Positions 1 to 64,000 of a DNA stretch of 64,000 bases are shown here, in pieces. Numbering within the stretch: position 1 is the stretch's first letter; each line of letters opens with the position of its first letter. The notes under the pieces are model-generated. The model saw only the letters and a list, made by a program, of their open reading frames with translations. It was not told where the DNA came from and ran no database searches. Location of the stretch: positions 7,074-71,073 of the forward strand of contig MFPD01000005.1 of assembly GCA_001784115.1 (NCBI GenBank). The letters are read 5' to 3'. The DNA is from Candidatus Levybacteria bacterium RIFCSPLOWO2_02_FULL_37_18. Its GTDB lineage: Bacteria > Patescibacteriota > Microgenomatia > Levybacterales > UBA12049. The position numbers were made by a program, and so were the translations under genes.

Positions 1-207
1 CTGAAGACAAATGGTTGTCCACCAAAAGAGACCACGTCTCCAGCTTGTAATTCATTAAATTGAACATGAATAGTGCCGTCTGGATTGACTGATTCCTTCC
101 AGCGAGGTCCATCAGCTTGAGCAACTCCTGCTCCTGGTGTATGCAAAGCTGCTAATGTCGCGCCTACTGTTGCTGCTCTTATTAATCTTTCTTTAATTCC
201 TGCCATA
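1..207 (-). CDS. hypothetical protein, N-terminal part only (gene continues past window start); MAGIKERLIRAATVGATLAALHTPGAG...
   Basis: ATG at 205-207 on minus strand, AAGGGGGTG Shine-Dalgarno about 7 nt upstream; frame stays open to the window edge. Confidence 0.4.
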
Positions 208-352
208 TATTTCACCCCCTTTCATTCTAAAAATTCTAAATCCTAATATCGAAATCCGAAACAAATTCAAAATTCGAATTATCAAATGTTTAAAACATTT
301 TGTATTTTTAACATTTGATATTCTTTCGGATTTCGTGCTTTGGTATTCGGAT

Positions 353-1048
353 TTATGAATTCTTGTTTGTTTTCTTTCTTAATAGATATCCTGCCGCGCC
401 AAGAGGGAAGAGAGCGAGAAGGGACAGTGCCTCAGGTCCTGTTGGAGGAGTAACTTGTGCTTTGGGAAGAGGGAACACTTCTTTCCCTCCCTTGGTTTGA
501 GCCGGTAATACTTTTTTTTCGATACAAAATTGCGCGTTATCCTGGCTTGTTTGTCCTTCGGACGAAGCAGAAGTTTGGTTGACAACGCAGACTGTTCCTT
601 GGTCTTGCGGTAGTTGAGAAGCCGGCGCAATTTTTCCCTGAACCGGGAAGGTTTTGGATTCATTGGGATTTAAAGAGTCGATTTTAAAGCTAAGGGTTTT
701 TGTATTTTTGTCAAAGCTTCCCATGCCGGTGACAAATTGTACAAATTGAGGGAAAATATCTTTTACTTCTATATTAGAAAGTTTTGTCCCACCATTGTTG
801 GTAACTACTAATCGGAAAGGAACTACATTCTCGGGCGCATATTTTGGATCATTAACACCCAAAGAATCTACCATTTCGTTTGTTTTGGGATTTGCGACTG
901 TTTTATTAATGGCTAAATTTCCCGAGGTAACGCAGGTTTGTCCTCCGCCGTAGACCGGAGTACACGTAGTTGTGCCGGCTGCAAATGTAAAGCTTGTTGA
1001 TAAGAGAAATAAAGAAAGGAGACTGCCCGCGAAAAAATACTTTTTCAT
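353..1048 (-). CDS. secreted cell-surface protein; N-terminal signal peptide (MKKYFFAGSLLSLFLLSTSFTFAAG) and C-terminal sorting-signal-like tail (VTPPTG, hydrophobic stretch, RKK)
   Basis: ORF 353..1066; chose ATG at 1046-1048 (MKKYFF); the tail PPTGPEALSLLALFPLGAAGYLLRKK resembles an LPXTG-type anchor. Confidence 0.55.
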   Translation of the reverse strand: MKKYFFAGSLLSLFLLSTSFTFAAGTTTCTPVYGGGQTCVTSGNLAINKTVANPKTNEMVDSLGVNDPKYAPENVVPFRLVVTNNGGTKLSNIEVKDIFPQFVQFVTGMGSFDKNTKTLSFKIDSLNPNESKTFPVQGKIAPASQLPQDQGTVCVVNQTSASSEGQTSQDNAQFCIEKKVLPAQTKGGKEVFPLPKAQVTPPTGPEALSLLALFPLGAAGYLLRKKTNKNS

Positions 1049-1468
1049 AAAAAACAAGAACAACACAACTTATCGTTCTAGGAAATAGGCAGTTGAAATG
1101 CATTATATATATACTATATAAGCTATGTCAATACCTTTTTGTAGGCTCTTATAATTTCTTACAATTCTCTTACTCCAGAATAAATCAGCCTGTCGTAGTT
1201 AATGTCATTTGTATATGTACTATATATATAGGTTTTAAGTATTCTTTTATTGAGAAGCCGTTTTTAGATGTATTGGCTTTACCAAGTCTGACTTGGCTTC
1301 GCCGAGTTTACACTGAGCTTGTCGAACGTGCTCGCAATGACAATTCTAAGATTTAGTGTCCCACTACTAATTTGAGCCTATCCTAGTTAAGGTGTCCCAA
1401 GTCAGGAGATAATCTAGAATTCAGAGTTTAGAATTAAGAACTAAATGTATAATGTTGCATTCTTACGT

Positions 1469-1522
1469 GAATTTCGCGGTTGTCATTCTGGTAAGTCTCG
1501 CCGAAGGCGACGCAGAATGACA
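1469..1522. repeat. TGTCAT...ATGACA palindromic element (CATTCTG/CAGAATG variant) with extended gaatttcgcNgttgtcat arm
   Basis: inverted repeat ttgtcattctg...cagaatgacaa with an inner tcgccgaaggcga palindrome. Confidence 0.7.
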
Positions 1523-1688
1523 ATGGTATTTTAGTAATTTAGCTATATCATTTACTACTACGGTCGTATTAATTTGTGATATATATAAAAAGCGGATTTT
1601 AGATGATTTTATATTCAATTTATACTCAATTGTTTATTTGTTGTTTATTTGTCACGAGTTTCGCGCTTTGTCATAATACCACTTCCAT

Positions 1689-1716
1689 GTCATTCCCGCC
1701 TTCGCGGGGATGACAA
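1689..1716. repeat. TGTCAT...ATGACA palindromic element (gtcattcccgc...gcggggatgac)
   Basis: near-perfect inverted repeat, preceded by the tttcgcgctttgtcat arm motif. Confidence 0.6.
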
Positions 1717-1865
1717 AGGAGCCTAAGAGGTCAGTCTTCTAATATGATTATTTTTCGATCGACCCAGCTCAGCTGGGGAGTCGAGAAGTTCTCGACTTCA
1801 CTGCGTTACGCTCGAACAATACCATTTGTGTTAGAAGTGTGACCCGTTACCTTATTTTTTCCATA

Positions 1866-1894
1866 TTGACAAACACAGGGGAATGTGGTGTAAT
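1866..1894 (+). promoter_or_regulatory. sigma70-like promoter upstream of rho (TTGACA, 17 nt, TGTAAT)
   Basis: -35 TTGACA 1866-1871, 17-nt spacer, -10 TGTAAT 1889-1894, about 100 nt before the rho ATG. Confidence 0.45.
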
Positions 1895-1993
1895 ACACAC
1901 GGTTAAGCGCTTCTGGAGGAAAATTTCCACACTATTGATTCTAAAATATACATTATTTATTTCATGGTGAAATCTTCCTAACTCAAAACTCAC

Positions 1994-3319
1994 ATGTCAA
2001 AAATCAACCCCGATCAAATCGGGACCAAAACCAAACCAACAGAAAAAAATACAACTCCTTCCAAAGTAGAGAAGATTATTGGCGAACCAAAGGTACCACA
2101 AGAAGTAAGTTCGCAGCAGAGTTCAAAACAGAGTTCAAACGAAGATTTAGGTGATAGTTCGTATGGGAGAACACAAAATCGCATGTATTCCAATGATGTG
2201 TTATCAAGAGAGCAGAATACCGAGCCGGTTGTAGGTATTTTAGATATCCAGCCGGAAGGCCATGGATTTTTACGGCCTAAATTTATTCCTTCTTCAAGAG
2301 ACATTTACATTTCTCAGTCACAAATTAGAAGATTTTTGCTCCGTCCGGGAGACTCGGTAGCAGGAGTAGCAAGGCCACCCAAAGACACGGAAAGGTATTT
2401 TGGGCTTTTAAAGGTTGAGACAGTAAACGGAATTCCCGCAGATGACTCTTTTAAACGGCCTCACTTTGACGATCTGACGCCAATTTATCCAAAAGCTCAA
2501 GTTGTTTTAGCCACAGGCAAAACTCCTTTATCAACCAGAATTTTAGATTTAGTTTCTCCCATTGGATTTGGTCAAAGAGGCATGGTTGTGTCTCCGCCAA
2601 AAGCCGGTAAAACAACGATTTTAAAAGAAATCGCTGCCGGAATTTCCCAGAATTTTCCCAAAGCGCATTTAATGGCAGCATTAATAGGAGAGCGACCGGA
2701 AGAAGTAACCGACATCTCACAATCTGTCAAAGGAGACGTGGTAGCGTCTAATTTTGACGAGCCGCCGGAAAGTCAAACCAGGGTCGCGGAAATAACCTTG
2801 GACAGGGCCAAGAGACTGGTAGAAATGGGAATTGACGTGATTATCCTGCTTGATTCTATTACACGGCTTGCCCGGGCATATAATCTTTCCATTGCTCCTT
2901 CGGGTCGTACTTTGTCAGGCGGATTTGATCCTGCTGCGTTATGGCCGGCAAAGCGGTTTTTTGGCGCAGCCAGAAACTGTCAGGAAGGCGGATCTTTAAC
3001 TATTATCGGTACTGCTTTGGTTGAAACCGGTTCGCGCATGGATGATTTGATTTATGAAGAATTTAAAGGTACGGGAAACATGGAACTTCATTTGGACAGA
3101 AAACTGGCAGACAGAAGAATTTTCCCGGCAATTAATGTAGAAAGAAGCGGTACCAGACAGGAAGAATTAATTTTATCGGAAAAAGATTATAAGCGGATTG
3201 TAACCATGAGAAGAATGCTTGACATGCTGGGTTCGGACGAAAGGACGCAAATGTTAATTGACAGGCTTTCCAAAACAGCCACAAATGAGGAATTCCTCGA
3301 GGGACTTGGGAAAGAATAA
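1994..3319 (+). CDS. rho: transcription termination factor Rho (low-complexity N-terminal region, then cold-shock-like RNA-binding domain and RecA-like ATPase)
   Basis: DIYISQSQIRRFLLRPGD (Rho RNA-binding domain), Walker A SPPKAGKTTILKEIA, Rho C-terminal region. Confidence 0.9.
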   Translation: MSKINPDQIGTKTKPTEKNTTPSKVEKIIGEPKVPQEVSSQQSSKQSSNEDLGDSSYGRTQNRMYSNDVLSREQNTEPVVGILDIQPEGHGFLRPKFIPSSRDIYISQSQIRRFLLRPGDSVAGVARPPKDTERYFGLLKVETVNGIPADDSFKRPHFDDLTPIYPKAQVVLATGKTPLSTRILDLVSPIGFGQRGMVVSPPKAGKTTILKEIAAGISQNFPKAHLMAALIGERPEEVTDISQSVKGDVVASNFDEPPESQTRVAEITLDRAKRLVEMGIDVIILLDSITRLARAYNLSIAPSGRTLSGGFDPAALWPAKRFFGAARNCQEGGSLTIIGTALVETGSRMDDLIYEEFKGTGNMELHLDRKLADRRIFPAINVERSGTRQEELILSEKDYKRIVTMRRMLDMLGSDERTQMLIDRLSKTATNEEFLEGLGKE

Positions 3320-3387
3320 TATAAAATTTCTAAATCCTAAATCCTAATGTTCTAACGTGTAACTGTTCACGCTTCCGACACGATCTC

Positions 3388-3455
3388 GTCATCCTGAGCG
3401 TAGTAAAGGATCTATTCGGTAAAAGATTCTTCTGCTTTCAGTCTCAGAATGACAG
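3388..3455. repeat. TGTCAT...ATGACA palindromic element (gtcatcctgagcg...ctcagaatgacag) in the rho 3' intergenic region
   Basis: inverted-repeat termini GTCATCCTGAG / CTCAGAATGAC. Confidence 0.6.
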
Positions 3456-3536
3456 TTTTATGTTAGAACTGTGACCTGTTACTCTAACGTAATTTATTTG
3501 ACTTTCTTATCAAATCTTGCTACTCTTTAAGCTCCC

Positions 3537-4655
3537 ATGTTTTCCAAATTTAAACTTCCAAAGATTGAGTGGCCTGCTGTATTAAATGTATTGTCTCTCT
3601 TTTCAAGCTTTCTATTTTACTATTGGAAGAAAAGAGTCCTAACCGCTTCGATTGTTTTTGAGAAAAACAAAAACGTGGCGGTTAGGTTTTTTATCATGAA
3701 GCGGGGTCGGTACAACCGGCCGTTTTTGCATATTACCACCATGATTGTTTTGGCAATCGGCGTTTTTATTGCTCCTTTTTTAGCAGACACCTATCCGGTG
3801 TTTTCAACAGGTTCTTCAACGTTTGCGTTTTCAACATTAAATAAAGCAGAATCTATAACAGTTGATTCACAAGTTTTTTCAACCAATGTTTCGCAAAAAC
3901 CCAGGGATAAGATAGAAACGTATATAGTACAAAAAGGAGATACGCTTTCGACAATCGCCAAGAAATTTGATATATCGGTCGAAACGATTAAATGGGCAAA
4001 TGATTTAACAGATGATGACTTAACAGTAGGGGATACTTTAAAAATTTTGCCGGTTACAGGAATATCTCATAAGGTATCAAAAGGAGATACAGTATATACA
4101 ATTGCTAAAAAATATGACATAAATCCGCAGCTCATCGTTGATTTTCCATTTAATGAGTTCGCAAACCCGGAGACATTTTCTTTAGTAGAGGGGCAGATCG
4201 TTATAGTCCCGGAGGGAGTAAAGCCGTCAGAAAAGCCTGTATTCAGGAGACAAACGTATGTAGTCCAAGGACCAATATCAATCTCTTCTGCAGGATTTAC
4301 TTGGCCTTTGCGGGGAGAAATCAGCCAGTTTGCCGCGTGGTATCACATGGCTTTAGATATTACCTCACCTGTTGGTACGCCAATTGTTGCAGCTCAGGAT
4401 GGGAAGGTCGTTAAATCCTTAATTGGAGTATGGGATGGAGGATATGGGACAAGTGTTATGGTAGATAATGGAGAAGGGTATTCTTCTTTGTATGCGCACT
4501 TGTCAGGAGTTAGCGTAGATGTAGGAGATACCGTTGTAGCGGGAAAGACAGTTTTAGGCTGGGTTGGAATGACAGGGAGAACTACAGGTCCTCATGTCCA
4601 TTTCGAAATCAGCCGCAATGGAGTCTTAGTTAATCCAATGTCGTACCTACAGTAG
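3537..4655 (+). CDS. LysM-domain (x2) M23 family metallopeptidase (peptidoglycan hydrolase); alternative start ATG at 3696 (MKRGRYNR)
   Basis: two LysM motifs (YIVQKGDTLSTIAKKF, HKVSKGDTVYTIAKKY); M23 motifs HMALDI...GYGTSVMVDNGEGYSSLYAHL...GPHVHFEI. Confidence 0.85.
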   Translation: MFSKFKLPKIEWPAVLNVLSLFSSFLFYYWKKRVLTASIVFEKNKNVAVRFFIMKRGRYNRPFLHITTMIVLAIGVFIAPFLADTYPVFSTGSSTFAFSTLNKAESITVDSQVFSTNVSQKPRDKIETYIVQKGDTLSTIAKKFDISVETIKWANDLTDDDLTVGDTLKILPVTGISHKVSKGDTVYTIAKKYDINPQLIVDFPFNEFANPETFSLVEGQIVIVPEGVKPSEKPVFRRQTYVVQGPISISSAGFTWPLRGEISQFAAWYHMALDITSPVGTPIVAAQDGKVVKSLIGVWDGGYGTSVMVDNGEGYSSLYAHLSGVSVDVGDTVVAGKTVLGWVGMTGRTTGPHVHFEISRNGVLVNPMSYLQ

Positions 4656-4822
4656 CATACAGTATAGAGTATATGGTATTATAGTATATAGCAAATAAAA
4701 TCTTGTTCCCGAATACAATATACTTTATACCCGATACTCTATACTCGTTTGGGCCTGTAGGTAAACGGCATACCGATACATTCGCATTGTATAATTCCGA
4801 GTTCAATTCTCGGCAGGTCCAC

Positions 4823-4898
4823 GGGCCGTTAGCTCAGTTGGCAGAGCGTTCGCATGGCATGCGAAAGGTCACCAGTCCAAATCTGGTACGGTCCACCA
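4823..4898 (+). tRNA. tRNA-Ala (anticodon GGC), CCA encoded
   Basis: cloverleaf GGGCCGT / TAGCTCAGTTGGCAGAGCG / TTCGC-ATGGCAT-GCGAA / ACCAG-TCCAAAT-CTGGT / ACGGTCC-ACCA; G3:U70 Ala identity pair; anticodon loop aTGGCat. Confidence 0.8.
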
Positions 4899-5394
4899 TG
4901 TCATAATTCTTCTAGTATTTTCTTTAAGGCTTAATATGGAGTGAGGTAGGTTTTGTTAGATTTTCTTCTGTTTTCTCCATTCTCTGAGGCTAAATCACCC
5001 TGATGGACAGTATCTATCTTGATATACCCTGGACTTTTCCTCTTTCACCTTTCCTTAACTTTCTGAAATTAAACCTCACTAAAACTTCCTTAACCCATTC
5101 ATACTTTTGTTTCTTGGAACCTCCTGAAAACTTGACAGGAGGTATTCCATTTAAGAATTTCCCCAGAGCATTAAAGTCATTTAAGTTTGTATCAATCATA
5201 GTAATATTCATAACCTATGATTTTACAAGACCTTAGCTTCTACATGCTCATCTTGCATGAGACAAGACTTCTTCTTGCTATTTTCATTTTTATTATATAT
5301 AATACATTTTGGATGAACCAGCTTCTTTCGTCACCGCTCTGATTTTTGAGATGGTAGACCAAAAAGAGATATGGAATCAGAGGAGGTGAGAAAC

Positions 5395-5463
5395 TAATTT
5401 ACAATTTTCAATTTACAATTTTCAAATAAATTTTGAATTTTGCATTTTGAATTTTAAATTTAC
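5395..5463. repeat. heptamer-periodic AT-rich tandem repeats (caattta / caatttt / gaatttt)
   Basis: visible about 7-bp periodicity, directly upstream of CDS 5467. Confidence 0.6.
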
Positions 5464-5466
5464 TTC

Positions 5467-5748
5467 ATGGCTTTTCAAGATCAAACATTACAATGCCGAG
5501 ATTGCGGCAAACAATTTACCTGGACAGCTTCGGAACAAGAATTCTATCAGCAAAAAGGTTTTCAAAACGCTCCGGTCAGATGTCCTGATTGTAGAACTTT
5601 AAAAAAGGCTCGAATGAACAATCAAGACCGACCACGAGAAATGAATGAGATAACATGCGCGGAGTGCGGAAGAAAAGACACAGTACCGTTTGTACCGCGA
5701 GGTGACAGACCGGTACTTTGTCGAGATTGCTTTAGAAAAGGAAAATAA
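5467..5748 (+). CDS. double zinc-ribbon protein (four CxxC pairs), basic C-terminus
   Basis: CRDCG...CPDC and CAECG...CRDC motifs; 93 aa. Confidence 0.6.
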   Translation: MAFQDQTLQCRDCGKQFTWTASEQEFYQQKGFQNAPVRCPDCRTLKKARMNNQDRPREMNEITCAECGRKDTVPFVPRGDRPVLCRDCFRKGK

Positions 5749-5844
5749 AAAGGGTTTAATCGGATCCCGTTCTACATTGCAAGACCCGCTCAGCGAGTCT
5801 TGTTACTTTAGTTGAGAGTTTATTTTCTTTCGCTAAGTGAAAGT

Positions 5845-5898
5845 CGGCTCCGAATCTAAATAAATATTCAAGATTATACTGAGCCGACTTTCAATTGT
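5845..5898. terminator. long-stem hairpin (gaaagtcggctc...gagccgactttc) between convergent genes; possible bidirectional terminator
   Basis: 12-bp perfect inverted repeat with AT-rich loop, between the 3' ends of 5467..5748(+) and 5921..(-). Confidence 0.4.
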
Positions 5899-5920
5899 CT
5901 TGCAAGTGGAAACAGGATCC

Positions 5921-8062
5921 TTATTTATTTGTAGCGGATTTAGTAGACGTAAGAGCAGGAATGGCAATCGGAGGTTTTTTCTCCGGCAATTGAGTAGTTG
6001 GTTTGTTTATCCCCAGCTTGTCTGTTGGTTTCTCAGCTGCTTTTTTCGCTTCTTCTGCTTGAGTTTTTCCCGTTTGAATCTTTTTTTCTACGCTGTCAAT
6101 TTCCACTTGAATTTTGGAACTATTGGCAGTATCAGAGGCAACTAATGTCTTAACGGTTTTATATTGCGTTAAAGCTTCCTCTAAATCGCCTTTGCTTTCT
6201 AATGCATGGCCTAAATTGTAATAACCGTTTGGCAGGTCCGGTTTTAGAGAAATTGCGATTTGGAATTGTCTTTGGGCATTATCCCATTGTCCAAGCTGGT
6301 AATAGACTCCGCCAAGGTAGATATATTGCTGCGGGTTATTTGAATCTAAAGCTTGTGCTTGTTGAGAAGCGAGTATCGCAAAGTTTTCCGCGCTCTGACC
6401 AAAGCCGATTAGGCTTCTGTAGATAGAGGAAAGATTTTCCCAGTTTTGCGAAGTTTTGGGAGAAAGACTAGTTGCTGTTTTAGCCGATTCAATTGCCTGT
6501 TGGATGAGCCTGTAAATAGTAGCTTGGGTTTGCGTATTGTCACTGCTGCCTTTTTGCTGGTTAGCTATAAATGCCGCCACGGCTATATTGGTTTGCGAGA
6601 ATACCCGGTAGTATCCGTCTCTGTACGGAAAGAGTTTGATAGCACTGTTTTGATAATCATATGTTTGAGAACCGAGGTTTTTTGAAGCCGCAACGACCGA
6701 TTTCTGAAACAAAACATCCGAGGCAACATAGAGATAGGTATAATATCCAAGCGCCAACGAAACTCCTGCCAGCAGTAAAAAAAATACTGCCGGGAGGAAT
6801 TTTCCTCTTTCTTGCGGTTTTGAGTCCACGTTTTCGATAGCAAACATTCCCCTTTTTAAAGCTACAAAATATATTTCTATGTCAAAAATACTCTGAGGAT
6901 TTGTTCCTATTGCTGCTTCGGAAACGGCAAAAAGCCCCAAAATGACAAAAAAGAGCGTAATAATAGTCGGCGAAAACGGCAAGACAAGACTTGCCGCCAA
7001 TAAGAGAAGGAGAGACAAAGAATATGGATTTTTAGAATAATTTCCTCCGGTGAAATACCCAAGGGGATGTGTTGTCTTAATGACTTTTACGGCGATATAT
7101 AGAAATGATACAAGTCCTAATACTCCGGTAGTTGCTAAGAGTTCCAAGACAAAACTTGAGGACCGGTAAAACGTTAAAGACCACATATTTGGATTTAGAT
7201 TAAACTGTGCTTGTTTAAATTTGGTAAAAACGCTGGCAAACGTGCCGAATCCCGATCCGAATAAAAATCCTTGAAACAATCTTTGAGAATCCTGAGAAAT
7301 AGAAGCAAAAGCGGTCTGAAAACCGGTTGAGAAGGGAAGGATAAGTGCTTTTTGCGGGAAAGCCAAAGCATACAGCGTAACACTTGTCCCGATAAGCGTT
7401 AGAAGTGTAGTGATAGCCAGCAATAAAAATTGCGGATCTTTTATTTGCTTTTGGAGATTTTTGATGTTTGTCTTTCTTATTCCATCAGGAAAAAGCATGG
7501 GAAAGAAGAATATTCCCAAAGCCAAAGTAATTACTAAAAAGAGAGCCTGATCGATAAGTGATCCAAACGGGCTGAAAAACTGGGTTTTGGTGTAAGAAAG
7601 CGGCAGTATATAGATTTTAAAATAGGAAAACGTGATAATAACAGAAACAACGCTGCTTGCTGAAAGGAGTACTAAAATCGAAAAAATCGCGTCAAATTTA
7701 GTCCTGAGATGATTTACAATAGCAAAGAAAAGAAGGACTGAAAAAAGAAACGGAAACAGGCTAATAATAGAATCAATTCTATTGGGTGAGAAGAAAGCAG
7801 AAACGGCGACAAAAAGAGTAAAGAGTAAGACCGGTACGTCAAAAAATGTCCTTCGAATCCTTACTGTCCCATCCTGAATCGATTTTAGTCCGATAAGAAG
7901 AATTCCCAAAAGAGAAGCAAAAGCAAGGAGAGTTTGTTTTGGCACGCTAAAAATGTCTGTGGTTTGGTTGGTCAAAATAAGCGGAAAGCCGATTAAAAAT
8001 ATGCCTAAAACAGCCAAAGAAACAAGATGTAAAGTAGAAAAATTCTTTAGTTTTAATTTCAT
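5921..8062 (-). CDS. polytopic membrane protein (O-antigen ligase / Wzy-like region) with C-terminal TPR repeats and Lys/Pro-rich tail; ORF extends open to 8335, ATG (MKLKLKNF) at 8062 preferred
   Basis: many TM helices; TPR-like LGHALESKGDLEEALTQYK; classic basic-then-hydrophobic N-terminus at MKLKLKNFSTLHLVSLAVLGIFLIGF. Confidence 0.6.
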   Translation of the reverse strand: MKLKLKNFSTLHLVSLAVLGIFLIGFPLILTNQTTDIFSVPKQTLLAFASLLGILLIGLKSIQDGTVRIRRTFFDVPVLLFTLFVAVSAFFSPNRIDSIISLFPFLFSVLLFFAIVNHLRTKFDAIFSILVLLSASSVVSVIITFSYFKIYILPLSYTKTQFFSPFGSLIDQALFLVITLALGIFFFPMLFPDGIRKTNIKNLQKQIKDPQFLLLAITTLLTLIGTSVTLYALAFPQKALILPFSTGFQTAFASISQDSQRLFQGFLFGSGFGTFASVFTKFKQAQFNLNPNMWSLTFYRSSSFVLELLATTGVLGLVSFLYIAVKVIKTTHPLGYFTGGNYSKNPYSLSLLLLLAASLVLPFSPTIITLFFVILGLFAVSEAAIGTNPQSIFDIEIYFVALKRGMFAIENVDSKPQERGKFLPAVFFLLLAGVSLALGYYTYLYVASDVLFQKSVVAASKNLGSQTYDYQNSAIKLFPYRDGYYRVFSQTNIAVAAFIANQQKGSSDNTQTQATIYRLIQQAIESAKTATSLSPKTSQNWENLSSIYRSLIGFGQSAENFAILASQQAQALDSNNPQQYIYLGGVYYQLGQWDNAQRQFQIAISLKPDLPNGYYNLGHALESKGDLEEALTQYKTVKTLVASDTANSSKIQVEIDSVEKKIQTGKTQAEEAKKAAEKPTDKLGINKPTTQLPEKKPPIAIPALTSTKSATNK

Positions 8063-8458
8063 GTTTTTGAGTGTATATTTACTGTAACAACGAAAAAATA
8101 TCTTGTCAATAGATCGAAATATAACAAAGTTGTCATACCCGCTGACATTAAACAGGTTTAATCTATGCGCCAGGTAAAAAGCTGATAAGCATGTTCCGCC
8201 GGTTAAGAAAAATGAGCTAGCAAATGATGCACTAAAAAAAAGCTGTAAAATTGTAATCTGGTGTGGTAGCAAGATAGCCTTATTATTAAGGCTATACATG
8301 GTATCCCCAAACCTGTAATGCTCTATGCCAGGCATTTTTGACAGTTTTGGGCAGCGATAACTTAGGGAAATAACTAACGATTTCAGAAATTGTTAGGTAC
8401 TTAAAAATATCTTGGTAATGGGCATGGGTAAGTATACGGCCAATAATCCACCTTTTTT

Positions 8459-8797
8459 CTACTTCATTTTTGCCATTGAGGATGGCATGAATTTGTGCAT
8501 CGTTCCTTCCAGAATGACACTATACAAGTCTTTCCAATTCGGATTCATACCTTCAACTAACTGGTTTTTCTTCCTTCTAACAAGGTTTTTAATAGTTTTT
8601 TCTCTTGCAATGGCAATCATGGGATGTTCTGCTACTTCGTAGTAAACAAGCTTGTTAATATTGTATTTGCTGGTGAATCCATTTGCTACTTTATTTTTGT
8701 GTTGCCAAACGCGTTTTATAAGATTATCGGTCATTCCGTTATAAAGTGTGGTGTTTGTTTTGTTAGTCATAATATAAACATAATATTGTTTAGACAT
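8459..8797 (-). CDS. GIY-YIG nuclease superfamily protein (UPF0213-like)
   Basis: YVYIMTNKTNTTLYNGMTDNLIKRVWQHK...KLVYYE GIY-YIG motif. Confidence 0.75.
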   Translation of the reverse strand: MSKQYYVYIMTNKTNTTLYNGMTDNLIKRVWQHKNKVANGFTSKYNINKLVYYEVAEHPMIAIAREKTIKNLVRRKKNQLVEGMNPNWKDLYSVILEGTMHKFMPSSMAKMK

Positions 8798-8958
8798 ATG
8801 TTAGATTCTATCGTGGTCGTTGCCACTCCAGAATGACAAAAATATTAAGGCGCACCAGTAGATGGGCCAAATTCTGACAGCCCCCTCCTATATTAAACTC
8901 TAATCTCTAAACACTAAATTCTAAACAATATCTAAATTACAATTTTTAAAATACCAAA

Positions 8959-9318
8959 TTATTTTGATTTTTCTACAATTGAACCAAATATTTTCATCAA
9001 CTCTAATGATTCACTAATGAGATCTTCTTGTTCTTTTGCATTTTCTGATGAAGGTTCTGTTAATCTTAACCATAATCTAGATTCTTTAGTTTCTTTTTTA
9101 CAAATTTTTACTCTTAAAACAAAGTCTTTTTTACTTAAAGATTCATTTGCTTCTATATAGTTGGCAGCCTGAGAACCTGAAGATCTAGTGAGTTGTTTTC
9201 CATATTCTATGTTAGTCATTGTTCTAGGTAGTTTTTTAACATACTCCCGCACTCTGTGAGCGAACTTAAATGTCCTTTCTTCCAAATCATATGGTTTGTT
9301 ATTTATAGTTTGTGTCAT
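8959..9318 (-). CDS. four-helix-bundle protein (family typically encoded in 23S rRNA intervening sequences)
   Basis: FAHRVREYVKKLPR...YGKQLTRSSGSQAANYIEANES pattern of the four-helix-bundle family. Confidence 0.7.
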   Translation of the reverse strand: MTQTINNKPYDLEERTFKFAHRVREYVKKLPRTMTNIEYGKQLTRSSGSQAANYIEANESLSKKDFVLRVKICKKETKESRLWLRLTEPSSENAKEQEDLISESLELMKIFGSIVEKSK

Positions 9319-9363
9319 TAGTATTTGTTTCGTATTTAGATATTAGTATTTAGAATTTTCATC

Positions 9364-12300
9364 CTATGGAGCTCCTGTATTCGGGCCGAAGCGGACAGCA
9401 CCATCATTCATAAGGAGTTTTATTTGGGTTGCGGTGAGGGCATAGTTGTAGATTCTGGCATCATCAATCTGGCCACTCATATAGCTTGTGGTAGTAATAG
9501 TTCTTGCACCAATTAACAAGTTTCCTGTGTCTGAGGTGGGGACTGTTCCGCTAAAACTTGCTGAAGCGACTTGCTTTCCATCCAGAAAAACTTTTAGGGT
9601 TGACCCATCAAGAGTACATAGCCCATGATACCAAGTGTTGTTGGATGAAATTACTCCAGTGGCTGTCGCAGTAACATGAGCTGATCCATTAAATACCTGA
9701 CACACGAGATTATTAGTATTTACGTAAAGACGGTAGACGACTCCCCAATGTGGGCTAACGTTTCCTGCTGAATGTTGTTTGTTGAGGATCTGTTGATATG
9801 TGGTGGCATTTGTAGTCCTAAACCATGCTCCGTAACTAGTATTGTTTCCAGGATTTAAGATCGAAGCATTTGCCATACTCACATAATCGTCCGTCCCGTC
9901 AAAGTTTAAAGAATAATTTCTTTTGCCTGTTACACCATTGCCCCAGGCTGTGGAGGAGGTGGGGCAGTTACCAATTGTTGTCTCGCTGCCTCCAGAACCT
10001 ACTGTTAAAGTCCCGGTATTACTATTCCCTGAAGAATCATTAATAACAGTTCCCTGGCATTCATCCATTTTGTAGTAGGCAACAGGAGCCCCTCTATTAT
10101 AATCCCAGGCAACTTGGGCCGCGGAGCGGGCATAGTTATATACTCTTACCTCGTCAATCTGACCATTAACGAACCTGCCATTAGCAGATTCATTTCCAAT
10201 TCTGGTAGTGCCTGTATTGGGAGCATCTGTGGCTGTACCGTTATCATCCTGAACTCCGTTAATATATAGTTTGGTAGCTCCAGCGCCAGTTCCAGATTTA
10301 GTTACTGCTACATGAACCCAAACATTAAGAGGTGGGGCATTGGCTGAAATTATGGTTTTTGTGCCATTAGAATTAGTTTGGAGCTTCAATACTCCTTCAA
10401 CAAAAAAATCAGTAAGTCCCTGCGAGAAAAACGTTTGAATACTTGTGCTACTTATTTTTATCCACGATTCAATTGTAAAAGCAGAACCAAGCAAAGTGGT
10501 AGGTGTAATACTGACAAAATCATCAGTGCCGTTAAAATTGCCGGCTGAACCGTGTTTTCCAGGTTTCCAATGAGGAGTGCCTGTCCCATTCCAAGTTCCA
10601 GTGTAACCATTTCCGCTTGTATCTATGACACTACTGCCACTTTTTTCCTCAAAATCCCATCTGCCAACTGGGGCTGTACAAGTAGTTGAATCTCCAGGAA
10701 TACAATACTCCTGATTTGCTGCATTTGGTTGGTAGGTTGAATTATCTGATAGTGCTCCTAAAACCAGATTAGAACCTCTGTTGTATTCCAGCTTTACCTC
10801 ATCAGCTGTGAGGGGATATGAATATACTTTAAACTCATCAATCTTGCCATCAAAATTAGCTGTGGTAGTACCACCAATTAACAAATTATTAGTATCTGCT
10901 GCTGGCGCACCAGAGCCATCTGTTGAAGTTCCTCTCAAGATGCCATTAATATAAATACTAATCTCATCATCACTATCATCTTCATACACAAGTAATATAT
11001 GGTTCCAGGAAGCAGTAGTAATAGGAGCAGAGATATTTAAGGTGGCATCGGTTGTGGCAAGGTCAAAAGAGGCTTGCACATCTAAATTTGACCCTGATTG
11101 GGAATCTACCCGAAGATAGGTAGTAGTACCTTTTTGAAAGATTTGGCCCACATCCCCTTCGCCATCTGTATCTGTATTAACCCAGGCAGAAAAAGTATAA
11201 GCACTTGTAGTATTAAGATCTATTGCGCTAGAGTTTGTGATAGTTACCACATCATCAGAACCATCAAAGTCCAGGGCTTTATCAAACTTACCAGAGAGTG
11301 AACGGGAAGCTGTTGAGGTTCCATCCAATGTAGTCCCATTACTGCCAGAATTACACACATCATTTGTGCCTCCACTACATCTATTATCTGCTCCTTCGTC
11401 AAATTTCCAGTAGGCAACAGGTCCTCCCCTGGCTCCACCAGTTGTTGATCCTCCACTGCTTCCTGCATATACCCCAGGATGCCCTGCCCCCATGTCTTCT
11501 ATAACTTGTTTTTGGGTCCGGGCATAAGCATACATCTTAAAATCATCAATTTTGCCATCAAAGTTGTCAGTAGTAGTGCCTCCAATTAAAAGATTATTGG
11601 TATCTGCGGCAGGAGCCCCAGAACCGTCAGTACTTGAACCTCTATTTACCCCATCAATATAGATCGTAATCTCATCATCACTGTCATCTTCGTAGGTAAC
11701 TGCAATATGGTGCCAGGTGTTGGTAGTAATGGGGGCGGAGATATTTAAGGTAGCATCAGTTGTGGCAAGATCCAGCTGCGCTTCAACATCAAGGTTTGCG
11801 CCTGATAAGGTATCTACCCGTAGGAAAGTAGTGGCTCCTTTTTGATAGATCTGACCACCCGAACCTTCTCCTGCAGAATCTGCGTATACCCAGGCTTCAA
11901 AGGTATAGGCAGAGTTTGTATTAAGATCTATAGCAGAGGCATTGGTAATAGTATTGACATCATCAGTCCCGTCATAATCCAAGCTTGCGCCAAACTTTCC
12001 TGGTTTCCAGGTAGCACCAGTGATAGTCCCAGTGTTAGCATTTCCAGAAGAATCATTAGCAGAAGTACCAGTTTTTTCATCCATTTTCCAATATCCAACT
12101 GGCCCTGGGGCAAAGTTGTAGAGGGAAGTGCGTTCTGCAGCAGAAAGGACTTTTTTATAAAAACGGACTTCTTCAATTCTGCCGTTCCAAGGTTGTTGAG
12201 AAGTATTCAGTCCGCCAATTACAAAGGCCGAACCGCTGTCTCTTACTCCAGTAGTATGTGCCAGACTATCTACAGTGCCATTGTTGACTTGGATATTCAG

Positions 12301-14001
12301 TGTGTTATTAACCGAATCATGCCAAACCATAATAAAGTGCCAGGTAGATGTTGAAGGACTTCCAAAACTGCTTGCTTCTAAGTTGGTTTGCGATCCCCCA
12401 GAAGGAAAAACTACAAACCTGAAACGATCACTTGATTGAAGATATTGAATGGCAAAATCATAACCAGATCCCGTGTCATTCCACTTACCTACCGCAACAT
12501 GATCGGTTGATTTGGTATCCATATAAACCCATGCTGAAATTGTAAAATCGATATCTCCAGTTGATACAGTTGAATTATCAGCAATACTCAAAGTTTCAGT
12601 ATTTGCAGAAGTAAACTGACCAGCATTACCAAACTTGCCCGGATTAGCTGTGACAGTATTGTTGTCAGTAAGAGTATTACCGTTTCCTGAAGAATCAGAT
12701 CTATTTCCAGATGCTTCATCCATCTTCCAGTAGCCTACTAATCCATCAGAAAGACTAGATTGCTTCGCTCCGCTCGCAATGACGCCGCCGCCGGAGTTGA
12801 AAGAGGAGCCTTCATTATTTGCTCTTGAGTTATAATCAGCCTTGATCTGGTCAGCAGTACGGGCATAGGGGTAGATTTTAGGTTCGTCCACGAAGCCCTT
12901 AAATGGAAAGACTACATTCGAATCATTTTCATTACCATCATTTCGATTTGATCCAATACGTAGCTTACCATTGTTCGAAACGTTCCTAACTGTAAGCCCT
13001 GTCGATGTTTGTCGTAACTTTCCATCAAGGTAAATAAGTATGCTTGTTCCTGTGCGAACACCAGTAATTTGATGCCAATTCGAATCATTAACTGAGTTAG
13101 CACCAATACCAGAATAACTATCACTTACATTTGCTGTATATAAGATAATGTCATTGTTCGTATCGATATATACAGAGTAATCTCCGTTCGTATAAGAAGT
13201 AGTGTCTTTTTTATTAATAAGATCTTGTCTAGTGCCAAAGTTACCTGTTCTTCTAAACCAAAGTTGAATAGTGAAATCTCCAGTGCCAAGGTCTAGACTG
13301 TTCGCGTCATTTACCTTTACAAAATCATCCGTACCATCAAACAGTAAGCATTTACCAGAGATACACATATCCTCAGTCTGCCAGGTGGGACTATTAGTCA
13401 AGGTGCCGTCGTTGTTGTTAGTTGTTGAATCTTGGGCTGTTGTGCCGGTGCCGTCGTCAAACTTCCAGTAAGCTACAGGAGAAGTTGCTTTTTCTTCAGA
13501 TCCAGCAGAAGCTGCTCCACCTGAGGGGGTAGTGGTAGCATCTGAGAAATCTGCAGCTTGGGTGCCATTTGCAGCAGAAGGGTTACCATAATACATGTAG
13601 ATTAAATTAGAGCCATTAATAATTGATGGCATTAAAACATCAAAATCAGTTGAGGCATCGTCACAAGGTCCTGAGGCTGAGTCCAAGTAATATTTGAGTA
13701 TCTTACCATTAGGATCAGTAAATCTCACATCTCCACAATCATCCTGAAAAGTAGTTGGTGAACCAGTTGTATCAATATCAAACTCTACTTGAGTAGGTGT
13801 TGAAACAGCAGCATTATGAGTAAAAGTTACAGCTTTTCTAAAAGCCCAATTATCATCAAACCAGGCAGCAGAGACCTTTTTAGGATTTAAAAATATAAAC
13901 CCAATCCCAGTACCGGATAAAATAAGGAAACCAATTAAATAGGTAATGAGAGCTCTCTTGGTTAATTTAATGAAACCTTGTTGAAATTGCCTTTTTGTCA
14001 T
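9364..14001 (-). CDS. giant surface protein (about 1545 aa from ATG 14001; ORF open to 14166): N-terminal TM anchor then at least 6 LamG/Concanavalin-A-like lectin repeats; contains in-frame palindromic element and an internal tandem duplication
   Basis: repeated (A/G)YWK(M/F)DE...DSSGNGNTGT...W.PGKFG Laminin_G_3-type modules; TM LITYLIGFLILSGTGIGFIFL; ATGACA start lies inside a TGTCAT element. Confidence 0.8.
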   Translation of the reverse strand: MTKRQFQQGFIKLTKRALITYLIGFLILSGTGIGFIFLNPKKVSAAWFDDNWAFRKAVTFTHNAAVSTPTQVEFDIDTTGSPTTFQDDCGDVRFTDPNGKILKYYLDSASGPCDDASTDFDVLMPSIINGSNLIYMYYGNPSAANGTQAADFSDATTTPSGGAASAGSEEKATSPVAYWKFDDGTGTTAQDSTTNNNDGTLTNSPTWQTEDMCISGKCLLFDGTDDFVKVNDANSLDLGTGDFTIQLWFRRTGNFGTRQDLINKKDTTSYTNGDYSVYIDTNNDIILYTANVSDSYSGIGANSVNDSNWHQITGVRTGTSILIYLDGKLRQTSTGLTVRNVSNNGKLRIGSNRNDGNENDSNVVFPFKGFVDEPKIYPYARTADQIKADYNSRANNEGSSFNSGGGVIASGAKQSSLSDGLVGYWKMDEASGNRSDSSGNGNTLTDNNTVTANPGKFGNAGQFTSANTETLSIADNSTVSTGDIDFTISAWVYMDTKSTDHVAVGKWNDTGSGYDFAIQYLQSSDRFRFVVFPSGGSQTNLEASSFGSPSTSTWHFIMVWHDSVNNTLNIQVNNGTVDSLAHTTGVRDSGSAFVIGGLNTSQQPWNGRIEEVRFYKKVLSAAERTSLYNFAPGPVGYWKMDEKTGTSANDSSGNANTGTITGATWKPGKFGASLDYDGTDDVNTITNASAIDLNTNSAYTFEAWVYADSAGEGSGGQIYQKGATTFLRVDTLSGANLDVEAQLDLATTDATLNISAPITTNTWHHIAVTYEDDSDDEITIYIDGVNRGSSTDGSGAPAADTNNLLIGGTTTDNFDGKIDDFKMYAYARTQKQVIEDMGAGHPGVYAGSSGGSTTGGARGGPVAYWKFDEGADNRCSGGTNDVCNSGSNGTTLDGTSTASRSLSGKFDKALDFDGSDDVVTITNSSAIDLNTTSAYTFSAWVNTDTDGEGDVGQIFQKGTTTYLRVDSQSGSNLDVQASFDLATTDATLNISAPITTASWNHILLVYEDDSDDEISIYINGILRGTSTDGSGAPAADTNNLLIGGTTTANFDGKIDEFKVYSYPLTADEVKLEYNRGSNLVLGALSDNSTYQPNAANQEYCIPGDSTTCTAPVGRWDFEEKSGSSVIDTSGNGYTGTWNGTGTPHWKPGKHGSAGNFNGTDDFVSITPTTLLGSAFTIESWIKISSTSIQTFFSQGLTDFFVEGVLKLQTNSNGTKTIISANAPPLNVWVHVAVTKSGTGAGATKLYINGVQDDNGTATDAPNTGTTRIGNESANGRFVNGQIDEVRVYNYARSAAQVAWDYNRGAPVAYYKMDECQGTVINDSSGNSNTGTLTVGSGGSETTIGNCPTSSTAWGNGVTGKRNYSLNFDGTDDYVSMANASILNPGNNTSYGAWFRTTNATTYQQILNKQHSAGNVSPHWGVVYRLYVNTNNLVCQVFNGSAHVTATATGVISSNNTWYHGLCTLDGSTLKVFLDGKQVASASFSGTVPTSDTGNLLIGARTITTTSYMSGQIDDARIYNYALTATQIKLLMNDGAVRFGPNTGAP
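10830..11990. repeat. intragenic tandem duplication (two copies of about 700 bp, about 75% nt identity) inside the LamG giant gene
   Basis: 10830-11275 aligns with 11536-11985; encoded blocks YDGTDDVNTITNASAIDLNT...NLLIGGTTTDNFDGKIDDFK and FDGSDDVVTITNSSAIDLNT...NLLIGGTTTANFDGKIDEFK. Confidence 0.8.
12757..12783. repeat. half palindromic element (agattgcttcgctccgctcgcaatgac) in frame in the giant LamG gene (encodes VIASGAKQSS)
   Basis: CTCGCAATGAC terminus plus GATTGCTTCG inner arm. Confidence 0.7.
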
Positions 14002-14124
14002 TCCCGACCTGATCGGGAATCTATATAAATATTTGTATGGATTCCGTGTCAAGCACGGAATGACAAGGAATCTAGATTGCTTCGCTAGCGCTCGGAATGA
14101 CAGAAAGATTACTCGGAATGACAT
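13997..14124. repeat. cluster of 3-4 TGTCAT...ATGACA palindromic elements (CATTCCCG/CGGGAATG, CGGAATGAC variants) between giant genes; supplies the ATGACA start of the LamG gene
   Basis: gtcattcccgacctgatcgggaatc..., cggaatgacaag, gattgcttcgctagcgctcggaatgacag, ctcggaatgacatt. Confidence 0.7.
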
Positions 14125-14190
14125 TGTTTTAACCCTTGACAAAAGTTTGTTCATAAAATTGACCAATTTATATTGGTAGTTAAAATAGAA

Positions 14191-17100
14191 TTAATTCACT
14201 ATCCACCAATTAACTTTCAACTTTTCCTCAAGAGCTTCGGGGATGCGGATTTCGAAAGTGTTAGTATTTATTTTTTGGGTTGAAACTGCTGCTGGCGTTG
14301 TGTCGGGCGTGGCAAAAATTAGGGAGTTGGGAGTAAGAGCGGTTGTTTTGATTTGGACAGATGTAAGGCCTGCGCTAATGGTAGCAATTCCGGCGCTTGC
14401 AGAGAGAGCATCTGATGTATCAATCTGTATCTTTACAGTTGTTATAATACCTTTTGTGAACAGATTTCCATTGGTGTCAATAGCCAGGGTGTTAAGGGTT
14501 AAGGGTCCGGTAAGGGTAGATATATTTGCGTTTAGACCATCTATGGAAAGCAATCCTGCTTGAACTGTTCCTGTTATGCCAACATTTGAAAGAAGTGTCC
14601 TGCCCAAAACAGTCAGCGTACCGGAGAGGGTGGCAGATTCAGAAAACTCAGAACGACTCAGAAGGTCAGAAATATCTGATGATCTGATATTCAGACTACC
14701 TGATTCACTGGATATCTGAGTATTCCGAGTATTCTGAATTGCCGTAAGGCTTGCGACTTTTTCTTCCAGGCTTGCAAGGCGGACAAGCATACTGCTTATG
14801 TCATTGCGAGGAGCGGAAACACCTCCGAGGTGTGCTTCTGCTGGAACTTCACCTCGGAGGTGAGCGCTATTACTCGCAGTGACAGAGAAGGTGTCGGATA
14901 GTGCGATATCGAGATCCCCGCTTCCGGTGAATTGAATATTCGGATCATACCACGATACTCCCAAAAGCGTATTCACCCGATCTTTACCTTCCGAATCTTC
15001 CAGCGCTCTTCCCACCACCCATCCTTTTTTAGTGGCTTTTTTTGCAACTCCGGGTGTAGAACTATATGTCAAAAAATCTCTTGGTTTTAATGTTCCGGAC
15101 TGGGTTGATACTTTAACTCGTAATTGTCCTGTCAGCCCGACCAGAACATAATTATCATCATTTTCATGCCCGCCGGCTCCGACAAATCCGGCCTGGTCAG
15201 AAAAAATACCGAGTATTTGATTTTCTTTCTCCGAACACTTAACTGCCCCGCCATCTTCATCCAAGCAAATGAGATCCCCGGGACTCATATTTGTGTCAAT
15301 TAGTGTTCCATCGCTATTTGTGGTATTTCGTGTTTTTCTAAAGTATTCTGCAAAGTCTCCGCCGTTGGTGTCGTATGTCACACTATTTTGGGTTCCATTT
15401 CCCCGTATTTTTCCTGCGATACTGCTGTTGCCGGTTAAGAATGCCACAAAATAATTTGTGGTTGTTGGAGTAAGGGTTCCGACTTTAAGCGCTAAGACAT
15501 CCGCATCTGAATTAACAGAAGAATTGGAAATAAAAGCAGAAACAGTGGCATTATTTGTTCCTTCTGCCAAAATGGCATAATTGGTTGTCGCTCCGGAAGC
15601 AGAAGCGTACAAAGCAACATTAGTCGATGTCGTTCCAGTGTTTGTTACATCAGAGTAGAGGCCATAAGCGGTGTGGGAGGCATTAGCATTTGCACCAGAA
15701 CGAGATAGATTGATTAACTTTGAATTGCCTGATGCTCCTCCTGTTGTAGCAGTAGAGGCGATATCCAGTCCTGTTCCAGTGGTTAATCCATCAACAGATA
15801 AAGACATAGTATTAGCAGTGGATACTGAATCTGCAGTTAAACTCCAGGGAGAAGTAGTAGTACCTGTGAATGTTTGAGAATATGTTCCTTGTCCTGAGGT
15901 TAAAGCTACAGCTCCAATTGATAATAATCCATGGGTAGTGCCTGTTGCTCCAGTTAAAGCAGAAGTTGTTGAAGTATCAGACGCACCATTACCACCTCCA
16001 CCTCCGGATGCCACAGAAGCAGTATTTCCAGCTGAACCATTACCATTTCCACAGCCAGTTGTACCAGAACCAGCAGGATTACCAGCACCTCCACCACCAC
16101 CATAACTATAGGTAACACAACTACCACCATTACCTCCAGCTCCCACAGTGGTATTAGCACTGCCCCCTGTGACAGTCACAGTACCAGCAGTCACTGTACC
16201 CCCATTTAACCAAGCTGTGCCTCCAGCTCCTCCGCCTCCGGGAGCAGCCCCGGCTCCACCACCACCTTGGTTGACACCACCATCTCCAGCTCCTCCATCA
16301 CTACCGGCATTTCCTCCCACAGTCACGGTTCCTGAATTGGAGATAGTACCTGAGGTGTTTATCACAATAATACCTCCACCAGCTCCACCAGCACCACCTG
16401 TACCACCTGCGCCACCGGTTGAGCTGGCATAACCCTTACCCCCACCTGCGCCACCCCCACCCCCACCCCCACCAGATCCCATTACTATTCTTAAGGTAAT
16501 GGTGGGAGTGCCAATAGCTGAAGCTGCGCTACCTGCAGAGCCAATTGCTCCAGTGCCACCAGCAACAGCAGGAGAATTTCCTCCATTAACTGCACTTCCA
16601 GCACCCCCGTCTGTTCCAGCAGTAGCATTACCTCCGCCTGCTCCCATGCCGGCAGTTCCACCAGCACCTGATCCTCCAAGACCGCAGCCTCCTCCTGACC
16701 CTCCATCAATACCGCCGGCATTAGTGGCCACCCCACCTCCGCCTCCTGAAGCTGGTCCATTCCCACTGCTGCCGGCAGTTCCTGATCCGGCAGTTCTGCT
16801 CCCTCCGCACTCAGTTGTTCCTCCCGCTCCTCCGGCCCCGCCTGATCCTCCTGTATATCCTTTTCCAGCCATAGTGACAGTTCCGCCTGGGTTAATGGTA
16901 ACAGTGCCATTTGTCTCAAACCATAATATTCCTCCTACTCCTGTTGAGGTTGACCAGGCTGGGGCTGTTAATGTTCCAGTACCTGTGACTGTGACTGATG
17001 AATATTGAGGAACTCTGACTACCTGGAAACAGGCAGTATCAGAAGAGTTACATCTGTTAACTGTGGTTTGGGTATAGGTGTTATCTAAATTGCTGTCTAC

Positions 17101-20100
17101 TGTTATTTGAGTGGCGGAATCGACAGAGCTAATATACTTTTTATCGTATAATCCTACATTAGCAGTAGTTCCATGTTTCATCTGCATGATTAAGACTATG
17201 TCATTGGCAGTAAGTCCTGTGGTTGAGGCAACAGTCACTGCTTTTTGACCTGAGGAAACAGTCCCGGAAGTAGCTCCTGTGGTAGCTGTGGAATTAATAG
17301 TGGTTGACCCAGACACAGATAAGGCTCCATCAGAGTTGATCCCCGATGGAGGATCAGCTTCAGTTGTATCAATTCTTCCAACATTAGTTCCAGTTGAGTT
17401 TTGGAAATAGATTCCGGAATTATTACCATCACCAGAGGTAGAACCAGTTGCCCTGACATTCGTGTTGTTATTAATTCCAGCAAAGTAATTATTTGCTAAA
17501 AGCGCACCATTATTAGTAAGCCGAAGTTGTGTAACTCCTGATGAACTTGCTGTTAGTAAATCGCCTGTTGTATTGTCTATCTGAAAAGCTGCCCATGATG
17601 TTCGGGCAGAGATACTTGCAACAGGCTGGGTACCGGACTGAGCAGAACCGTACATGTGGAATGTTGCAGCTGAGGTTGATGTTCCGCCAATTAAAAGATC
17701 CTGGGTGACGATGCTAGGCGATAGAGTCCCGCTTGCTTGATTCCAAAGGTTTAATAATTGTGAACCATTGGAATAAATTGTCTGGCCGTAGATATTTCTA
17801 AATTGCACGCTTGAAGTTCCCAAATCAGTTACGTTGGTAGTATTGGGTCTGACAACTCCAGCTGCTCCAGCATTTGAGGGGTTAAAAAGTATATCACCGG
17901 TGGTTGAACCGCCAATGGTTAGGGTGTTGTTTGCTGTTGTCTGGATAGAACTTGCGCCTGTTCTAAAATTAAGACTTGATGAGACTGATGCAGCTCCGGC
18001 TACATCGAGTGCTGCTGTTGGAACTCCTGTCTGGATTCCTAAATTCCCTGCATTTGTCAAAACAAGCCGGGTTGTGCCAGAAGCTGAGGCTGTGAATATG
18101 TCTGTGCTTTCGGTCTGGTTAAAAATTGCCAAAGCTTTTCCTAACACGCCGCCTGCTTCATTAACACCTGAAGTTAAATAAAATGTGCCGATATTAGCAG
18201 GCGGGTAAGCGCCATTCCCGCCAACAACAAGTTGCGCAGCAATTGTTGCAGCTTTATTTATCACAAAACTTTCTGCACTTACGATTACACTGCCTTTATT
18301 GTAAGCAGCCAAAGTTAAATCAGTTGAATTAAATACTTCGCCTGCTTGGATATAAAGGGGTGCTTGGGATTTGATAAAATTAGAAGTTGGGTTTGTAAAT
18401 ACAAGATCATACGCAAGACTTACATCTCCGGGAGCTGTTTCAGATAATGGTAGGGAAGTGGTAATACCTGTTTCTGATATGGCAAAAATAGATGAGCCCG
18501 AATCCAGAATATTAAATAAGTTGCCTGTGGTTGTGCCATTTGAGCCAATATTTAAAGCAAACAAATCTCCGGTTGCAGTTGTTGAAGACCCCGGCGACCA
18601 GTCGATATTAACAAATGTTCCCACCCCTGCTGTTCCGGTAAGCGATGTAGCAGTTGAGCGAATATCAAGAAGGGTTCCTGTAGTTAAGGTATTTGAAGAG
18701 CCTGTTGAGAGCTGGGCAAGCTTGCCTGTGGTTAATGATGAAGAACTTTCGTAAATTCCTGTTCCTGATGTTAAGGAATTTCCGGTAAAGACCCATGAGC
18801 CTGAAGTGGTTGTTCCGGTTGCATTTGAGGAAGTAAATGTCTGAGCGCCTGTGCCTGATGTAAAATTCAAAGCAGTAGCAGAGGTTGAATTACCAATTGT
18901 AATATTTCTTTGCGTTGCATCATTGCCAATATTAATGGTGCCTGTTGTTGTACCGCCAATGGTAAGAGTATTCATCTGAGTGGTTTGAATGGTGCCTGTC
19001 CCATTTCTAAAGTTGAGTGAACTGGAAATGCTGGCTGTGCCTGCTACATCCAACATGGCAGTGGGAAGAGGTACATTTCCAATTCCAACATTTCCGTTGT
19101 TTCGGATAACAAACTGCGGGACACCGGATGAGGAAGCGGTAAAGAGTGGACCAACACCTCTGTTGTCAATTTGAAATCCTGCAAAAGAGGTATTGGCTGA
19201 TACAGAAGCTGCTGGTTGTGTGCCACTTTGAGCTACTCCATATACGTGGAATTGAGCGGATGAAGAGGAGGTTCCGCCAATTAATAAATCAAGAGTGTTA
19301 TTTCTTTGGTTTAAAGCGCCGCTTGTAATATCAAACACACCACCGCCGTAAGTTGGCGAAATAACGCTTCCTTGCCAGACGCCTGTACTAATTGTTCCAA
19401 CAGAAGTCAAGGATGAACTTACAACAGCAGTTCCCAAAGTAGTTGCAGAGAGAACATCAGTTGCGTTAATTTGATAGGTTTTGCCGGTTGATAAGTTCAT
19501 GGTGCCGGTATTTAGTACTGTTCCCGAACCATTTAAAGGAGAAAGGGTAATATTGCCGGTTGTACTTCCTCCAATAGTTAGAGTATTGTTTCTTACAGAT
19601 TGGATTGAACCATCTCCCGAAAGAACCAATGCCTGTCCTGAAGCGTTTTGTGCTGACACAGATGCGGTAGGAGTGCCTGTTCCATTAAGATTTAACACTG
19701 CAAATTTTGAAGAGGAAGTTGCATTGCTGCCAAGTAAAAGATCTGCGGTTGTTTGGGTGGTAAAAAGCGAGCCACTGCCAATTTGCCAAAATCCAACAGT
19801 TCCTGAAGGCCCGGAAATGAGATTACCATTCAAATACAGATTTCGCCACATTAAAGCAGATGAGCCAAGATCAACTGCATTATTGGTAGATGGTGCTACA
19901 AAAGAAGCTGAAGTGCCATTGGCAGGAGCAAGCAAAATATTTCCGGTTGAACCACCGCCAATGGTAAGGGTTTGATTTTTGGTTGTCTGGATATTTCCTG
20001 CTGCATTTAAGGTTAGATCTCCGGAAACAGATGCTGTGGGAGTGCCACTATTGACATTGATGAAAGCAAATTTTGCTGAAGATGAAGAAGTGCCGCCGAT

Positions 20101-21558
20101 TAACAGATCAACAGTAGTATTGATTTGGTAAATTGCTCCATTTGACTGAGTCCACCAATTGATACCTCCGGATGTTGAGCCAAGCTGTGTCCAGGAGGAG
20201 CCGTTGCAATAATAGTATTGGGTCATAGGCCCGTCATAATAGAATCTTCCGGCTGTAGAAGAAGAGCAAGTGCCGGCGTCAGATTGAATACTCGGAGCCA
20301 GAGAAAGAGTGGCAGAAATACTGGCTGATCCGGCGATGTCTAATTTAAAACTGGAATCTGCGGTTGATTTTCCTAAAGCCAGGTTGTCGGTTGAAGTGGT
20401 TAAGGCAACGGAAGTTCCATTGTCTGTAAATCCTGAAATATTTAAATCAGAACTGCTGGGAGTAAAGGTGAGTTTGTTATTGGAAGTATCAATTGCAATA
20501 GCCAAACCTGATCCTGCTGCAAACGTAATGGTGTCTTTTGAATTGCCTGCATCAAAACTTGAGGAGCCTACAGTAATGGTTTTAAATACTTTTAAAGAAG
20601 AGCCGGTATCGGCGTTGGTAATTTTTAATCCATCAACGGTGATTCCATCTCCTGCCTCAAGTTTTAAGTCTCCTGTTTTGCTGCCTAACGAGATTACTCC
20701 GGTATTAGTGATTTTAGGACTTTGTCCGGAAGAGATTGAGACGCCAGTGCCTGCAGTTAGACTGTAGATAATGTTACCCGCAGTGAGTTTGCCTGAACCC
20801 AGATTTATATCTTTGTTGTCAGTTGAAATATTGCTGTTAAACTTTGCTTCGCCTTCAACTGTGAGAGTGTCGGCTAAAACAGAAGGCACATTAACTTTGA
20901 AGGTGATATTTTTAGGAATATCGGTCGCAGCCAGGACCCCGCTTTTACGTTCCAAGGCCTGGTCTTGCGAGGCTAGACCAGGGTGAGATAGTTCGGGCAG
21001 CCCTACTTCCAAAACTCCGGCTCGGTTGAGTGCGCCAACAAGCGAGGTGGAAAAGAGGAGCACAGCAAAGCCCATGATTATTCTTTTCTGAATAACTGTC
21101 AACGCTATGTCATTGCGAGGAATCTTTATTATCGAATCAAGTGTGTTTGCAGTGAAAAGAGAAGATTTTTTGGCGAGATTTGATATGGTTTGATATTCTT
21201 TGGATATTCTTGGATAGAGATTTTTGAGAATCTGATGAATGTCATTTTTAACTTGTTTGAGAAACTTACTTCTTGATTCATTTCGTTCACTCGAAGAAGA
21301 ACTAGTGGTGATCTCTTGAGATTGCTTCACCCCTTCGGGGTTCGCAATTACAAGAGAGGGAGATGTAGTGACAGTTGTCCCCCCCCCCAAGCTATAAACA
21401 CCTGTGAACTCCTGTACTTGTTTTAATGAATACCGTCTTTGGTTTCCGGGAGTTCTCCTGGGTGTTAATACTCCGTTTTTATCATACCGCCTTAGCGTGG
21501 TAATGGATACCCGAAGTAATTTGGCAGCCTCTTGAATAGTTAGTAATGTGTCGTCCAT
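14191..21558 (-). CDS. giant surface protein (2455 aa as one ORF): N-terminal Xis/MerR-type HTH (aa 1-55), G9-encoded GGG, signal/TM (MGFAVLLFSTSLVGA at 21075), long beta-rich repeat region, Gly-rich block, conserved DFAEYFRK domain, C-terminal domain ending NWWIVN
   Basis: continuous ORF; HTH LTIQEAAKLLRVSITTLRRYDKNGVLTPRRTPGNQRRYS; repeats DLLIGGTSSSSA.F.V; paralogous blocks shared with 21676..26985. Confidence 0.75.
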   Translation of the reverse strand: MDDTLLTIQEAAKLLRVSITTLRRYDKNGVLTPRRTPGNQRRYSLKQVQEFTGVYSLGGGTTVTTSPSLVIANPEGVKQSQEITTSSSSSERNESRSKFLKQVKNDIHQILKNLYPRISKEYQTISNLAKKSSLFTANTLDSIIKIPRNDIALTVIQKRIIMGFAVLLFSTSLVGALNRAGVLEVGLPELSHPGLASQDQALERKSGVLAATDIPKNITFKVNVPSVLADTLTVEGEAKFNSNISTDNKDINLGSGKLTAGNIIYSLTAGTGVSISSGQSPKITNTGVISLGSKTGDLKLEAGDGITVDGLKITNADTGSSLKVFKTITVGSSSFDAGNSKDTITFAAGSGLAIAIDTSNNKLTFTPSSSDLNISGFTDNGTSVALTTSTDNLALGKSTADSSFKLDIAGSASISATLSLAPSIQSDAGTCSSSTAGRFYYDGPMTQYYYCNGSSWTQLGSTSGGINWWTQSNGAIYQINTTVDLLIGGTSSSSAKFAFINVNSGTPTASVSGDLTLNAAGNIQTTKNQTLTIGGGSTGNILLAPANGTSASFVAPSTNNAVDLGSSALMWRNLYLNGNLISGPSGTVGFWQIGSGSLFTTQTTADLLLGSNATSSSKFAVLNLNGTGTPTASVSAQNASGQALVLSGDGSIQSVRNNTLTIGGSTTGNITLSPLNGSGTVLNTGTMNLSTGKTYQINATDVLSATTLGTAVVSSSLTSVGTISTGVWQGSVISPTYGGGVFDITSGALNQRNNTLDLLIGGTSSSSAQFHVYGVAQSGTQPAASVSANTSFAGFQIDNRGVGPLFTASSSGVPQFVIRNNGNVGIGNVPLPTAMLDVAGTASISSSLNFRNGTGTIQTTQMNTLTIGGTTTGTINIGNDATQRNITIGNSTSATALNFTSGTGAQTFTSSNATGTTTSGSWVFTGNSLTSGTGIYESSSSLTTGKLAQLSTGSSNTLTTGTLLDIRSTATSLTGTAGVGTFVNIDWSPGSSTTATGDLFALNIGSNGTTTGNLFNILDSGSSIFAISETGITTSLPLSETAPGDVSLAYDLVFTNPTSNFIKSQAPLYIQAGEVFNSTDLTLAAYNKGSVIVSAESFVINKAATIAAQLVVGGNGAYPPANIGTFYLTSGVNEAGGVLGKALAIFNQTESTDIFTASASGTTRLVLTNAGNLGIQTGVPTAALDVAGAASVSSSLNFRTGASSIQTTANNTLTIGGSTTGDILFNPSNAGAAGVVRPNTTNVTDLGTSSVQFRNIYGQTIYSNGSQLLNLWNQASGTLSPSIVTQDLLIGGTSTSAATFHMYGSAQSGTQPVASISARTSWAAFQIDNTTGDLLTASSSGVTQLRLTNNGALLANNYFAGINNNTNVRATGSTSGDGNNSGIYFQNSTGTNVGRIDTTEADPPSGINSDGALSVSGSTTINSTATTGATSGTVSSGQKAVTVASTTGLTANDIVLIMQMKHGTTANVGLYDKKYISSVDSATQITVDSNLDNTYTQTTVNRCNSSDTACFQVVRVPQYSSVTVTGTGTLTAPAWSTSTGVGGILWFETNGTVTINPGGTVTMAGKGYTGGSGGAGGAGGTTECGGSRTAGSGTAGSSGNGPASGGGGGVATNAGGIDGGSGGGCGLGGSGAGGTAGMGAGGGNATAGTDGGAGSAVNGGNSPAVAGGTGAIGSAGSAASAIGTPTITLRIVMGSGGGGGGGGAGGGKGYASSTGGAGGTGGAGGAGGGIIVINTSGTISNSGTVTVGGNAGSDGGAGDGGVNQGGGGAGAAPGGGGAGGTAWLNGGTVTAGTVTVTGGSANTTVGAGGNGGSCVTYSYGGGGGAGNPAGSGTTGCGNGNGSAGNTASVASGGGGGNGASDTSTTSALTGATGTTHGLLSIGAVALTSGQGTYSQTFTGTTTSPWSLTADSVSTANTMSLSVDGLTTGTGLDIASTATTGGASGNSKLINLSRSGANANASHTAYGLYSDVTNTGTTSTNVALYASASGATTNYAILAEGTNNATVSAFISNSSVNSDADVLALKVGTLTPTTTNYFVAFLTGNSSIAGKIRGNGTQNSVTYDTNGGDFAEYFRKTRNTTNSDGTLIDTNMSPGDLICLDEDGGAVKCSEKENQILGIFSDQAGFVGAGGHENDDNYVLVGLTGQLRVKVSTQSGTLKPRDFLTYSSTPGVAKKATKKGWVVGRALEDSEGKDRVNTLLGVSWYDPNIQFTGSGDLDIALSDTFSVTASNSAHLRGEVPAEAHLGGVSAPRNDISSMLVRLASLEEKVASLTAIQNTRNTQISSESGSLNIRSSDISDLLSRSEFSESATLSGTLTVLGRTLLSNVGITGTVQAGLLSIDGLNANISTLTGPLTLNTLAIDTNGNLFTKGIITTVKIQIDTSDALSASAGIATISAGLTSVQIKTTALTPNSLIFATPDTTPAAVSTQKINTNTFEIRIPEALEEKLKVNWWIVN
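14800..14883. repeat. palindromic element (gtcattgcgag...ctcgcagtgac) in frame in giant gene 2 (encodes HLRGEVPAEAHLGGVSAPRND)
   Basis: GTCATTGCGAG terminus with inner cctccgagg / cctcggagg palindrome. Confidence 0.7.
16000..16950. repeat. Gly-rich low-complexity coding block (GGxGGxGG...) with local GC far above the window average, inside giant gene 2
   Basis: runs of ggtgg / ggagg / ccacc codons; plus-strand ORFs here (16148..16432, 16499..17008, Pro-rich) are mirror-strand artefacts. Confidence 0.7.
21379..21387. repeat. homopolymeric tract C9 (G9 on the coding strand) encoding GGG, at the 5' end of giant gene 2 between the HTH and the signal peptide
   Basis: gtccccccccaag on the plus strand. 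Confidence 0.9.
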
Positions 21559-21675
21559 TGGGCAGGATTGAACCTATTTGGATAGATCTGTATAGGTTTA
21601 CTATTAAACTATGAAGACTTTTCACAGACTTGTCAAGAGGCAAATAATCTTATCATAAACTTATCAGGAGATTAA

Positions 21676-24600
21676 TTAATTTACTATTAACCAATTAAAG
21701 GGAATATCAGTTTTGGGTTGGTTGTTTACTCCCACAGTAAATGATTCATTTGGTACTTGGCGAAGGAGATACAAAACTTCATTATTTGTGTTGCCGTTTG
21801 GCGTGATATAAATAAGTGATTTTTCCGTCACCAAACTATTTCTAATGGTGAGTTCGGATTGGTATGCACTTATGGTAGCAATTCCTGCAGAGCCTGTGGC
21901 AATGATTTCCGAACTTGACAGAGCTAAAGCTTTACTGATCGGGCTTAGATTAAGCTTAGAAAATGTGCCGGAGCCTGAGGCTACTACATTTCCTTGTTCA
22001 CTCACTGCAAAAACAGCAGAGCCGGAAGCATTGGTAACAGTAAGCGTTTTTTCAAATGTAGCATTGCCTTTTACTTGCATATTTCCTTCGATATCAAACG
22101 TAATTAATCCGCCAAGGAAGTTAATACCTCCTTGTCTTAGCGGTTGGATTTCCAGACTGCTATCTAGCACATTAATAGAGTTATCTGTTAAAACAAGGCC
22201 GGTATTTGGGCTGCCGATACTAACAGTTCCTGTAAACGAGGCATCGGTAAAGGTGGAGGGACCGAGAGAAATAAAGCCATAATTAAACTTCGGAAAACTC
22301 AGAATACTCGGAGAATCAGATGAATTCAGATTTTTCAGATAATCAGATACGCTAAGGTTGTCTGCAATAATTGTTCCGGCGCGTAGAACTCCTCCAATGC
22401 TTGCATTACCACTATTGTTAAATTGTTCTATTGTTAAATTGTTAAATTGTCCAGATTGAGCTGTAAGTTGGCCTGAGAACGAGGCGTTGCCTGTACTATC
22501 TATAGTAGCAACAGCGCTGCCGGAGGCGTTTTGGACCTCCACGATAATGTCATTGCGAGGAGACACGTCTGACGTGTTCGACGAAGCAATCCCTTGAGAT
22601 TGCTTCGCTCCGCTCGCAATGACGAGTCTTCCGTTCACCACTACCGAATCAGAAGACAAGGGAGAAATGGTATCGGTATGGATTTGGTCAACGTAAGCAA
22701 TGGGAGAAACAACCTTAGTATCTAGTATTAAGTATTTAGTATTTAGTATATTCGTATTAAGCGTATCAATAGTTCCATTGGCAGCAGTGAGTGTTTGAGT
22801 TGCGAGCTCGGAAGTTTTGATAGAGCCTTCTACTGCGAGTTCTTTGGCATGAATGTAGCCGGCTTCTAGATTTGCAATAACAGCCTTACTAAAAGTTCCA
22901 ATACGATTTATAAGTTGGTCTGTTGCCTTGTTGTTTAAAGAAAATGATATGGTTTGGTCCTGTTGTGTTATAGTTTGGGGAACAGAACCAAATGTCGGAT
23001 CAAGATCAATCGAGAGATTACCGGTGTCAGTAAGATAAACATCGGGGTCGTGAAATGAAGGCTGGAGGATCGTGTTCACGATGCAGATATTATTGTCATT
23101 GTGAGGAGTACCGAGCTTGTCGAAGGATGACGAAGCAATTCCATCTGAAGTAGATTGCTTCACTTCGTTCGCAATGACAGAACAAGAAGGTTCTGAAAGG
23201 GCTCGGCCCACCACTCTTCCTGCCCGGGTTGCTTTCATGGCAACTCCAGGAACAGAACTGTTAGTAAGATAGTCTCCGGGTTTTATGTCTCCGCTCTCGG
23301 TCGAAACTTTTAAAGGCAACTGGCCAAGGAGGCCGACTAAAACATAGTTTGGGTCATTGTCATGGTCGCTTCCGCCGACAAAACCGGCTCTGTCTGAGAC
23401 AATTCCGAGGATATTATTGTTTGTTTGATCACACTTACCAACACCGCCGTCTTCTGCCAGACAGACAAGGTCACCGGGTTCAAAAGATTGCTTCGTCCTC
23501 CACGCTTCGCTCTGAGTCCTCGCAATGACATTACTTTTTCTAAAGTATTCTGCAAAGTCAACGCCGGTTGTGGAGTATTTGACTCCCCCTCCAAAACTTT
23601 GGATTTTTCCCTGAATCTGGCCGTTTCCATCCAGAAACGTAGTAAAATAATTTGTGTTTGATCCTGTTGTAAAACCTAATTTTAAAGCCAAGGCAACAGA
23701 ATTAGCACCTGTATCGGTATTTTCAATCATGGCTACTGCAGTTGCAGATTGACTATCGGAAACATGCAGTTTATAGGCAGGATTTGTGGTACCAATTCCA
23801 ACATTGCCGGTTGTACCCGAGACTAAAAATTTAGCAGCAGCAGTTGAATTTCCGCCAACCAGCAGATCATCAGTTATATTTGTCGGCGCAACTGTTCCAA
23901 GTGATCGTAAAAACGGCGGAGTCTGCCAGGTTGGAACACCGCCTAAGACAGTCAAAACTTGATTTGACGAGCCAATACTTCTTTTTGAAAGCGAAGTGGG
24001 ATTGGAAGATGCGGCATATAAAATATCGCCGGTTGAGTAGGTGGTTAGACCTGTTCCGCCATAATTTGCTTTTATTGATGTTGCCTGCCATGTGCCTGTT
24101 GAAATAGTTCCAACTTGTGTTAGAGAAGAATTTACAACAGCAGTTCCCAAAGTAGTTGCAGAGAGAACATCAGTTGCGTTAATTTGATAGGTTTTGCCGG
24201 AAGACAAGTTCATTGTGCCGGTATTTAGCACAGTGCCCGAACCATTGAGAGGGGAAAGAGTAATATTTCCGGTTGTATTTCCGCCGATAGTTAGGCTATT
24301 ATTCCCTGTTGTTTGAATACTTCCTGCTCCGGTTCTAAAACTTAAAGAACCGGATACAGAGGCACTTCCTGCTATATCAAGAAATGCAGAAGGGGTAGAA
24401 GTGCCAAAACCAATATTTCCTCCTTGAGTAATAACAAGATAGGAATTGGGGTTTGGCGTTGTTCCATTTACGCCAATTTGCAAATTGCCGGAAGTTGTAG
24501 AAATAGAAACAGCATAATCGAGTGTTTGTCCGCAGCCATCAGTAGTTGTGCATTGAACATGCAAAGAAGAAGGACCTACATATAGACTTTTAAATCGGGC

Positions 24601-26985
24601 AGAAGAGGATGCGCCCAAGTCAGTAACATTATCGGTTTGCGGGCCAAAATAGCCTGTGGCTTGAGAGTTTTTGGGATTGACAAGAATATTGCCGGTATTT
24701 GTTCCGCCAAGTGTGAGCGTTTGGTTATTGGTAGTTTGAATAAGGCCAGATACGTTATCAAAGGTAAAGTTGCCTTTGGAAATAATATTGCCGGATAAAC
24801 CTTCGATTCTCAGTTTTGATGAGTCAGACGCGGTTCCTCCAAGTATAAGATCATCGGTTGAATTCAAAGGCGAAATTACCTGGCTGTTTCTTTGCCACCA
24901 GCCCTGGGTTCCGGAAATAAGAGTGGGAAATACATTTTGAGTATAAATATTTTTCCAAGAAGCAAGAGGAGAGCCGATAGTATAAAGTCCGGTGTCAACA
25001 GGCGTAATATTTCCTTTGATATCAAGCGCATTTTGGGGAGCTGCAGTACCAATGCCAACCCAGCCGTCGCTGTCAATAACAAACTTGGTTGCGCCTGAGC
25101 TTGAAGCGGTAATAAGATCACCGGAGCTATTATTATTCACAATAAAAGAGGCAACCGCTGATTCAGTCGCGTTGATAATTACTTTATCGTCTATTTCAAC
25201 TGCTCCAGGGTTAAATTCTCCATTCATGGAGCTATTTATAATTGGTTTTTGAATATCAACAGAGCCAAACCCGTCAGGAGAAAGCTCGATATTGCCATTT
25301 GAACCCGGCACCGTGTTGAGAATTACAGACTTTCCGGAAAGTGTGAAAGTGCCGCCTGTGGCTTGAAATGTGGGAGAAGCATTTTGTCCGATGACTAAAT
25401 TTCCCGATGAGTTAAGAGACAGAACAACATTTTTTGCATCACCTTGGGTAATGGGCGAAAGTCCATCAAGAGTAAGAGCGTTTTGAGAGAATTGGGTGGT
25501 TGGGATTTGCTGACGGGGAGATAATTCTTCATCCGAGCCGACCTGAATGCCTAAAAAAAGCTTTTCGTTTTCAGAAAAAATAGATTCGGAAAGAGGGTTA
25601 TTTATTCCAAGTACAACAGAAAATGTTCCGTCAGAATTGGGACTTATGGTATGAACTTCTTTCCAAATTAAAGAATTTGAGAAATTGGTTGGGTGATTAT
25701 ACAAAGAAAAAGTTACATCTTTTGGGGAATTGATTGGATTATTGAGCCGATCCAGGAGTTTGCCTGTAAAAAAAAGAGTTTTTGGAGAAATATGAGTAGA
25801 AAGAATGGCTTTTGGCGGCGAATGTAAAAAATCAGTCTTATCGAAAAAGAATAATGTGCCACTCGTAACAATAATTATTAAAATGGAAAAATGAATATAG
25901 CTTGAAATTGGTGAAGCATGATATTGTTTGTACCATTTTGGTCTTTTGTGTTTGAGAAAAACAATTAATTTTTTATGGAAAGGAAGATAAGAAGTAGAGA
26001 TGGGCGCGTAAAAACTTTTGGGAATATTAGGAATATATGAAGATGATTGTTTTTGAAACAGTTTTAGAAAAGAGCTTTGTTTTTTTGCTTGATTGGCTTT
26101 TGCGAATTTTATTTTTTTTCTTAAAAAAAGAGATTCTGTCTGATTCACTAAAGCAGCCAGAGGAATGATAAAAAGATATTCCAGTATATAGTTTGATGCT
26201 TTAAGTAGTTTTTGGAATAGGCGGATGGGAGGGAAGCGAGAAAATAAATTGTCATTGCGAGGGTTTGAAAAACCCGAAGCAATCTCGAGATTGCTTCTCT
26301 CACTTTGTTCGCTCGCAATGACAGTGGGTTTATATTTTACATTCGATTCTAGGTCATCTACAGGTTTGATTATGCCTTCTTTTTCTATCCAGGCAAGATA
26401 TTTTCTTAGTGATGAGAGTTTTCTGTTGATAGATTTTGGAGCAAGCTTGGCTTCGTGAAGCAGTCTGTATTTGTATTCGTTAAAAAGAGAAGAGTCAATT
26501 TTTCTTAAGACATCTTGTTCTTTTAGGTTCCATGCATGGATTGCGCCGGTTACACGCTCTGCCCATTTTAAAAACTGGAGCACATCGTTAGTATAGTTTT
26601 TTATAGTAAGATTTGATGCGTTATAGACATACAAGTAGTTTTTAAATTCTTTTATGTGCCATATGTCTTCCTTTTTTGGAGAGGCGGGTAGAGATTTGTT
26701 AAAAGGATCTTTTAGAACAAGTCCTTCTAGTTTTAAGAAGCGAAAAAAGCTTCTCAAGGAAGACATATGTCTTTTAACTGTTTTAGGCGAAAGAGAAGTT
26801 TTTTCTTTTTTATAGATTTCGATAATGTGAGGAGTTATTTCCGGGGGGTTGAAGGTTTTATGAAAGGACTCTTGAAACCAACGGATAAACTGTCCTACAT
26901 CTGCCTTATAGTTTTTGACAGTTATTTTTGAAGGCTGTTTTTTCTGAGACTTCAAGAAAAGAATAAACGGTTGTAATAGATTCAT
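21676..26985 (-). CDS. giant surface protein (1769 aa): two tandem phage-integrase N-terminal SAM-like (core-binding) domains, in-frame palindromic element, TM helix (YIHFSILIIIVTSGTLFFF), giant ectodomain, conserved DFAEYFRK domain, C-terminal domain ending NWLIVN
   Basis: SAM-like pattern ITVKNYKADVGQFIRWF...LSPKTVKRHMSSLRSFFRFLKLEGLV and LTIKNYTNDVLQFLKW...APKSINRKLSSLRKYLAWIEKEGII; no stop between these and the TM/ectodomain. Confidence 0.75.
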   Translation of the reverse strand: MNLLQPFILFLKSQKKQPSKITVKNYKADVGQFIRWFQESFHKTFNPPEITPHIIEIYKKEKTSLSPKTVKRHMSSLRSFFRFLKLEGLVLKDPFNKSLPASPKKEDIWHIKEFKNYLYVYNASNLTIKNYTNDVLQFLKWAERVTGAIHAWNLKEQDVLRKIDSSLFNEYKYRLLHEAKLAPKSINRKLSSLRKYLAWIEKEGIIKPVDDLESNVKYKPTVIASEQSERSNLEIASGFSNPRNDNLFSRFPPIRLFQKLLKASNYILEYLFIIPLAALVNQTESLFLRKKIKFAKANQAKKQSSFLKLFQKQSSSYIPNIPKSFYAPISTSYLPFHKKLIVFLKHKRPKWYKQYHASPISSYIHFSILIIIVTSGTLFFFDKTDFLHSPPKAILSTHISPKTLFFTGKLLDRLNNPINSPKDVTFSLYNHPTNFSNSLIWKEVHTISPNSDGTFSVVLGINNPLSESIFSENEKLFLGIQVGSDEELSPRQQIPTTQFSQNALTLDGLSPITQGDAKNVVLSLNSSGNLVIGQNASPTFQATGGTFTLSGKSVILNTVPGSNGNIELSPDGFGSVDIQKPIINSSMNGEFNPGAVEIDDKVIINATESAVASFIVNNNSSGDLITASSSGATKFVIDSDGWVGIGTAAPQNALDIKGNITPVDTGLYTIGSPLASWKNIYTQNVFPTLISGTQGWWQRNSQVISPLNSTDDLILGGTASDSSKLRIEGLSGNIISKGNFTFDNVSGLIQTTNNQTLTLGGTNTGNILVNPKNSQATGYFGPQTDNVTDLGASSSARFKSLYVGPSSLHVQCTTTDGCGQTLDYAVSISTTSGNLQIGVNGTTPNPNSYLVITQGGNIGFGTSTPSAFLDIAGSASVSGSLSFRTGAGSIQTTGNNSLTIGGNTTGNITLSPLNGSGTVLNTGTMNLSSGKTYQINATDVLSATTLGTAVVNSSLTQVGTISTGTWQATSIKANYGGTGLTTYSTGDILYAASSNPTSLSKRSIGSSNQVLTVLGGVPTWQTPPFLRSLGTVAPTNITDDLLVGGNSTAAAKFLVSGTTGNVGIGTTNPAYKLHVSDSQSATAVAMIENTDTGANSVALALKLGFTTGSNTNYFTTFLDGNGQIQGKIQSFGGGVKYSTTGVDFAEYFRKSNVIARTQSEAWRTKQSFEPGDLVCLAEDGGVGKCDQTNNNILGIVSDRAGFVGGSDHDNDPNYVLVGLLGQLPLKVSTESGDIKPGDYLTNSSVPGVAMKATRAGRVVGRALSEPSCSVIANEVKQSTSDGIASSSFDKLGTPHNDNNICIVNTILQPSFHDPDVYLTDTGNLSIDLDPTFGSVPQTITQQDQTISFSLNNKATDQLINRIGTFSKAVIANLEAGYIHAKELAVEGSIKTSELATQTLTAANGTIDTLNTNILNTKYLILDTKVVSPIAYVDQIHTDTISPLSSDSVVVNGRLVIASGAKQSQGIASSNTSDVSPRNDIIVEVQNASGSAVATIDSTGNASFSGQLTAQSGQFNNLTIEQFNNSGNASIGGVLRAGTIIADNLSVSDYLKNLNSSDSPSILSFPKFNYGFISLGPSTFTDASFTGTVSIGSPNTGLVLTDNSINVLDSSLEIQPLRQGGINFLGGLITFDIEGNMQVKGNATFEKTLTVTNASGSAVFAVSEQGNVVASGSGTFSKLNLSPISKALALSSSEIIATGSAGIATISAYQSELTIRNSLVTEKSLIYITPNGNTNNEVLYLLRQVPNESFTVGVNNQPKTDIPFNWLIVN
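22549..22623. repeat. palindromic element (gtcattgcgag...ctcgcaatgac) in frame in giant gene 3 (VIASGAKQSQGIASSNTSDVSPRND)
   Basis: both termini present, inner gaagcaatc / gattgcttc arms. Confidence 0.8.
23096..23179. repeat. palindromic element (gtcattgtgag...cgcaatgac) in frame in giant gene 3
   Basis: termini plus inner gaagcaatt / agattgcttc arms. Confidence 0.75.
23487..23529. repeat. half palindromic element (gattgcttcgtcctccacgcttcgctctgagtcctcgcaatgac), identical to the right half of the intergenic copy at 27646-27692
   Basis: exact 43-nt identity with 27646..27692. Confidence 0.8.
26252..26323. repeat. palindromic element in frame between the SAM-like domains and the TM of giant gene 3 (VIASEQSERSNLEIASGFSNPRND)
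   Basis: gtcattgcgag...gaagcaatctcgagattgcttc...ctcgcaatgac. Confidence 0.8.
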
Positions 26986-27580
26986 GTTTGTATAATCAAT
27001 GTCTTTTACTTTTGTCTCGGTAGAAGAGTTGTTTTTGTTGGGCCTCGAGATTATACGAATTATACGGGTGTTTAATGATAGAAATTAATAAACTGTCATT
27101 ATTAAGAGTAGACTTTATATATCAAATTGTCAATAACCTAGAGTAAGCTAAAATTGATATAATTTTATATCTTAATATATGGTAAAAATTTTCATATTTT
27201 TATATTCCGGAGTTTTTAGCTTTGTTACGTCTTTAATTATCTTCACAAATTTCAAGTTCGGTTTTTATTCCGAATATTTTCTTATTTTTTAACTATATAC
27301 AAATATAGCATAAGAATGAATGTGGAGAAGAGTTCTAATTTTATTTTTTGATGACTATGTCCTATAGCTAGTATTACGCATAATAAAATTATATGCTATT
27401 TTAGCAATCGAAGATAAAAAGTGCCACACTATTTTTATGAGGAGATTTGGTTATAGATGTAATAAAAATGCAGGAAAATGCTTCATATTATTTTTCATAA
27501 GACACGCTCAAATTGCTTAGAATCTAAGGCTGTTTAGGATAAAAAACAAAACTAATTATACGGCTAAATAGTACATCACA

Positions 27581-27706
27581 CGAATTTCGCAGTTGTCATT
27601 GCGAGCGACCAAGTCAGACTTGGGAAGCGTGGCAATCTCATTGATGGGAGATTGCTTCGTCCTCCACGCTTCGCTCTGAGTCCTCGCAATGACAACTGCG
27701 AAATTC
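27581..27706. repeat. full-length (about 126 bp) two-tier palindromic element with extended arms cgaatttcgcagttgtcattgcgag / ctcgcaatgacaactgcgaaattcg; likely the intact form of the family
   Basis: perfect 25-nt terminal inverted repeats plus inner gcaatctc / gattgc arms; intergenic, upstream of the giant-gene block. Confidence 0.85.
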
Positions 27707-27754
27707 GTAATTAGGTTGAGAAGTGGGATGGAGGATGGGGGAATGAGGGCAGTT

Positions 27755-28705
27755 TTATTGATGTTTTTTGATCCTTTTTATAACAAAAAGAATCAGAATA
27801 AAAATACCAACAATTTCTCCGGTTTCTTTTAAAGGCAAGACAACGAATTGGACGCTTCGGGTAAATGTAGGGCCATGTTTGGACAAGGCAAGGGTAAGAC
27901 GCGCCGTATACGGTCCCAGGAGAAAGCCGTTTTGCCAAGACAATTTTGTCAGGTCACCCTCTGTGACTAAAAGTTTTTCCGAGTCTATGAGAATAGGTGA
28001 TTGTTTGATTCCTATTGCTCCAACTGTTTGAGAAAACATATTTTTGATCGTGATTATACCTTGAGGAAGTATCGCGTGACTGCCCGTGTTTCTAACTCTG
28101 AGCGTAAACGGAATCGGGCCTTTCTGAGAGAAGAAAGGACCGGAAAACTCTTCTATGGTGCCTTTCGGAGAAGAAGAAATGTTTTGAATTGAAAGTAGTA
28201 TATGGCTTGCAATTATTACTTGTGCTTTTGTAATAGTTTCTTTTTTCTCAAAAGTACTCGGTTCTGGATTAGATATAAAAAGAATAGAAAAATAATAGTC
28301 TGATTCTGTTTGTTCGGTAGGAATGTGGAGGGAAAAGGTAAGCGTTTTCTTTTGAAACGGTCCGAGTAATATCTTGTTGGTTGGCTCGTCGTCTTCTAAA
28401 ATGGTAACTTTTTTTAGAATATCCGGGTCTGGCTTTTTGTCAAAGTTCTCAAGATAGGATACATTTCCTTGACTGTCTTTGGCCCGAAATGGTTTGAGAA
28501 GAATTTCAAATTCCATTGGCTGCTCGGTACGGTTTTCTATACTAAGAGGCGTTTTGATAGTGTTGGGTGCTTTGGTTTGAATGGTAATAGAAGGCGGAGA
28601 AACTCTGAGCGATACCGAAGTTGCATATGCCTTGTTTAAAGGCAAAAGTGACATCCATGTCATTCCGAGCAAAGCGAAGAATCTTTTTAAATTTAAATTT
28701 TTCAT
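27755..28705 (-). CDS. secreted protein with N-terminal signal peptide and C-terminal TM anchor (IVGIFILILFVIKRIKKHQ); possible surface-assembly accessory protein
   Basis: signal MKNLNLKRFFALLGMTWMSLLPLNKAYA; part of the signal (RFFALLGMT) is encoded by a TGTCAT half-element at 28659-28683. Confidence 0.6.
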   Translation of the reverse strand: MKNLNLKRFFALLGMTWMSLLPLNKAYATSVSLRVSPPSITIQTKAPNTIKTPLSIENRTEQPMEFEILLKPFRAKDSQGNVSYLENFDKKPDPDILKKVTILEDDEPTNKILLGPFQKKTLTFSLHIPTEQTESDYYFSILFISNPEPSTFEKKETITKAQVIIASHILLSIQNISSSPKGTIEEFSGPFFSQKGPIPFTLRVRNTGSHAILPQGIITIKNMFSQTVGAIGIKQSPILIDSEKLLVTEGDLTKLSWQNGFLLGPYTARLTLALSKHGPTFTRSVQFVVLPLKETGEIVGIFILILFVIKRIKKHQ

Positions 28706-28709
28706 AAAT

Positions 28710-28857
28710 CTATTTGCTCGGGTCGATACAGAAAATTTCTTCGCGCCCGGCTTGGTTCAACTTTTACGTCTTCTGATCCACGTTACGGCTGTATTCCTTG
28801 GATGAATTACAGTTTATTCGCACATGCAAAATTTTGTATCTCCCCTCGCCTTAAACA
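28710..28857. repeat. 148-bp element, copy A (about 85% identical to 33748..33894)
   Basis: shared blocks ttcgcgcccggcttggttcaa, cttctgatccacgt, ttattcgcacatgc.aaatttt. Confidence 0.8.
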
Positions 28858-28868
28858 GTATAACAATT

Positions 28869-29606
28869 TTAATATGTCGGTACTGCGATATAAGTAACTG
28901 TGTTCGAGTACTGATTTGGTTTGAAGGTATTTGATATGTTTATTTTATAGATAATTTCTGATTTGCCGGTGGTTGTGTTAGCTGTTGCTCTTAGAACAGT
29001 TTGAGGAGATTGCTGTTTGGAATTATTGGCAAAATGCTTAAAGGTCTCGGGAATTAAAAAGTCATCCGCGCAATCCGAAGATATAAGATTGTCACAGCGG
29101 TAGCCGAATCCATACGTCAAAATATTTGACCACGTTGAGGCAATATCTTCTTTGCAAAAGCCGTCGTCGCAGGTAGTATCCGGAATTATGTCCGGGCTTA
29201 CCGCATTAATAAGTTCGTGGTTTTCATAAGCCGTAACAAAGTACCCAATAGATTTTGACCGGTTGGTAGAAAGAGTCGTGGTGCGGATGATAGGATTCGT
29301 TGGGGTAAGCATGCCAAAGTTGATTGTTGTATCGGAAACGGAAAATTCAAAGAAATCATCCGTGGTTATTATTGAAAAGGTTTTTTCTCCCTCCGGGGGA
29401 GGGGTAATAACCGGAATTTTTTGAGTTTGTTCTGCGGTTTGTTTGAGCTCAATTGTGTAATTGTCAGAAGACATGCTTTCAGCTCCTACAGAGCTGGAAA
29501 ATAATCCAATAAACGAATAAACGAATAATTCAATAAATAGCACAAGAATTTTTAATTTGAAATTTTTAATTTGAAATGAATTTTTAAAATTTAATTTTTT
29601 AAACAT
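28869..29606 (-). CDS. secreted beta-rich protein with signal peptide, 4 Cys, C-terminal YSNTVTYIAVPTY; hypothetical cell-surface component
   Basis: N-terminal hydrophobic signal KLKILVLFIELFVYSFIGLFSSSVGA; lies upstream of the giant-gene block on the same strand. Confidence 0.5.
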   Translation of the reverse strand: MFKKLNFKNSFQIKNFKLKILVLFIELFVYSFIGLFSSSVGAESMSSDNYTIELKQTAEQTQKIPVITPPPEGEKTFSIITTDDFFEFSVSDTTINFGMLTPTNPIIRTTTLSTNRSKSIGYFVTAYENHELINAVSPDIIPDTTCDDGFCKEDIASTWSNILTYGFGYRCDNLISSDCADDFLIPETFKHFANNSKQQSPQTVLRATANTTTGKSEIIYKINISNTFKPNQYSNTVTYIAVPTY

Positions 29607-29674
29607 TTTAATTTTATTGTCTTGCGAAGTAATATCCTGCTTCGCAGGAAAAATTGTAAATTTAAAATTAAAAA

Positions 29675-30130
29675 TTAATTCTTGGTTCCTTGTATTTCCT
29701 TGCTGTGTTCTCGGCCAAAAAAGAATGCTAAGGGTGAGACAAGAACAATTGATCCTACCTTTGCAATGTTTTCATATACAGCATTTGAAAGAATTTCCGG
29801 AAGAAATATAGCCACAATTCCCAGTACAAATACAAAAACAGTTGTCGGTTCAAAGACAAATACCAACCCAAACGTGATAAAATAAAGAAGAAAAAATAAG
29901 CCGGATGACAATTTACCGGTTATAAAAACAAAAAAAAGCACAATGGTAATAACGCCAAAAATAGCCAAGGGTTCTGGAATATGTTTTTTTCGAAACAAAA
30001 GAAATGCATATAATCCTGCCGCGATTATTCCCAGGATGAGATATATTGCATTAGAAAAAGGAAGAATATCGCGGACAAAAACAATTGCACAGGCTGTCAA
30101 AATAAGGAAGGATTGGTATAACAATTTCAT
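29675..30130 (-). CDS. small integral membrane protein (4 predicted TM helices), hypothetical
   Basis: hydrophobic segments throughout; 151 aa. Confidence 0.5.
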   Translation of the reverse strand: MKLLYQSFLILTACAIVFVRDILPFSNAIYLILGIIAAGLYAFLLFRKKHIPEPLAIFGVITIVLFFVFITGKLSSGLFFLLYFITFGLVFVFEPTTVFVFVLGIVAIFLPEILSNAVYENIAKVGSIVLVSPLAFFFGREHSKEIQGTKN

Positions 30131-30185
30131 GCTTGTAAGGGAAAACTATAACTATTATACTTAATATACCTATTATAACGATTAT

Positions 30186-33002
30186 ATGAAAGACTACAAG
30201 CCTTTGGAAATTGAGGTTAAGTGGAAAAAAATGTGGGACGAGAAAAAAATATACAGCCCTGATTTGGACAGCGTAAAAAGGCCATTTTATAACCTGATGA
30301 TGTTTCCCTATCCGTCTGCGGAAGGACTTCACGTAGGCTCGGTCTTTACATTCACCGGCGTTGATACATACGGAAGATTTAAACGCATGCAGGGATTTGA
30401 TGTCTTCGAACCCATGGGACTTGACGGGTTTGGAATTCACAGTGAAAACTATGCCTTAAAAGTGGGCCGCCATCCAAAAGAACAGGCAAAACGATCAGAA
30501 GAGAACTTTTATCGACAGCTTTCTTCTATTGGAAATGGGTTTGACTGGAGCAGAAAACTAGAAACATATGATCCAAACTATTACAAATGGACTCAATGGA
30601 TCTTTATACAGCTCTTTAAAAGAGGACTTGCATACAGAAAAAAAGCTCCGGTAAACTTCTGTCCTTCATGTAAAACAGTTCTTTCGGATGAGCAGGTCAT
30701 TGATGGGAAATGCGAGAGGTGTGGTTCGGTTGTCGAAAAAAGAGAGCTTGAACAATGGTTCTTTAAAATCACTGACTATGCAGAGCGACTTTTGAATAAT
30801 ATCCCAAAGTTGAACTGGACAGAAAAAGTTAAGATTGCCCAAAGGGATTGGATCGGAAAGCGGGAAGGAACCACAATCCGCTTTGTCATTGCGAGGACCC
30901 AGAACGAAGTGAAGGGGACGAAGAAATCTCAAAAAGATCAGATTATCATGGGTTCTGCGAACCCTCGCAATGACAGTCAATATATTGAGGTTTTTACCAC
31001 ACGGGGCGATACGCTGTATGGGGCGACGTTTATTGTTTTGGCACCCGAGCACCCGGTCGTCGCTTCGCTCCTCCGGAATTCAGAATTAGAAAAGATACGA
31101 AAGTACGTTGAGGAGGTCAAAAAGAAAACGGAGATTGAAAGGGGAGCACAAGGGAAAGAGAAGACAGGGGTATTTACCGGTTTATACGCGATCAATCCGA
31201 TTAATAATGAATCAATTCCTGTATGGATTGCAGATTACGCGTTGATGGGTTATGGCACAGGAGCATTATTTGGAGATGCGCATGACGAGCGGGACGTAGC
31301 GTTTGCTAAAAAATATGGAATTCCTCTAAAAGCAACTCTTATTACAGGAGACAAAGAAAGAGACGAGCGTATTCTAAAGCTTGAAGAATGTTTTACCGGA
31401 GACGGGACATTGGTTGATTCGGGGGAATTTTCAAGGTTGTCTTCACAGCAAGCACGGGAAAGAGTAGCAGAATGGCTCGAAAAGAATAAAAAAGGAGGCA
31501 GAAAAGTAACGTATCATCTTCGCGACTGGCTTATTAGCAGGCAGAGATACTGGGGGCCGCCGATACCGATGATCTACTGTCAAAGTTGTGCAGGTAAAGG
31601 CAGATCTTGGTTTAATTCCATTGACAGTAAAGAAGAGAATGTATCAAGTATTAAGTATAAGGTATCAAGCAAGGACGGGAAATTTCTTAATACTAAATAC
31701 GTAATACATACTACTGATGACATGGTAGGATGGTATCCAATTCCCGAGGAAGACCTGCCTGTCATCCTGCCCGATGTCCAAGATTGGAGGCCTGAAGGAA
31801 CCGGAGTCTCGCCCTTGGCAAATCATCCGGAATTTTATAAAACAACGTGTCCTAGTTGCGGTGGAAAAGCAAGGCGGGAAACAGACGTCTCGGATACATT
31901 TTTAGATTCTGCTTGGTACTTTTTTAGGTATTTAGCAACGGAGATACATGATGTGCCGTTTCCTTCGGAAGGGTTCATAAATTCCAAATCAACAAATCAA
32001 CAAATCAACAAATCAACAAATTTGATGATTGGAAATTGGAAATTGGAAATTGGAAATTTCGCGAAGCGAGTAAAGTGGCTTCCCGTAACTATGTACATTG
32101 GCGGAGCAGAACATTCGGTTCTCCACCTATTATACTCCAGGTTTATTACTATGGCGTTTAAGGATTTGGGTTTGATTGATTTTGAAGAGCCGTTTGCTCG
32201 GTTTTACGCACATGGACTTATTATTAAAGATAGAGCGAAAATGAGCAAAAGCAAAGGCAATGTCATAAATCCGGACGAGTATTTGGCAAAATACGGCGCA
32301 GATGTTTTACGGGCGTATTTAAGGTTTGTAGGGCCATTTGATATGGGAGGCGATTTTAGGGACAGCGGAATTGAGGGAATGCAGAGATTTTTGAAACGAG
32401 TTTGGAGATTGGTTAATGATGTCATCGCGAGCGAAGCGAAGCAATCTTCTGACCCGAAAGAGATTGCTTCGCCCTCCTTTGGCGAGGCTCGCAATGACAA
32501 TGAGGGAAAACGAGTAATGAATAGGATAATCAAGGGAGTAACAGATGATCTGGAGGCTCTGCGATTTAATACTGCCATGGCAAAGCTGATGACGTGGTAT
32601 AACTATCTTTCTCAGCAAAAAAATGTAAGTAAAAAAGAGCTTGAGACATTTTTAAAGCTTCTGGCGCCTATTGCGCCTTTTATAACCGAGGAATTATATC
32701 AAAATGTCATTGCGAGTCCGGAGGGCGCTGCAATCTCAGATGACGGAAGTTTTCGATCTGTTCATCTTCAACCGTGGCCGTCATACGAGCCTAAGATGCT
32801 GGAAGAAGGAGAAGTAACAATTGTGGTTCAGGTGAATGGGAAAGTTCGTGATTCGTTCACAGTTCATAGTTTACAGTTCACAGAACAAAGCAAAGTTGAA
32901 AAGAAAGCAAAAGAGAGTTCAAAGATAAAAAAGTATATAGAGGGGAAAAAGATTAAGAAAGTCATTTATGTTGAGGGGAAAATTATCAATTTTGTCGTCT
33001 AA
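30186..33002 (+). CDS. leuS: leucyl-tRNA synthetase, carrying three in-frame palindromic-element insertions and one heptamer-repeat insertion
   Basis: LeuS N-terminus MKDYKPLEIEVKWKKMW...FPYPSAEGLHVGSVFTF; KMSKSKGN motif; VKWLPVTMYIGGAEHSVLHLLYSRF. Confidence 0.9.
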   Translation: MKDYKPLEIEVKWKKMWDEKKIYSPDLDSVKRPFYNLMMFPYPSAEGLHVGSVFTFTGVDTYGRFKRMQGFDVFEPMGLDGFGIHSENYALKVGRHPKEQAKRSEENFYRQLSSIGNGFDWSRKLETYDPNYYKWTQWIFIQLFKRGLAYRKKAPVNFCPSCKTVLSDEQVIDGKCERCGSVVEKRELEQWFFKITDYAERLLNNIPKLNWTEKVKIAQRDWIGKREGTTIRFVIARTQNEVKGTKKSQKDQIIMGSANPRNDSQYIEVFTTRGDTLYGATFIVLAPEHPVVASLLRNSELEKIRKYVEEVKKKTEIERGAQGKEKTGVFTGLYAINPINNESIPVWIADYALMGYGTGALFGDAHDERDVAFAKKYGIPLKATLITGDKERDERILKLEECFTGDGTLVDSGEFSRLSSQQARERVAEWLEKNKKGGRKVTYHLRDWLISRQRYWGPPIPMIYCQSCAGKGRSWFNSIDSKEENVSSIKYKVSSKDGKFLNTKYVIHTTDDMVGWYPIPEEDLPVILPDVQDWRPEGTGVSPLANHPEFYKTTCPSCGGKARRETDVSDTFLDSAWYFFRYLATEIHDVPFPSEGFINSKSTNQQINKSTNLMIGNWKLEIGNFAKRVKWLPVTMYIGGAEHSVLHLLYSRFITMAFKDLGLIDFEEPFARFYAHGLIIKDRAKMSKSKGNVINPDEYLAKYGADVLRAYLRFVGPFDMGGDFRDSGIEGMQRFLKRVWRLVNDVIASEAKQSSDPKEIASPSFGEARNDNEGKRVMNRIIKGVTDDLEALRFNTAMAKLMTWYNYLSQQKNVSKKELETFLKLLAPIAPFITEELYQNVIASPEGAAISDDGSFRSVHLQPWPSYEPKMLEEGEVTIVVQVNGKVRDSFTVHSLQFTEQSKVEKKAKESSKIKKYIEGKKIKKVIYVEGKIINFVV
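30885..30974. repeat. palindromic element (90 bp, 30 aa, in frame) inside leuS: VIARTQNEVKGTKKSQKDQIIMGSANPRNDSQ
   Basis: gtcattgcgag...ctcgcaatgac termini. Confidence 0.8.
31985..32060. repeat. heptamer tandem repeats (caaatca x4 then ggaaatt x4) in frame inside leuS (KSTNQQINKSTNLMIGNWKLEIGNF)
   Basis: direct 7-bp repeats visible in sequence. Confidence 0.85.
32422..32499. repeat. palindromic element (78 bp, 26 aa, in frame) inside leuS: VIASEAKQSSDPKEIASPSFGEARND
   Basis: gtcatcgcgagcgaagcgaagcaatc...gattgcttcgcc...ctcgcaatgac. Confidence 0.85.
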
Positions 33003-33074
33003 ATTTAGCAATCATTTCGATTGAATGCCAGTGAGTATTTTTTATAAGATTAGATTGTAAAATATTGCCAAACC

Positions 33075-33734
33075 ATGAATTTTAGCCTCAATAATACCTT
33101 TTTTAAGGAATTTAGCTTCGAGCATCTTCGCTCTACTTATCCTATAATCATTAAAAAATACCGTTTTTCGCTCCTGCTTGGCATAGCAGGTCTGATATTC
33201 TTTGGATATGGTTTGATTACTTTATTAAGTTCGAGTAATTCTGATGATGAGATTGAGTATAAACCTGTTGTTGCTAACCAAACGAACGAAAATAAAGGGA
33301 CTATGGTTGTTGATGTCAGCGGAGCTGTGGTTAATCCCGGCGTGTATAAACTGAGTATTGATTCACGGGTTTGGGACGGCTTAATAAAAGCAGGAGGTTT
33401 ATCAAGCGGAGCAAACAGGGAATGGGTATCTAAGAATTTAAATTTAGCCGCAAAGCTTTCTGACGGAGGCAAAATATACATACCAACAGGGCAAACAGGC
33501 ATCACGAGCACCATGGGCAGCATAAAAGGAGAGAACTTAGGTTCGGTTGAGGGATTTATAGATATTAACACGGCAAGTGAAGGAGAGCTGGATTCGCTGC
33601 CGGGTATAGGGCCTGTAACCGCGCAAAAAATCATTCAAAACAGGCCATACAGTGCCACAGAAGACCTTATTTCAAAAAAAGTTGTTACAGGTAAAGTGTT
33701 TGAGAAGATTAAAGGGAAAATATCAGTGTACTAG
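33075..33734 (+). CDS. comEA: competence protein ComEA (SLBB domain plus helix-hairpin-helix DNA-binding)
   Basis: MVVDVSGAVVNPGVYKL...; C-terminal DINTASEGELDSLPGIGPVTAQKIIQNRPY HhH motif. Confidence 0.85.
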   Translation: MNFSLNNTFFKEFSFEHLRSTYPIIIKKYRFSLLLGIAGLIFFGYGLITLLSSSNSDDEIEYKPVVANQTNENKGTMVVDVSGAVVNPGVYKLSIDSRVWDGLIKAGGLSSGANREWVSKNLNLAAKLSDGGKIYIPTGQTGITSTMGSIKGENLGSVEGFIDINTASEGELDSLPGIGPVTAQKIIQNRPYSATEDLISKKVVTGKVFEKIKGKISVY

Positions 33735-33747
33735 TGTACTAAATATG

Positions 33748-33894
33748 CTTATTCGCTCGGTTCGATATAGAAAATTTCTTCGCGCCCGGCTTGGTTCAAT
33801 TTCTATGTCTTCTGATCCACGTAACGGCTTTACTCCTTGGCTGTTGGTGCAATTTATTCGCACATGCGAAATTTTATATCTCACCTCGCTTTAA
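33748..33894. repeat. 147-bp element, copy B (about 85% identical to 28710..28857), directly upstream of the comEC start
   Basis: aligned by eye over its whole length to copy A. Confidence 0.8.
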
Positions 33895-33897
33895 AAT

Positions 33898-35208
33898 ATG
33901 AACAAAGTTCAGATCGCAGTTGCAGTATTTTTATTTATTGCACTTTTGTTGAGGTTCTATTTCTACTTCCATAATCAAATTCCTTATCAAGACGGGGAGA
34001 AAGTAGAACTGGAAACCACGCTTTTTTCCCAACCAACCGTAGGCAGATTTAATCAAAAACTATTTATCCAAACCAAGCGGGGTCGAGTTTGGGTCATACT
34101 ACCTACGTATCCTCAGTATCATTACGGAGATATTATCCAAATTTCAGGCTCAATAAAATTAAAATCAAGCACTCAGAATAGTGGAATGCTAAGGAAAGAA
34201 AGGGTTATTCCGGTAATCTATTTTCCCGAAGTTGCGCCTGGAAAAAATGATAAAAATTTTGGGTTAGCCCCGATTCAATCGGGGTTAGCAATTGCTTCTT
34301 TCTTTCGCCAAAAAATGATTACGCTTTTTCAAAATTCTCTCTCTTCACCTTCGTCCAGTCTTTTGCTGGGAATTGTTTTTGGGATTAAAGAGTCCGTGGG
34401 TACGCAATTTACCTATCATTTACGAGTGTCGGGGGTTATGCACGTGGTGGCTGCGTCAGGAATGAATGTGACCATGGTAATTGCTTTTTTAACGCCGATT
34501 TTTTTATTAATCTTTCGGCGCCAAATAGCATTACTGCTTGTTGGTGTATGTATCCTATTTTACGCGTTTGTTTCAGGGCTCCAGGCATCGATTGTGCGGG
34601 CAAGCATTATGGGAATGTTTGTTTTAGCAGCTCAAGTCACGGGCAGGCAAACATGGCCTCTCTATGGGCTTTGTATGGCCGGATTTTTAATGCTTTTTAT
34701 AAGTCCTCAAACACTTTTTGACATAGGGTTCCAACTTTCGTTTATATCAACACTCGGATTATTGTTTATTCGACCGCTTATTGGTTTTAAAAATGTATTA
34801 GGAGATGATATGGCAACAACTATCTCTGCTCAAATCGCGACACTTCCCATACTCCTTGGGAATTTTGGCAGTTATTCAGCAGTTTCTGTGGTTGTAAATG
34901 GGTTGGTATTATGGACAGTACCAATTCTAATGATTATTGGAGGAATTGGGGGGCTGATTGGCCTTGTATTTGAACCACTAGGTAAACTTCTCCTTTTTGT
35001 CTCCCTCCCTTTTTTGATATATTTTGAGATGGTAGTGTCATGGTTTGGAGAGCATTCGGGGACAATCTCAGTATCTTCTTTTCCGTGGGAACTTGGAGCG
35101 GGGTATTATTTGATACTTAGTTCCTTTGTTCTCTATTTCCAGAAAACTCGGAATACTCGGAAAATCAGTAATTCAGCACATCAGAAAGCCAGAAAATCAG
35201 AACAATGA
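33898..35208 (+). CDS. comEC: ComEC/Rec2 competence channel, membrane portion (DUF4131 plus Competence domain)
   Basis: LRVSGVMHVVAASGMNVTMVIAF ComEC signature; polytopic. Confidence 0.8.
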   Translation: MNKVQIAVAVFLFIALLLRFYFYFHNQIPYQDGEKVELETTLFSQPTVGRFNQKLFIQTKRGRVWVILPTYPQYHYGDIIQISGSIKLKSSTQNSGMLRKERVIPVIYFPEVAPGKNDKNFGLAPIQSGLAIASFFRQKMITLFQNSLSSPSSSLLLGIVFGIKESVGTQFTYHLRVSGVMHVVAASGMNVTMVIAFLTPIFLLIFRRQIALLLVGVCILFYAFVSGLQASIVRASIMGMFVLAAQVTGRQTWPLYGLCMAGFLMLFISPQTLFDIGFQLSFISTLGLLFIRPLIGFKNVLGDDMATTISAQIATLPILLGNFGSYSAVSVVVNGLVLWTVPILMIIGGIGGLIGLVFEPLGKLLLFVSLPFLIYFEMVVSWFGEHSGTISVSSFPWELGAGYYLILSSFVLYFQKTRNTRKISNSAHQKARKSEQ

Positions 35209-36071
35209 AGAAGCATCTACTTATTATTTGTCTTTCTCTTTTAGCTTTAGCGGGGTTGATCTTGTATCAGCGTTTTATATTTTTTGATGGTAAACTACAT
35301 CTGGTTTTTTGTGATGTGGGCCAGGGAGACGGAATATTTATTCGCACACCGAATGGAAAAAATATTATTGTAGACGGAGGGCCGGATGACAAGATTGTAT
35401 CGTGTTTGTCTTCTCACATGCCGTTTTGGGAGAAAATTATACACATGGTTATACTCACTCATCCCCACGCGGATCACCTAAACGGCCTAATTCCTGTAAT
35501 AAAACGATATACTGTTTTATCTTTTGATACTGAAAAAATCGAAAATAAAACAGGAGGGTTTTTGCAGTTAACGCAAGTAATTCAAAAAAAGAAAATACCA
35601 ATGAGGTTTCTTTGGCAAGGAGACACTTTTGGCATAAAAGACGGAGTTACGCTTACTATTGCCGGCCCAAGTAAAGAGTTTTTGGATGAGACGAGTCCTG
35701 GAGGAACAATCGGAGAGACAAAAGAATTCGGCTCCGTCCAAACACTTGTTTCGTATGGTTCTTTTAGAATACTTCTTACAGGTGATAGTCAGGCACAAGA
35801 ATTAGAAGATGCGCTAAAAAGTGGTATTTTGAATACTATTGATGTATTCCAGATACCACATCATGGTTCGAAAACGGGAGTTAATCGGGAAATAATCGAA
35901 AAGCTTAATCCGAAATTAGTAGTGATTTCTGTAGGAAAAAACAACTACGGCCACCCAAGTCCGGAGGTTGGGGAGTTATTAAGAAATAAAGAGATTAAAG
36001 TGCTAAGGACAGATAAAAATGGAAGTATAGAGATTATAAGCGACGGGAGGAAATTTGAAATTAAAAAATAA
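35205..36071 (+). CDS. ComEC C-terminal metallo-beta-lactamase domain as a separate, overlapping ORF
   Basis: HPHADH motif (VILTHPHADHLNGL), IPHHGS; 4-nt overlap ATGA with the upstream ORF. Confidence 0.75.
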   Translation: MKKHLLIICLSLLALAGLILYQRFIFFDGKLHLVFCDVGQGDGIFIRTPNGKNIIVDGGPDDKIVSCLSSHMPFWEKIIHMVILTHPHADHLNGLIPVIKRYTVLSFDTEKIENKTGGFLQLTQVIQKKKIPMRFLWQGDTFGIKDGVTLTIAGPSKEFLDETSPGGTIGETKEFGSVQTLVSYGSFRILLTGDSQAQELEDALKSGILNTIDVFQIPHHGSKTGVNREIIEKLNPKLVVISVGKNNYGHPSPEVGELLRNKEIKVLRTDKNGSIEIISDGRKFEIKK

Positions 36072-36918
36072 TATTCTCAGATTCGTCTTCTAAGATAACA
36101 TCTTGAATTTGGTCAAAATCGTCGTTTTCGTTTACAAAAGACTCGTAAGAAAGTTGGGGATTGGTTTTAGAAAAATAACTTAATACTTCATCCGGTTGCG
36201 TCCATTCCGTTGTTCTCTGCCCAATATATTCAGGATACGAAGATGGTTGTCCCCAGCTTCGCAAGGCGTGGCCTTGCGAAGCTAAAGCTTGTTTATGAAT
36301 ATAGCGTGATAAATGAAGAAATTGTTCTTCCGTTAGAACAGAAACCCCTTTATACGTATCTTGATATAATGATCCCGTTCTCTTGTATTTCTTATTAAAG
36401 TACATAGTATATCGTGTGCATAATGAATTCATAAATTTATCTATCGAAAGTGCATTTTTTTGCTTGACAAAAAAATGAAAATGATTTGGCATTAAGCAAT
36501 AGGCAAGTAAGGTAATTTCGTCCGCAAAATTATTAAGTCGCAACGCTTTTAGAATTTTATATTTTTCTCTAGAAGATATGTTGGGATCAGCAAGTTGTGT
36601 CCTAAGACCTATTTCGTCTTTCGGAAGTAAATATTCCTCAAGATAACTTAAAAACACAGCATAATCTTGCATGTCTAAAAATATTAATCTTTTTTCAACC
36701 CCTCGATTATAAAGATGATAGTAGCCATTTTCTAAATATTGTTTGACTCTGTTTTTAGCAGGCATATAAAAAGTGTAAAGTTTGCAAAGTTTTTTGTCAA
36801 GAGGTAATTGAGTTCCAAGGCGTGGCCTTGCGAAGCTAGCACTTGCGAAGCTAGCACTTGCGAAGCTAGCAAAACGGGTACCAAGGGTACCAATACGGTA
36901 AAAACCCGTCAAGGTCAA
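36061..36918 (-). CDS. REP-associated tyrosine transposase (RAYT) / IS200-IS605-like HuH Y1 transposase; likely true start near 36765 (MPAKNRVKQY); upstream in-frame part is 15-bp tandem repeats
   Basis: YHLYNRG...NHFHFFV (HuH) ...SRYIHKQALA (catalytic Tyr region), the Y1_Tnp pattern of RayT-like proteins. Confidence 0.65.
   Translation of the reverse strand: MTLTGFYRIGTLGTRFASFASASFASASFARPRLGTQLPLDKKLCKLYTFYMPAKNRVKQYLENGYYHLYNRGVEKRLIFLDMQDYAVFLSYLEEYLLPKDEIGLRTQLADPNISSREKYKILKALRLNNFADEITLLAYCLMPNHFHFFVKQKNALSIDKFMNSLCTRYTMYFNKKYKRTGSLYQDTYKGVSVLTEEQFLHLSRYIHKQALASQGHALRSWGQPSSYPEYIGQRTTEWTQPDEVLSYFSKTNPQLSYESFVNENDDFDQIQDVILEDESENIIF
36826..36870. repeat. 15-bp tandem repeat x3 (cttgcgaagctagca) at the 5' end of the RAYT ORF, plus the palindrome aaggcgtggccttgcgaag also present at 36262-36284
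   Basis: direct repeats; encoded peptide ASFASASFASASFA. Confidence 0.8.
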
Positions 36919-36927
36919 GCTCGAAGA

Positions 36928-38151
36928 CTAAATCGGGATGGAGAAGGTGATGGTGGTGCCCTTGCCAGGCTCGGAATCTAATGTAATAATTCCGCCGTGG
37001 GCATCTATAATTTGTTTGGAAATAAACAACCCAAGTCCGGTGCCTGCAACGTGATTTTTTATTTCGCCTGCGTTTTTGCCGCTATCAATTTGATAAAACT
37101 TGGAAAACAATTCTCCTTGTTGTTCTTTAGGAATGCCAATTCCCGTGTCAGCCACAGAAACAGTAAGCTTTTTTGTTCCGCTTTGTATTAGCTGCGCGCT
37201 AACAGTTATCTTGCCTTTTTCTTGAGTAAATTTAACGCTGTTTGAAATTAAGTTGTTTAACACTTGTCCAATGCGGATTGGGTCAAGCATGACTTCTTTT
37301 GGCACGCTTTTGTCAATTTTAGCCAAAAGTTCAATCTTTTTATTCTTAGCTTGCACAGAAAATACCTCAACAACTTGCTCGATTAATTTTTTTATATCAC
37401 TAGGAGTTTTTTGGATGGTAAACTTGGAAGCTTGGATTTTTGCCAGGTCTAAAAGCGATGATATTTGATCCAAGATTCGTTTGGATTGATCATGTATTAA
37501 CGTAAGCATTTTTTCTCGTTCTTCTCTGCTCAATTTTTTGTTGGTAACCAGTATTTTGGACGCGCCTTTGACAGCGGTAATGGGAGCTCTGAGTTCGTGA
37601 ATCATCATGTTGACAAAATCATCTTTGACAATTGACAAAGAATTGTCAAATGTAACGTCTTTGATGACAAGACAGACAAGGGAGATTCTGGACTCCTCAC
37701 TTCGTTCGTCTCCAGAATGACGAAGAATGATCGGAGCAAGGTTCACTTTGAGAGTTTTTTCTTCTAATTTAATTTCCTGTTCTTCCAGAGCTTTGTTTTC
37801 CGTCAAAGTTTGTTCAACCATTTTCTTTAAATCAAATGTAGGAGGCAGGCTATTGACAATATCAGCCAGTTTTGGCTTGTTTGCCTTTATGCGTAGAATC
37901 TTTTTCGCGGAGGCATTGACAAACGGCAGTTCGTTAACACCGTCAATCATAATGATGCCGTCGGCTAAGTTTTCTAATACATTTTGAGCTATTTGTTCAT
38001 GTATTGATATGGTTTCGAAATCTTTTTTTGACACTCTTTCTTTTTTTAGTTTTTGTTCTTCAATAAATAATCCTAAGGCAGCAACTCCAAGGCAAATGGC
38101 GGCAAGACTCGGAAGAATAACAGGTAAATTAAGCAGGATTTGTAGATTCAC
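36928..38151 (-). CDS. sensor histidine kinase (N-terminal TM, HisKA plus HATPase_c), carrying an in-frame palindromic element (37683-37730)
   Basis: H-box MIHELRAPITAV; G-boxes GTGLGLFISKQIIDAHGG. Confidence 0.85.
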   Translation of the reverse strand: MNLQILLNLPVILPSLAAICLGVAALGLFIEEQKLKKERVSKKDFETISIHEQIAQNVLENLADGIIMIDGVNELPFVNASAKKILRIKANKPKLADIVNSLPPTFDLKKMVEQTLTENKALEEQEIKLEEKTLKVNLAPIILRHSGDERSEESRISLVCLVIKDVTFDNSLSIVKDDFVNMMIHELRAPITAVKGASKILVTNKKLSREEREKMLTLIHDQSKRILDQISSLLDLAKIQASKFTIQKTPSDIKKLIEQVVEVFSVQAKNKKIELLAKIDKSVPKEVMLDPIRIGQVLNNLISNSVKFTQEKGKITVSAQLIQSGTKKLTVSVADTGIGIPKEQQGELFSKFYQIDSGKNAGEIKNHVAGTGLGLFISKQIIDAHGGIITLDSEPGKGTTITFSIPI

Positions 38152-38157
38152 AGGTCA

Positions 38158-38529
38158 TTATTTTTCTTTGAGCAAACTTTTGGCTTTACTCACAACGTCT
38201 TGGGGCTCGACCTGGTATTTTAAAATGTAATCGGCAGCGCCTGCGTTAATCGCGCCTTTAATCAACTGGTCCTGGCCAAAATTGGAAAGCATGGAGACGA
38301 CAATTTTTTTGGTATCCGGATCACTTTTTAAGGTTTTTAGCACTTCCGATCCTTCGATGTCAGGCAAAACTTGGTCAAGGAGAATGATGTCCGGTTTTTC
38401 TGATTTGGCTTTGGCCAGGCCTGATTTTCCGTCGTAAGCAACTACTGTCTGAAAGCCGGCGTTTTTTAACGCGGTTTGGAAAACCGTTGCCAGTGCCTGG
38501 TCATCATCGACTAAAAGGATTTTCGCCAT
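38158..38529 (-). CDS. single-domain response regulator (CheY-like receiver)
   Basis: MAKILLVDDDQALATVF...DIILLDQVLPDIEGSEVLKTLK. Confidence 0.85.
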   Translation of the reverse strand: MAKILLVDDDQALATVFQTALKNAGFQTVVAYDGKSGLAKAKSEKPDIILLDQVLPDIEGSEVLKTLKSDPDTKKIVVSMLSNFGQDQLIKGAINAGAADYILKYQVEPQDVVSKAKSLLKEK

Positions 38530-38598
38530 AAACTTAAAGTATCAGGTAGAAGCAGCATTGTCAATAGGCTGAAAATTGGATTTTAGGCAGTTTATCAG

Positions 38599-39431
38599 TT
38601 ATCTCGTAAAGACTACTGTTTCTTGGGTCTTTTGGGTGGGTATAACGTGTTGTCTTAATTTGGTAATTGCATGTGTATGAATTTGACAAACGCGACTCTC
38701 AGAGACTTCAAATATTCGAGCAATTTCGGCAAATGTAAGACCTAATGTATAATAAAGGGAAAGTGTTAGTTTTTCCCTATGGTTAAAACTTTCCATAGCT
38801 CCTTGCTATAGTTGTTATAACTTCCTGTTTTAAAACATGCTCTTTAGGGCTTATTTCACTGCTTGGCAAGGTATCCTTTAAAGTTTGCTTGTTGTCTCTG
38901 TCATCTTCAAGATGCAGCTGCTTTTCCTAGAGAAATAAAAGAAATGCGGCCATTATTTTCTACAATTTTTAATTGCTCTTGTGATAAGCCGGTTATAGTT
39001 ATACAAGAGAGTTCTTCCATAGTAGGCTGCCTTTCGTTTGCATTCATAAAAAGCGCAACGGCATCTTTTACACTATTAAGTCTTTTTCTGGCATTGCGTG
39101 GAAGATCGTCAAATGCTCTTAGCTGGTCAGCAACAGCTCCACTAATTCTTTTCTGAGCATACGACCCAAATGGAATATCATAACTTCCATCAAAAGAAAT
39201 AGCTGTTTGGACAAGTCCTTCAAAAGCAGCAGCAATAAAATCATCCTGTTCCAATACCCGGTCATCAGGAGACAGACTTTTATGTTTTTGATATGCTTTT
39301 AATCCTAAAAATGCAGCTAAGCGGGTATTTCCGACAATTCGTTGTTCTATTTCCTGGGATAATGTGGCAGGAGAAGGTTCTGGTGATACTTCTGCTCCTT
39401 TTACTGGAATTGCCAATTCCGCTATTGCCAT
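38599..39431 (-). pseudogene. FliA/sigma-28-like sigma factor split into two ORFs in different frames (regions 2-3: 38907..39431; region 4: 38599..38796)
   Basis: region 2/3 IPFGSYAQKRISGAV...DLPRNARKR; region 4 LSLYYTLGLTFAEIARIFEVSESRVCQIHTHAITKLR; 110-nt gap and a frame change between them. Confidence 0.6.
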
Positions 39432-39450
39432 ACAGGGGGAGTATACATTA

Positions 39451-39483
39451 CCAATTTACAATTTACAATTTACAATTTACAAT
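39451..39483. repeat. heptamer tandem repeat (caattta x4.5) immediately upstream of the argS start
   Basis: ccaatttacaatttacaatttacaatttacaatg. Confidence 0.85.
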
Positions 39484-39489
39484 GAAAGA

Positions 39490-41385
39490 ATGAAACATGT
39501 TATTCGCAAAGAGATCGAAAGAGTTCTTAAGGACATGGGACTGGTTCGTGTCGAGTTTACGATAGAGCATCCGGGGGAAAGTTCGCATGGAGACTACTCG
39601 TCAAATATAGCGTTGGTTGTGTTTGGTGAATTCGAAGCACGAAACTCGAAAATCGAAACAAATTCAAAAAATATAAAACTCAAAACACCCTTGGAATTAG
39701 CACAGGAAATAGTAAAAAATTTCAAATTTCGGATTTCATCCATTCAACAAGTTCAGGACAAGAATTTCAAATTTATTGACCGGGTGGAAGTGGCGGGGCC
39801 TGGGTTTATAAATTTCTGGTTGACAAAGGAGTATTTGTTTGATTCGATGATTCGAATCATTAAAGCAAAAGAAGAGTTTGGGAAAGGAGGTGGTTTAAAA
39901 AATAAAAAAGTTATGGTTGAATACACAGATCCCAATCCGTTTAAAGAGTTTCATATAGGACACTTATATAGCAACGCGGTTGGAGAGTCATTAAGCAGGC
40001 TTTTTGAAGCACAAGGGGCAGAAGTCAGAAGGGCCAATTATCAAGGAGATGTGGGAATGCACGTTGCAAAATCCCTGTACGGGATTTTGCAACAATTCAG
40101 AATTCACAATTCACAATTCAGAATTGGCGAAGAATTACAGAAACTCGAGAAAGAATCACTCAATGAACGGATTGAGTTTTTGGGGCAGGCGTATGTATTG
40201 GGAGCAAAAGCTTATGAAGAAGACGAAAAGGTCAAGCAAGAGATACATGTCTTAAATAAGCAAATTTACGAACTTGATCCAAAAATTAAAGACATCTATT
40301 TACAAGGAAGACAATGGAGTCTGGATTATTTTGAGACAATTTACAAGCGCTTGGGTACAAAATTTGATGGTTATTATTTTGAAAGTGAAGCAGGAGAAAT
40401 TGGTTTACAACTTGTTTATGAATATCAAAAAAAGGGAGTTTTTGCAGAAAGCGAAGGTGCTGTAATTTTTCCCGGAGAAAAATATAATCTCCATAACAGG
40501 GTGTTTGTAAATTCCTTGGGATTGCCAACGTACGAAGCCAAAGAACTAGGGCTGAATAAAAAAAAGTATGAAGATTATCCTTTTGATGCGTCTGTTATCG
40601 TAACAGGAAATGAAATCAACGAGTATTTTAAAGTGCTTCTTTGCGCGATGGAACAAGTAATCCCCGAAGTTGCCCAAAAAACCAAACATATTGGTCATGG
40701 CATGGTACGTCTTCCACAGGGAAAAATGTCGTCAAGGACTGGCAATGTAATAACAGGCGAGTGGCTTTTGGATGAAGCAAAGCGGAGAATTAGTTCAAAA
40801 TTTTCGGAAATGGCGGACAAGACAGCAGAAATGGTAGCGGTAGGAGCGGTAAAGTATGCGCTTTTAAAATCCGGAATAGGGAGGGATATTGAATTTAGTT
40901 TTGACGAGTCGATAAGTTTGGAAGGAAACTCAGGGTCGTACCTCCAATACACGTACGTGAGGACGCAGAGTGTACTCTCTAAATTTCAAATAAATACCAA
41001 TAACCAAAAAGATTTAAAATTGGAAATTGGAAATTGGAAATTGGAAATTGAAGAAGAAAATATTCTTCGACTATTGTATCGGTTTCCGGAAGTGGTGGAA
41101 GAAGCAAGCGGGCACTTGGCGCCGAATTATATTTGCAGTTACTTGTTTGAGCTGGCTCAGGCCTTTAATCTGTTTTACCAAAAACACAAGATCCTAGATC
41201 AAAACGTCATCCCGAACTTGTTTCGGGATCCCCAACATTCTGATAATGAGATGCTGAATCGAGTTCAGCATGACAAGAATAAGGATGATACAAAAAGGTT
41301 CAGAATACTGCTTACTGCATCAGTGGGGCAGGTATTATACAATGGATTATACATGCTGGGTATTGCGGTTCCGGAGAGAATGTGA
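39490..41385 (+). CDS. argS: arginyl-tRNA synthetase (start MKHVIRKE at 39490), with two in-frame heptamer-repeat inserts and one in-frame palindromic element
   Basis: HPGESSHGDYSSNIAL, FHIGHLYSNAVGESL (HIGH-like), C-terminal DALR anticodon-binding region ending PERM. Confidence 0.9.
   Translation: MKHVIRKEIERVLKDMGLVRVEFTIEHPGESSHGDYSSNIALVVFGEFEARNSKIETNSKNIKLKTPLELAQEIVKNFKFRISSIQQVQDKNFKFIDRVEVAGPGFINFWLTKEYLFDSMIRIIKAKEEFGKGGGLKNKKVMVEYTDPNPFKEFHIGHLYSNAVGESLSRLFEAQGAEVRRANYQGDVGMHVAKSLYGILQQFRIHNSQFRIGEELQKLEKESLNERIEFLGQAYVLGAKAYEEDEKVKQEIHVLNKQIYELDPKIKDIYLQGRQWSLDYFETIYKRLGTKFDGYYFESEAGEIGLQLVYEYQKKGVFAESEGAVIFPGEKYNLHNRVFVNSLGLPTYEAKELGLNKKKYEDYPFDASVIVTGNEINEYFKVLLCAMEQVIPEVAQKTKHIGHGMVRLPQGKMSSRTGNVITGEWLLDEAKRRISSKFSEMADKTAEMVAVGAVKYALLKSGIGRDIEFSFDESISLEGNSGSYLQYTYVRTQSVLSKFQINTNNQKDLKLEIGNWKLEIEEENILRLLYRFPEVVEEASGHLAPNYICSYLFELAQAFNLFYQKHKILDQNVIPNLFRDPQHSDNEMLNRVQHDKNKDDTKRFRILLTASVGQVLYNGLYMLGIAVPERM
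41015..41050. repeat. heptamer tandem repeat (ggaaatt x4) in frame in argS (LKLEIGNWKLEIEEE); a second tract (ttcacaa / ttcagaa) lies at 40093-40126
   Basis: direct 7-bp repeats. Confidence 0.85.
41206..41274. repeat. palindromic element (gtcatcccgaacttgtttcgggatcc...gctgaatcgagttcagcatgac) in frame near the argS C-terminus
   Basis: TGTCAT-type termini with two internal hairpins; encodes VIPNLFRDPQHSDNEMLNRVQHDK. Confidence 0.75.
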
Positions 41386-41444
41386 GATAATAACCAAACT
41401 CAAAAGTCAAAGGTCAAAAGTTCAGGTCAAAAGTAAAAAGTATT

Positions 41445-41490
41445 GTCATGCCGAACTTGTTTCGGGATCCTGAAATAAATTCAGGATGAC
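41445..41490. repeat. palindromic element (gtcatgccgaacttgtttcgggatcctgaaataaattcaggatgac), intergenic
   Basis: inverted termini GTCATGCCGAAC / TTCAGGATGAC. Confidence 0.7.
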
Positions 41491-41523
41491 TTTTCGTCAA
41501 TTTTGCCTTTTGCATTTTGATTT

Positions 41524-42834
41524 TTGAATTTTATTACCATGCAATACCAGCGGAGTGTTTTTCCCAATGGTCTTCGCGTACTCACCATCCCCATGCCTTC
41601 GTTTGAGAGCGCTACGGTTTTGGTAATGGTGAGAGCTGGCTCTCGGTACGAAACAAGAAGAAATAACGGCATTTCCCATTTTTTAGAGCACATGGCGTTT
41701 AAAGGGACCTCAAGGCGGCCTTCTGCTTTGGAAATTTCTTCTTTAGTCGACGGAATCGGCGGAGAAGTAAATGCATTCACCGGCAAAGAAACCACGGGCT
41801 ATTACATAAAATCCCAGGCAACACATATTGATTTGTCTTTGGATATTTTGTCAGACATGCTGCAGAATTCCTTGTTTAAGACCGAAGAAATTGACAAAGA
41901 GCGGGGAGTAATTTTGGAAGAAATAAATTTATACGAAGATACGCCGGCTCGAAAAATCGGCGACGTGTATGAAAAACTTTTGTACCAAGATACGCCAATG
42001 GGTTGGGATATTGCCGGAGAAAAAGACGTGATTAAAAGCATTACCCGGGAAGATTTTGTACAGTACATGGAGAGTTTGTACAGCGCGGATAACATTACTG
42101 TTGTTGTTGCGGGCGGAGTTGACAGCAAAAAAGCAGAAGAGTTAGTGGAAAAATACTTCGGGAAAATGCATGCTTTTGACATACAAAGTTATATAAAAGT
42201 ACTAGAAAAACAAGACAAGCCCGAGGTTTTGATTAAGCATAAAAAAACAGAGCAGGTACACATTGCTTTGGGTGTGAGGACTGTTTCGATAAATCATCAT
42301 CACAAGTATCCGCTCTTAGTTCTTTCAGCTATTTTAGGTGGGGGAATGAGCAGCAGGTTGTTTTGTGAAGTCAGGGAAAAAAGAGGACTGGCCTATTATG
42401 TTCGTTCGAGTTCGGATCATTATCAAGACTGCGGAAGCTTAGTAACGACAGCAGGAGTTGATGCCAAACGGGTCGAGCAGGCGATAGAAGTAGTCGTTCA
42501 AGAGTACAATAAAATCTCAAATCAACAAATCAACAAATCAACAAATCAACAAATTTCAAAGGAAGAATTGAAGAAAGCCAAGGAGTATTTGAAGGGGCAT
42601 ATGGTGTTAGAGCTCGAAGACAGCAGGTCGGTGGCTGGATTTTTTGCTTCGCAGGAGTTACTCGAAGAAGGAATTAAAGCACCGGAGGATATATTGCACG
42701 CCATAGACAGAATTACCTTAGAAGACATAAAGCTGGTAGCAAAGACGTATCTTGTTGCGGAAAAACTGAATCTGGCGGTGATTGGTGATTTTGAGGACAA
42801 GGATCGGTTCGAATCCCTCTTGCAATTACAATGA
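41524..42834 (+). CDS. M16 family (insulinase-like) zinc peptidase, with an in-frame heptamer repeat insertion (42519-42555)
   Basis: HFLEHMAFKGT inverted zincin motif (HxxEH); 436 aa. Confidence 0.85.
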   Translation: MNFITMQYQRSVFPNGLRVLTIPMPSFESATVLVMVRAGSRYETRRNNGISHFLEHMAFKGTSRRPSALEISSLVDGIGGEVNAFTGKETTGYYIKSQATHIDLSLDILSDMLQNSLFKTEEIDKERGVILEEINLYEDTPARKIGDVYEKLLYQDTPMGWDIAGEKDVIKSITREDFVQYMESLYSADNITVVVAGGVDSKKAEELVEKYFGKMHAFDIQSYIKVLEKQDKPEVLIKHKKTEQVHIALGVRTVSINHHHKYPLLVLSAILGGGMSSRLFCEVREKRGLAYYVRSSSDHYQDCGSLVTTAGVDAKRVEQAIEVVVQEYNKISNQQINKSTNQQISKEELKKAKEYLKGHMVLELEDSRSVAGFFASQELLEEGIKAPEDILHAIDRITLEDIKLVAKTYLVAEKLNLAVIGDFEDKDRFESLLQLQ

Positions 42835-42856
42835 TTATAAATGTTATAATATCAAT

Positions 42857-42902
42857 GTCATCCTGAATTTATTTCTGGATGCCGAAACAAGTTCGGCATG
42901 AC
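42857..42902. repeat. palindromic element (gtcatcctgaatttatttctggatgccgaaacaagttcggcatgac), intergenic before ndk
   Basis: same family as 41445..41490 (shared arms in a different order). Confidence 0.7.
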
Positions 42903-42913
42903 AAGGAGAACAT

Positions 42914-43378
42914 ATGGAAAGAAGCGTAATACTAGTCAAGCCGGACGGAGTGCAAAGGGGATTGATTGGCGAGATTATTCGTCGATTCGAAAGAAAAGGT
43001 CTCCGACTGGCCGGCTTAAAAATGATTAGTCTTGATGATGCGCTTTTGGATGAATGGTACGCGCATCACAAAGATAAGCCATTTTTTGGGAAGTTAAAGG
43101 CGTACATGAAATCATATCCGGTTGTGGCAATGCTTTTAGAAGGGTTGGATGTTGTTGTAACGATTCGAAAAATGATTGGAATTACAAAAGCCAGAGAAGC
43201 AGAACCGGGGACAATACGAGGTGATTTTGCCATGAGCCAGCAATACAATTTAATTCACGCCTCGGAAAATGCTGAAATTGCCAAACGGGAAGAGGAATTA
43301 CTGTTTGACAAACGTGAAATTTTTGAATGGAAAAAGCTTGATTACGATCACATTTACCTCGAAGACGAGCGATTATAG
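42914..43378 (+). CDS. ndk: nucleoside diphosphate kinase
   Basis: ERSVILVKPDGVQRGLIGEIIRRFE, GTIRGDFA, NLIHASEN. Confidence 0.85.
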   Translation: MERSVILVKPDGVQRGLIGEIIRRFERKGLRLAGLKMISLDDALLDEWYAHHKDKPFFGKLKAYMKSYPVVAMLLEGLDVVVTIRKMIGITKAREAEPGTIRGDFAMSQQYNLIHASENAEIAKREEELLFDKREIFEWKKLDYDHIYLEDERL

Positions 43379-43393
43379 AAAGTAGTTTACCTC

Positions 43394-44593
43394 TTGACAA
43401 ATCCCATACTTAATATTAATATTAGGAATATGATCCCAAGATTAATTGAAGATTTAGTATTATCAAGCTTAAAATCATCCGGGAAAGTGATTCTCGTGCT
43501 TGGGGCAAGACAGGTAGGAAAAACCACTTTAGTCAAAGACATTGGCAAAAAATTAGAAGAAGAGGGAAGCAGGGTAGTATATCTTAATTGTGACTTATCT
43601 GAGGATATATCAGCCATTAATACCATCTCAAAGACTATTTTAGAAAGGTTATTGGCACATACAGATATTATTCTTATTGATGAGGCACAAAGGTTAGATA
43701 ATCCTGGACTTACATTAAAAATTATTTACGATAACTTCAAACAGGTTAAGGTTCTGGCTACAGGTTCGTCTAGTTTTGACCTGAAAAACAAACTTAGTGA
43801 TCCTTTGACCGGACGTTACCTTGATTTTACACTTCATCCTTTGTCGTTTACTGAGATTTTAGGTGAGCAGGCCCAGACAAACGAAGCAATCTTAAAGGGT
43901 AAAGCAGATGCACTTTTGTCTCAAGCCATGCTTTATGGGCTATACCCGGAAGTTTATTTAGAAAACAGACCGGAGCAGAAACAGGTCTTACTTGAGCGAA
44001 TAGTAGAAAGCTATCTATATAGAGATATTTTAACTTTTGGGCGGATTAAAAATTCCCAGGCAATAAAAGACTTAGCTAAGGCGCTGGCTTATCAAATTGG
44101 CTCAGAAGTTAACGAAAATGAGCTTTCCAACAGGCTAAAAATTGACAGGAAAACAGTTGTTTCATATCTTGATATTTTGGAAAAATCTTATGTAATAGTT
44201 GGTGTTCACCCTTATTCGAAAAACCCCAGAAGGGAGATTGGCAGCCAGTATAAAGTATACTTTGTTGATTTGGGAATTAGAAATGCTTTAATTGGCGACT
44301 TTAATCCAATTAATCTAAGAGCTGATGCCGGATTTTTATGGGAGAATTTTCTTTTTATTGAGAGACGGAAAAAGTTTGCCAATGCCTCAAAAAGTATTAC
44401 TTCTAACTTTTGGAGAAGCTATTCAGGTGCTGAGGTGGATTATATAGAGAAAACTACTAATGAGAAACTTAGGGCGTTTGAATTTAAATACGGTAGAACC
44501 TCTTTAAGCAGAGGTGCACACTCTTTTACGAACGATTATGGAATAACAGTAGAGCTGATTAACCACGGAAACTATGTGGGATTTATCTGTTGA
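43394..44593 (+). CDS. AAA-family ATPase with DUF4143 C-terminal domain (COG1373-like)
   Basis: Walker A GARQVGKTTLVKDI; DEAQR Walker B-like. Confidence 0.7.
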   Translation: MTNPILNINIRNMIPRLIEDLVLSSLKSSGKVILVLGARQVGKTTLVKDIGKKLEEEGSRVVYLNCDLSEDISAINTISKTILERLLAHTDIILIDEAQRLDNPGLTLKIIYDNFKQVKVLATGSSSFDLKNKLSDPLTGRYLDFTLHPLSFTEILGEQAQTNEAILKGKADALLSQAMLYGLYPEVYLENRPEQKQVLLERIVESYLYRDILTFGRIKNSQAIKDLAKALAYQIGSEVNENELSNRLKIDRKTVVSYLDILEKSYVIVGVHPYSKNPRREIGSQYKVYFVDLGIRNALIGDFNPINLRADAGFLWENFLFIERRKKFANASKSITSNFWRSYSGAEVDYIEKTTNEKLRAFEFKYGRTSLSRGAHSFTNDYGITVELINHGNYVGFIC

Positions 44594-44599
44594 TGTTAT

Positions 44600-46680
44600 C
44601 TGTCGAGCTTTACGTAAAAGTTAGAACTTCCTTTTTACGTTAATATGGTAGTCGGCGTCTGTGGACGCCTCCTGATCTTCCTATCGCTCGGCCTTCGGCC
44701 TCGCTCTATGTATTTTTTGCGCGCGTTTTCCCGTTGGGACGGGATACGATTTTGATTATAGCAGATTCCGTATCAACCCACCCTCCCGACAAAAGGAAGC
44801 GGCACCCCCGCTTTTGGGCGAGAGGTCGCCACTAGGGCCTTTTCATTACCCATAAGTTTGTAATTTAGGCTCAAGTATGTATATACTGAAAGTGTATGAA
44901 TACAACTGCTCTGTTCCCTGTTGATCTGGGTGACAAAAGACTGGACAACCGGTGTAACAAGCTGATTGAACAATTAATGGCCAAACCTTCCTCTAGTATT
45001 CCTCAAGCCTGTATGAGCTGGAAAGATACCAAAGCAGCTTACCGGTTCTTTGCCAATGACGAGATTGATCCTGAGGATATTTTTGAGGCTCACTACAAAG
45101 AAACGGTGAGAAGAATACAAAAGACTGATGGAGTCATCCTTGTTCCGCAGGATACCACAGATTTAAGTTATACCACACACAAGAAAACCACAGGACTTGG
45201 TAGCATGGGTAGCTTTAAAAACTTGTATGGTATGCATGTCCATTCTGCACTGGCTGCAACAGAGGCTGGTATACCCCTGGGACTTTTGTCCCAGTACCGC
45301 TGTGCCCGTGATCCAAAACAGTTTGGGAAGAAAACCAAAGACAGAAACAAAACCTACATGCTTCCCATTGAGCAGAAGGAAAGCATTAAATGGATTAAAA
45401 CCGTTGAAGCAGTTGAACAGGCCATACCAGAGGGTAAAACCGTAGTTGTCATTGGGGATCGGGAATCAGATATCTACCCACTGTTTGCTCACAAAAGAAA
45501 GGAAAATGTTCACCTGCTTGTCCGTGCCTCATCCAATCGTGGGGTGGACAGTGAGGAAGGGAAGTTGTTTGCAACAATGGAGGCATTACCAAAGAAAGGA
45601 ACCATCGCCATCCAGCTTTCTAAAACACCTGTGCGTAAACCAAGACAAGCAACCCTGACCATCAAATACACGGAGGTTACACTGAAGTCCCCAAACGTAG
45701 GCAAAGGACGGGCAAAAGGCAGAGTTTCTCTTTTCTGTGTATCCAGGCCAAAGAGGAACACCCACCAAAAGGAGAACAGGCTGTTTCCTGGACCCTTTTG
45801 ACAACATACCCTGTCCACAGTTTTGCTGATGCAGTCGTCATCACCACCTGGTATACCAGAAGATGGCTGATTGAAAGATTCCACTTTGCCTTAAAAAGTG
45901 GCTGCAAGATTGAAGAATTACAACTCCACGAGAGAACAAGACTGGAGCGTGCGTTGGCTCTGTACTCAGTCGTTGCCTGGCAACTGCTTTGGATGACCTA
46001 TGAGGCCAGAGAACATTCCACTGATCCTTGTACCAAAATTCTCTCCACCCATGAATGGCAGGCTCTAGTGAGCATGAGTGAAGGCAGAAAAACCAGAAGA
46101 ACCAAACCACCCACCATGCAGGAAGCAGTTCACCTGATTGCTAAACTGGGAGGCTTCTTGGGAAGAAAAGGAGACAAAGAACCTGGAGTTAAAACCCTTT
46201 GGGTAGGTCTTTCGCAGACTGTCAGATATTGCTGCCACCTGGCAATTACTGCTTCGTGTTGATGAAGATGTGGGTAAGGGATAGGCCTTGGGGAAGCCTC
46301 GCCAATGTTTTCTCATTTTTATTAAATACAGTATCTTACGAGCTTTTAATCTAATTTAGTTTCGCTGCGCCGTCGGCGGGGTGGATCCGCTGTTCGCCCC
46401 CGCCTTTATTATTTTACCCCTTCCTGTTCATGAAGCTTCGGTCGCATCGGCGACCTTGTGGTAACTCGGTTGGCTCGCCCCGTTTTCTTTTAAATAAAAA
46501 ATGATTTCTCACGGGGCTCGCTTTTGTCGGGCTACCTATCCAAAATATATCTTAAGTTAAAGTTTCCCTGACGGTAGCCCTCCTTTTAGCAGAGACTCCA
46601 TGATGGAGCGGGGGCGGCGGACCGCCACCAAAACCAATCGGCCGAAATGGGATAAATTGGCCGACTTTGTGTTAGACTTA
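44600..46680. mobile_element. high-GC segment (visibly higher GC than flanks) with hairpin-rich ends, containing an IS4/Tn5-like transposase gene; foreign origin suspected
   Basis: compositional contrast visible in sequence; GC-rich hairpins at 44640-44860 and 46330-46640, including a GC hairpin plus T-run at 46375-46420. Confidence 0.5.
44896..46262 (+). pseudogene. IS4-family (IS50/Tn5-like) DDE transposase, frameshifted near 45725-45800 (ORFs 44896..45801 and 45798..46262)
   Basis: N-terminal AAYRFF...DTTDLSY and C-terminal AKEEHPPKGEQAVSWTLLTTYPV...YTRRWLIERFH...IAKLGGFLGRKGD align with the Tn5 transposase pattern; the continuation is in the -1 frame after a ttttct run. Confidence 0.75.
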
Positions 46681-46685
46681 GACAT

Positions 46686-47513
46686 ATGGTCGATACCAAA
46701 ATTGCCATTTTTAAGGGTAAAGAGATTAGAAAAACTATTTATAACAATGAGTGGTGGTTTTCGGTTATTGATGTAGTAAAAGTATTAACAGGCACTGATA
46801 GACAGAGGAAATATTGGAATGACTTAAAAGTTAAGCTTGTTAAAGAGGGTTACGTTGAGTTGTCCGAAAAAATCGGACAACTGAAATTAGAATCGTCTGA
46901 TGGGAAAAAATACTTAACAGATTGTGCAAGCACTGAAACAATATTTCGTATCATTCAAGCAATTCCTTCTCCAAAAGCAGAACCCCTTAAAAGGTGGCTT
47001 GCCAGAATTGGGTATGAAAGGATACGAGAAATTGAAGATCCAGAACTTGCAACAAAAAGAACCAGAGCTTTGTATAAAGCAAAAGGTTATCCCGATGACT
47101 GGGTAGAAAAACGAATGAGAGGTATCGCCATCCGTGAGGAGCTTACCGACGAGTGGGATAAACGAGGAGCTAAGATGCAAAAAGATTATGAAATTCTGAC
47201 AGCTGAGATTTCCAAAGCAACTTTTGGTGTTACTCCAAGCCAGTACAAAAAGTTAAAAAGTCTAAAGCGCGAAAACCTGCGTGATCACATGGATGATTTC
47301 GAACTCATTTTTACCATGCTTGGGGAAAGGGCCACTACTGAAATTCATCGCAACGAGAATTCAAAAGGAGTTCCGAAGCTAAGAAGTGATGCAAAAGCCG
47401 GCGGTGATATTGCCGGAGGAGCAAGAAAAAAACTTGAGAAACGGCTTAAAAGATCAATTGTCTCAAGAGAAAACTACCTACCTAAAAAAAGAAAGGTCAA
47501 ACAACTGACATGA
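46686..47513 (+). CDS. DinD-like DNA-damage-inducible protein (Bro-N domain at N-terminus)
   Basis: KGKEIRKTIYNNEWWFSVIDVVKVLTG Bro-N-like motif; C-terminal part resembles E. coli DinD. Confidence 0.6.
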   Translation: MVDTKIAIFKGKEIRKTIYNNEWWFSVIDVVKVLTGTDRQRKYWNDLKVKLVKEGYVELSEKIGQLKLESSDGKKYLTDCASTETIFRIIQAIPSPKAEPLKRWLARIGYERIREIEDPELATKRTRALYKAKGYPDDWVEKRMRGIAIREELTDEWDKRGAKMQKDYEILTAEISKATFGVTPSQYKKLKSLKRENLRDHMDDFELIFTMLGERATTEIHRNENSKGVPKLRSDAKAGGDIAGGARKKLEKRLKRSIVSRENYLPKKRKVKQLT

Positions 47514-47581
47514 TGTCTGATATCATTGCTGATAAAGAATGGAGAGCATCGTTGTTGGCAGGATACGTGGTACAGATTGGT

Positions 47582-47803
47582 TTATATAGATTTAAATAGT
47601 TCTGACAGAGATACTTTTAGGATTTGAGCAATCTTAATAAGTTTTTTCAGAGTAGGATTTTTCTCCCCTCTTTCTACAAATCCCATATAGCTTCTGTCGA
47701 CTCCAACTTTAAATGCTAAGTCTTCTTGTGTCATTTCGTTTTCTTTTCGTAACTCCTTAATTCTTTGCCCCAATCTTTTGTGAGTAGCTGATAAAGACTC
47801 CAT
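47582..47803 (-). CDS. XRE-family HTH transcriptional regulator (Cro/CI-type)
   Basis: LGQRIKELRKENEMTQEDLAFKVGVDRSYMGFVERGEKNPTLKKLIKIAQILKVSLSELF. Confidence 0.8.
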   Translation of the reverse strand: MESLSATHKRLGQRIKELRKENEMTQEDLAFKVGVDRSYMGFVERGEKNPTLKKLIKIAQILKVSLSELFKSI

Positions 47804-47927
47804 ATGCTACCCAAGATTAAGTCAAAAGGGACTATCAGACCAGCTTCTGCTTGTAGCTTTATTATTAAATTTTTTGATATATTGGGACTATAGGTAGCGT
47901 AAAAGTGCATCTTTATGACGGCTATTT

Positions 47928-48620
47928 TTGATGTTTCATTTTGGCTATATTTCCTTTTTTTTCTTTATTGCTATTTTTTTAGCCTTCTTTGTTCCAGGAG
48001 ATCTTGCTTTAAGAAGATTACAACTTTCCTCTTTTCAGAGATTCGTTTTAGGAACAATTTTAGGTATGGTTCTATGGGGCTGGCAAGGTTTTATATTTGG
48101 TTATCTTGGGTTAAGATGGTTATCGTACCCATATCTCTTGATAGCTTTTACTTTTTGGGTAAAAACCTATATTAAGGGTAATAGAATTAATCCATTTGAA
48201 AAACTCAGAAGTAGAAAAATAAATTTATTATTGCTTGCTCTCATTCTGACTGGTAGTTTAATACAACTTACCAGGGTTTGGTTTACTGGCACTCTTTATT
48301 CTAATGGGCTTTATTTTTGCTGTGGCAACACAAGCGATAGTCTTTTTCATATAGCGTTAACAAATCAAATAGTAAAAACATTTCCCCCTTTTCAGCCTGG
48401 TATGTTTGGCGTTATAGTTCATAATTATCATTATTGGAGCAATCTTGTTATTGCAGAACTTATAAGAGTTTTTCACTTGCCCTTAATAGCTACTCAATAC
48501 CAGTATTCAACCTTACTTATATCAACATTTTTGGGTCTTTCAGCTCTTGTATTCGGTCAAGTAATCAAGCTTGGTAAATCTTTTGTTTTGTGGCTGATGA
48601 TTTTCTTCAAGCTTTTCTGA
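47928..48620 (+). CDS. polytopic membrane protein, probably 3'-truncated (possible ArnT/PMT-like glycosyltransferase N-terminal region); its 3' end overlaps an IS fragment
   Basis: about 7 hydrophobic helices; ends abruptly where the minus-strand transposase fragment begins. Confidence 0.4.
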   Translation: MMFHFGYISFFFFIAIFLAFFVPGDLALRRLQLSSFQRFVLGTILGMVLWGWQGFIFGYLGLRWLSYPYLLIAFTFWVKTYIKGNRINPFEKLRSRKINLLLLALILTGSLIQLTRVWFTGTLYSNGLYFCCGNTSDSLFHIALTNQIVKTFPPFQPGMFGVIVHNYHYWSNLVIAELIRVFHLPLIATQYQYSTLLISTFLGLSALVFGQVIKLGKSFVLWLMIFFKLF

Positions 48621-48890
48621 TGCAAACTTAGGTTTAAAATCTGAGTACTCTTCCTTAACTTTCTTCAAAGCTTCGTTTCTGATAGCCTCATCAATATGGT
48701 GATTGCTGACTCTGTCTTTAAGCTGATGAATTAAAGCTTCATAACCTCTTTCCCTAACAGCTTTTTTGAGCCTTTTGATTTGTCTTAAAGACAGTTTTAA
48801 TGTTGTGGCTGCTTGGCCATTAGTAATCTTCCCTTGAAGTAAAGTTGTCATTACAGTAATCTTTTCCTGCTCTCTTGTAGTAGAAGACAT
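48540..48890 (-). pseudogene. N-terminal HTH fragment (116 aa) of an rve/DDE transposase of the IS481/ISNCY type; catalytic domain absent
   Basis: TTLLQGKITNGQAATTLKLSLRQIKRLKKAVRERGYEALIHQLKDR matches the N-terminal HTH of integrase-core transposases. Confidence 0.55.
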
Positions 48891-49045
48891 AAAAACCCAT
48901 GGTAGGAATAATACTCCATCAGTGTGGGTATTTTAAGGTGACATTTCTAAATTGGTGGGGGTGACGTTTCTAAATAAAGATAAGAATAGATTTCCAGAAG
49001 TTGCCAACTTGCTTAGCGGATAGTATAATAAAAAGCACATTAACT

Positions 49046-49118
49046 GCTGAGGTAGCCAAGGTGGTCAAGGCACCTGTCTGAAGAACAGGCTATGTCAGTT
49101 CGACTCTGACCCTCAGCA
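49046..49118 (+). tRNA. tRNA-Phe (anticodon GAA)
   Basis: GCTGAGG acceptor / CCTGT-CTGAAGA-ACAGG anticodon arm / GTCAG-TTCGACT-CTGAC T-arm / CCTCAGC-A. Confidence 0.75.
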
Positions 49119-49149
49119 CCCTTCGATAATTCAGCATAAACTGTAAACT

Positions 49150-49821
49150 CTAAAACTTGTCTCCTCCAAAAATTAAATCCGTTGTAGTGCCGGTTACGCC
49201 GATTCCAACATGACTCCAGGCAGAATTGAGTTGGTTATCATTATGCGGTTTATCTCCAGCGTATACCCATTCAATTAAATGAACCCCTAATAATTGAAAG
49301 CCTATGCTTGAGTTTTCTCCAAGACTTCTAAATCCAAGTTTTTTATAGTTATTTTCGTCTTTAAGGTAATTATTAAACCCTTCGTGTTTGTCTGTGTTTC
49401 CATTTTTTGCAAAAAAATCACTCCTGCTTTGCGCATATTCAGCAAGAGTTTGATTCCATTCCAGCCTTCCTCTTCCGTTTCTTTCCCTATATACATTTAA
49501 GGCGTCGAGAATTTCCTGAGGAGTCCCCATTCTTTCGTCTTTACCTACTTTCATAGTCCAGGTATATTTGTCTAATTGTTTGGCAATTCCCCATGGCTCT
49601 GAGTCTTCTGAAAAGGTATTAATTTTAGGCTCGGGGCGGAGTTTTGGAGTTGGAATGAAAGTGGGTCGAGGGGATATAACTGGTTTAATAACTTGAATAG
49701 ATTTGTCTTGAACTTTTCGCGATAAAGATTGAATCCTGCTATTTATAAAAATATTTGCGTCGATGGTTAAAACAAGAAGAAATATTACTAAGATAAATTG
49801 GACGTTTTTCGAAAATCTCAT
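49150..49821 (-). CDS. secreted CAP/SCP/PR-1-like domain protein
   Basis: signal-anchor N-terminus; CAP motifs LGENSSIGF and NSAWSHVGIGV. Confidence 0.65.
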   Translation of the reverse strand: MRFSKNVQFILVIFLLVLTIDANIFINSRIQSLSRKVQDKSIQVIKPVISPRPTFIPTPKLRPEPKINTFSEDSEPWGIAKQLDKYTWTMKVGKDERMGTPQEILDALNVYRERNGRGRLEWNQTLAEYAQSRSDFFAKNGNTDKHEGFNNYLKDENNYKKLGFRSLGENSSIGFQLLGVHLIEWVYAGDKPHNDNQLNSAWSHVGIGVTGTTTDLIFGGDKF

Positions 49822-49822
49822 G

Positions 49823-49896
49823 TGGGCCCGAGAAGAGTCGAACTTCTGACCTTTGCAATGTCAATGCAACGCTCTAACCAACTGAGCTACGAGCCC
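49823..49896 (-). tRNA. tRNA-Val (anticodon GAC)
   Basis: minus strand: GGGCTCG / TAGCTCAGTTGGTTAGAGCG / TTGCA-TTGACAT-TGCAA / AGAAG-TTCGACT-CTTCT / CGGGCCC-A. Confidence 0.85.
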
Positions 49897-49958
49897 TAGG
49901 CTTATATTCTACCAATGGTGTACTATTCTGTAAAGTCAAACCTGCTATAATTTAAACA

Positions 49959-50537
49959 ATGAATCGAAAACAAGCATACGAGCTTCTTATCAAATATCTA
50001 TATAATAAAAACTTATTAAAACATAGCTTGGCAGCGGAGGCTTCCATGAAAACAATCTACAAACATCTGCATGGTGAAGATCTTAATGAGATTGAACAGG
50101 AGAAATGGGGAATAGCAGGACTATTGCATGATATAGATTACCAGCTTGCCCAAGAAACAAATCAACTTGACAAACACGGACTTTTGATTTTTGAAAAAGA
50201 ACCTGGCGTGATTCCAGAAGATATTGCGCATGCAATAAGAACGCATAACTTCGAAAACACCAAAGAAACGCCTGTAACCGATATTGCCTGGGCAATAGCG
50301 TGCGCTGACCAATTAACAGGCTTTATTGTCGCAGCAGCCTTAGTTCATCCTGATAAAAAATTAGAGCCTTTAACTAGTGAATTTATTAAAAATCGAATGA
50401 AAGAAAAATCATTTGCCAAAGGCGCAAACAGAGAATCTATACTTTTATGCGAAGAAAAATTAGGTATTCCGCTTAATACATTTATCGAACTTATCCTTTC
50501 GTCAATGAAATCTATTAGCAACCAGCTAGAACTATGA
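49959..50537 (+). CDS. HD-domain phosphohydrolase
   Basis: H...HD motif (LKHSLAAEASMK...GLLHDIDY). Confidence 0.7.
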   Translation: MNRKQAYELLIKYLYNKNLLKHSLAAEASMKTIYKHLHGEDLNEIEQEKWGIAGLLHDIDYQLAQETNQLDKHGLLIFEKEPGVIPEDIAHAIRTHNFENTKETPVTDIAWAIACADQLTGFIVAAALVHPDKKLEPLTSEFIKNRMKEKSFAKGANRESILLCEEKLGIPLNTFIELILSSMKSISNQLEL

Positions 50538-50718
50538 GCTCCGCAGGTGTAAGCGTATACCACCCCAAGGGTGTAATTCTCTAACACGAAAAACGGCTCA
50601 AAAGACTCGAGCAAACTAATCATGCAGGTTAAGAAGATATAAAGAACCGGTTGGAAATCAAAGGTGGCTTCAAAAAACTTCTCTTTATAAAAAGTCATCT
50701 ATCTGATATAGTTATGCT

Positions 50719-52503
50719 ATGGATAATGATAAAGAATATCTAAACAATCTAAGACACTCCTGCGCGCATTTACTTGCTGCAGCTGTTCGAAGTTTGTGGC
50801 CAGAGACAAAAAATGCCATTGGTCCGGCAATTGAGAATGGATTTTATCAGGATTTTGATCTGGGAGACGTAAAACTGCCTGAAACTGATTTTGAGAAAAT
50901 CGAAAGCAAAATGCATGAAATTGCTTCTTTATGGCATGAATTCGAGACTAAAGAAGTTTCAGCCGAACAAGCAAGAAAAGATTTTGCCTGGAATCCATAC
51001 AAACTTGAACTTATCGAAGAATTTGCAAGCGGTGGTAAAAAAATTATGGAAAATAACCCAGGTAATTTTCTTGACCTGTGCAAAGGAGGGCATACCGATA
51101 ATCTAAAAGAAGAACTCAAACACTTTAAATTACTTTCTGTTGCCGGAGCATATTGGAGGGGAAACGAAAAAAATAAAATGCTTACACGAATTTATGGTAC
51201 TGCTTTTGCGACAAAAGAAGCATTAGATGAGCATTTGCACATGCTTGAAGAAGCAAAAAAAAGAGACCATAGAAAAATTGGCAAAGAGCTTGGGCTTTTT
51301 GTGTTTTCTGATTTGGTTGGTCCCGGACTTCCGCTATTTACCCCGAAAGGCTCAACCATTCGACGCATACTGGAGAGATTTATCGTGGATGAAGAACTTA
51401 AAAGAGGATATATGCACGTATATACGCCTCCTCTTGCAAAAACCGATTTATATAAAACGTCCGGCCATTACCCGTATTACAAAGATACAATGTACCCGCA
51501 CATGCAAGTTGATGAAGACGAGCTTATTTTGCGTCCTATGACGTGTCCACATCACTTTATGCTGTATAAATCAACTCCTCACAGTTATAAAGAACTTCCT
51601 GTCAGACTTGCAGAAATTTCTCCTCAATTTCGGTATGAAAAAAGCGGTGAGCTAACAGGGCTTATGCGGGTGAGAATGTTTACGCTTTCGGACGCACACA
51701 TTATAGCCCGGCCCGATCAGGCAGAAGAAGAAATAAACAATGTTTTAGATTTAATTGAGTCTGTAAATAGCAAGTTTGGGCTTGTGAAGGGAAAAGATTA
51801 TAAATATCGTCTTTCTTTGGGAGACAGAAACGACGAAAAAAAATATTATAAAGATGATGCTTTGTGGAATAAAGCAGAAGATATTTTAAGAAAAGTCTTA
51901 ACCAAGCGTAGCGCTCCCTTTTATGAAGCAGAGGCAGAAGCTGCATTTTATGGCCCAAAAATTGACGTGCAAATGAAGAATGTATCGGGTAAAGAAGAAA
52001 CCGCGTGTACCGTCCAATATGACTTCGTTATGCCAAAGCGTTTTAACTTAACATATATTGACTCAGATGGCAAAGAAAAGGAACCGATTGTAATTCACCG
52101 AGCATCAATTGGTGCAATAGAGCGCACCATGGCATTTTTAATAGAAAAGTTTGGGGGGGCATTGCCCCTTTGGCTTTCGCCTGTTCAAATAGTATTGATT
52201 CCTATAGCTGACCGGCATATTCAACATGTCCATACTGTAAACAATACACTCATAACTAATAACATCCGATCATCTATTGATGATCGTTCTGAGGGCATGC
52301 AAGCTAAAATTCGCGATGCTACTTTACAAAAAGTGCCTTATATGGGTATAATAGGAGATAAGGAAGTTGAAAGTTCGAAGTTGAAAGTTCAAAGTGACGA
52401 ACCAATGATTTCCGTAAGAACCAGGGATGGAAAAGACCACGGACGTGTAAAACTGTCCGATTTTATTAAACAGGTTCAAGACGAAATTGATAAAAAAACA
52501 TAA
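50719..52503 (+). CDS. thrS: threonyl-tRNA synthetase (begins at the second additional domain; no TGS domain), with an in-frame 16-bp tandem repeat near the C-terminus (52362-52395)
   Basis: HSCAHLLAAAV, RDHRKIGKELGLF, class II motifs; anticodon-binding C-terminus. Confidence 0.9.
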   Translation: MDNDKEYLNNLRHSCAHLLAAAVRSLWPETKNAIGPAIENGFYQDFDLGDVKLPETDFEKIESKMHEIASLWHEFETKEVSAEQARKDFAWNPYKLELIEEFASGGKKIMENNPGNFLDLCKGGHTDNLKEELKHFKLLSVAGAYWRGNEKNKMLTRIYGTAFATKEALDEHLHMLEEAKKRDHRKIGKELGLFVFSDLVGPGLPLFTPKGSTIRRILERFIVDEELKRGYMHVYTPPLAKTDLYKTSGHYPYYKDTMYPHMQVDEDELILRPMTCPHHFMLYKSTPHSYKELPVRLAEISPQFRYEKSGELTGLMRVRMFTLSDAHIIARPDQAEEEINNVLDLIESVNSKFGLVKGKDYKYRLSLGDRNDEKKYYKDDALWNKAEDILRKVLTKRSAPFYEAEAEAAFYGPKIDVQMKNVSGKEETACTVQYDFVMPKRFNLTYIDSDGKEKEPIVIHRASIGAIERTMAFLIEKFGGALPLWLSPVQIVLIPIADRHIQHVHTVNNTLITNNIRSSIDDRSEGMQAKIRDATLQKVPYMGIIGDKEVESSKLKVQSDEPMISVRTRDGKDHGRVKLSDFIKQVQDEIDKKT

Positions 52504-53083
52504 GAAAAGACAAGAACACAGAAGATTTTACCGGGTAAACGAGCGCATTTTTGCTAATCAGCTTCGTGTATTAGGAAGCGATGGCAAGCAAATTGGAATA
52601 CTTTCAAAGTATGAAGCGCTACAAAAAGCCCGACAAGAAGAACTTGATTTGGTCGAGGTGGCACCAACAGCTAAACCGCCGGTTGCAAAAATTATTGATT
52701 TCAAAAAATTCCTGTACCAAGAGGAAAAAAAGAAAAAGGAAGAAAAGAAAAAGGCAAAAGTTTCCGAGACAAAAGAAGTACGTCTTGGACCGTTTATGGA
52801 TGATCATGACTTACAAGTCATGATACGACGAGGAAGAGAATTTTTAGAAGACGGAAATAAAGTAAAGCTCGTTTTAAAATTTATCGGAAGACAAATAGCA
52901 CACCCTGAATTTGGTCAAGAAATAGTCAAAAAAGTAATAACAGATCTTTCGGACATTTCCAAAGTAGATAGAGTTGCCCATTTTGAAGGAAAACAACTCA
53001 TCGCTCTTCTGTCGCCGGAAAGGAAAAAACAATATGTTTACGGCAAAGTTGAAAACCAAAAAGTCAGCACTCAAACGGTTTAA
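52487..53083 (+). CDS. infC: translation initiation factor IF-3 (start uncertain; overlaps the thrS 3' end)
   Basis: INERIFANQLRVLGSDGKQIGILSKYEALQKARQEELDLVEV...KVKLVLKFIGRQIAHPEFG. Confidence 0.85.
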   Translation: MIKKHKKRQEHRRFYRVNERIFANQLRVLGSDGKQIGILSKYEALQKARQEELDLVEVAPTAKPPVAKIIDFKKFLYQEEKKKKEEKKKAKVSETKEVRLGPFMDDHDLQVMIRRGREFLEDGNKVKLVLKFIGRQIAHPEFGQEIVKKVITDLSDISKVDRVAHFEGKQLIALLSPERKKQYVYGKVENQKVSTQTV

Positions 53084-53237
53084 AGTTACCAAAACAGGTA
53101 AGGTTATTTTTAGGGGGCAATACCAAGGACATTTAATGCGTAAAAAATCTTCCAGGCGCAAGAGGAGACTTGCCGAACCACGCGTTTTACAAGGAACATT
53201 TGCCAAAAAAATCAAGAAAATACTTAACTTAAGTTAA
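53034..53237 (+). CDS. rpmI: 50S ribosomal protein L35 (start MFTAKLKTKKSALKRF at 53034, AGGA SD 9 nt upstream)
   Basis: KLKTKKSALKRFKVTKTGKV L35 signature. Confidence 0.85.
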   Translation: MFTAKLKTKKSALKRFKVTKTGKVIFRGQYQGHLMRKKSSRRKRRLAEPRVLQGTFAKKIKKILNLS

Positions 53238-53246
53238 GTATTTTCG

Positions 53247-53298
53247 CAGTCCTAAACTTGATTCAGAATCCTAGATGCTGAATCAAGTTTAGCATGAT
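53247..53298. repeat. palindromic element (ctaaacttgattcagaatcctagatgctgaatcaagtttag) between rpmI and rplT
   Basis: perfect 15-nt inverted arms. Confidence 0.7.
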
Positions 53299-53345
53299 AT
53301 TATTTTAAACTGTAATTTTGAATTTTGATTTTTTAATTTTATAGT

Positions 53346-53696
53346 ATGGCTAGAGTAAAAAGAGGAATAGTTTCCAGACGAAAACATAAAAAGTTACTCT
53401 CTAAAACTAAAGGCTATCGAGGCACAAAAAACCGGCTTGTCAAAGTGGCAAAAGAAGCCTCTCTCCACGCCGGAGCGTATGCTTTTCATGGCAGAAAACT
53501 AAGAAAACGAGATTTTAGGAGTCTTTGGATCACCCGAATCGGAGAAGCAGTACAAAAAGAAGGACTTTCATATTCCGTATTTATGAACAAGCTTAAAAAA
53601 GCAAATATTATGCTTGATCGAAAAATGCTTAATGAATTGTTATCCGAAGATCCTGCTTCCTTTAAAGGGATAGTCAAAAGTGTCAGTAAAAATTAA
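53346..53696 (+). CDS. rplT: 50S ribosomal protein L20
   Basis: MARVKRGIVSRRKHKKLLSKTKGYRGTKNRL. Confidence 0.9.
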   Translation: MARVKRGIVSRRKHKKLLSKTKGYRGTKNRLVKVAKEASLHAGAYAFHGRKLRKRDFRSLWITRIGEAVQKEGLSYSVFMNKLKKANIMLDRKMLNELLSEDPASFKGIVKSVSKN

Positions 53697-53764
53697 TTTT
53701 CCTCAATTTTAACTCAATCTCGAATCTCTCATCATTTTATGCTATTCTTACAGTATACGAACGT

Positions 53765-53832
53765 GTCATCCTGAATTTATTTCAGGATATCGTTCTTCAA
53801 GGATTAAGATTCCGAAACAAGTTCGGAATGAC
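53765..53832. repeat. palindromic element (gtcatcctgaatttatttcaggat...ccgaaacaagttcggaatgac) between rplT and pheS
   Basis: TGTCAT / ATGACA termini with two internal hairpins. Confidence 0.75.
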
Positions 53833-53846
53833 AAAAGAAAACTTTT

Positions 53847-54881
53847 ATGGAAGAAGCGCTTATAAATATTAAAAATACTGCCCTTTCTTTTATACTGGAA
53901 ACCGACGATCCTAAAAATCTTGAGGAAATTAAACTGCAGTTTTTAGGCAGAGGAGGTAAATTGACCCTTGCAATAAAAGAAATAACAAGACTTCCCCAAG
54001 AAAAAAGAAGAGAAGTAGGAATGCTTGCCAATGAGGTTAAACAGACAATAGAAAATACAATCTCAGAGCGCTTGCAAAAGTTAACCCAAAAAAAACATAT
54101 AAGCCTTTCAAAAAAACTTGACGTAACAAATCCTGGTGCAAAACCTCCTTTGGGCCATTTACATTTAGTTACCCAAGCCATCGAAGAAATAACCTACATT
54201 TTTGAGCATATTGGGTTTAGTCGCGTTAGATATCCTGAGATCGAATGGGATTATTATGCCTTTACGGCGCTTAATTTCCCAAAAGACCACCCGGCCCGCG
54301 ACGATTGGGAAACTTTTTTTATAAAAGAAGAAACAAACCCTAAGATGGGAGAGATACTATTAACGCCTCATACCTCCTCAGGACAAGTCAGGGAAATGCA
54401 AAAAAAACAATTGCCCATAAAAATGCTTAATATTGCCAAATGTTATAGAAGACAATCCGACGTATCCCACACACCTATGTTTCATCAATTTGAAGGATTA
54501 GTAATGGGAAAAGATATTTCTATTTCACATTTGAAAGGAACATTAGACTATTTTGTCAAATCTTATTTTGGAGAAAAACGCCAGTTCCGTATTAGACCGT
54601 ATCATTTTCAGTTTACAGAACCATCATTTGAGGTTGATGTAACGTGTGGCGTTTGTCTTGGAAAAGGGTGTAAGCTTTGTAAAGCTGGATGGTTGGAAAT
54701 GGGAGGAGCAGGAATGGTTCATCCAAACGTTTTAAAATTTGGAGGAATTGATTCCAAGGAATTCACCGGATTTGCATTCGGTTGGGGAGTTGAAAGAGTA
54801 CTTATGATGAAAGAAGGAATTGAAATAGATGACTTACGATTACTGTATTCAAATAAACTTGAATTTTTAGAACAATTCTAA
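53847..54881 (+). CDS. pheS: phenylalanyl-tRNA synthetase alpha subunit
   Basis: FHQFEGLVMG, IRPYHFQFTEPSFEVDV, GWGVERVLM. Confidence 0.9.
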   Translation: MEEALINIKNTALSFILETDDPKNLEEIKLQFLGRGGKLTLAIKEITRLPQEKRREVGMLANEVKQTIENTISERLQKLTQKKHISLSKKLDVTNPGAKPPLGHLHLVTQAIEEITYIFEHIGFSRVRYPEIEWDYYAFTALNFPKDHPARDDWETFFIKEETNPKMGEILLTPHTSSGQVREMQKKQLPIKMLNIAKCYRRQSDVSHTPMFHQFEGLVMGKDISISHLKGTLDYFVKSYFGEKRQFRIRPYHFQFTEPSFEVDVTCGVCLGKGCKLCKAGWLEMGGAGMVHPNVLKFGGIDSKEFTGFAFGWGVERVLMMKEGIEIDDLRLLYSNKLEFLEQF

Positions 54882-54884
54882 GCT

Positions 54885-56837
54885 ATGAATATAAAAATAT
54901 TAGACAGCTGGTTACGCGAATTTTTACAAGCAAAAGCAACTCCAAAACAAATTTCTCAAAATTTGTCTCTAACAAGTGTTTCCATTGAAAGAATACAAGC
55001 GTATAAAAAAGATTTTATATATGATATTGAGGTCACAACCAATAGACCTGATCTTGCGAGTGTTAGTGGAATTGCAAGAGAAGCTTCTGCTGTTTTACCT
55101 CAATTCGGTATTGATGCGAAATATACCCCTCCTTCTTTGTCAAAACCTAAAGACATAAAAGAGAAAACAAAAGTTACTATTGTTAATGATAAAACTATTG
55201 TAAATAGAGTATGCGCAGTCGCAATGGAAGTAACCGTAAAACCGCCTCCTGATAAAATTACGGAAAGGCTCCTTACTTCAGACATTAGGAGTCTAAACAA
55301 TCTCATCGATATAACAAACTATGTTATGAGAACCATCGGACATCCGACGCATGTATTTGATCTTGATAAAATCGGCAAACAAACAGTTATTATCAGACCA
55401 TCTAAAAAAGGGGAGAAAATTAAAACTCTGGATAAAAAAGAGTACATTCTGCCCGGAGGGGATATTATTGCAGAAGACGGAAATGGAGAAATTATTGATC
55501 TTCTGGGAATTATGGGACTTGCCAACAGTGTGGTTTCGGAAAGTACGAAAAGAATTTTATTTTTTCTTGACAATAATAACCCCAGTCATCTTAGAAAAAC
55601 GTCTATGACTCTTGGCATTCGCTCGGACGCTGTTGCCTTAAATGAAAAAGGAGTAGACCCCGAGCTTGCCATGGATGCGTTTTTATTCGGTATTGATCTG
55701 TATAAAAAATTTGCTGATGCAAAAATAATTTCTGAAATTATTGACATTTATCCAAATAAACCAAGATTAAAAACAATCTCTGTTTCAAAAGAAAAAATTG
55801 ATGCTGTTATTGGAATTCCCGTCTCTCTAAAAACTTCTTTAGAAATTTTAGGCAATCTTGGTTTTAAAACAAAAACAAGTGGAAAAAATATATTTGTTAT
55901 CGTTCCATCATATAGAGAAAAAGACATTGCTATAGAGGAGGACCTTATTGAAGAAATTGCAAGAGTGTATGGATACCATAATATTCCGTCGGTTCTTCCG
56001 AAAATTTCGGTTCCCAAAACTCCCGCACTTGAAAAAAATGAATTTTTTTGGGAACGCCGTTTTAAAGAAGCATTAAAATACTGGGGATTTACAGAAACAT
56101 ATACGTATTCTATGGTTTCTGAGGATTTATACGAAGGTCCAATTGAGCAAGCGGTCACGATTAAAAATCCGCTTTCAACCGATTGGATATATATGAGAAA
56201 AACCCTTGTTCCCAGTTTACTCTCTGTTTTAAAAGAAAATTCAAATAGAGATGAGGTAAAATTATTCGAACTGGCAAATGTCTATACGAAAAAGGAACAT
56301 GACCTCCCTAAAGAGACGCTAAGCTTAGCTGGCGTAATTAGAAAACCTTCACTTTCTTTTTTTGAAGTAAAAGGAATAATTGAACAATTACTTCACAACG
56401 CAGGTATTGATAATCTTTCATTTAAAAAAAGTGACTCCGTGCCTGGTGCTGATATTTTGATAGGTACAGCACATACCGGATCAATAGAAGTGCTGGATGA
56501 TGAGGTTGTTAATTTTGAACTTAACTTTGAAGAAATAGTAACACATGCAACGCTCAAAAAAATCTATAAACCGATTTATAAATACCCGCCAGTTATAGAG
56601 GATATTGCAATTATTATCTCGGAAGATGTCCCAACAAACGAAATCAGAGAAGAGATCCTAAAACAAAGTAGTCTTATTGAAGATGTAAGTTTACTTGATA
56701 CTTTCGAGAATACACGCACATTTCACATTCTATACCAAAATCCGGAAAAAAATTTAACGTCAAAGGATATCGAACCGATTAGGACAAAGATTCTTGCGGC
56801 TCTTACAGAAAAATTCGGAGCGAAATTAAAGGAATAA
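54885..56837 (+). CDS. pheT: phenylalanyl-tRNA synthetase beta subunit (short form)
   Basis: B3/4 and B5 domains plus C-terminal FDX-ACB; immediately follows pheS. Confidence 0.85.
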   Translation: MNIKILDSWLREFLQAKATPKQISQNLSLTSVSIERIQAYKKDFIYDIEVTTNRPDLASVSGIAREASAVLPQFGIDAKYTPPSLSKPKDIKEKTKVTIVNDKTIVNRVCAVAMEVTVKPPPDKITERLLTSDIRSLNNLIDITNYVMRTIGHPTHVFDLDKIGKQTVIIRPSKKGEKIKTLDKKEYILPGGDIIAEDGNGEIIDLLGIMGLANSVVSESTKRILFFLDNNNPSHLRKTSMTLGIRSDAVALNEKGVDPELAMDAFLFGIDLYKKFADAKIISEIIDIYPNKPRLKTISVSKEKIDAVIGIPVSLKTSLEILGNLGFKTKTSGKNIFVIVPSYREKDIAIEEDLIEEIARVYGYHNIPSVLPKISVPKTPALEKNEFFWERRFKEALKYWGFTETYTYSMVSEDLYEGPIEQAVTIKNPLSTDWIYMRKTLVPSLLSVLKENSNRDEVKLFELANVYTKKEHDLPKETLSLAGVIRKPSLSFFEVKGIIEQLLHNAGIDNLSFKKSDSVPGADILIGTAHTGSIEVLDDEVVNFELNFEEIVTHATLKKIYKPIYKYPPVIEDIAIIISEDVPTNEIREEILKQSSLIEDVSLLDTFENTRTFHILYQNPEKNLTSKDIEPIRTKILAALTEKFGAKLKE

Positions 56838-56839
56838 TT

Positions 56840-57163
56840 ATGCATACTGCCTACCTTGTTTTAATTTCGATTCTTTTTGCAATTACCATAATCGTTGACC
56901 GATTCTACGCAAAAGTTTCAAACCGTTATCTCTCTAAACTTTTCATAGCAATTCTATTTAATTTCAGCATCTTTTTCTTTCTGGTATATGTTGGCATCCA
57001 CATGAATATTTGGTATTACAACAACCAAGGAATATTGGGAATGTATTATCTTTCGATTCCGTTTGAAGAATATCTGTATATGATATTTGCTCCCTACTCC
57101 TCAATTGTATTATGGGAAAGCTTTCATAAAACAATAAAAAGAAACGTTAAGAAAAAAAGATAA
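56840..57163 (+). CDS. lycopene-cyclase-domain (CrtYc/Yd-type) small membrane protein
   Basis: about 107 aa, 3 TM, PhEE motif (SIPFEEYLYMIF). Confidence 0.45.
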   Translation: MHTAYLVLISILFAITIIVDRFYAKVSNRYLSKLFIAILFNFSIFFFLVYVGIHMNIWYYNNQGILGMYYLSIPFEEYLYMIFAPYSSIVLWESFHKTIKRNVKKKR

Positions 57164-57165
57164 TT

Positions 57166-57465
57166 ATGAATTTTACATTTTTCTTCTACCTTTTATTTTT
57201 TCTGCCTTTGTTAATCTTTTTTGTATGGGTCACAAAAGAAAAAGTTTTAAAAGATGAACCAATATTTTGGGAATATACGGCAGGCATAGTTTTTCTACTT
57301 ATTATCCTTGGAGACATTGCCATAAATACTCAACAATGGTTTTGGACACGATCATCAACAATGGGAATATATATTGGCAATCACCCAATTGAAGCTATTA
57401 TTCAAGCATCTATTACTCCTCTATTTATCATCTCCGTTTGGGAATTCATAAAAAGGCAAAAATAA
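57166..57465 (+). CDS. second lycopene-cyclase-domain-like small membrane protein (partner of 56840..57163)
   Basis: 99 aa, 3 TM, degenerate motif NHPIEAII; adjacent gene pair layout. Confidence 0.4.
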   Translation: MNFTFFFYLLFFLPLLIFFVWVTKEKVLKDEPIFWEYTAGIVFLLIILGDIAINTQQWFWTRSSTMGIYIGNHPIEAIIQASITPLFIISVWEFIKRQK

Positions 57466-57472
57466 TAATTCC

Positions 57473-59818
57473 TTATTCTACGGGAGTAGATGTTGGGGTA
57501 GGGGAAGGAGTTGATGTTGGAATATTTGTTGGGGCAGGAGTGGGAGTGTCAGAAACAACTCGAGTAGATTTTTCGGTTGGTGGATGATATAAAGGATCGT
57601 CTTTATAGGTTTCATTAACCCATTTATCAATTCCTTCCTGCCATCTGTTTTTTCCATCTCCGGAAACAGGATCATCTTCGTGTAAAACGATAAACTTTTT
57701 TGTTTCATATTCGTTTTTTGCTATTTCGCTGTCGCTTGCCAATTTTTTTGAATCTGCTTTAGAAATTTTAAGCGTTTTATAAATTTCTGACTGTCCCTGG
57801 GGTTGAGTTCCTTTTATAAAATATTCTGCTCTCGTTGGTTTTCCTTCAACCGGAAGACCTCCTCCTAATGAATCTATCGTTACTGCTTCAACGTTTTCTG
57901 GTGGTTCAAAATCACCGCTTGGATGAGTTTTAAGCGCTTCTAAAATAATTCTTCGCCAAATTGGGGCCGCGCCTGTTACACCAGAGGCGACATTTCCCAT
58001 AGGACTATTGTCATTATTACCAACCCAGGTTGTCACCAAAACACTTGGCGTCCAACCGATTGTCCAGTTGTCCCGCTTGTCATCTGTTGTGCCGGTTTTA
58101 ACAGCAATAGTTCTTCCTCTAACATGTAAATAGCTGTTTTCCCCAAAGGTTATAAGTCTGGCATTATTATCCGAAAGTATATGGGAAATAATAAAGGCAA
58201 CTTCAGGACTTATCACCCGTTTTGGAGCTGTTTTTTTATACTCGTATAATACTTTTCCTTTTCTATCCGTAACCTTTAAGATTGTAATTGGATCAACTTT
58301 GTATCCACCATTAGCAAACGCGCTGTATGCTCCTGCGATTTCAATAATTCTGACTTCTCCTCCTCCCAAAGTAATGGACAACCCAAACCGTTTTATATTC
58401 TCATTGGTTGGAGCAAGTGTTAATATTCCCATACTATTTGCCGTGGTTAACATATTTTTTACCCCAACCAAAGACAGCATTTTTACCGCTGGAACATTTA
58501 AAGACGAGCCTAACGTAAACCGCATTTGTACAGGACCGTGATATTTTCTGTCGTAATTTTCCGGCTCGTAGTCTTTTTCTTGCCCTGGGTTAGGAAATAC
58601 GGTTTTTGTATCCAAAAAAAGTGTTGACGCAGTATATCCTTTTTCCAGAGCTGTTGCGTACGTAATTGGTTTTATGGCCGAGCCGGGTTGCCTAAGACCA
58701 TCAACTACAACATTAAACTGCCCGCTGAATTTTTCATCTTTTTTCTCATTTTCTTCCATGCCTTCAAAAAAGTTTTTGCTGCCAACCATTGCCAATACTT
58801 CACCTGTTTTAGGATCAACTGCTATACTTGCACCATTGCCGACTTTTAAAGATTTTGCTGATTCGACTTCTTCTTTGACAATTTTTTCCGCTTGTTCTTG
58901 TAATTTGTAATCCAAGGTTGTGGTAACCTGTAATCCGCCGCTTTCGACAACATTTTCGCCAAATTGTTTAATCAATAAATCTTTAACATAAAAAGAAAAA
59001 TGCGGTGCTTTTATAGATGAATCGTTGGATTGAAATTGAATGGAAGGAAGCGCTTTTACACTGTCCAGCTCTTGCTTACGAGTAATATATCCGTCTTCTC
59101 TCATGCGGCGCAATACATCCGTAGTCCTCGCAATATATGCTTTTGGATACTTGCCATTTGGGGAATAATACGAAGGCCGTTGGGGAAATCCTGCTAAAAC
59201 CGCAGACTCAACCAAATTTAGTTCTTTAGCTTTTTTACCAAAATACCGCTGCGACGCAGCTTCTACACCAACCGCAGTTCCACCATAAGGAGCAACGTTT
59301 AAATAGAGCTCCAATATCTGGTCTTTAGAATATTTTTTTTCTACTTCAATCGATAGAATAAATTCCTTAATTTTTCGAGGCAATGTCCTTTCGGAAGAAA
59401 GCAAGGCATTTTTTACTAATTGTTGAGTTAGAGTAGAACCCCCGGTTACACCCCGAAAAAGAAGAGTATCTTTTATTACCCGCAAATACCCCAAGACAGA
59501 AAAACCTTGGTTTGTGTAAAAATCTTTGTTTTCTATGGCAATGGTTGCTTGTTGAAAAATTTTGGGAATACCCGAAAGAGAAACGTACGTCCTGTCTTGC
59601 TCTTTAAACACGTCGTACAAAACTACTCCATTTCTGTCTAAAATCTTTGTGGACTCAGATAAGTTGCTTGCGGATAATTTTCCCGGAGTCGGTAAATCTC
59701 TTGAATACCACAGGAATAATAAAAATGTAATAACGACAAATGTTATAAGGCCATAAAACGAAAAGGTAACCAACGTATGAACAAAAAAAATATTACTTCT
59801 TCTTTGCCGTCGCCTCAT
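57473..59818 (-). CDS. class A penicillin-binding protein (PBP1A: transglycosylase plus transpeptidase) with Pro/Thr-rich C-terminal tail
   Basis: GT51 motifs RGVTGGSTLTQQLVKN; transpeptidase KTGTT; N-terminal TM. Confidence 0.9.
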   Translation of the reverse strand: MRRRQRRSNIFFVHTLVTFSFYGLITFVVITFLLFLWYSRDLPTPGKLSASNLSESTKILDRNGVVLYDVFKEQDRTYVSLSGIPKIFQQATIAIENKDFYTNQGFSVLGYLRVIKDTLLFRGVTGGSTLTQQLVKNALLSSERTLPRKIKEFILSIEVEKKYSKDQILELYLNVAPYGGTAVGVEAASQRYFGKKAKELNLVESAVLAGFPQRPSYYSPNGKYPKAYIARTTDVLRRMREDGYITRKQELDSVKALPSIQFQSNDSSIKAPHFSFYVKDLLIKQFGENVVESGGLQVTTTLDYKLQEQAEKIVKEEVESAKSLKVGNGASIAVDPKTGEVLAMVGSKNFFEGMEENEKKDEKFSGQFNVVVDGLRQPGSAIKPITYATALEKGYTASTLFLDTKTVFPNPGQEKDYEPENYDRKYHGPVQMRFTLGSSLNVPAVKMLSLVGVKNMLTTANSMGILTLAPTNENIKRFGLSITLGGGEVRIIEIAGAYSAFANGGYKVDPITILKVTDRKGKVLYEYKKTAPKRVISPEVAFIISHILSDNNARLITFGENSYLHVRGRTIAVKTGTTDDKRDNWTIGWTPSVLVTTWVGNNDNSPMGNVASGVTGAAPIWRRIILEALKTHPSGDFEPPENVEAVTIDSLGGGLPVEGKPTRAEYFIKGTQPQGQSEIYKTLKISKADSKKLASDSEIAKNEYETKKFIVLHEDDPVSGDGKNRWQEGIDKWVNETYKDDPLYHPPTEKSTRVVSDTPTPAPTNIPTSTPSPTPTSTPVE

Positions 59819-59857
59819 TATTTAATTATAATCGCTCCTTAGAAAATATGCTATACT

Positions 59858-61045
59858 TTGAGCATGGATAAGATTGAAGAATTATTAACAAGAGGTGTGG
59901 ATAGTATTTATCCTACCAAAGAAGAACTGGAAAAAGTCTTGCGTTCTGGAAAGAAGTTAAAACTGTATCAAGGTTTTGATCCAACCGGAACAAATCTTCA
60001 TATAGGACACATGGTGGGTTTTAGGAAACTACGAGCATGGCAGGATTTGGGTCACCATGTTATTTTTTTAATTGGCGATGGCACAGGCCAGGCAGGAGAC
60101 CCGTCTGGCAAAACAAAGGCTCGCGAAAAATTCTTTACCCGAGAAGAACTAAGAGCAAACGCTGTTGACTATGTAAAACAAGCCGGCAAAATAGTGCGAT
60201 TCGAAGGGGAAAATCCTGTCGAAATTTTGTTCAACGGTGATTGGCTAAACGAACTAAAACTGGTTGAAATTTTAAATATTATGGATCATGTATCGTTCCA
60301 ACAAATATTGGAACGGGATTTATTTCAGGAAAGATTAAAACTGGGCGAAGAAATCAAATATCGAGAATTTTTTTATCCGCTGCTTCAAGGGTATGATTCG
60401 GTAGCTATGGAGGTTGATCTTGAACTTGGAGGTTCCGATCAAACATTCAACATGTTAGTAGGAAGAAAGCTGGTCAAAGAAATGTTAAAAAAAGAGAAAT
60501 TTGTGATGACAACTCCACTTCTTACCGATTCAGAAGGAAGAAAGATTGGAAAAACAGAAGGCAATGTAATAGCTCTTACCGATAATCCAAATGATTTGTA
60601 CGGGAAAATCATGGGATTGCCAGATGACGTCATTATAAAAGGATCCGAATATCTTACCGATGTTTCCATTGATCAAATCAGGAAATTCAAACAACAAGAC
60701 CCACTGAATGCTAAAAAACAATTGGCATTTGAGATTGTTAAACAACTACATAGTCAAAAAGATGCTCAAGAAGCAGAAGAACAGTTTGAAAAAACAGTTC
60801 AAAAACACGAAATTCCGCAGGATGTTCCGGAAGTAGAACTAAAAAAAGAAACTCCTGTAAATGAAGACTTACTTGTTACATTGGGCTTTGCAACGTCAAA
60901 ATCAGAAGCTAGAAGACTTTTTGAACAAGGTGGAGTAGAAATAGATGGAGAAAGAATGAGTGAGCCTCCAAATAATCCCGTTAAAGAAGGAATGATTCTT
61001 AAAGTTGGCAAGCGAAAATTTGCAAAAATAAAGATTAAAGGTTAA
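59858..61045 (+). CDS. tyrS: tyrosyl-tRNA synthetase (with C-terminal S4 domain)
   Basis: HIGH (LHIGHMVG), KIGKT (KMSKS-like), C-terminal S4-like domain. Confidence 0.85.
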   Translation: MSMDKIEELLTRGVDSIYPTKEELEKVLRSGKKLKLYQGFDPTGTNLHIGHMVGFRKLRAWQDLGHHVIFLIGDGTGQAGDPSGKTKAREKFFTREELRANAVDYVKQAGKIVRFEGENPVEILFNGDWLNELKLVEILNIMDHVSFQQILERDLFQERLKLGEEIKYREFFYPLLQGYDSVAMEVDLELGGSDQTFNMLVGRKLVKEMLKKEKFVMTTPLLTDSEGRKIGKTEGNVIALTDNPNDLYGKIMGLPDDVIIKGSEYLTDVSIDQIRKFKQQDPLNAKKQLAFEIVKQLHSQKDAQEAEEQFEKTVQKHEIPQDVPEVELKKETPVNEDLLVTLGFATSKSEARRLFEQGGVEIDGERMSEPPNNPVKEGMILKVGKRKFAKIKIKG

Positions 61046-61066
61046 AATACTGCCGCATGGTGTTGT

Positions 61067-61093
61067 GTCATCCTGAACTTGATTCAGAACGAC
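61067..61093. repeat. palindromic element (gtcatcctgaacttgattcagaacgac) between tyrS and purH
   Basis: GTCATCCTGAA / TTCAGAACGAC imperfect inverted repeat. Confidence 0.6.
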
Positions 61094-61094
61094 A

Positions 61095-62747
61095 ATGAAT
61101 ATGCGAACAAAAATTCAAAAGTATGCTTTAATTAGTGTCTTTGATAAAAAAGGTATTGCAATTTTGGCAAAAAAACTTCATGAACTTGGGTACAAAATTA
61201 TTTCAACCGGTGGCACTGCAAAATACCTTACTCAAAATCGAATACCAAATATACCCGTTAGCACCGTCACTCATAAACCCGAATGCTTTGACGGTAGGAT
61301 TAAAACAATCAGCTTTGAAATTGAAGGTGGAATATTATTCGACCGGACAAATCCCGATCACGTTGACCAAGCAAAAAAGTTTAAAATCAAACCAATTGAT
61401 ATTGTTGTATGCAATTTATATCCTTTCGAACAAACTTCTGCAAAGCAGAATACAACACTTGAGGAGGTTGTGGAGCACATTGATGTTGGCGGTCCAACGA
61501 TAATCCGAGCAGCAGCGAAAAACTATAAAAACGTGTTGATTGTGGTGGATCAGAATGATTATGATAGCGTGGAAACGTACCTCGAGAGTCGTCATTCTGG
61601 CAAGGTCGCTTCAACGACCGCATCCAGAATCTTCCAAGGCAATGAGAGATCCTGGACAGAGAGTTCAGCTCTCACAAGCCAGGATGACGAAGGATTTAGA
61701 AAACCATTAGCTGCCAAAGCGTTTGCCCATTTATCGGTTTATGATTCCCAAATAGCCTCGTTTTTATCAGCTGAGCTATTCCCCAAAGAAATTACTATTC
61801 CCGGCAGACTCCAAACTCACCTTCGCTACGGAGAAAACCCGCATCAGCAAGCAAGCTTATATGTGATCCCAAACCAAACCTCAATATTAAAAAACTTAGA
61901 GCAACTTTCAGGAAGAAAATTATCTGCAACAAATGTGGAAGACATAAATGCCGGAATTGAATCAGTCAGATTTTTTAAAAAACCCTGTGCTGTTGTGATA
62001 AAACATAATAATCCCTGCGGAATCTCTCTTGGCGAGACGTCAAAACAGGCACTTCAAAGATCCATACTTGCAGATGCAGAGTCAGCATTTGGAGGCGTAA
62101 TTGTGTTAAATAAACCGCTTGATGTTGGGGCCGCAAAAGTTATTGCAGATTTTAAAGACGAAAAAAGAAGTAATATAGACATTGTTGCCTCTCCTTCAAT
62201 TGAAAAAAGAGCCTTGGAATTATTAAAAACTGTAAGAAAATCAATGGGCGTATACGAATTTGGTGATATACAAAAAATCAACCCCCTGCAAATAAAAGCG
62301 CTCGATGGAACTTTTATTCTCCAAACTACCGATGCAGTCGACGAACAAAGTTTTAACTCCTGGAAAGTTGTCACCACAACAAAACCAACCAAAATACAAC
62401 TGGAACAAGCCAAACTTGCTTGGAGATTTATCTCTCGTATTCGATCAAACGCAATCGTGATAGTTGACAAATCCCTGCCAATGACAAGGGGAATCGGCAC
62501 GGGTCAAACCTCACGGATTAGATCGGTAAAAATCGCCCTTGAGCAAGCAGGCGGGTATGCCAAAGATGCAATTTTAGCAAGTGATAGTTTTTTCCCTTTT
62601 GATGACGTAATTAAACTCGCTTCCGAGTACAAAATAGGTACAATTATCCAGCAAGGCGGATCTATCAACGACAAAGCTTCAATTGATGCTTGTAACAAAA
62701 CCTGTATTCCCATGATTTTTACCCATAGACGTGCTTTCTGGCACTAA
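61095..62747 (+). CDS. purH: bifunctional AICAR transformylase / IMP cyclohydrolase
   Basis: N-terminal MGS-like ALISVFDKKGI...STGGTAKYL; C-terminal GIGTGQTSRIRSVKIA. Confidence 0.85.
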   Translation: MNMRTKIQKYALISVFDKKGIAILAKKLHELGYKIISTGGTAKYLTQNRIPNIPVSTVTHKPECFDGRIKTISFEIEGGILFDRTNPDHVDQAKKFKIKPIDIVVCNLYPFEQTSAKQNTTLEEVVEHIDVGGPTIIRAAAKNYKNVLIVVDQNDYDSVETYLESRHSGKVASTTASRIFQGNERSWTESSALTSQDDEGFRKPLAAKAFAHLSVYDSQIASFLSAELFPKEITIPGRLQTHLRYGENPHQQASLYVIPNQTSILKNLEQLSGRKLSATNVEDINAGIESVRFFKKPCAVVIKHNNPCGISLGETSKQALQRSILADAESAFGGVIVLNKPLDVGAAKVIADFKDEKRSNIDIVASPSIEKRALELLKTVRKSMGVYEFGDIQKINPLQIKALDGTFILQTTDAVDEQSFNSWKVVTTTKPTKIQLEQAKLAWRFISRIRSNAIVIVDKSLPMTRGIGTGQTSRIRSVKIALEQAGGYAKDAILASDSFFPFDDVIKLASEYKIGTIIQQGGSINDKASIDACNKTCIPMIFTHRRAFWH

Positions 62748-62789
62748 AAAGTTAAAAATTCAAAATTCAAAATTACAGTTTAAAATAAT

Positions 62790-62841
62790 GTCATGCTGAA
62801 CTGGATTCAGCATCTAGGACACTGAAACAAGTTCGGGGTGA
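62790..62841. repeat. palindromic element (gtcatgctgaactggattcagcat...ctgaaacaagttcggggtgac) between purH and purD
   Basis: TGTCAT-type termini, internal hairpins shared with 41445.. and 53765.. copies. Confidence 0.7.
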
Positions 62842-62893
62842 CCTTTGGTCAATTTTTCACTTTTAACTTTGAACTTTTAATTTGATACTCACC

Positions 62894-64000
62894 ATGAGAA
62901 TTAAAAAGCAAAATACAGTTCTTGTAGTTGACGGAGGGGGAAGAGGAGCAGCTTTGGTTGATGCGTACGCAAAAAGTAAGCATGTTTCCCTGCTTTTGGC
63001 TATTCCGGGAAATGACCTCATGCGAATAAATACAAAAAAACCTGTCAAGATTTTTACTCATCTCAAAACCACAAGTATTAAAAAAATTTTAGAAATTTGT
63101 AAAAAGGAACATGTAGATTTAGTTGACGTTGCACAAGATAATGCTGTGGAGTCGGGATTAGTTGATGAACTTGAAAAAATTGAAATTTCCGCTTTTGGAC
63201 CCACCAGGCTTGCAGGACAGATTGAATGGGATAAAGCCTGGGCAAGAAAATTCATGAAGACTTATAATCTCCCAACCCCATCATATAAAATTTTTAAAAG
63301 CCGGCAGGACGGAATTGACTTTGTTAAAAAGCAAAAAGATCAAAAATGGTTTGTGAAAGCGTATGGACTCGTAGAAGGAAAAGGAGCGCTTCCGGCCGAA
63401 AACAACCAACAAGCTATAGAAAGAATCAAAGAAATGAAACGATTTGGAAAAGCCGGAGAAGTATTTCTACTTGAGCAGTGGCTTGTCGGAGAGGAATTTT
63501 CCTCATTTATCCTTGCGGACGGTAAAAGCTTTCAGCTTATAGGATCTGCTCAGGATCATAAACGTGTATTTGACGGGGATTTGGGAAAAAACACCGGAGG
63601 CATGGGTTGTTCGACACCTCCTCTTGTCTTAACAGCAAAAATCCTAAAACAAGTTGAAAACATTTTTAAAAAAACGCTCATTGGCCTTCAAAAGGAAGAA
63701 AGGATATACAAAGGAATTCTTTACCTGGGAGGAATTATAGTCAAAGGAAATGTGTATATTATTGAATTTAACGCGCGCTGGGGAGATCCGGAAGCAGAAG
63801 TTATTATCCCGGGTATTAAAAATGATCTGTTTGAGATATCAACTGCTGTGATTAACGGTACGCTAAACACAATTAAAGTCGACTTTGATAACAAAGCCAG
63901 AATTGCTGTTGCCGGTGCGTCAAAAGGATACCCGGAAGACTACTCAGCTGTCAAAGGAAAAGAAATAATAGGTTTGGAAAAGGCTCAAAAAATTCCGGAA
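62894..64000 (+). CDS. purD: phosphoribosylamine-glycine ligase, 3'-truncated by window end
   Basis: MRIKKQNTVLVVDGGGRGAALVDAY...ATP-grasp region EFNARWGDPEAEV. Confidence 0.85.
   Translation, partial: MRIKKQNTVLVVDGGGRGAALVDAYAKSKHVSLLLAIPGNDLMRINTKKPVKIFTHLKTTSIKKILEICKKEHVDLVDVAQDNAVESGLVDELEKIEISAFGPTRLAGQIEWDKAWARKFMKTYNLPTPSYKIFKSRQDGIDFVKKQKDQKWFVKAYGLVEGKGALPAENNQQAIERIKEMKRFGKAGEVFLLEQWLVGEEFSSFILADGKSFQLIGSAQDHKRVFDGDLGKNTGGMGCSTPPLVLTAKILKQVENIFKKTLIGLQKEERIYKGILYLGGIIVKGNVYIIEFNARWGDPEAEVIIPGIKNDLFEISTAVINGTLNTIKVDFDNKARIAVAGASKGYPEDYSAVKGKEIIGLEKAQKIPE

Follow-up and report, generated by a model that had tools for sequence, protein, structure and literature searches.

A RAYT-like HUH enzyme gene of Patescibacteria in a probable REPtron-like arrangement, with a copy of its hairpin in frame inside the gene

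The closest described systems to the locus presented in this paper are the REPtrons, which reportedly include the RAYTs of E. coli (YafM), Pseudomonas and Stenotrophomonas, in work attributed to Nunvar in 2010, Bertels and Rainey in 2011 and Ton-Hoang in 2012. The action of RAYTs on REPs in vivo is still unsettled, and the evidence for their co-evolution comes mostly from Proteobacteria with hundreds of REP copies. Palindromes in protein genes are also said to occur as the Rickettsia palindromic elements (RPEs) that Ogata reported in 2000 and 2002, and we know of no enzyme associated with them. A REPtron is a RAYT (TnpA-REP) gene which is flanked by its own cognate REP hairpins (PMC6006769). 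The survey of Quentin et al. 2018 (PMC6006769), in which Patescibacteria are unmentioned, gives the Y-motif definitions of the classes in its Table 1. It describes in-frame REPs inside tnpA-REP genes for subclass 2.4 of Cyanobacteria and Bacteroidetes, and allows for atypical REPs that lack GT[AG]G in subclasses 2.6 and 3. REPs occur furthermore in coding regions and as targets of insertion sequences (Di Nocera 2013, PMC3733652). Our literature searches for the hairpin sequences themselves, or for RAYTs together with Patescibacteria, found nothing relevant.

The gene described here lies on the minus strand of a 64-kb stretch of DNA, the window, all of which was analysed. We consider it probable that its product is an enzyme of the RAYT kind in a REPtron-like arrangement, belonging to a very large family in Microgenomates (Patescibacteria), and that a short hairpin is its cognate element. 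The product is a Y1 enzyme of the HUH superfamily, nearer to RAYTs (TnpA-REP) than to IS200 TnpA, and probably a nuclease-ligase of single-stranded DNA. The Pfam family Y1_Tnp (PF01797) matches with 47.5 bits against a gathering cutoff of 23 (E = 2.4e-12, profile positions 38-121 of 121), which bears out the RAYT/IS200-like motifs that an earlier, sequence-only reading of this DNA had seen. The best NCBIfam match is REP_Tyr_transpos (NF047646, E = 1.2e-8), although at 35 bits it stays below the equivalog cutoff of 80; its E-value beats that of the IS200 model, which reaches 15 bits against a cutoff of 55 (E = 0.022). The HUH motif is His95-Phe96-His97 (NHFHFF, codons at 36475..36483, minus strand). 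Both histidines are invariant in our alignment A1 of 18 homologues, and a weak sequence match in the PDB places them opposite the HUH of ISDra2 TnpA. The predicted catalytic residue is Tyr155 of YIHKQ, a Y-x-x-x-Q motif (codon at 36301..36303, minus strand), on helix 146-162 of the structure model, and Y155, I156, H157 and Q159 are invariant across the same homologues. The motif reads YIHKQA in the window protein and YIHRNP in other members of the family. Since a PDB sequence search with the family profile gave nothing at E <= 0.01, with only a weak match to 2xm3 (E = 1.1), a fold search was needed. For the AlphaFold2 model (mean pLDDT 80, below 50 at residues 165-169) the top Foldseek match in the PDB is 4er8_A, in which the E. 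coli RAYT is in complex with a REP hairpin (E = 8.2e-5, target-normalised TM-score 0.62), followed by 2f4f, 2xma and 2a6o, which are IS200, ISDra2 and IS608 TnpA structures, all with probability 1.00. Homologues whose similarity ends at about residue 160 (P0125 and others) are for the most part more distant relatives whose tails differ, or seem to be frameshifted.

The coding sequence (36061..36765, minus strand, 234 aa) starts at the ATG at 36765, and the gene is intact. The open reading frame that contains the motifs YYHLYNRG, PNHFHFFV and YIHKQ extends further, over 36061..36918, and would encode 285 aa from a TTG. In A1 the N-terminal methionine is found in 18 of 18 sequences, 17 of which begin with MP[AS][KR] and the remaining one with MAAR. 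The database protein P0001 consists of the same 234 residues (100% identical); 21 of the contigs read carry it, and the gene calls on the eight loci that were fetched from among these use the ATG at 36765. The protein database search gave more than 7,900 homologues, mostly of 225-235 aa. The TTG start at 36918 is rejected in view of the homologues, of the database gene calls, and of a promoter and a terminator-like hairpin within the extension. This hairpin, GGTACC-CTT-GGTACC followed by CGTTTTGC (36877..36891, minus strand), lies 3' of the histidine kinase gene at 36928..38151, and because the terminator-like structure of the upstream gene sits inside the extension, its translation is unlikely. 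TRF lists the same stretch (36876-36893) as a 9-nt 'repeat'. N-terminal extensions called through upstream hairpins are likely to be a recurrent annotation error, which is corrected here. The putative sigma-70-like promoter, TTGACA-17 nt-TACACT (36772..36800, minus strand), agrees with the consensus at 10 of 12 positions in our scan. It ends 6 nt before the ATG, which implies that an mRNA from this predicted promoter would be leaderless or nearly so.

Upstream of the ATG there is a perfect tandem array of 15-nt repeats, TGCTAGCTTCGCAAG on the gene strand (36827..36871, minus strand; TRF period 15, 3.0 copies, 100% matches). The sequence-only reading had described three such repeats as a 5' extension of the gene. 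The array itself stands, but the repeats are upstream non-coding DNA because the coding sequence starts at the ATG. Each repeat corresponds to the left arm, with its foot, of the hairpin discussed below, which is thus present here in triplicate. The array is unstable and polymorphic in the population: among samples with a 100% identical coding sequence it has two copies in L093, is irregular in L099, and is replaced by a DDE-transposase gene in L100 and L088. In L088 the homology breaks exactly at the hairpin arm, which could suggest the end of a mobile unit; this is explained by the inserted DDE-transposase (IS4/IS1634-like) gene.

The only complete palindrome at the window gene is inside it. 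This internal REP-like hairpin, AGCTTCGCAAGGC-CAC-GCCTTGCGAAGCT (36255..36283), lies in frame and has a perfect 13-bp stem (36255-36267 with 36271-36283) and a 3-nt loop. It folds as DNA with -16.4 kcal/mol (z = -5.6, 0 of 200 shuffles as good), scores 52.5 bits on the family model R1, and encodes (L)ASQGHALRS at about residues 161-170, a low-confidence loop just past the catalytic helix. An upstream copy, TAGCTTCGCAAGGCCACGCCTTG-GAAC (36812..36838, minus strand), is identical to it over 23 nt, the 23-mer CAAGGCGTGGCCTTGCGAAGCTA being found at 36262-36284 and 36816-36838. The proposal that two copies of the palindrome bracket most of the gene thus holds for the 23-mer, but the upstream copy is truncated and no full palindrome: left arm and loop are intact, and the right arm is reduced to GCCTTG-GAAC. 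The R1 score of this copy is 20.9 bits, its right arm being aligned with a gap of 1 nt, and it folds no better than shuffles (z = -1.0). Its position agrees with that of the upstream hairpin in homologous loci. The palindrome features at the gene are not due to chance, as CTTGCGAAGCT with at most one mismatch has 7 matches in the window against 0.98 expected, and all 5 exact matches lie at the RAYT-like locus. A degenerate third copy, TAGCCTCGCAAGACCAGGCCTTGGAAC (20949..20975, minus strand), is found 15.8 kb away and is identical to the upstream copy at 24 of 27 positions. It lies in frame in a 2455-aa ORF (14191..21558), where it encodes LASQDQALE. On the structure model R1 this copy reaches 8.2 bits, which is not significant, and it is clear by sequence; we estimate that 128 kb would contain about 6e-7 matches to a 27-mer by chance if up to 3 mismatches are allowed. 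A generic scan of the 64-kb window for CAAGG-N(1-9)-CCTTG and a covariance model of 38 family hairpins both find just the two copies at the gene, and Rfam finds four tRNAs only, with no known RNA family at the hairpins. No downstream copy was found at the window locus. With its truncated upstream copy as well, this locus looks like a partly decayed example of the arrangement seen in its relatives.

We surveyed about 80 homologous loci of Microgenomates from GTDB genomes. The family hairpin has the consensus TTAGCYTCGCAAGG-loop-CCTTGCGARGCTAA, and over 38 hairpins the consensus is nTTAGCCTCGCAAGG...CCTTGCGAGGCTAAn with the foot TAGC/GCTA. An upstream copy lies 20-80 nt before the start codon, a downstream copy lies at or over the stop codon, and in most members an internal copy follows in frame right after the catalytic tyrosine. 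Words from the linker after YIHxQ/N correspondingly recur about 490-560 nt upstream and 215-260 nt downstream. The internal site is after the Y motif in all members that have one (about residues 161-170, with Tyr155 as the reference), and every clade of the protein tree has members with the peptide coded by the element, which is missing here and there; L038, L045, L056 and L072 have both flanking copies and lack the internal one. At a distant second paralogue in L040 no flanking hairpins were seen. Within the same locus the longest word shared by the upstream and downstream copies has a median of 16 nt and reaches 12 nt or more in 50 of 68 loci, as against a median of 8 nt and 60 of 680 comparisons between different loci (Mann-Whitney p = 1e-23). 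Sharing of at least 12 nt between the internal and upstream copies is found in 43/68 comparisons within and 37/680 between loci (p = 2e-20). This likeness within and difference between loci shows within-locus concerted evolution, and it agrees with the earlier suggestion that the gene carries its own palindromes: in the homologues the same hairpin type lies on both sides and changes together with the gene. Among the 38 hairpins one stem position is always paired, as CG in 20 cases and as UA in 18. Internal copies have TA/CG swaps at stem depths 4-7, with a covarying hairpin at the same place in homologues. Promoter geometry is present in 26 of 69 homologous loci compared with 9 of 1620 random positions, and in 19 of these 26 loci the -35 is the CCTTGCRA arm of the upstream hairpin. 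We infer that the right arm of the upstream hairpin often supplies the -35 of the predicted promoter.

We propose that the protein would bind hairpins extruded where DNA becomes single-stranded, as at the replication fork, by analogy with the E. coli RAYT and the TnpA of IS608 and ISDra2, and would cut and rejoin the DNA beside them. Such cut-and-join might spread a low-copy hairpin family, mainly to the ends of genes and now and then into a gene. The action of the enzyme, along with gene conversion between nearby copies, may keep the three copies of a locus alike. The internal copy could most simply be explained if a REP was inserted once, in an ancestor and in frame, into a surface loop that tolerated it, and was later homogenised along with the flanks. 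At the window locus the upstream right arm would then have been lost and the left arm triplicated, a separate TTGACA promoter would have taken over, and the downstream copy would have disappeared. We infer in this way a catalytic activity on the hairpins (TAGCTTCGCAAGGCCACGCCTTGCGAAGCTA), a mechanism of homogenisation and a use of the promoter. Some observations count against this explanation. The canonical 5' GT[AG]G tetranucleotide is absent, the foot being YTAGC paired with GCTAR. The Y-x-x-x-Q motif is an IS200-class signature, as opposed to the Y-x-x-x-NP of published class-2 RAYTs. The NF047646 score is well under its cutoff, and the hairpin is barely dispersed in the window, with one degenerate extra copy in 64 kb. 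Ordinary gene conversion could also homogenise short repeats about 0.5 kb apart without an enzyme.

The gene might instead be an autonomous insertion sequence of the IS200/IS605 type, which would move as a single-stranded circle with the flanking hairpins as its ends and leave the internal and tandem copies as scars. We think this unlikely, even if a Y1 HUH fold with a Y-x-x-x-Q motif is typical of IS200 TnpA and most homologues have hairpins at both gene ends. Several genomes do hold 2-4 paralogues (L022, L039, L046 and L055 in JAUSHL01; L029, L033, L044 and L080 in JBBTXW01), but these MAG copies match the query at differing levels of 53-70% identity and are therefore diverged, unlike the copies of an insertion sequence (about 99%, PMC6006769 Table 1). 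In the 64-kb window the gene is single copy, with no further RAYT copy found by tblastn. A tnpB gene is absent nearby; the neighbours are the histidine kinase gene and a convergent ComEC-type metallo-beta-lactamase gene (35205..36071), whose 3' end is overlapped by 11 nt by the stop of the RAYT-like gene. This context is fixed among the eight fetched loci with the exact protein, of which all eight have the same ComEC genes alongside and seven the same histidine kinase gene. The neighbourhood differs between distant genomes, where kinase and response regulator adjoin no other homologue and ComEC adjoins three (L044, L046, L050). This would also fit a mobile gene, and it is of no help in deciding between vertical inheritance and mobility. 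The flanking hairpins are moreover the same perfect palindrome and not distinct imperfect LE and RE, the score on the NCBIfam IS200 model is far from its cutoff, and the same hairpin is found alone at sites that are free of RAYT genes.

These RAYT-free sites raise the question whether the hairpins are ordinary terminators or mRNA stabilisers at the RNA level, unrelated to the enzyme, with the internal copy neutral and kept by gene conversion. The exact hairpin of the window was found in 12 metagenome loci, nine of them without a RAYT homologue nearby, and no RAYT remnants were detected beside the isolated hairpins even at E <= 50. Most of the isolated copies lie at the 3' ends of genes, in many cases where two genes converge, and they can provide a TAG stop codon; in L008, L013, L019, L035 and L069 the downstream family copy adjoins the stop codon or overlaps it, and REPs are known to affect mRNA stability and termination (PMC3733652). 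Such a role on its own nevertheless seems improbable. Regular T-runs do not follow the hairpins, and the upstream copy overlaps the gene's own promoter and does not only end the previous gene. A strong hairpin kept in a conserved frame across the family tree would be unexpected for a terminator, and a hairpin variant of its own for each paralogue at three fixed positions is the published pattern of RAYT-REP co-evolution. Six loci have further long hairpin copies at distances of 0.9-3 kb from the gene, but no second RAYT copy close to these. If the flanks are roughly extrapolated, the REP population would be small, with tens per genome at most. The sequence-only reading had named a single-copy orphan gene with palindromes found nowhere else as the outcome that would speak against it; the gene is indeed single in the window, but the identical hairpin does occur elsewhere, at the RAYT-free metagenome sites. 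The same reading had tentatively suggested a functional link to the abundant GTCATTGCGAG palindromes, which the enzyme would mobilise. This dispersed family is real, with 22 matches in the window against 0.67 expected, and no other Y1 gene was found there. The octamer TTGCGAGG is moreover common to the consensus arm CCTTGCGAGG and to the outer arm GTCATTGCGAGG of these elements, in an inside-out arrangement, although in the window's own hairpin the octamer is altered (TTGCGAAG). The link is nonetheless not supported, and we regard it as very improbable. None of the approximately 80 homologous genes is flanked by GTCATTGCGAG, which is found in just 6 of 92 fetched loci, at irregular distances and never at the conserved flanking positions. 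The distribution of the elements (confined to 1.3-32.7 kb of the window, 12 of 14 inside long ORFs) is unrelated to the gene. According to the published rule every RAYT has a cognate REP of its own on its flanks, and the RAYT homologues here are flanked by CAAGG/CCTTG hairpins with a TAGC...GCTA foot. The cognate element thus appears to be this TAGC-footed low-copy hairpin, a different family from the GTCATTGCGAG palindromes, and two unrelated palindrome families of this genome are told apart.

Returning to the RAYT-kind enzyme with its cognate hairpin, the family offers a compact natural test case in the tiny genomes of Patescibacteria. There are thousands of diverged gene copies, each with two or three hairpins of its own at fixed positions, and therefore the co-variation of hairpin and enzyme as well as homogenisation can be read from sequence. 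The hairpin TTAGCTTCGCAAGGCCACGCCTTGCGAAGCTAA is a defined substrate for biochemistry. The family also suggests that one REP can serve at once as promoter -35, stop codon and coding sequence. A bolder version, which we find doubtful, is that the three hairpins form a self-referential unit in which the enzyme, through its cut-and-join activity, itself holds the internal copy identical to the flanks. In that case RAYT-driven homogenisation of REPs would have left a natural record at the locus. The two direct copies around promoter and catalytic core, 554 nt apart in the window, could then permit the enzyme to excise or invert a part of its own gene, as a self-limiting switch, and the hypervariable left-arm array and the hairpin as promoter -35 could be parts of an autoregulatory circuit.

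Like the REPtrons, the family has a Y1 HUH enzyme with a single catalytic tyrosine, whose top fold match is the E. coli RAYT-REP complex. Its genes are bracketed by short GC-rich palindromes which are specific to the gene copy and also found at the ends of other genes. Its paralogues are low in copy number and diverged, and REP doublets in inverted orientation flank some members (L005, L037, L059, L071). Hairpins on both sides of the gene, as in a REPtron, are found in the family; the window locus has the truncated upstream and the internal copy only. In contrast to the REPtrons, the hairpins carry no GT[AG]G tag and their YTAGC/GCTAR 'double foot' belongs to the stem, and the Y motif is YIH[KR][QN][AP] and not strictly Y---NP. 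The structure model suggests about 45 extra residues (three helices) between strands 1 and 2 and a conserved tail of about 60 aa. The apparent REP population is small, the host belongs to the Patescibacteria, and an arm of the upstream REP doubles as a predicted -35.

Subclass 2.4 resembles the family in having a cognate REP copy of the 'double foot' type inside the transposase gene, in a peripheral loop and with the frame unbroken. Here, however, the site is fixed: it directly follows the Y motif and separates the catalytic helix from the SS-containing tail. The insertion looks ancestral to the family as a whole, and its evolution seems concerted with that of the flanking copies. With the TnpA of IS200/IS605 elements such as IS608 and ISDra2 the family shares the HUH/Y1 fold, the Y-x-x-x-Q of the window protein, hairpins near both gene ends and a promoter beside the left hairpin. 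It differs from them in the lack of identical multiple copies and of tnpB, in ends that are the same perfect palindrome, and in a protein that is about 80 aa longer and does not reach the IS200 model of NCBIfam. Like the RPEs and intragenic REPs, short palindromes are found here in frame in protein genes and would be tolerated in surface loops; in the window such cases are the RAYT gene, the copy in the giant ORF and the GTCATTGCGAG elements. Unlike in the RPEs, one type of element is tied to a Y1 gene. The arrangement is a variant of the known REPtron type, in which the in-frame REP is found at another site and in another subclass than those published.

The minus-strand ORF at 36061..36918 carries the motifs YYHLYNRG, PNHFHFFV and YIHKQ, the HuH Y1 pattern that the sequence-only reading had claimed for it. 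That reading took the gene for a REP-associated tyrosine transposase (RAYT); its observation was essentially right and the RAYT assignment is supported. The Pfam Y1_Tnp profile matches above its cutoff (47.5 vs 23 bits), and among NCBIfam models the RAYT equivalog ranks first, although well under its cutoff (35 vs 80 bits), with IS200 far lower. H95, H97, Y155 and Q159 are invariant among 18 aligned homologues. An AlphaFold2 model (mean pLDDT 80) is most similar to 4er8, the E. coli RAYT-REP hairpin complex, and then to the IS200, ISDra2 and IS608 transposases. Three helices following strand 1 are extra relative to these proteins, as is a conserved ~60-aa tail with an 'SS' motif (QPSSY). The family is very large: a word-indexed search gave >7,900 matches, and an exhaustive search of 50%-identity clusters matched 14,144 of them at E <= 1e-3, of which 210 reach E <= 1e-30. 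Where the source names organisms, they are Daviesbacteria, Levybacteria, Microgenomates or Patescibacteria. In several relatives (P0125, P0131, P0144, P0152) similarity to the query ends at residue ~160-162, exactly the internal hairpin site described below, and unrelated or apparently frameshifted tails follow. In L040, a Daviesbacteria locus, a second, distant Y1 paralogue (1213-1785, 28% identity) sits 1.2 kb upstream of the RAYT homologue and has no evident hairpins at its flanks.

The 15-bp tandem repeats beside the gene had been taken for a coding 5' extension, which is not borne out. On comparative grounds we place the start at 36765, not 36918. Met comes first in 18/18 aligned homologues and an MP[AS][KR] N-terminus is found in 17/18; homologues are mostly 225-235 aa long, a database entry is identical to the 234-aa protein, and gene calls on other contigs have the equivalent start. 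Going from the stop of the upstream histidine kinase gene (36928) towards the ATG, one meets in turn a terminator-like hairpin on the minus strand 3' of the kinase gene (36877-36891, GGTACC-CTT-GGTACC then a T-run), the 15-nt array, a truncated hairpin and a promoter (TTGACA-17-TACACT, the -10 ending 6 nt 5' of the ATG). Homologue N-termini, the database protein, the gene calls and the intervening terminator-like hairpin and promoter argue against a start at 36918, and because of them the repeats are upstream DNA. A leaderless mRNA is probable. What TRF lists as a "9-nt tandem repeat" (GGGTACCAA x2) is in fact the terminator-like hairpin.

Two palindrome copies had been described at the gene. 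The 23-mer CAAGGCGTGGCCTTGCGAAGCTA does occur twice, at 36262-36284 and 36816-36838, but only the inner copy belongs to a full palindrome. The arms of this palindrome, 36255-36267 / 36271-36283, pair perfectly over 13 bp around a loop of 3, and its fold in single-stranded DNA has -16.4 kcal/mol (z = -5.6 vs shuffles). The upstream copy retains TAGCTTCGCAAGGCCAC (foot, left arm, loop) but has GCCTTG-GAAC as right arm and folds no better than shuffled sequence. The three repeats were correctly seen: they form a perfect 3 x 15-nt array at 36827-36871, whose unit is the hairpin foot and left arm (TGCTAGCTTCGCAAG on the gene strand).

Comparison with 80 homologous loci from species-representative genomes places the window locus, somewhat decayed, in a large RAYT-type branch of Patescibacteria that has a three-hairpin architecture. 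The stretch from the Y motif to QPSSY varies in length and in many loci is a perfect hairpin whose core is CAAGG/CCTTG and whose outer stem covaries; the window has the arms AGCTTCGCAAGGC/GCCTTGCGAAGCT, and relatives have GTTGAGTTTGCAAGGAG/CTCCTTGCAAACTCAAC in L006, TTTTCCTGCAAGGCG/CGCCTTGCAGGAAAA in L037 and CTCCAAGGT/ACCTTGGAG in L012. The peptide LASQGxALRS is the translated palindrome, in GC-rich codons compared with a 39.5% GC genome, and follows the catalytic helix directly, in a low-confidence loop of the model (residues 165-169, pLDDT <50). Relatives repeat this locus-specific sequence 490-560 nt further upstream, 20-80 nt 5' of the start codon, and again 215-260 nt downstream, where it sits at the stop codon or spans it; in L008, L013, L019, L035 and L069 the hairpin foot itself provides the stop, a TAG. 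Both flanking hairpins are present without the internal copy in L038, L045, L056 and L072, and some flanks are REPIN-like, with two inverted copies, in L005, L037, L059 and L071. Thirty-eight hairpins yield the consensus TTAGCCTCGCAAGG-CCAGG-CCTTGCGAGGCTAA; at one stem position 20 of them have CG, 18 have UA and none is unpaired. The loop is frequently inverted between copies of one locus.

Hairpin copies are similar within a locus and different between loci. Exact matches of >=12 nt join upstream and downstream copies in 50/68 same-locus comparisons vs 60/680 between loci, and internal and upstream copies in 43/68 vs 37/680 (p = 1e-20 to 1e-23). All clades of the protein tree include the REP-coded peptide, in a constant frame and with scattered absences, and this pattern of sequences points to one ancestral in-frame insertion, followed by losses and ongoing homogenisation with the flanks. 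We infer a mechanism that homogenises the copies, and the enzyme is predicted to act on the hairpins. A hairpin arm may also serve as promoter -35: promoters of the form TTGnnA-16..18-TAnnnT, with their end 3-12 nt (mostly 5-6) 5' of the ATG, are present in 26/69 loci vs 9/1620 random positions, and in 19/26 the upstream hairpin supplies the -35 hexamer with its right arm, CCTTGCRA.

The exact protein is found on 21 contigs of other samples. In the eight such loci fetched, the CDS has 0 differences from the window and ComEC lies downstream in 8/8, with the histidine kinase upstream except in the IS variant. The 15-nt array has three units in the window and L094-L098, two in L093 and an irregular version in L099; in L100 and L088 a DDE-transposase (IS4/IS1634-like) gene abutting AGCTTCGCAAGG replaces it, inserted right at the hairpin arm in both and forming a 491-aa ORF in L088. 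These strains have a 100% identical RAYT coding sequence and yet differ in the array, which marks the upstream hairpin's left arm as a hot spot of slippage and IS insertion. That IS elements target REPs is already known (PMC3733652). The ComEC-type competence gene pair (Competence domain and metallo-beta-lactamase, 33898..36071, plus strand) is convergent to the RAYT-like gene with an 11-nt overlap. ComEC lies <=3 kb from the RAYT homologue in 3/80 GTDB genome loci (L044, L046, L050), in differing arrangements, and kinase and response regulator adjoin it in 0/80.

The gene's own hairpin is barely dispersed in the window and thinly elsewhere. A generic scan and the covariance model found only two copies in the window, both at the gene. 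One degenerate relative lies at 20949-20975 (minus strand); it matches the upstream copy at 24/27 positions, odd GCCTTG-GAAC end included, and is read in frame as LASQDQALE in ORF 14191..21558 (2455 aa). This giant ORF also bears GTCATTGCGAG-type elements. In metagenomes the exact hairpin occurs at 12 loci, three in or adjoining RAYT homologues and nine RAYT-free, most of the latter at gene 3' ends or between convergent genes. A further long copy lies 0.9-3 kb off in 6/80 genome loci, without a second close RAYT, and rough extrapolation would give tens of copies per genome. A small hairpin at 8273-8296 (TAGCCTT-6 nt-AAGGCTA) resembles the outer foot without the centre; its score on the 38-hairpin model is not significant (12.3 bits, E = 0.28).

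The proposed link between the RAYT and the abundant GTCATTGCGAG palindromes is not supported. That family is real (22 half-sites in the window vs 0.67 expected, mostly inverted pairs 60-100 nt apart), yet it is a different element: at the flanking positions of RAYT homologues there are none, and anywhere in the loci they occur in only 6/92. The sole likeness is a curious one, the octamer TTGCGAGG, which the family's consensus hairpin has in its arm and GTCATTGCGAG elements have in their outer arm, in inside-out order; the window's own hairpin is one base off it. Twelve of the 14 GTCATTGCGAG...CTCGCAATGAC elements (such as 14800-14883, 22549-22623, 26251-26322 and 30885-30974) lie within long ORFs that read through them (1608, 2460, 1802, 333 and 945 aa); like Rickettsia RPEs, they are mostly intragenic. 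All lie at 1.3-32.7 kb (1331-32716), and from 33 to 64 kb, the window's second half, there are none. The window also has many perfect 7-8-nt tandem arrays (e.g. 32028-32058, 39452-39483, 41017-41050), and the array CAAATCAA x4.6 is found in two identical copies at a distance of 10.5 kb (31985-32021 and 42518-42554).

REPtrons, RAYT genes flanked by cognate REPs with gene-specific variants and low-copy diverged paralogues, are established (PMC6006769), and REPs within other genes and at gene 3' ends have been described (PMC3733652). For subclass 2.4, in-frame REPs within the tnpA-REP gene itself are also on record (PMC6006769), at a different site. The survey of PMC6006769 makes no mention of Patescibacteria. 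In a literature search of limited coverage we found no paper describing the three-hairpin family, and the branch is apparently undescribed. It differs from the known systems in its host lineage, its non-GTAG hairpin foot, a Y motif alternating between Y---Q and Y---NP inside one family, an insertion site that is constant and follows the catalytic tyrosine, the clear concerted evolution of three copies, and the use of the hairpin foot as stop codon and, as predicted, of its arm as promoter -35.
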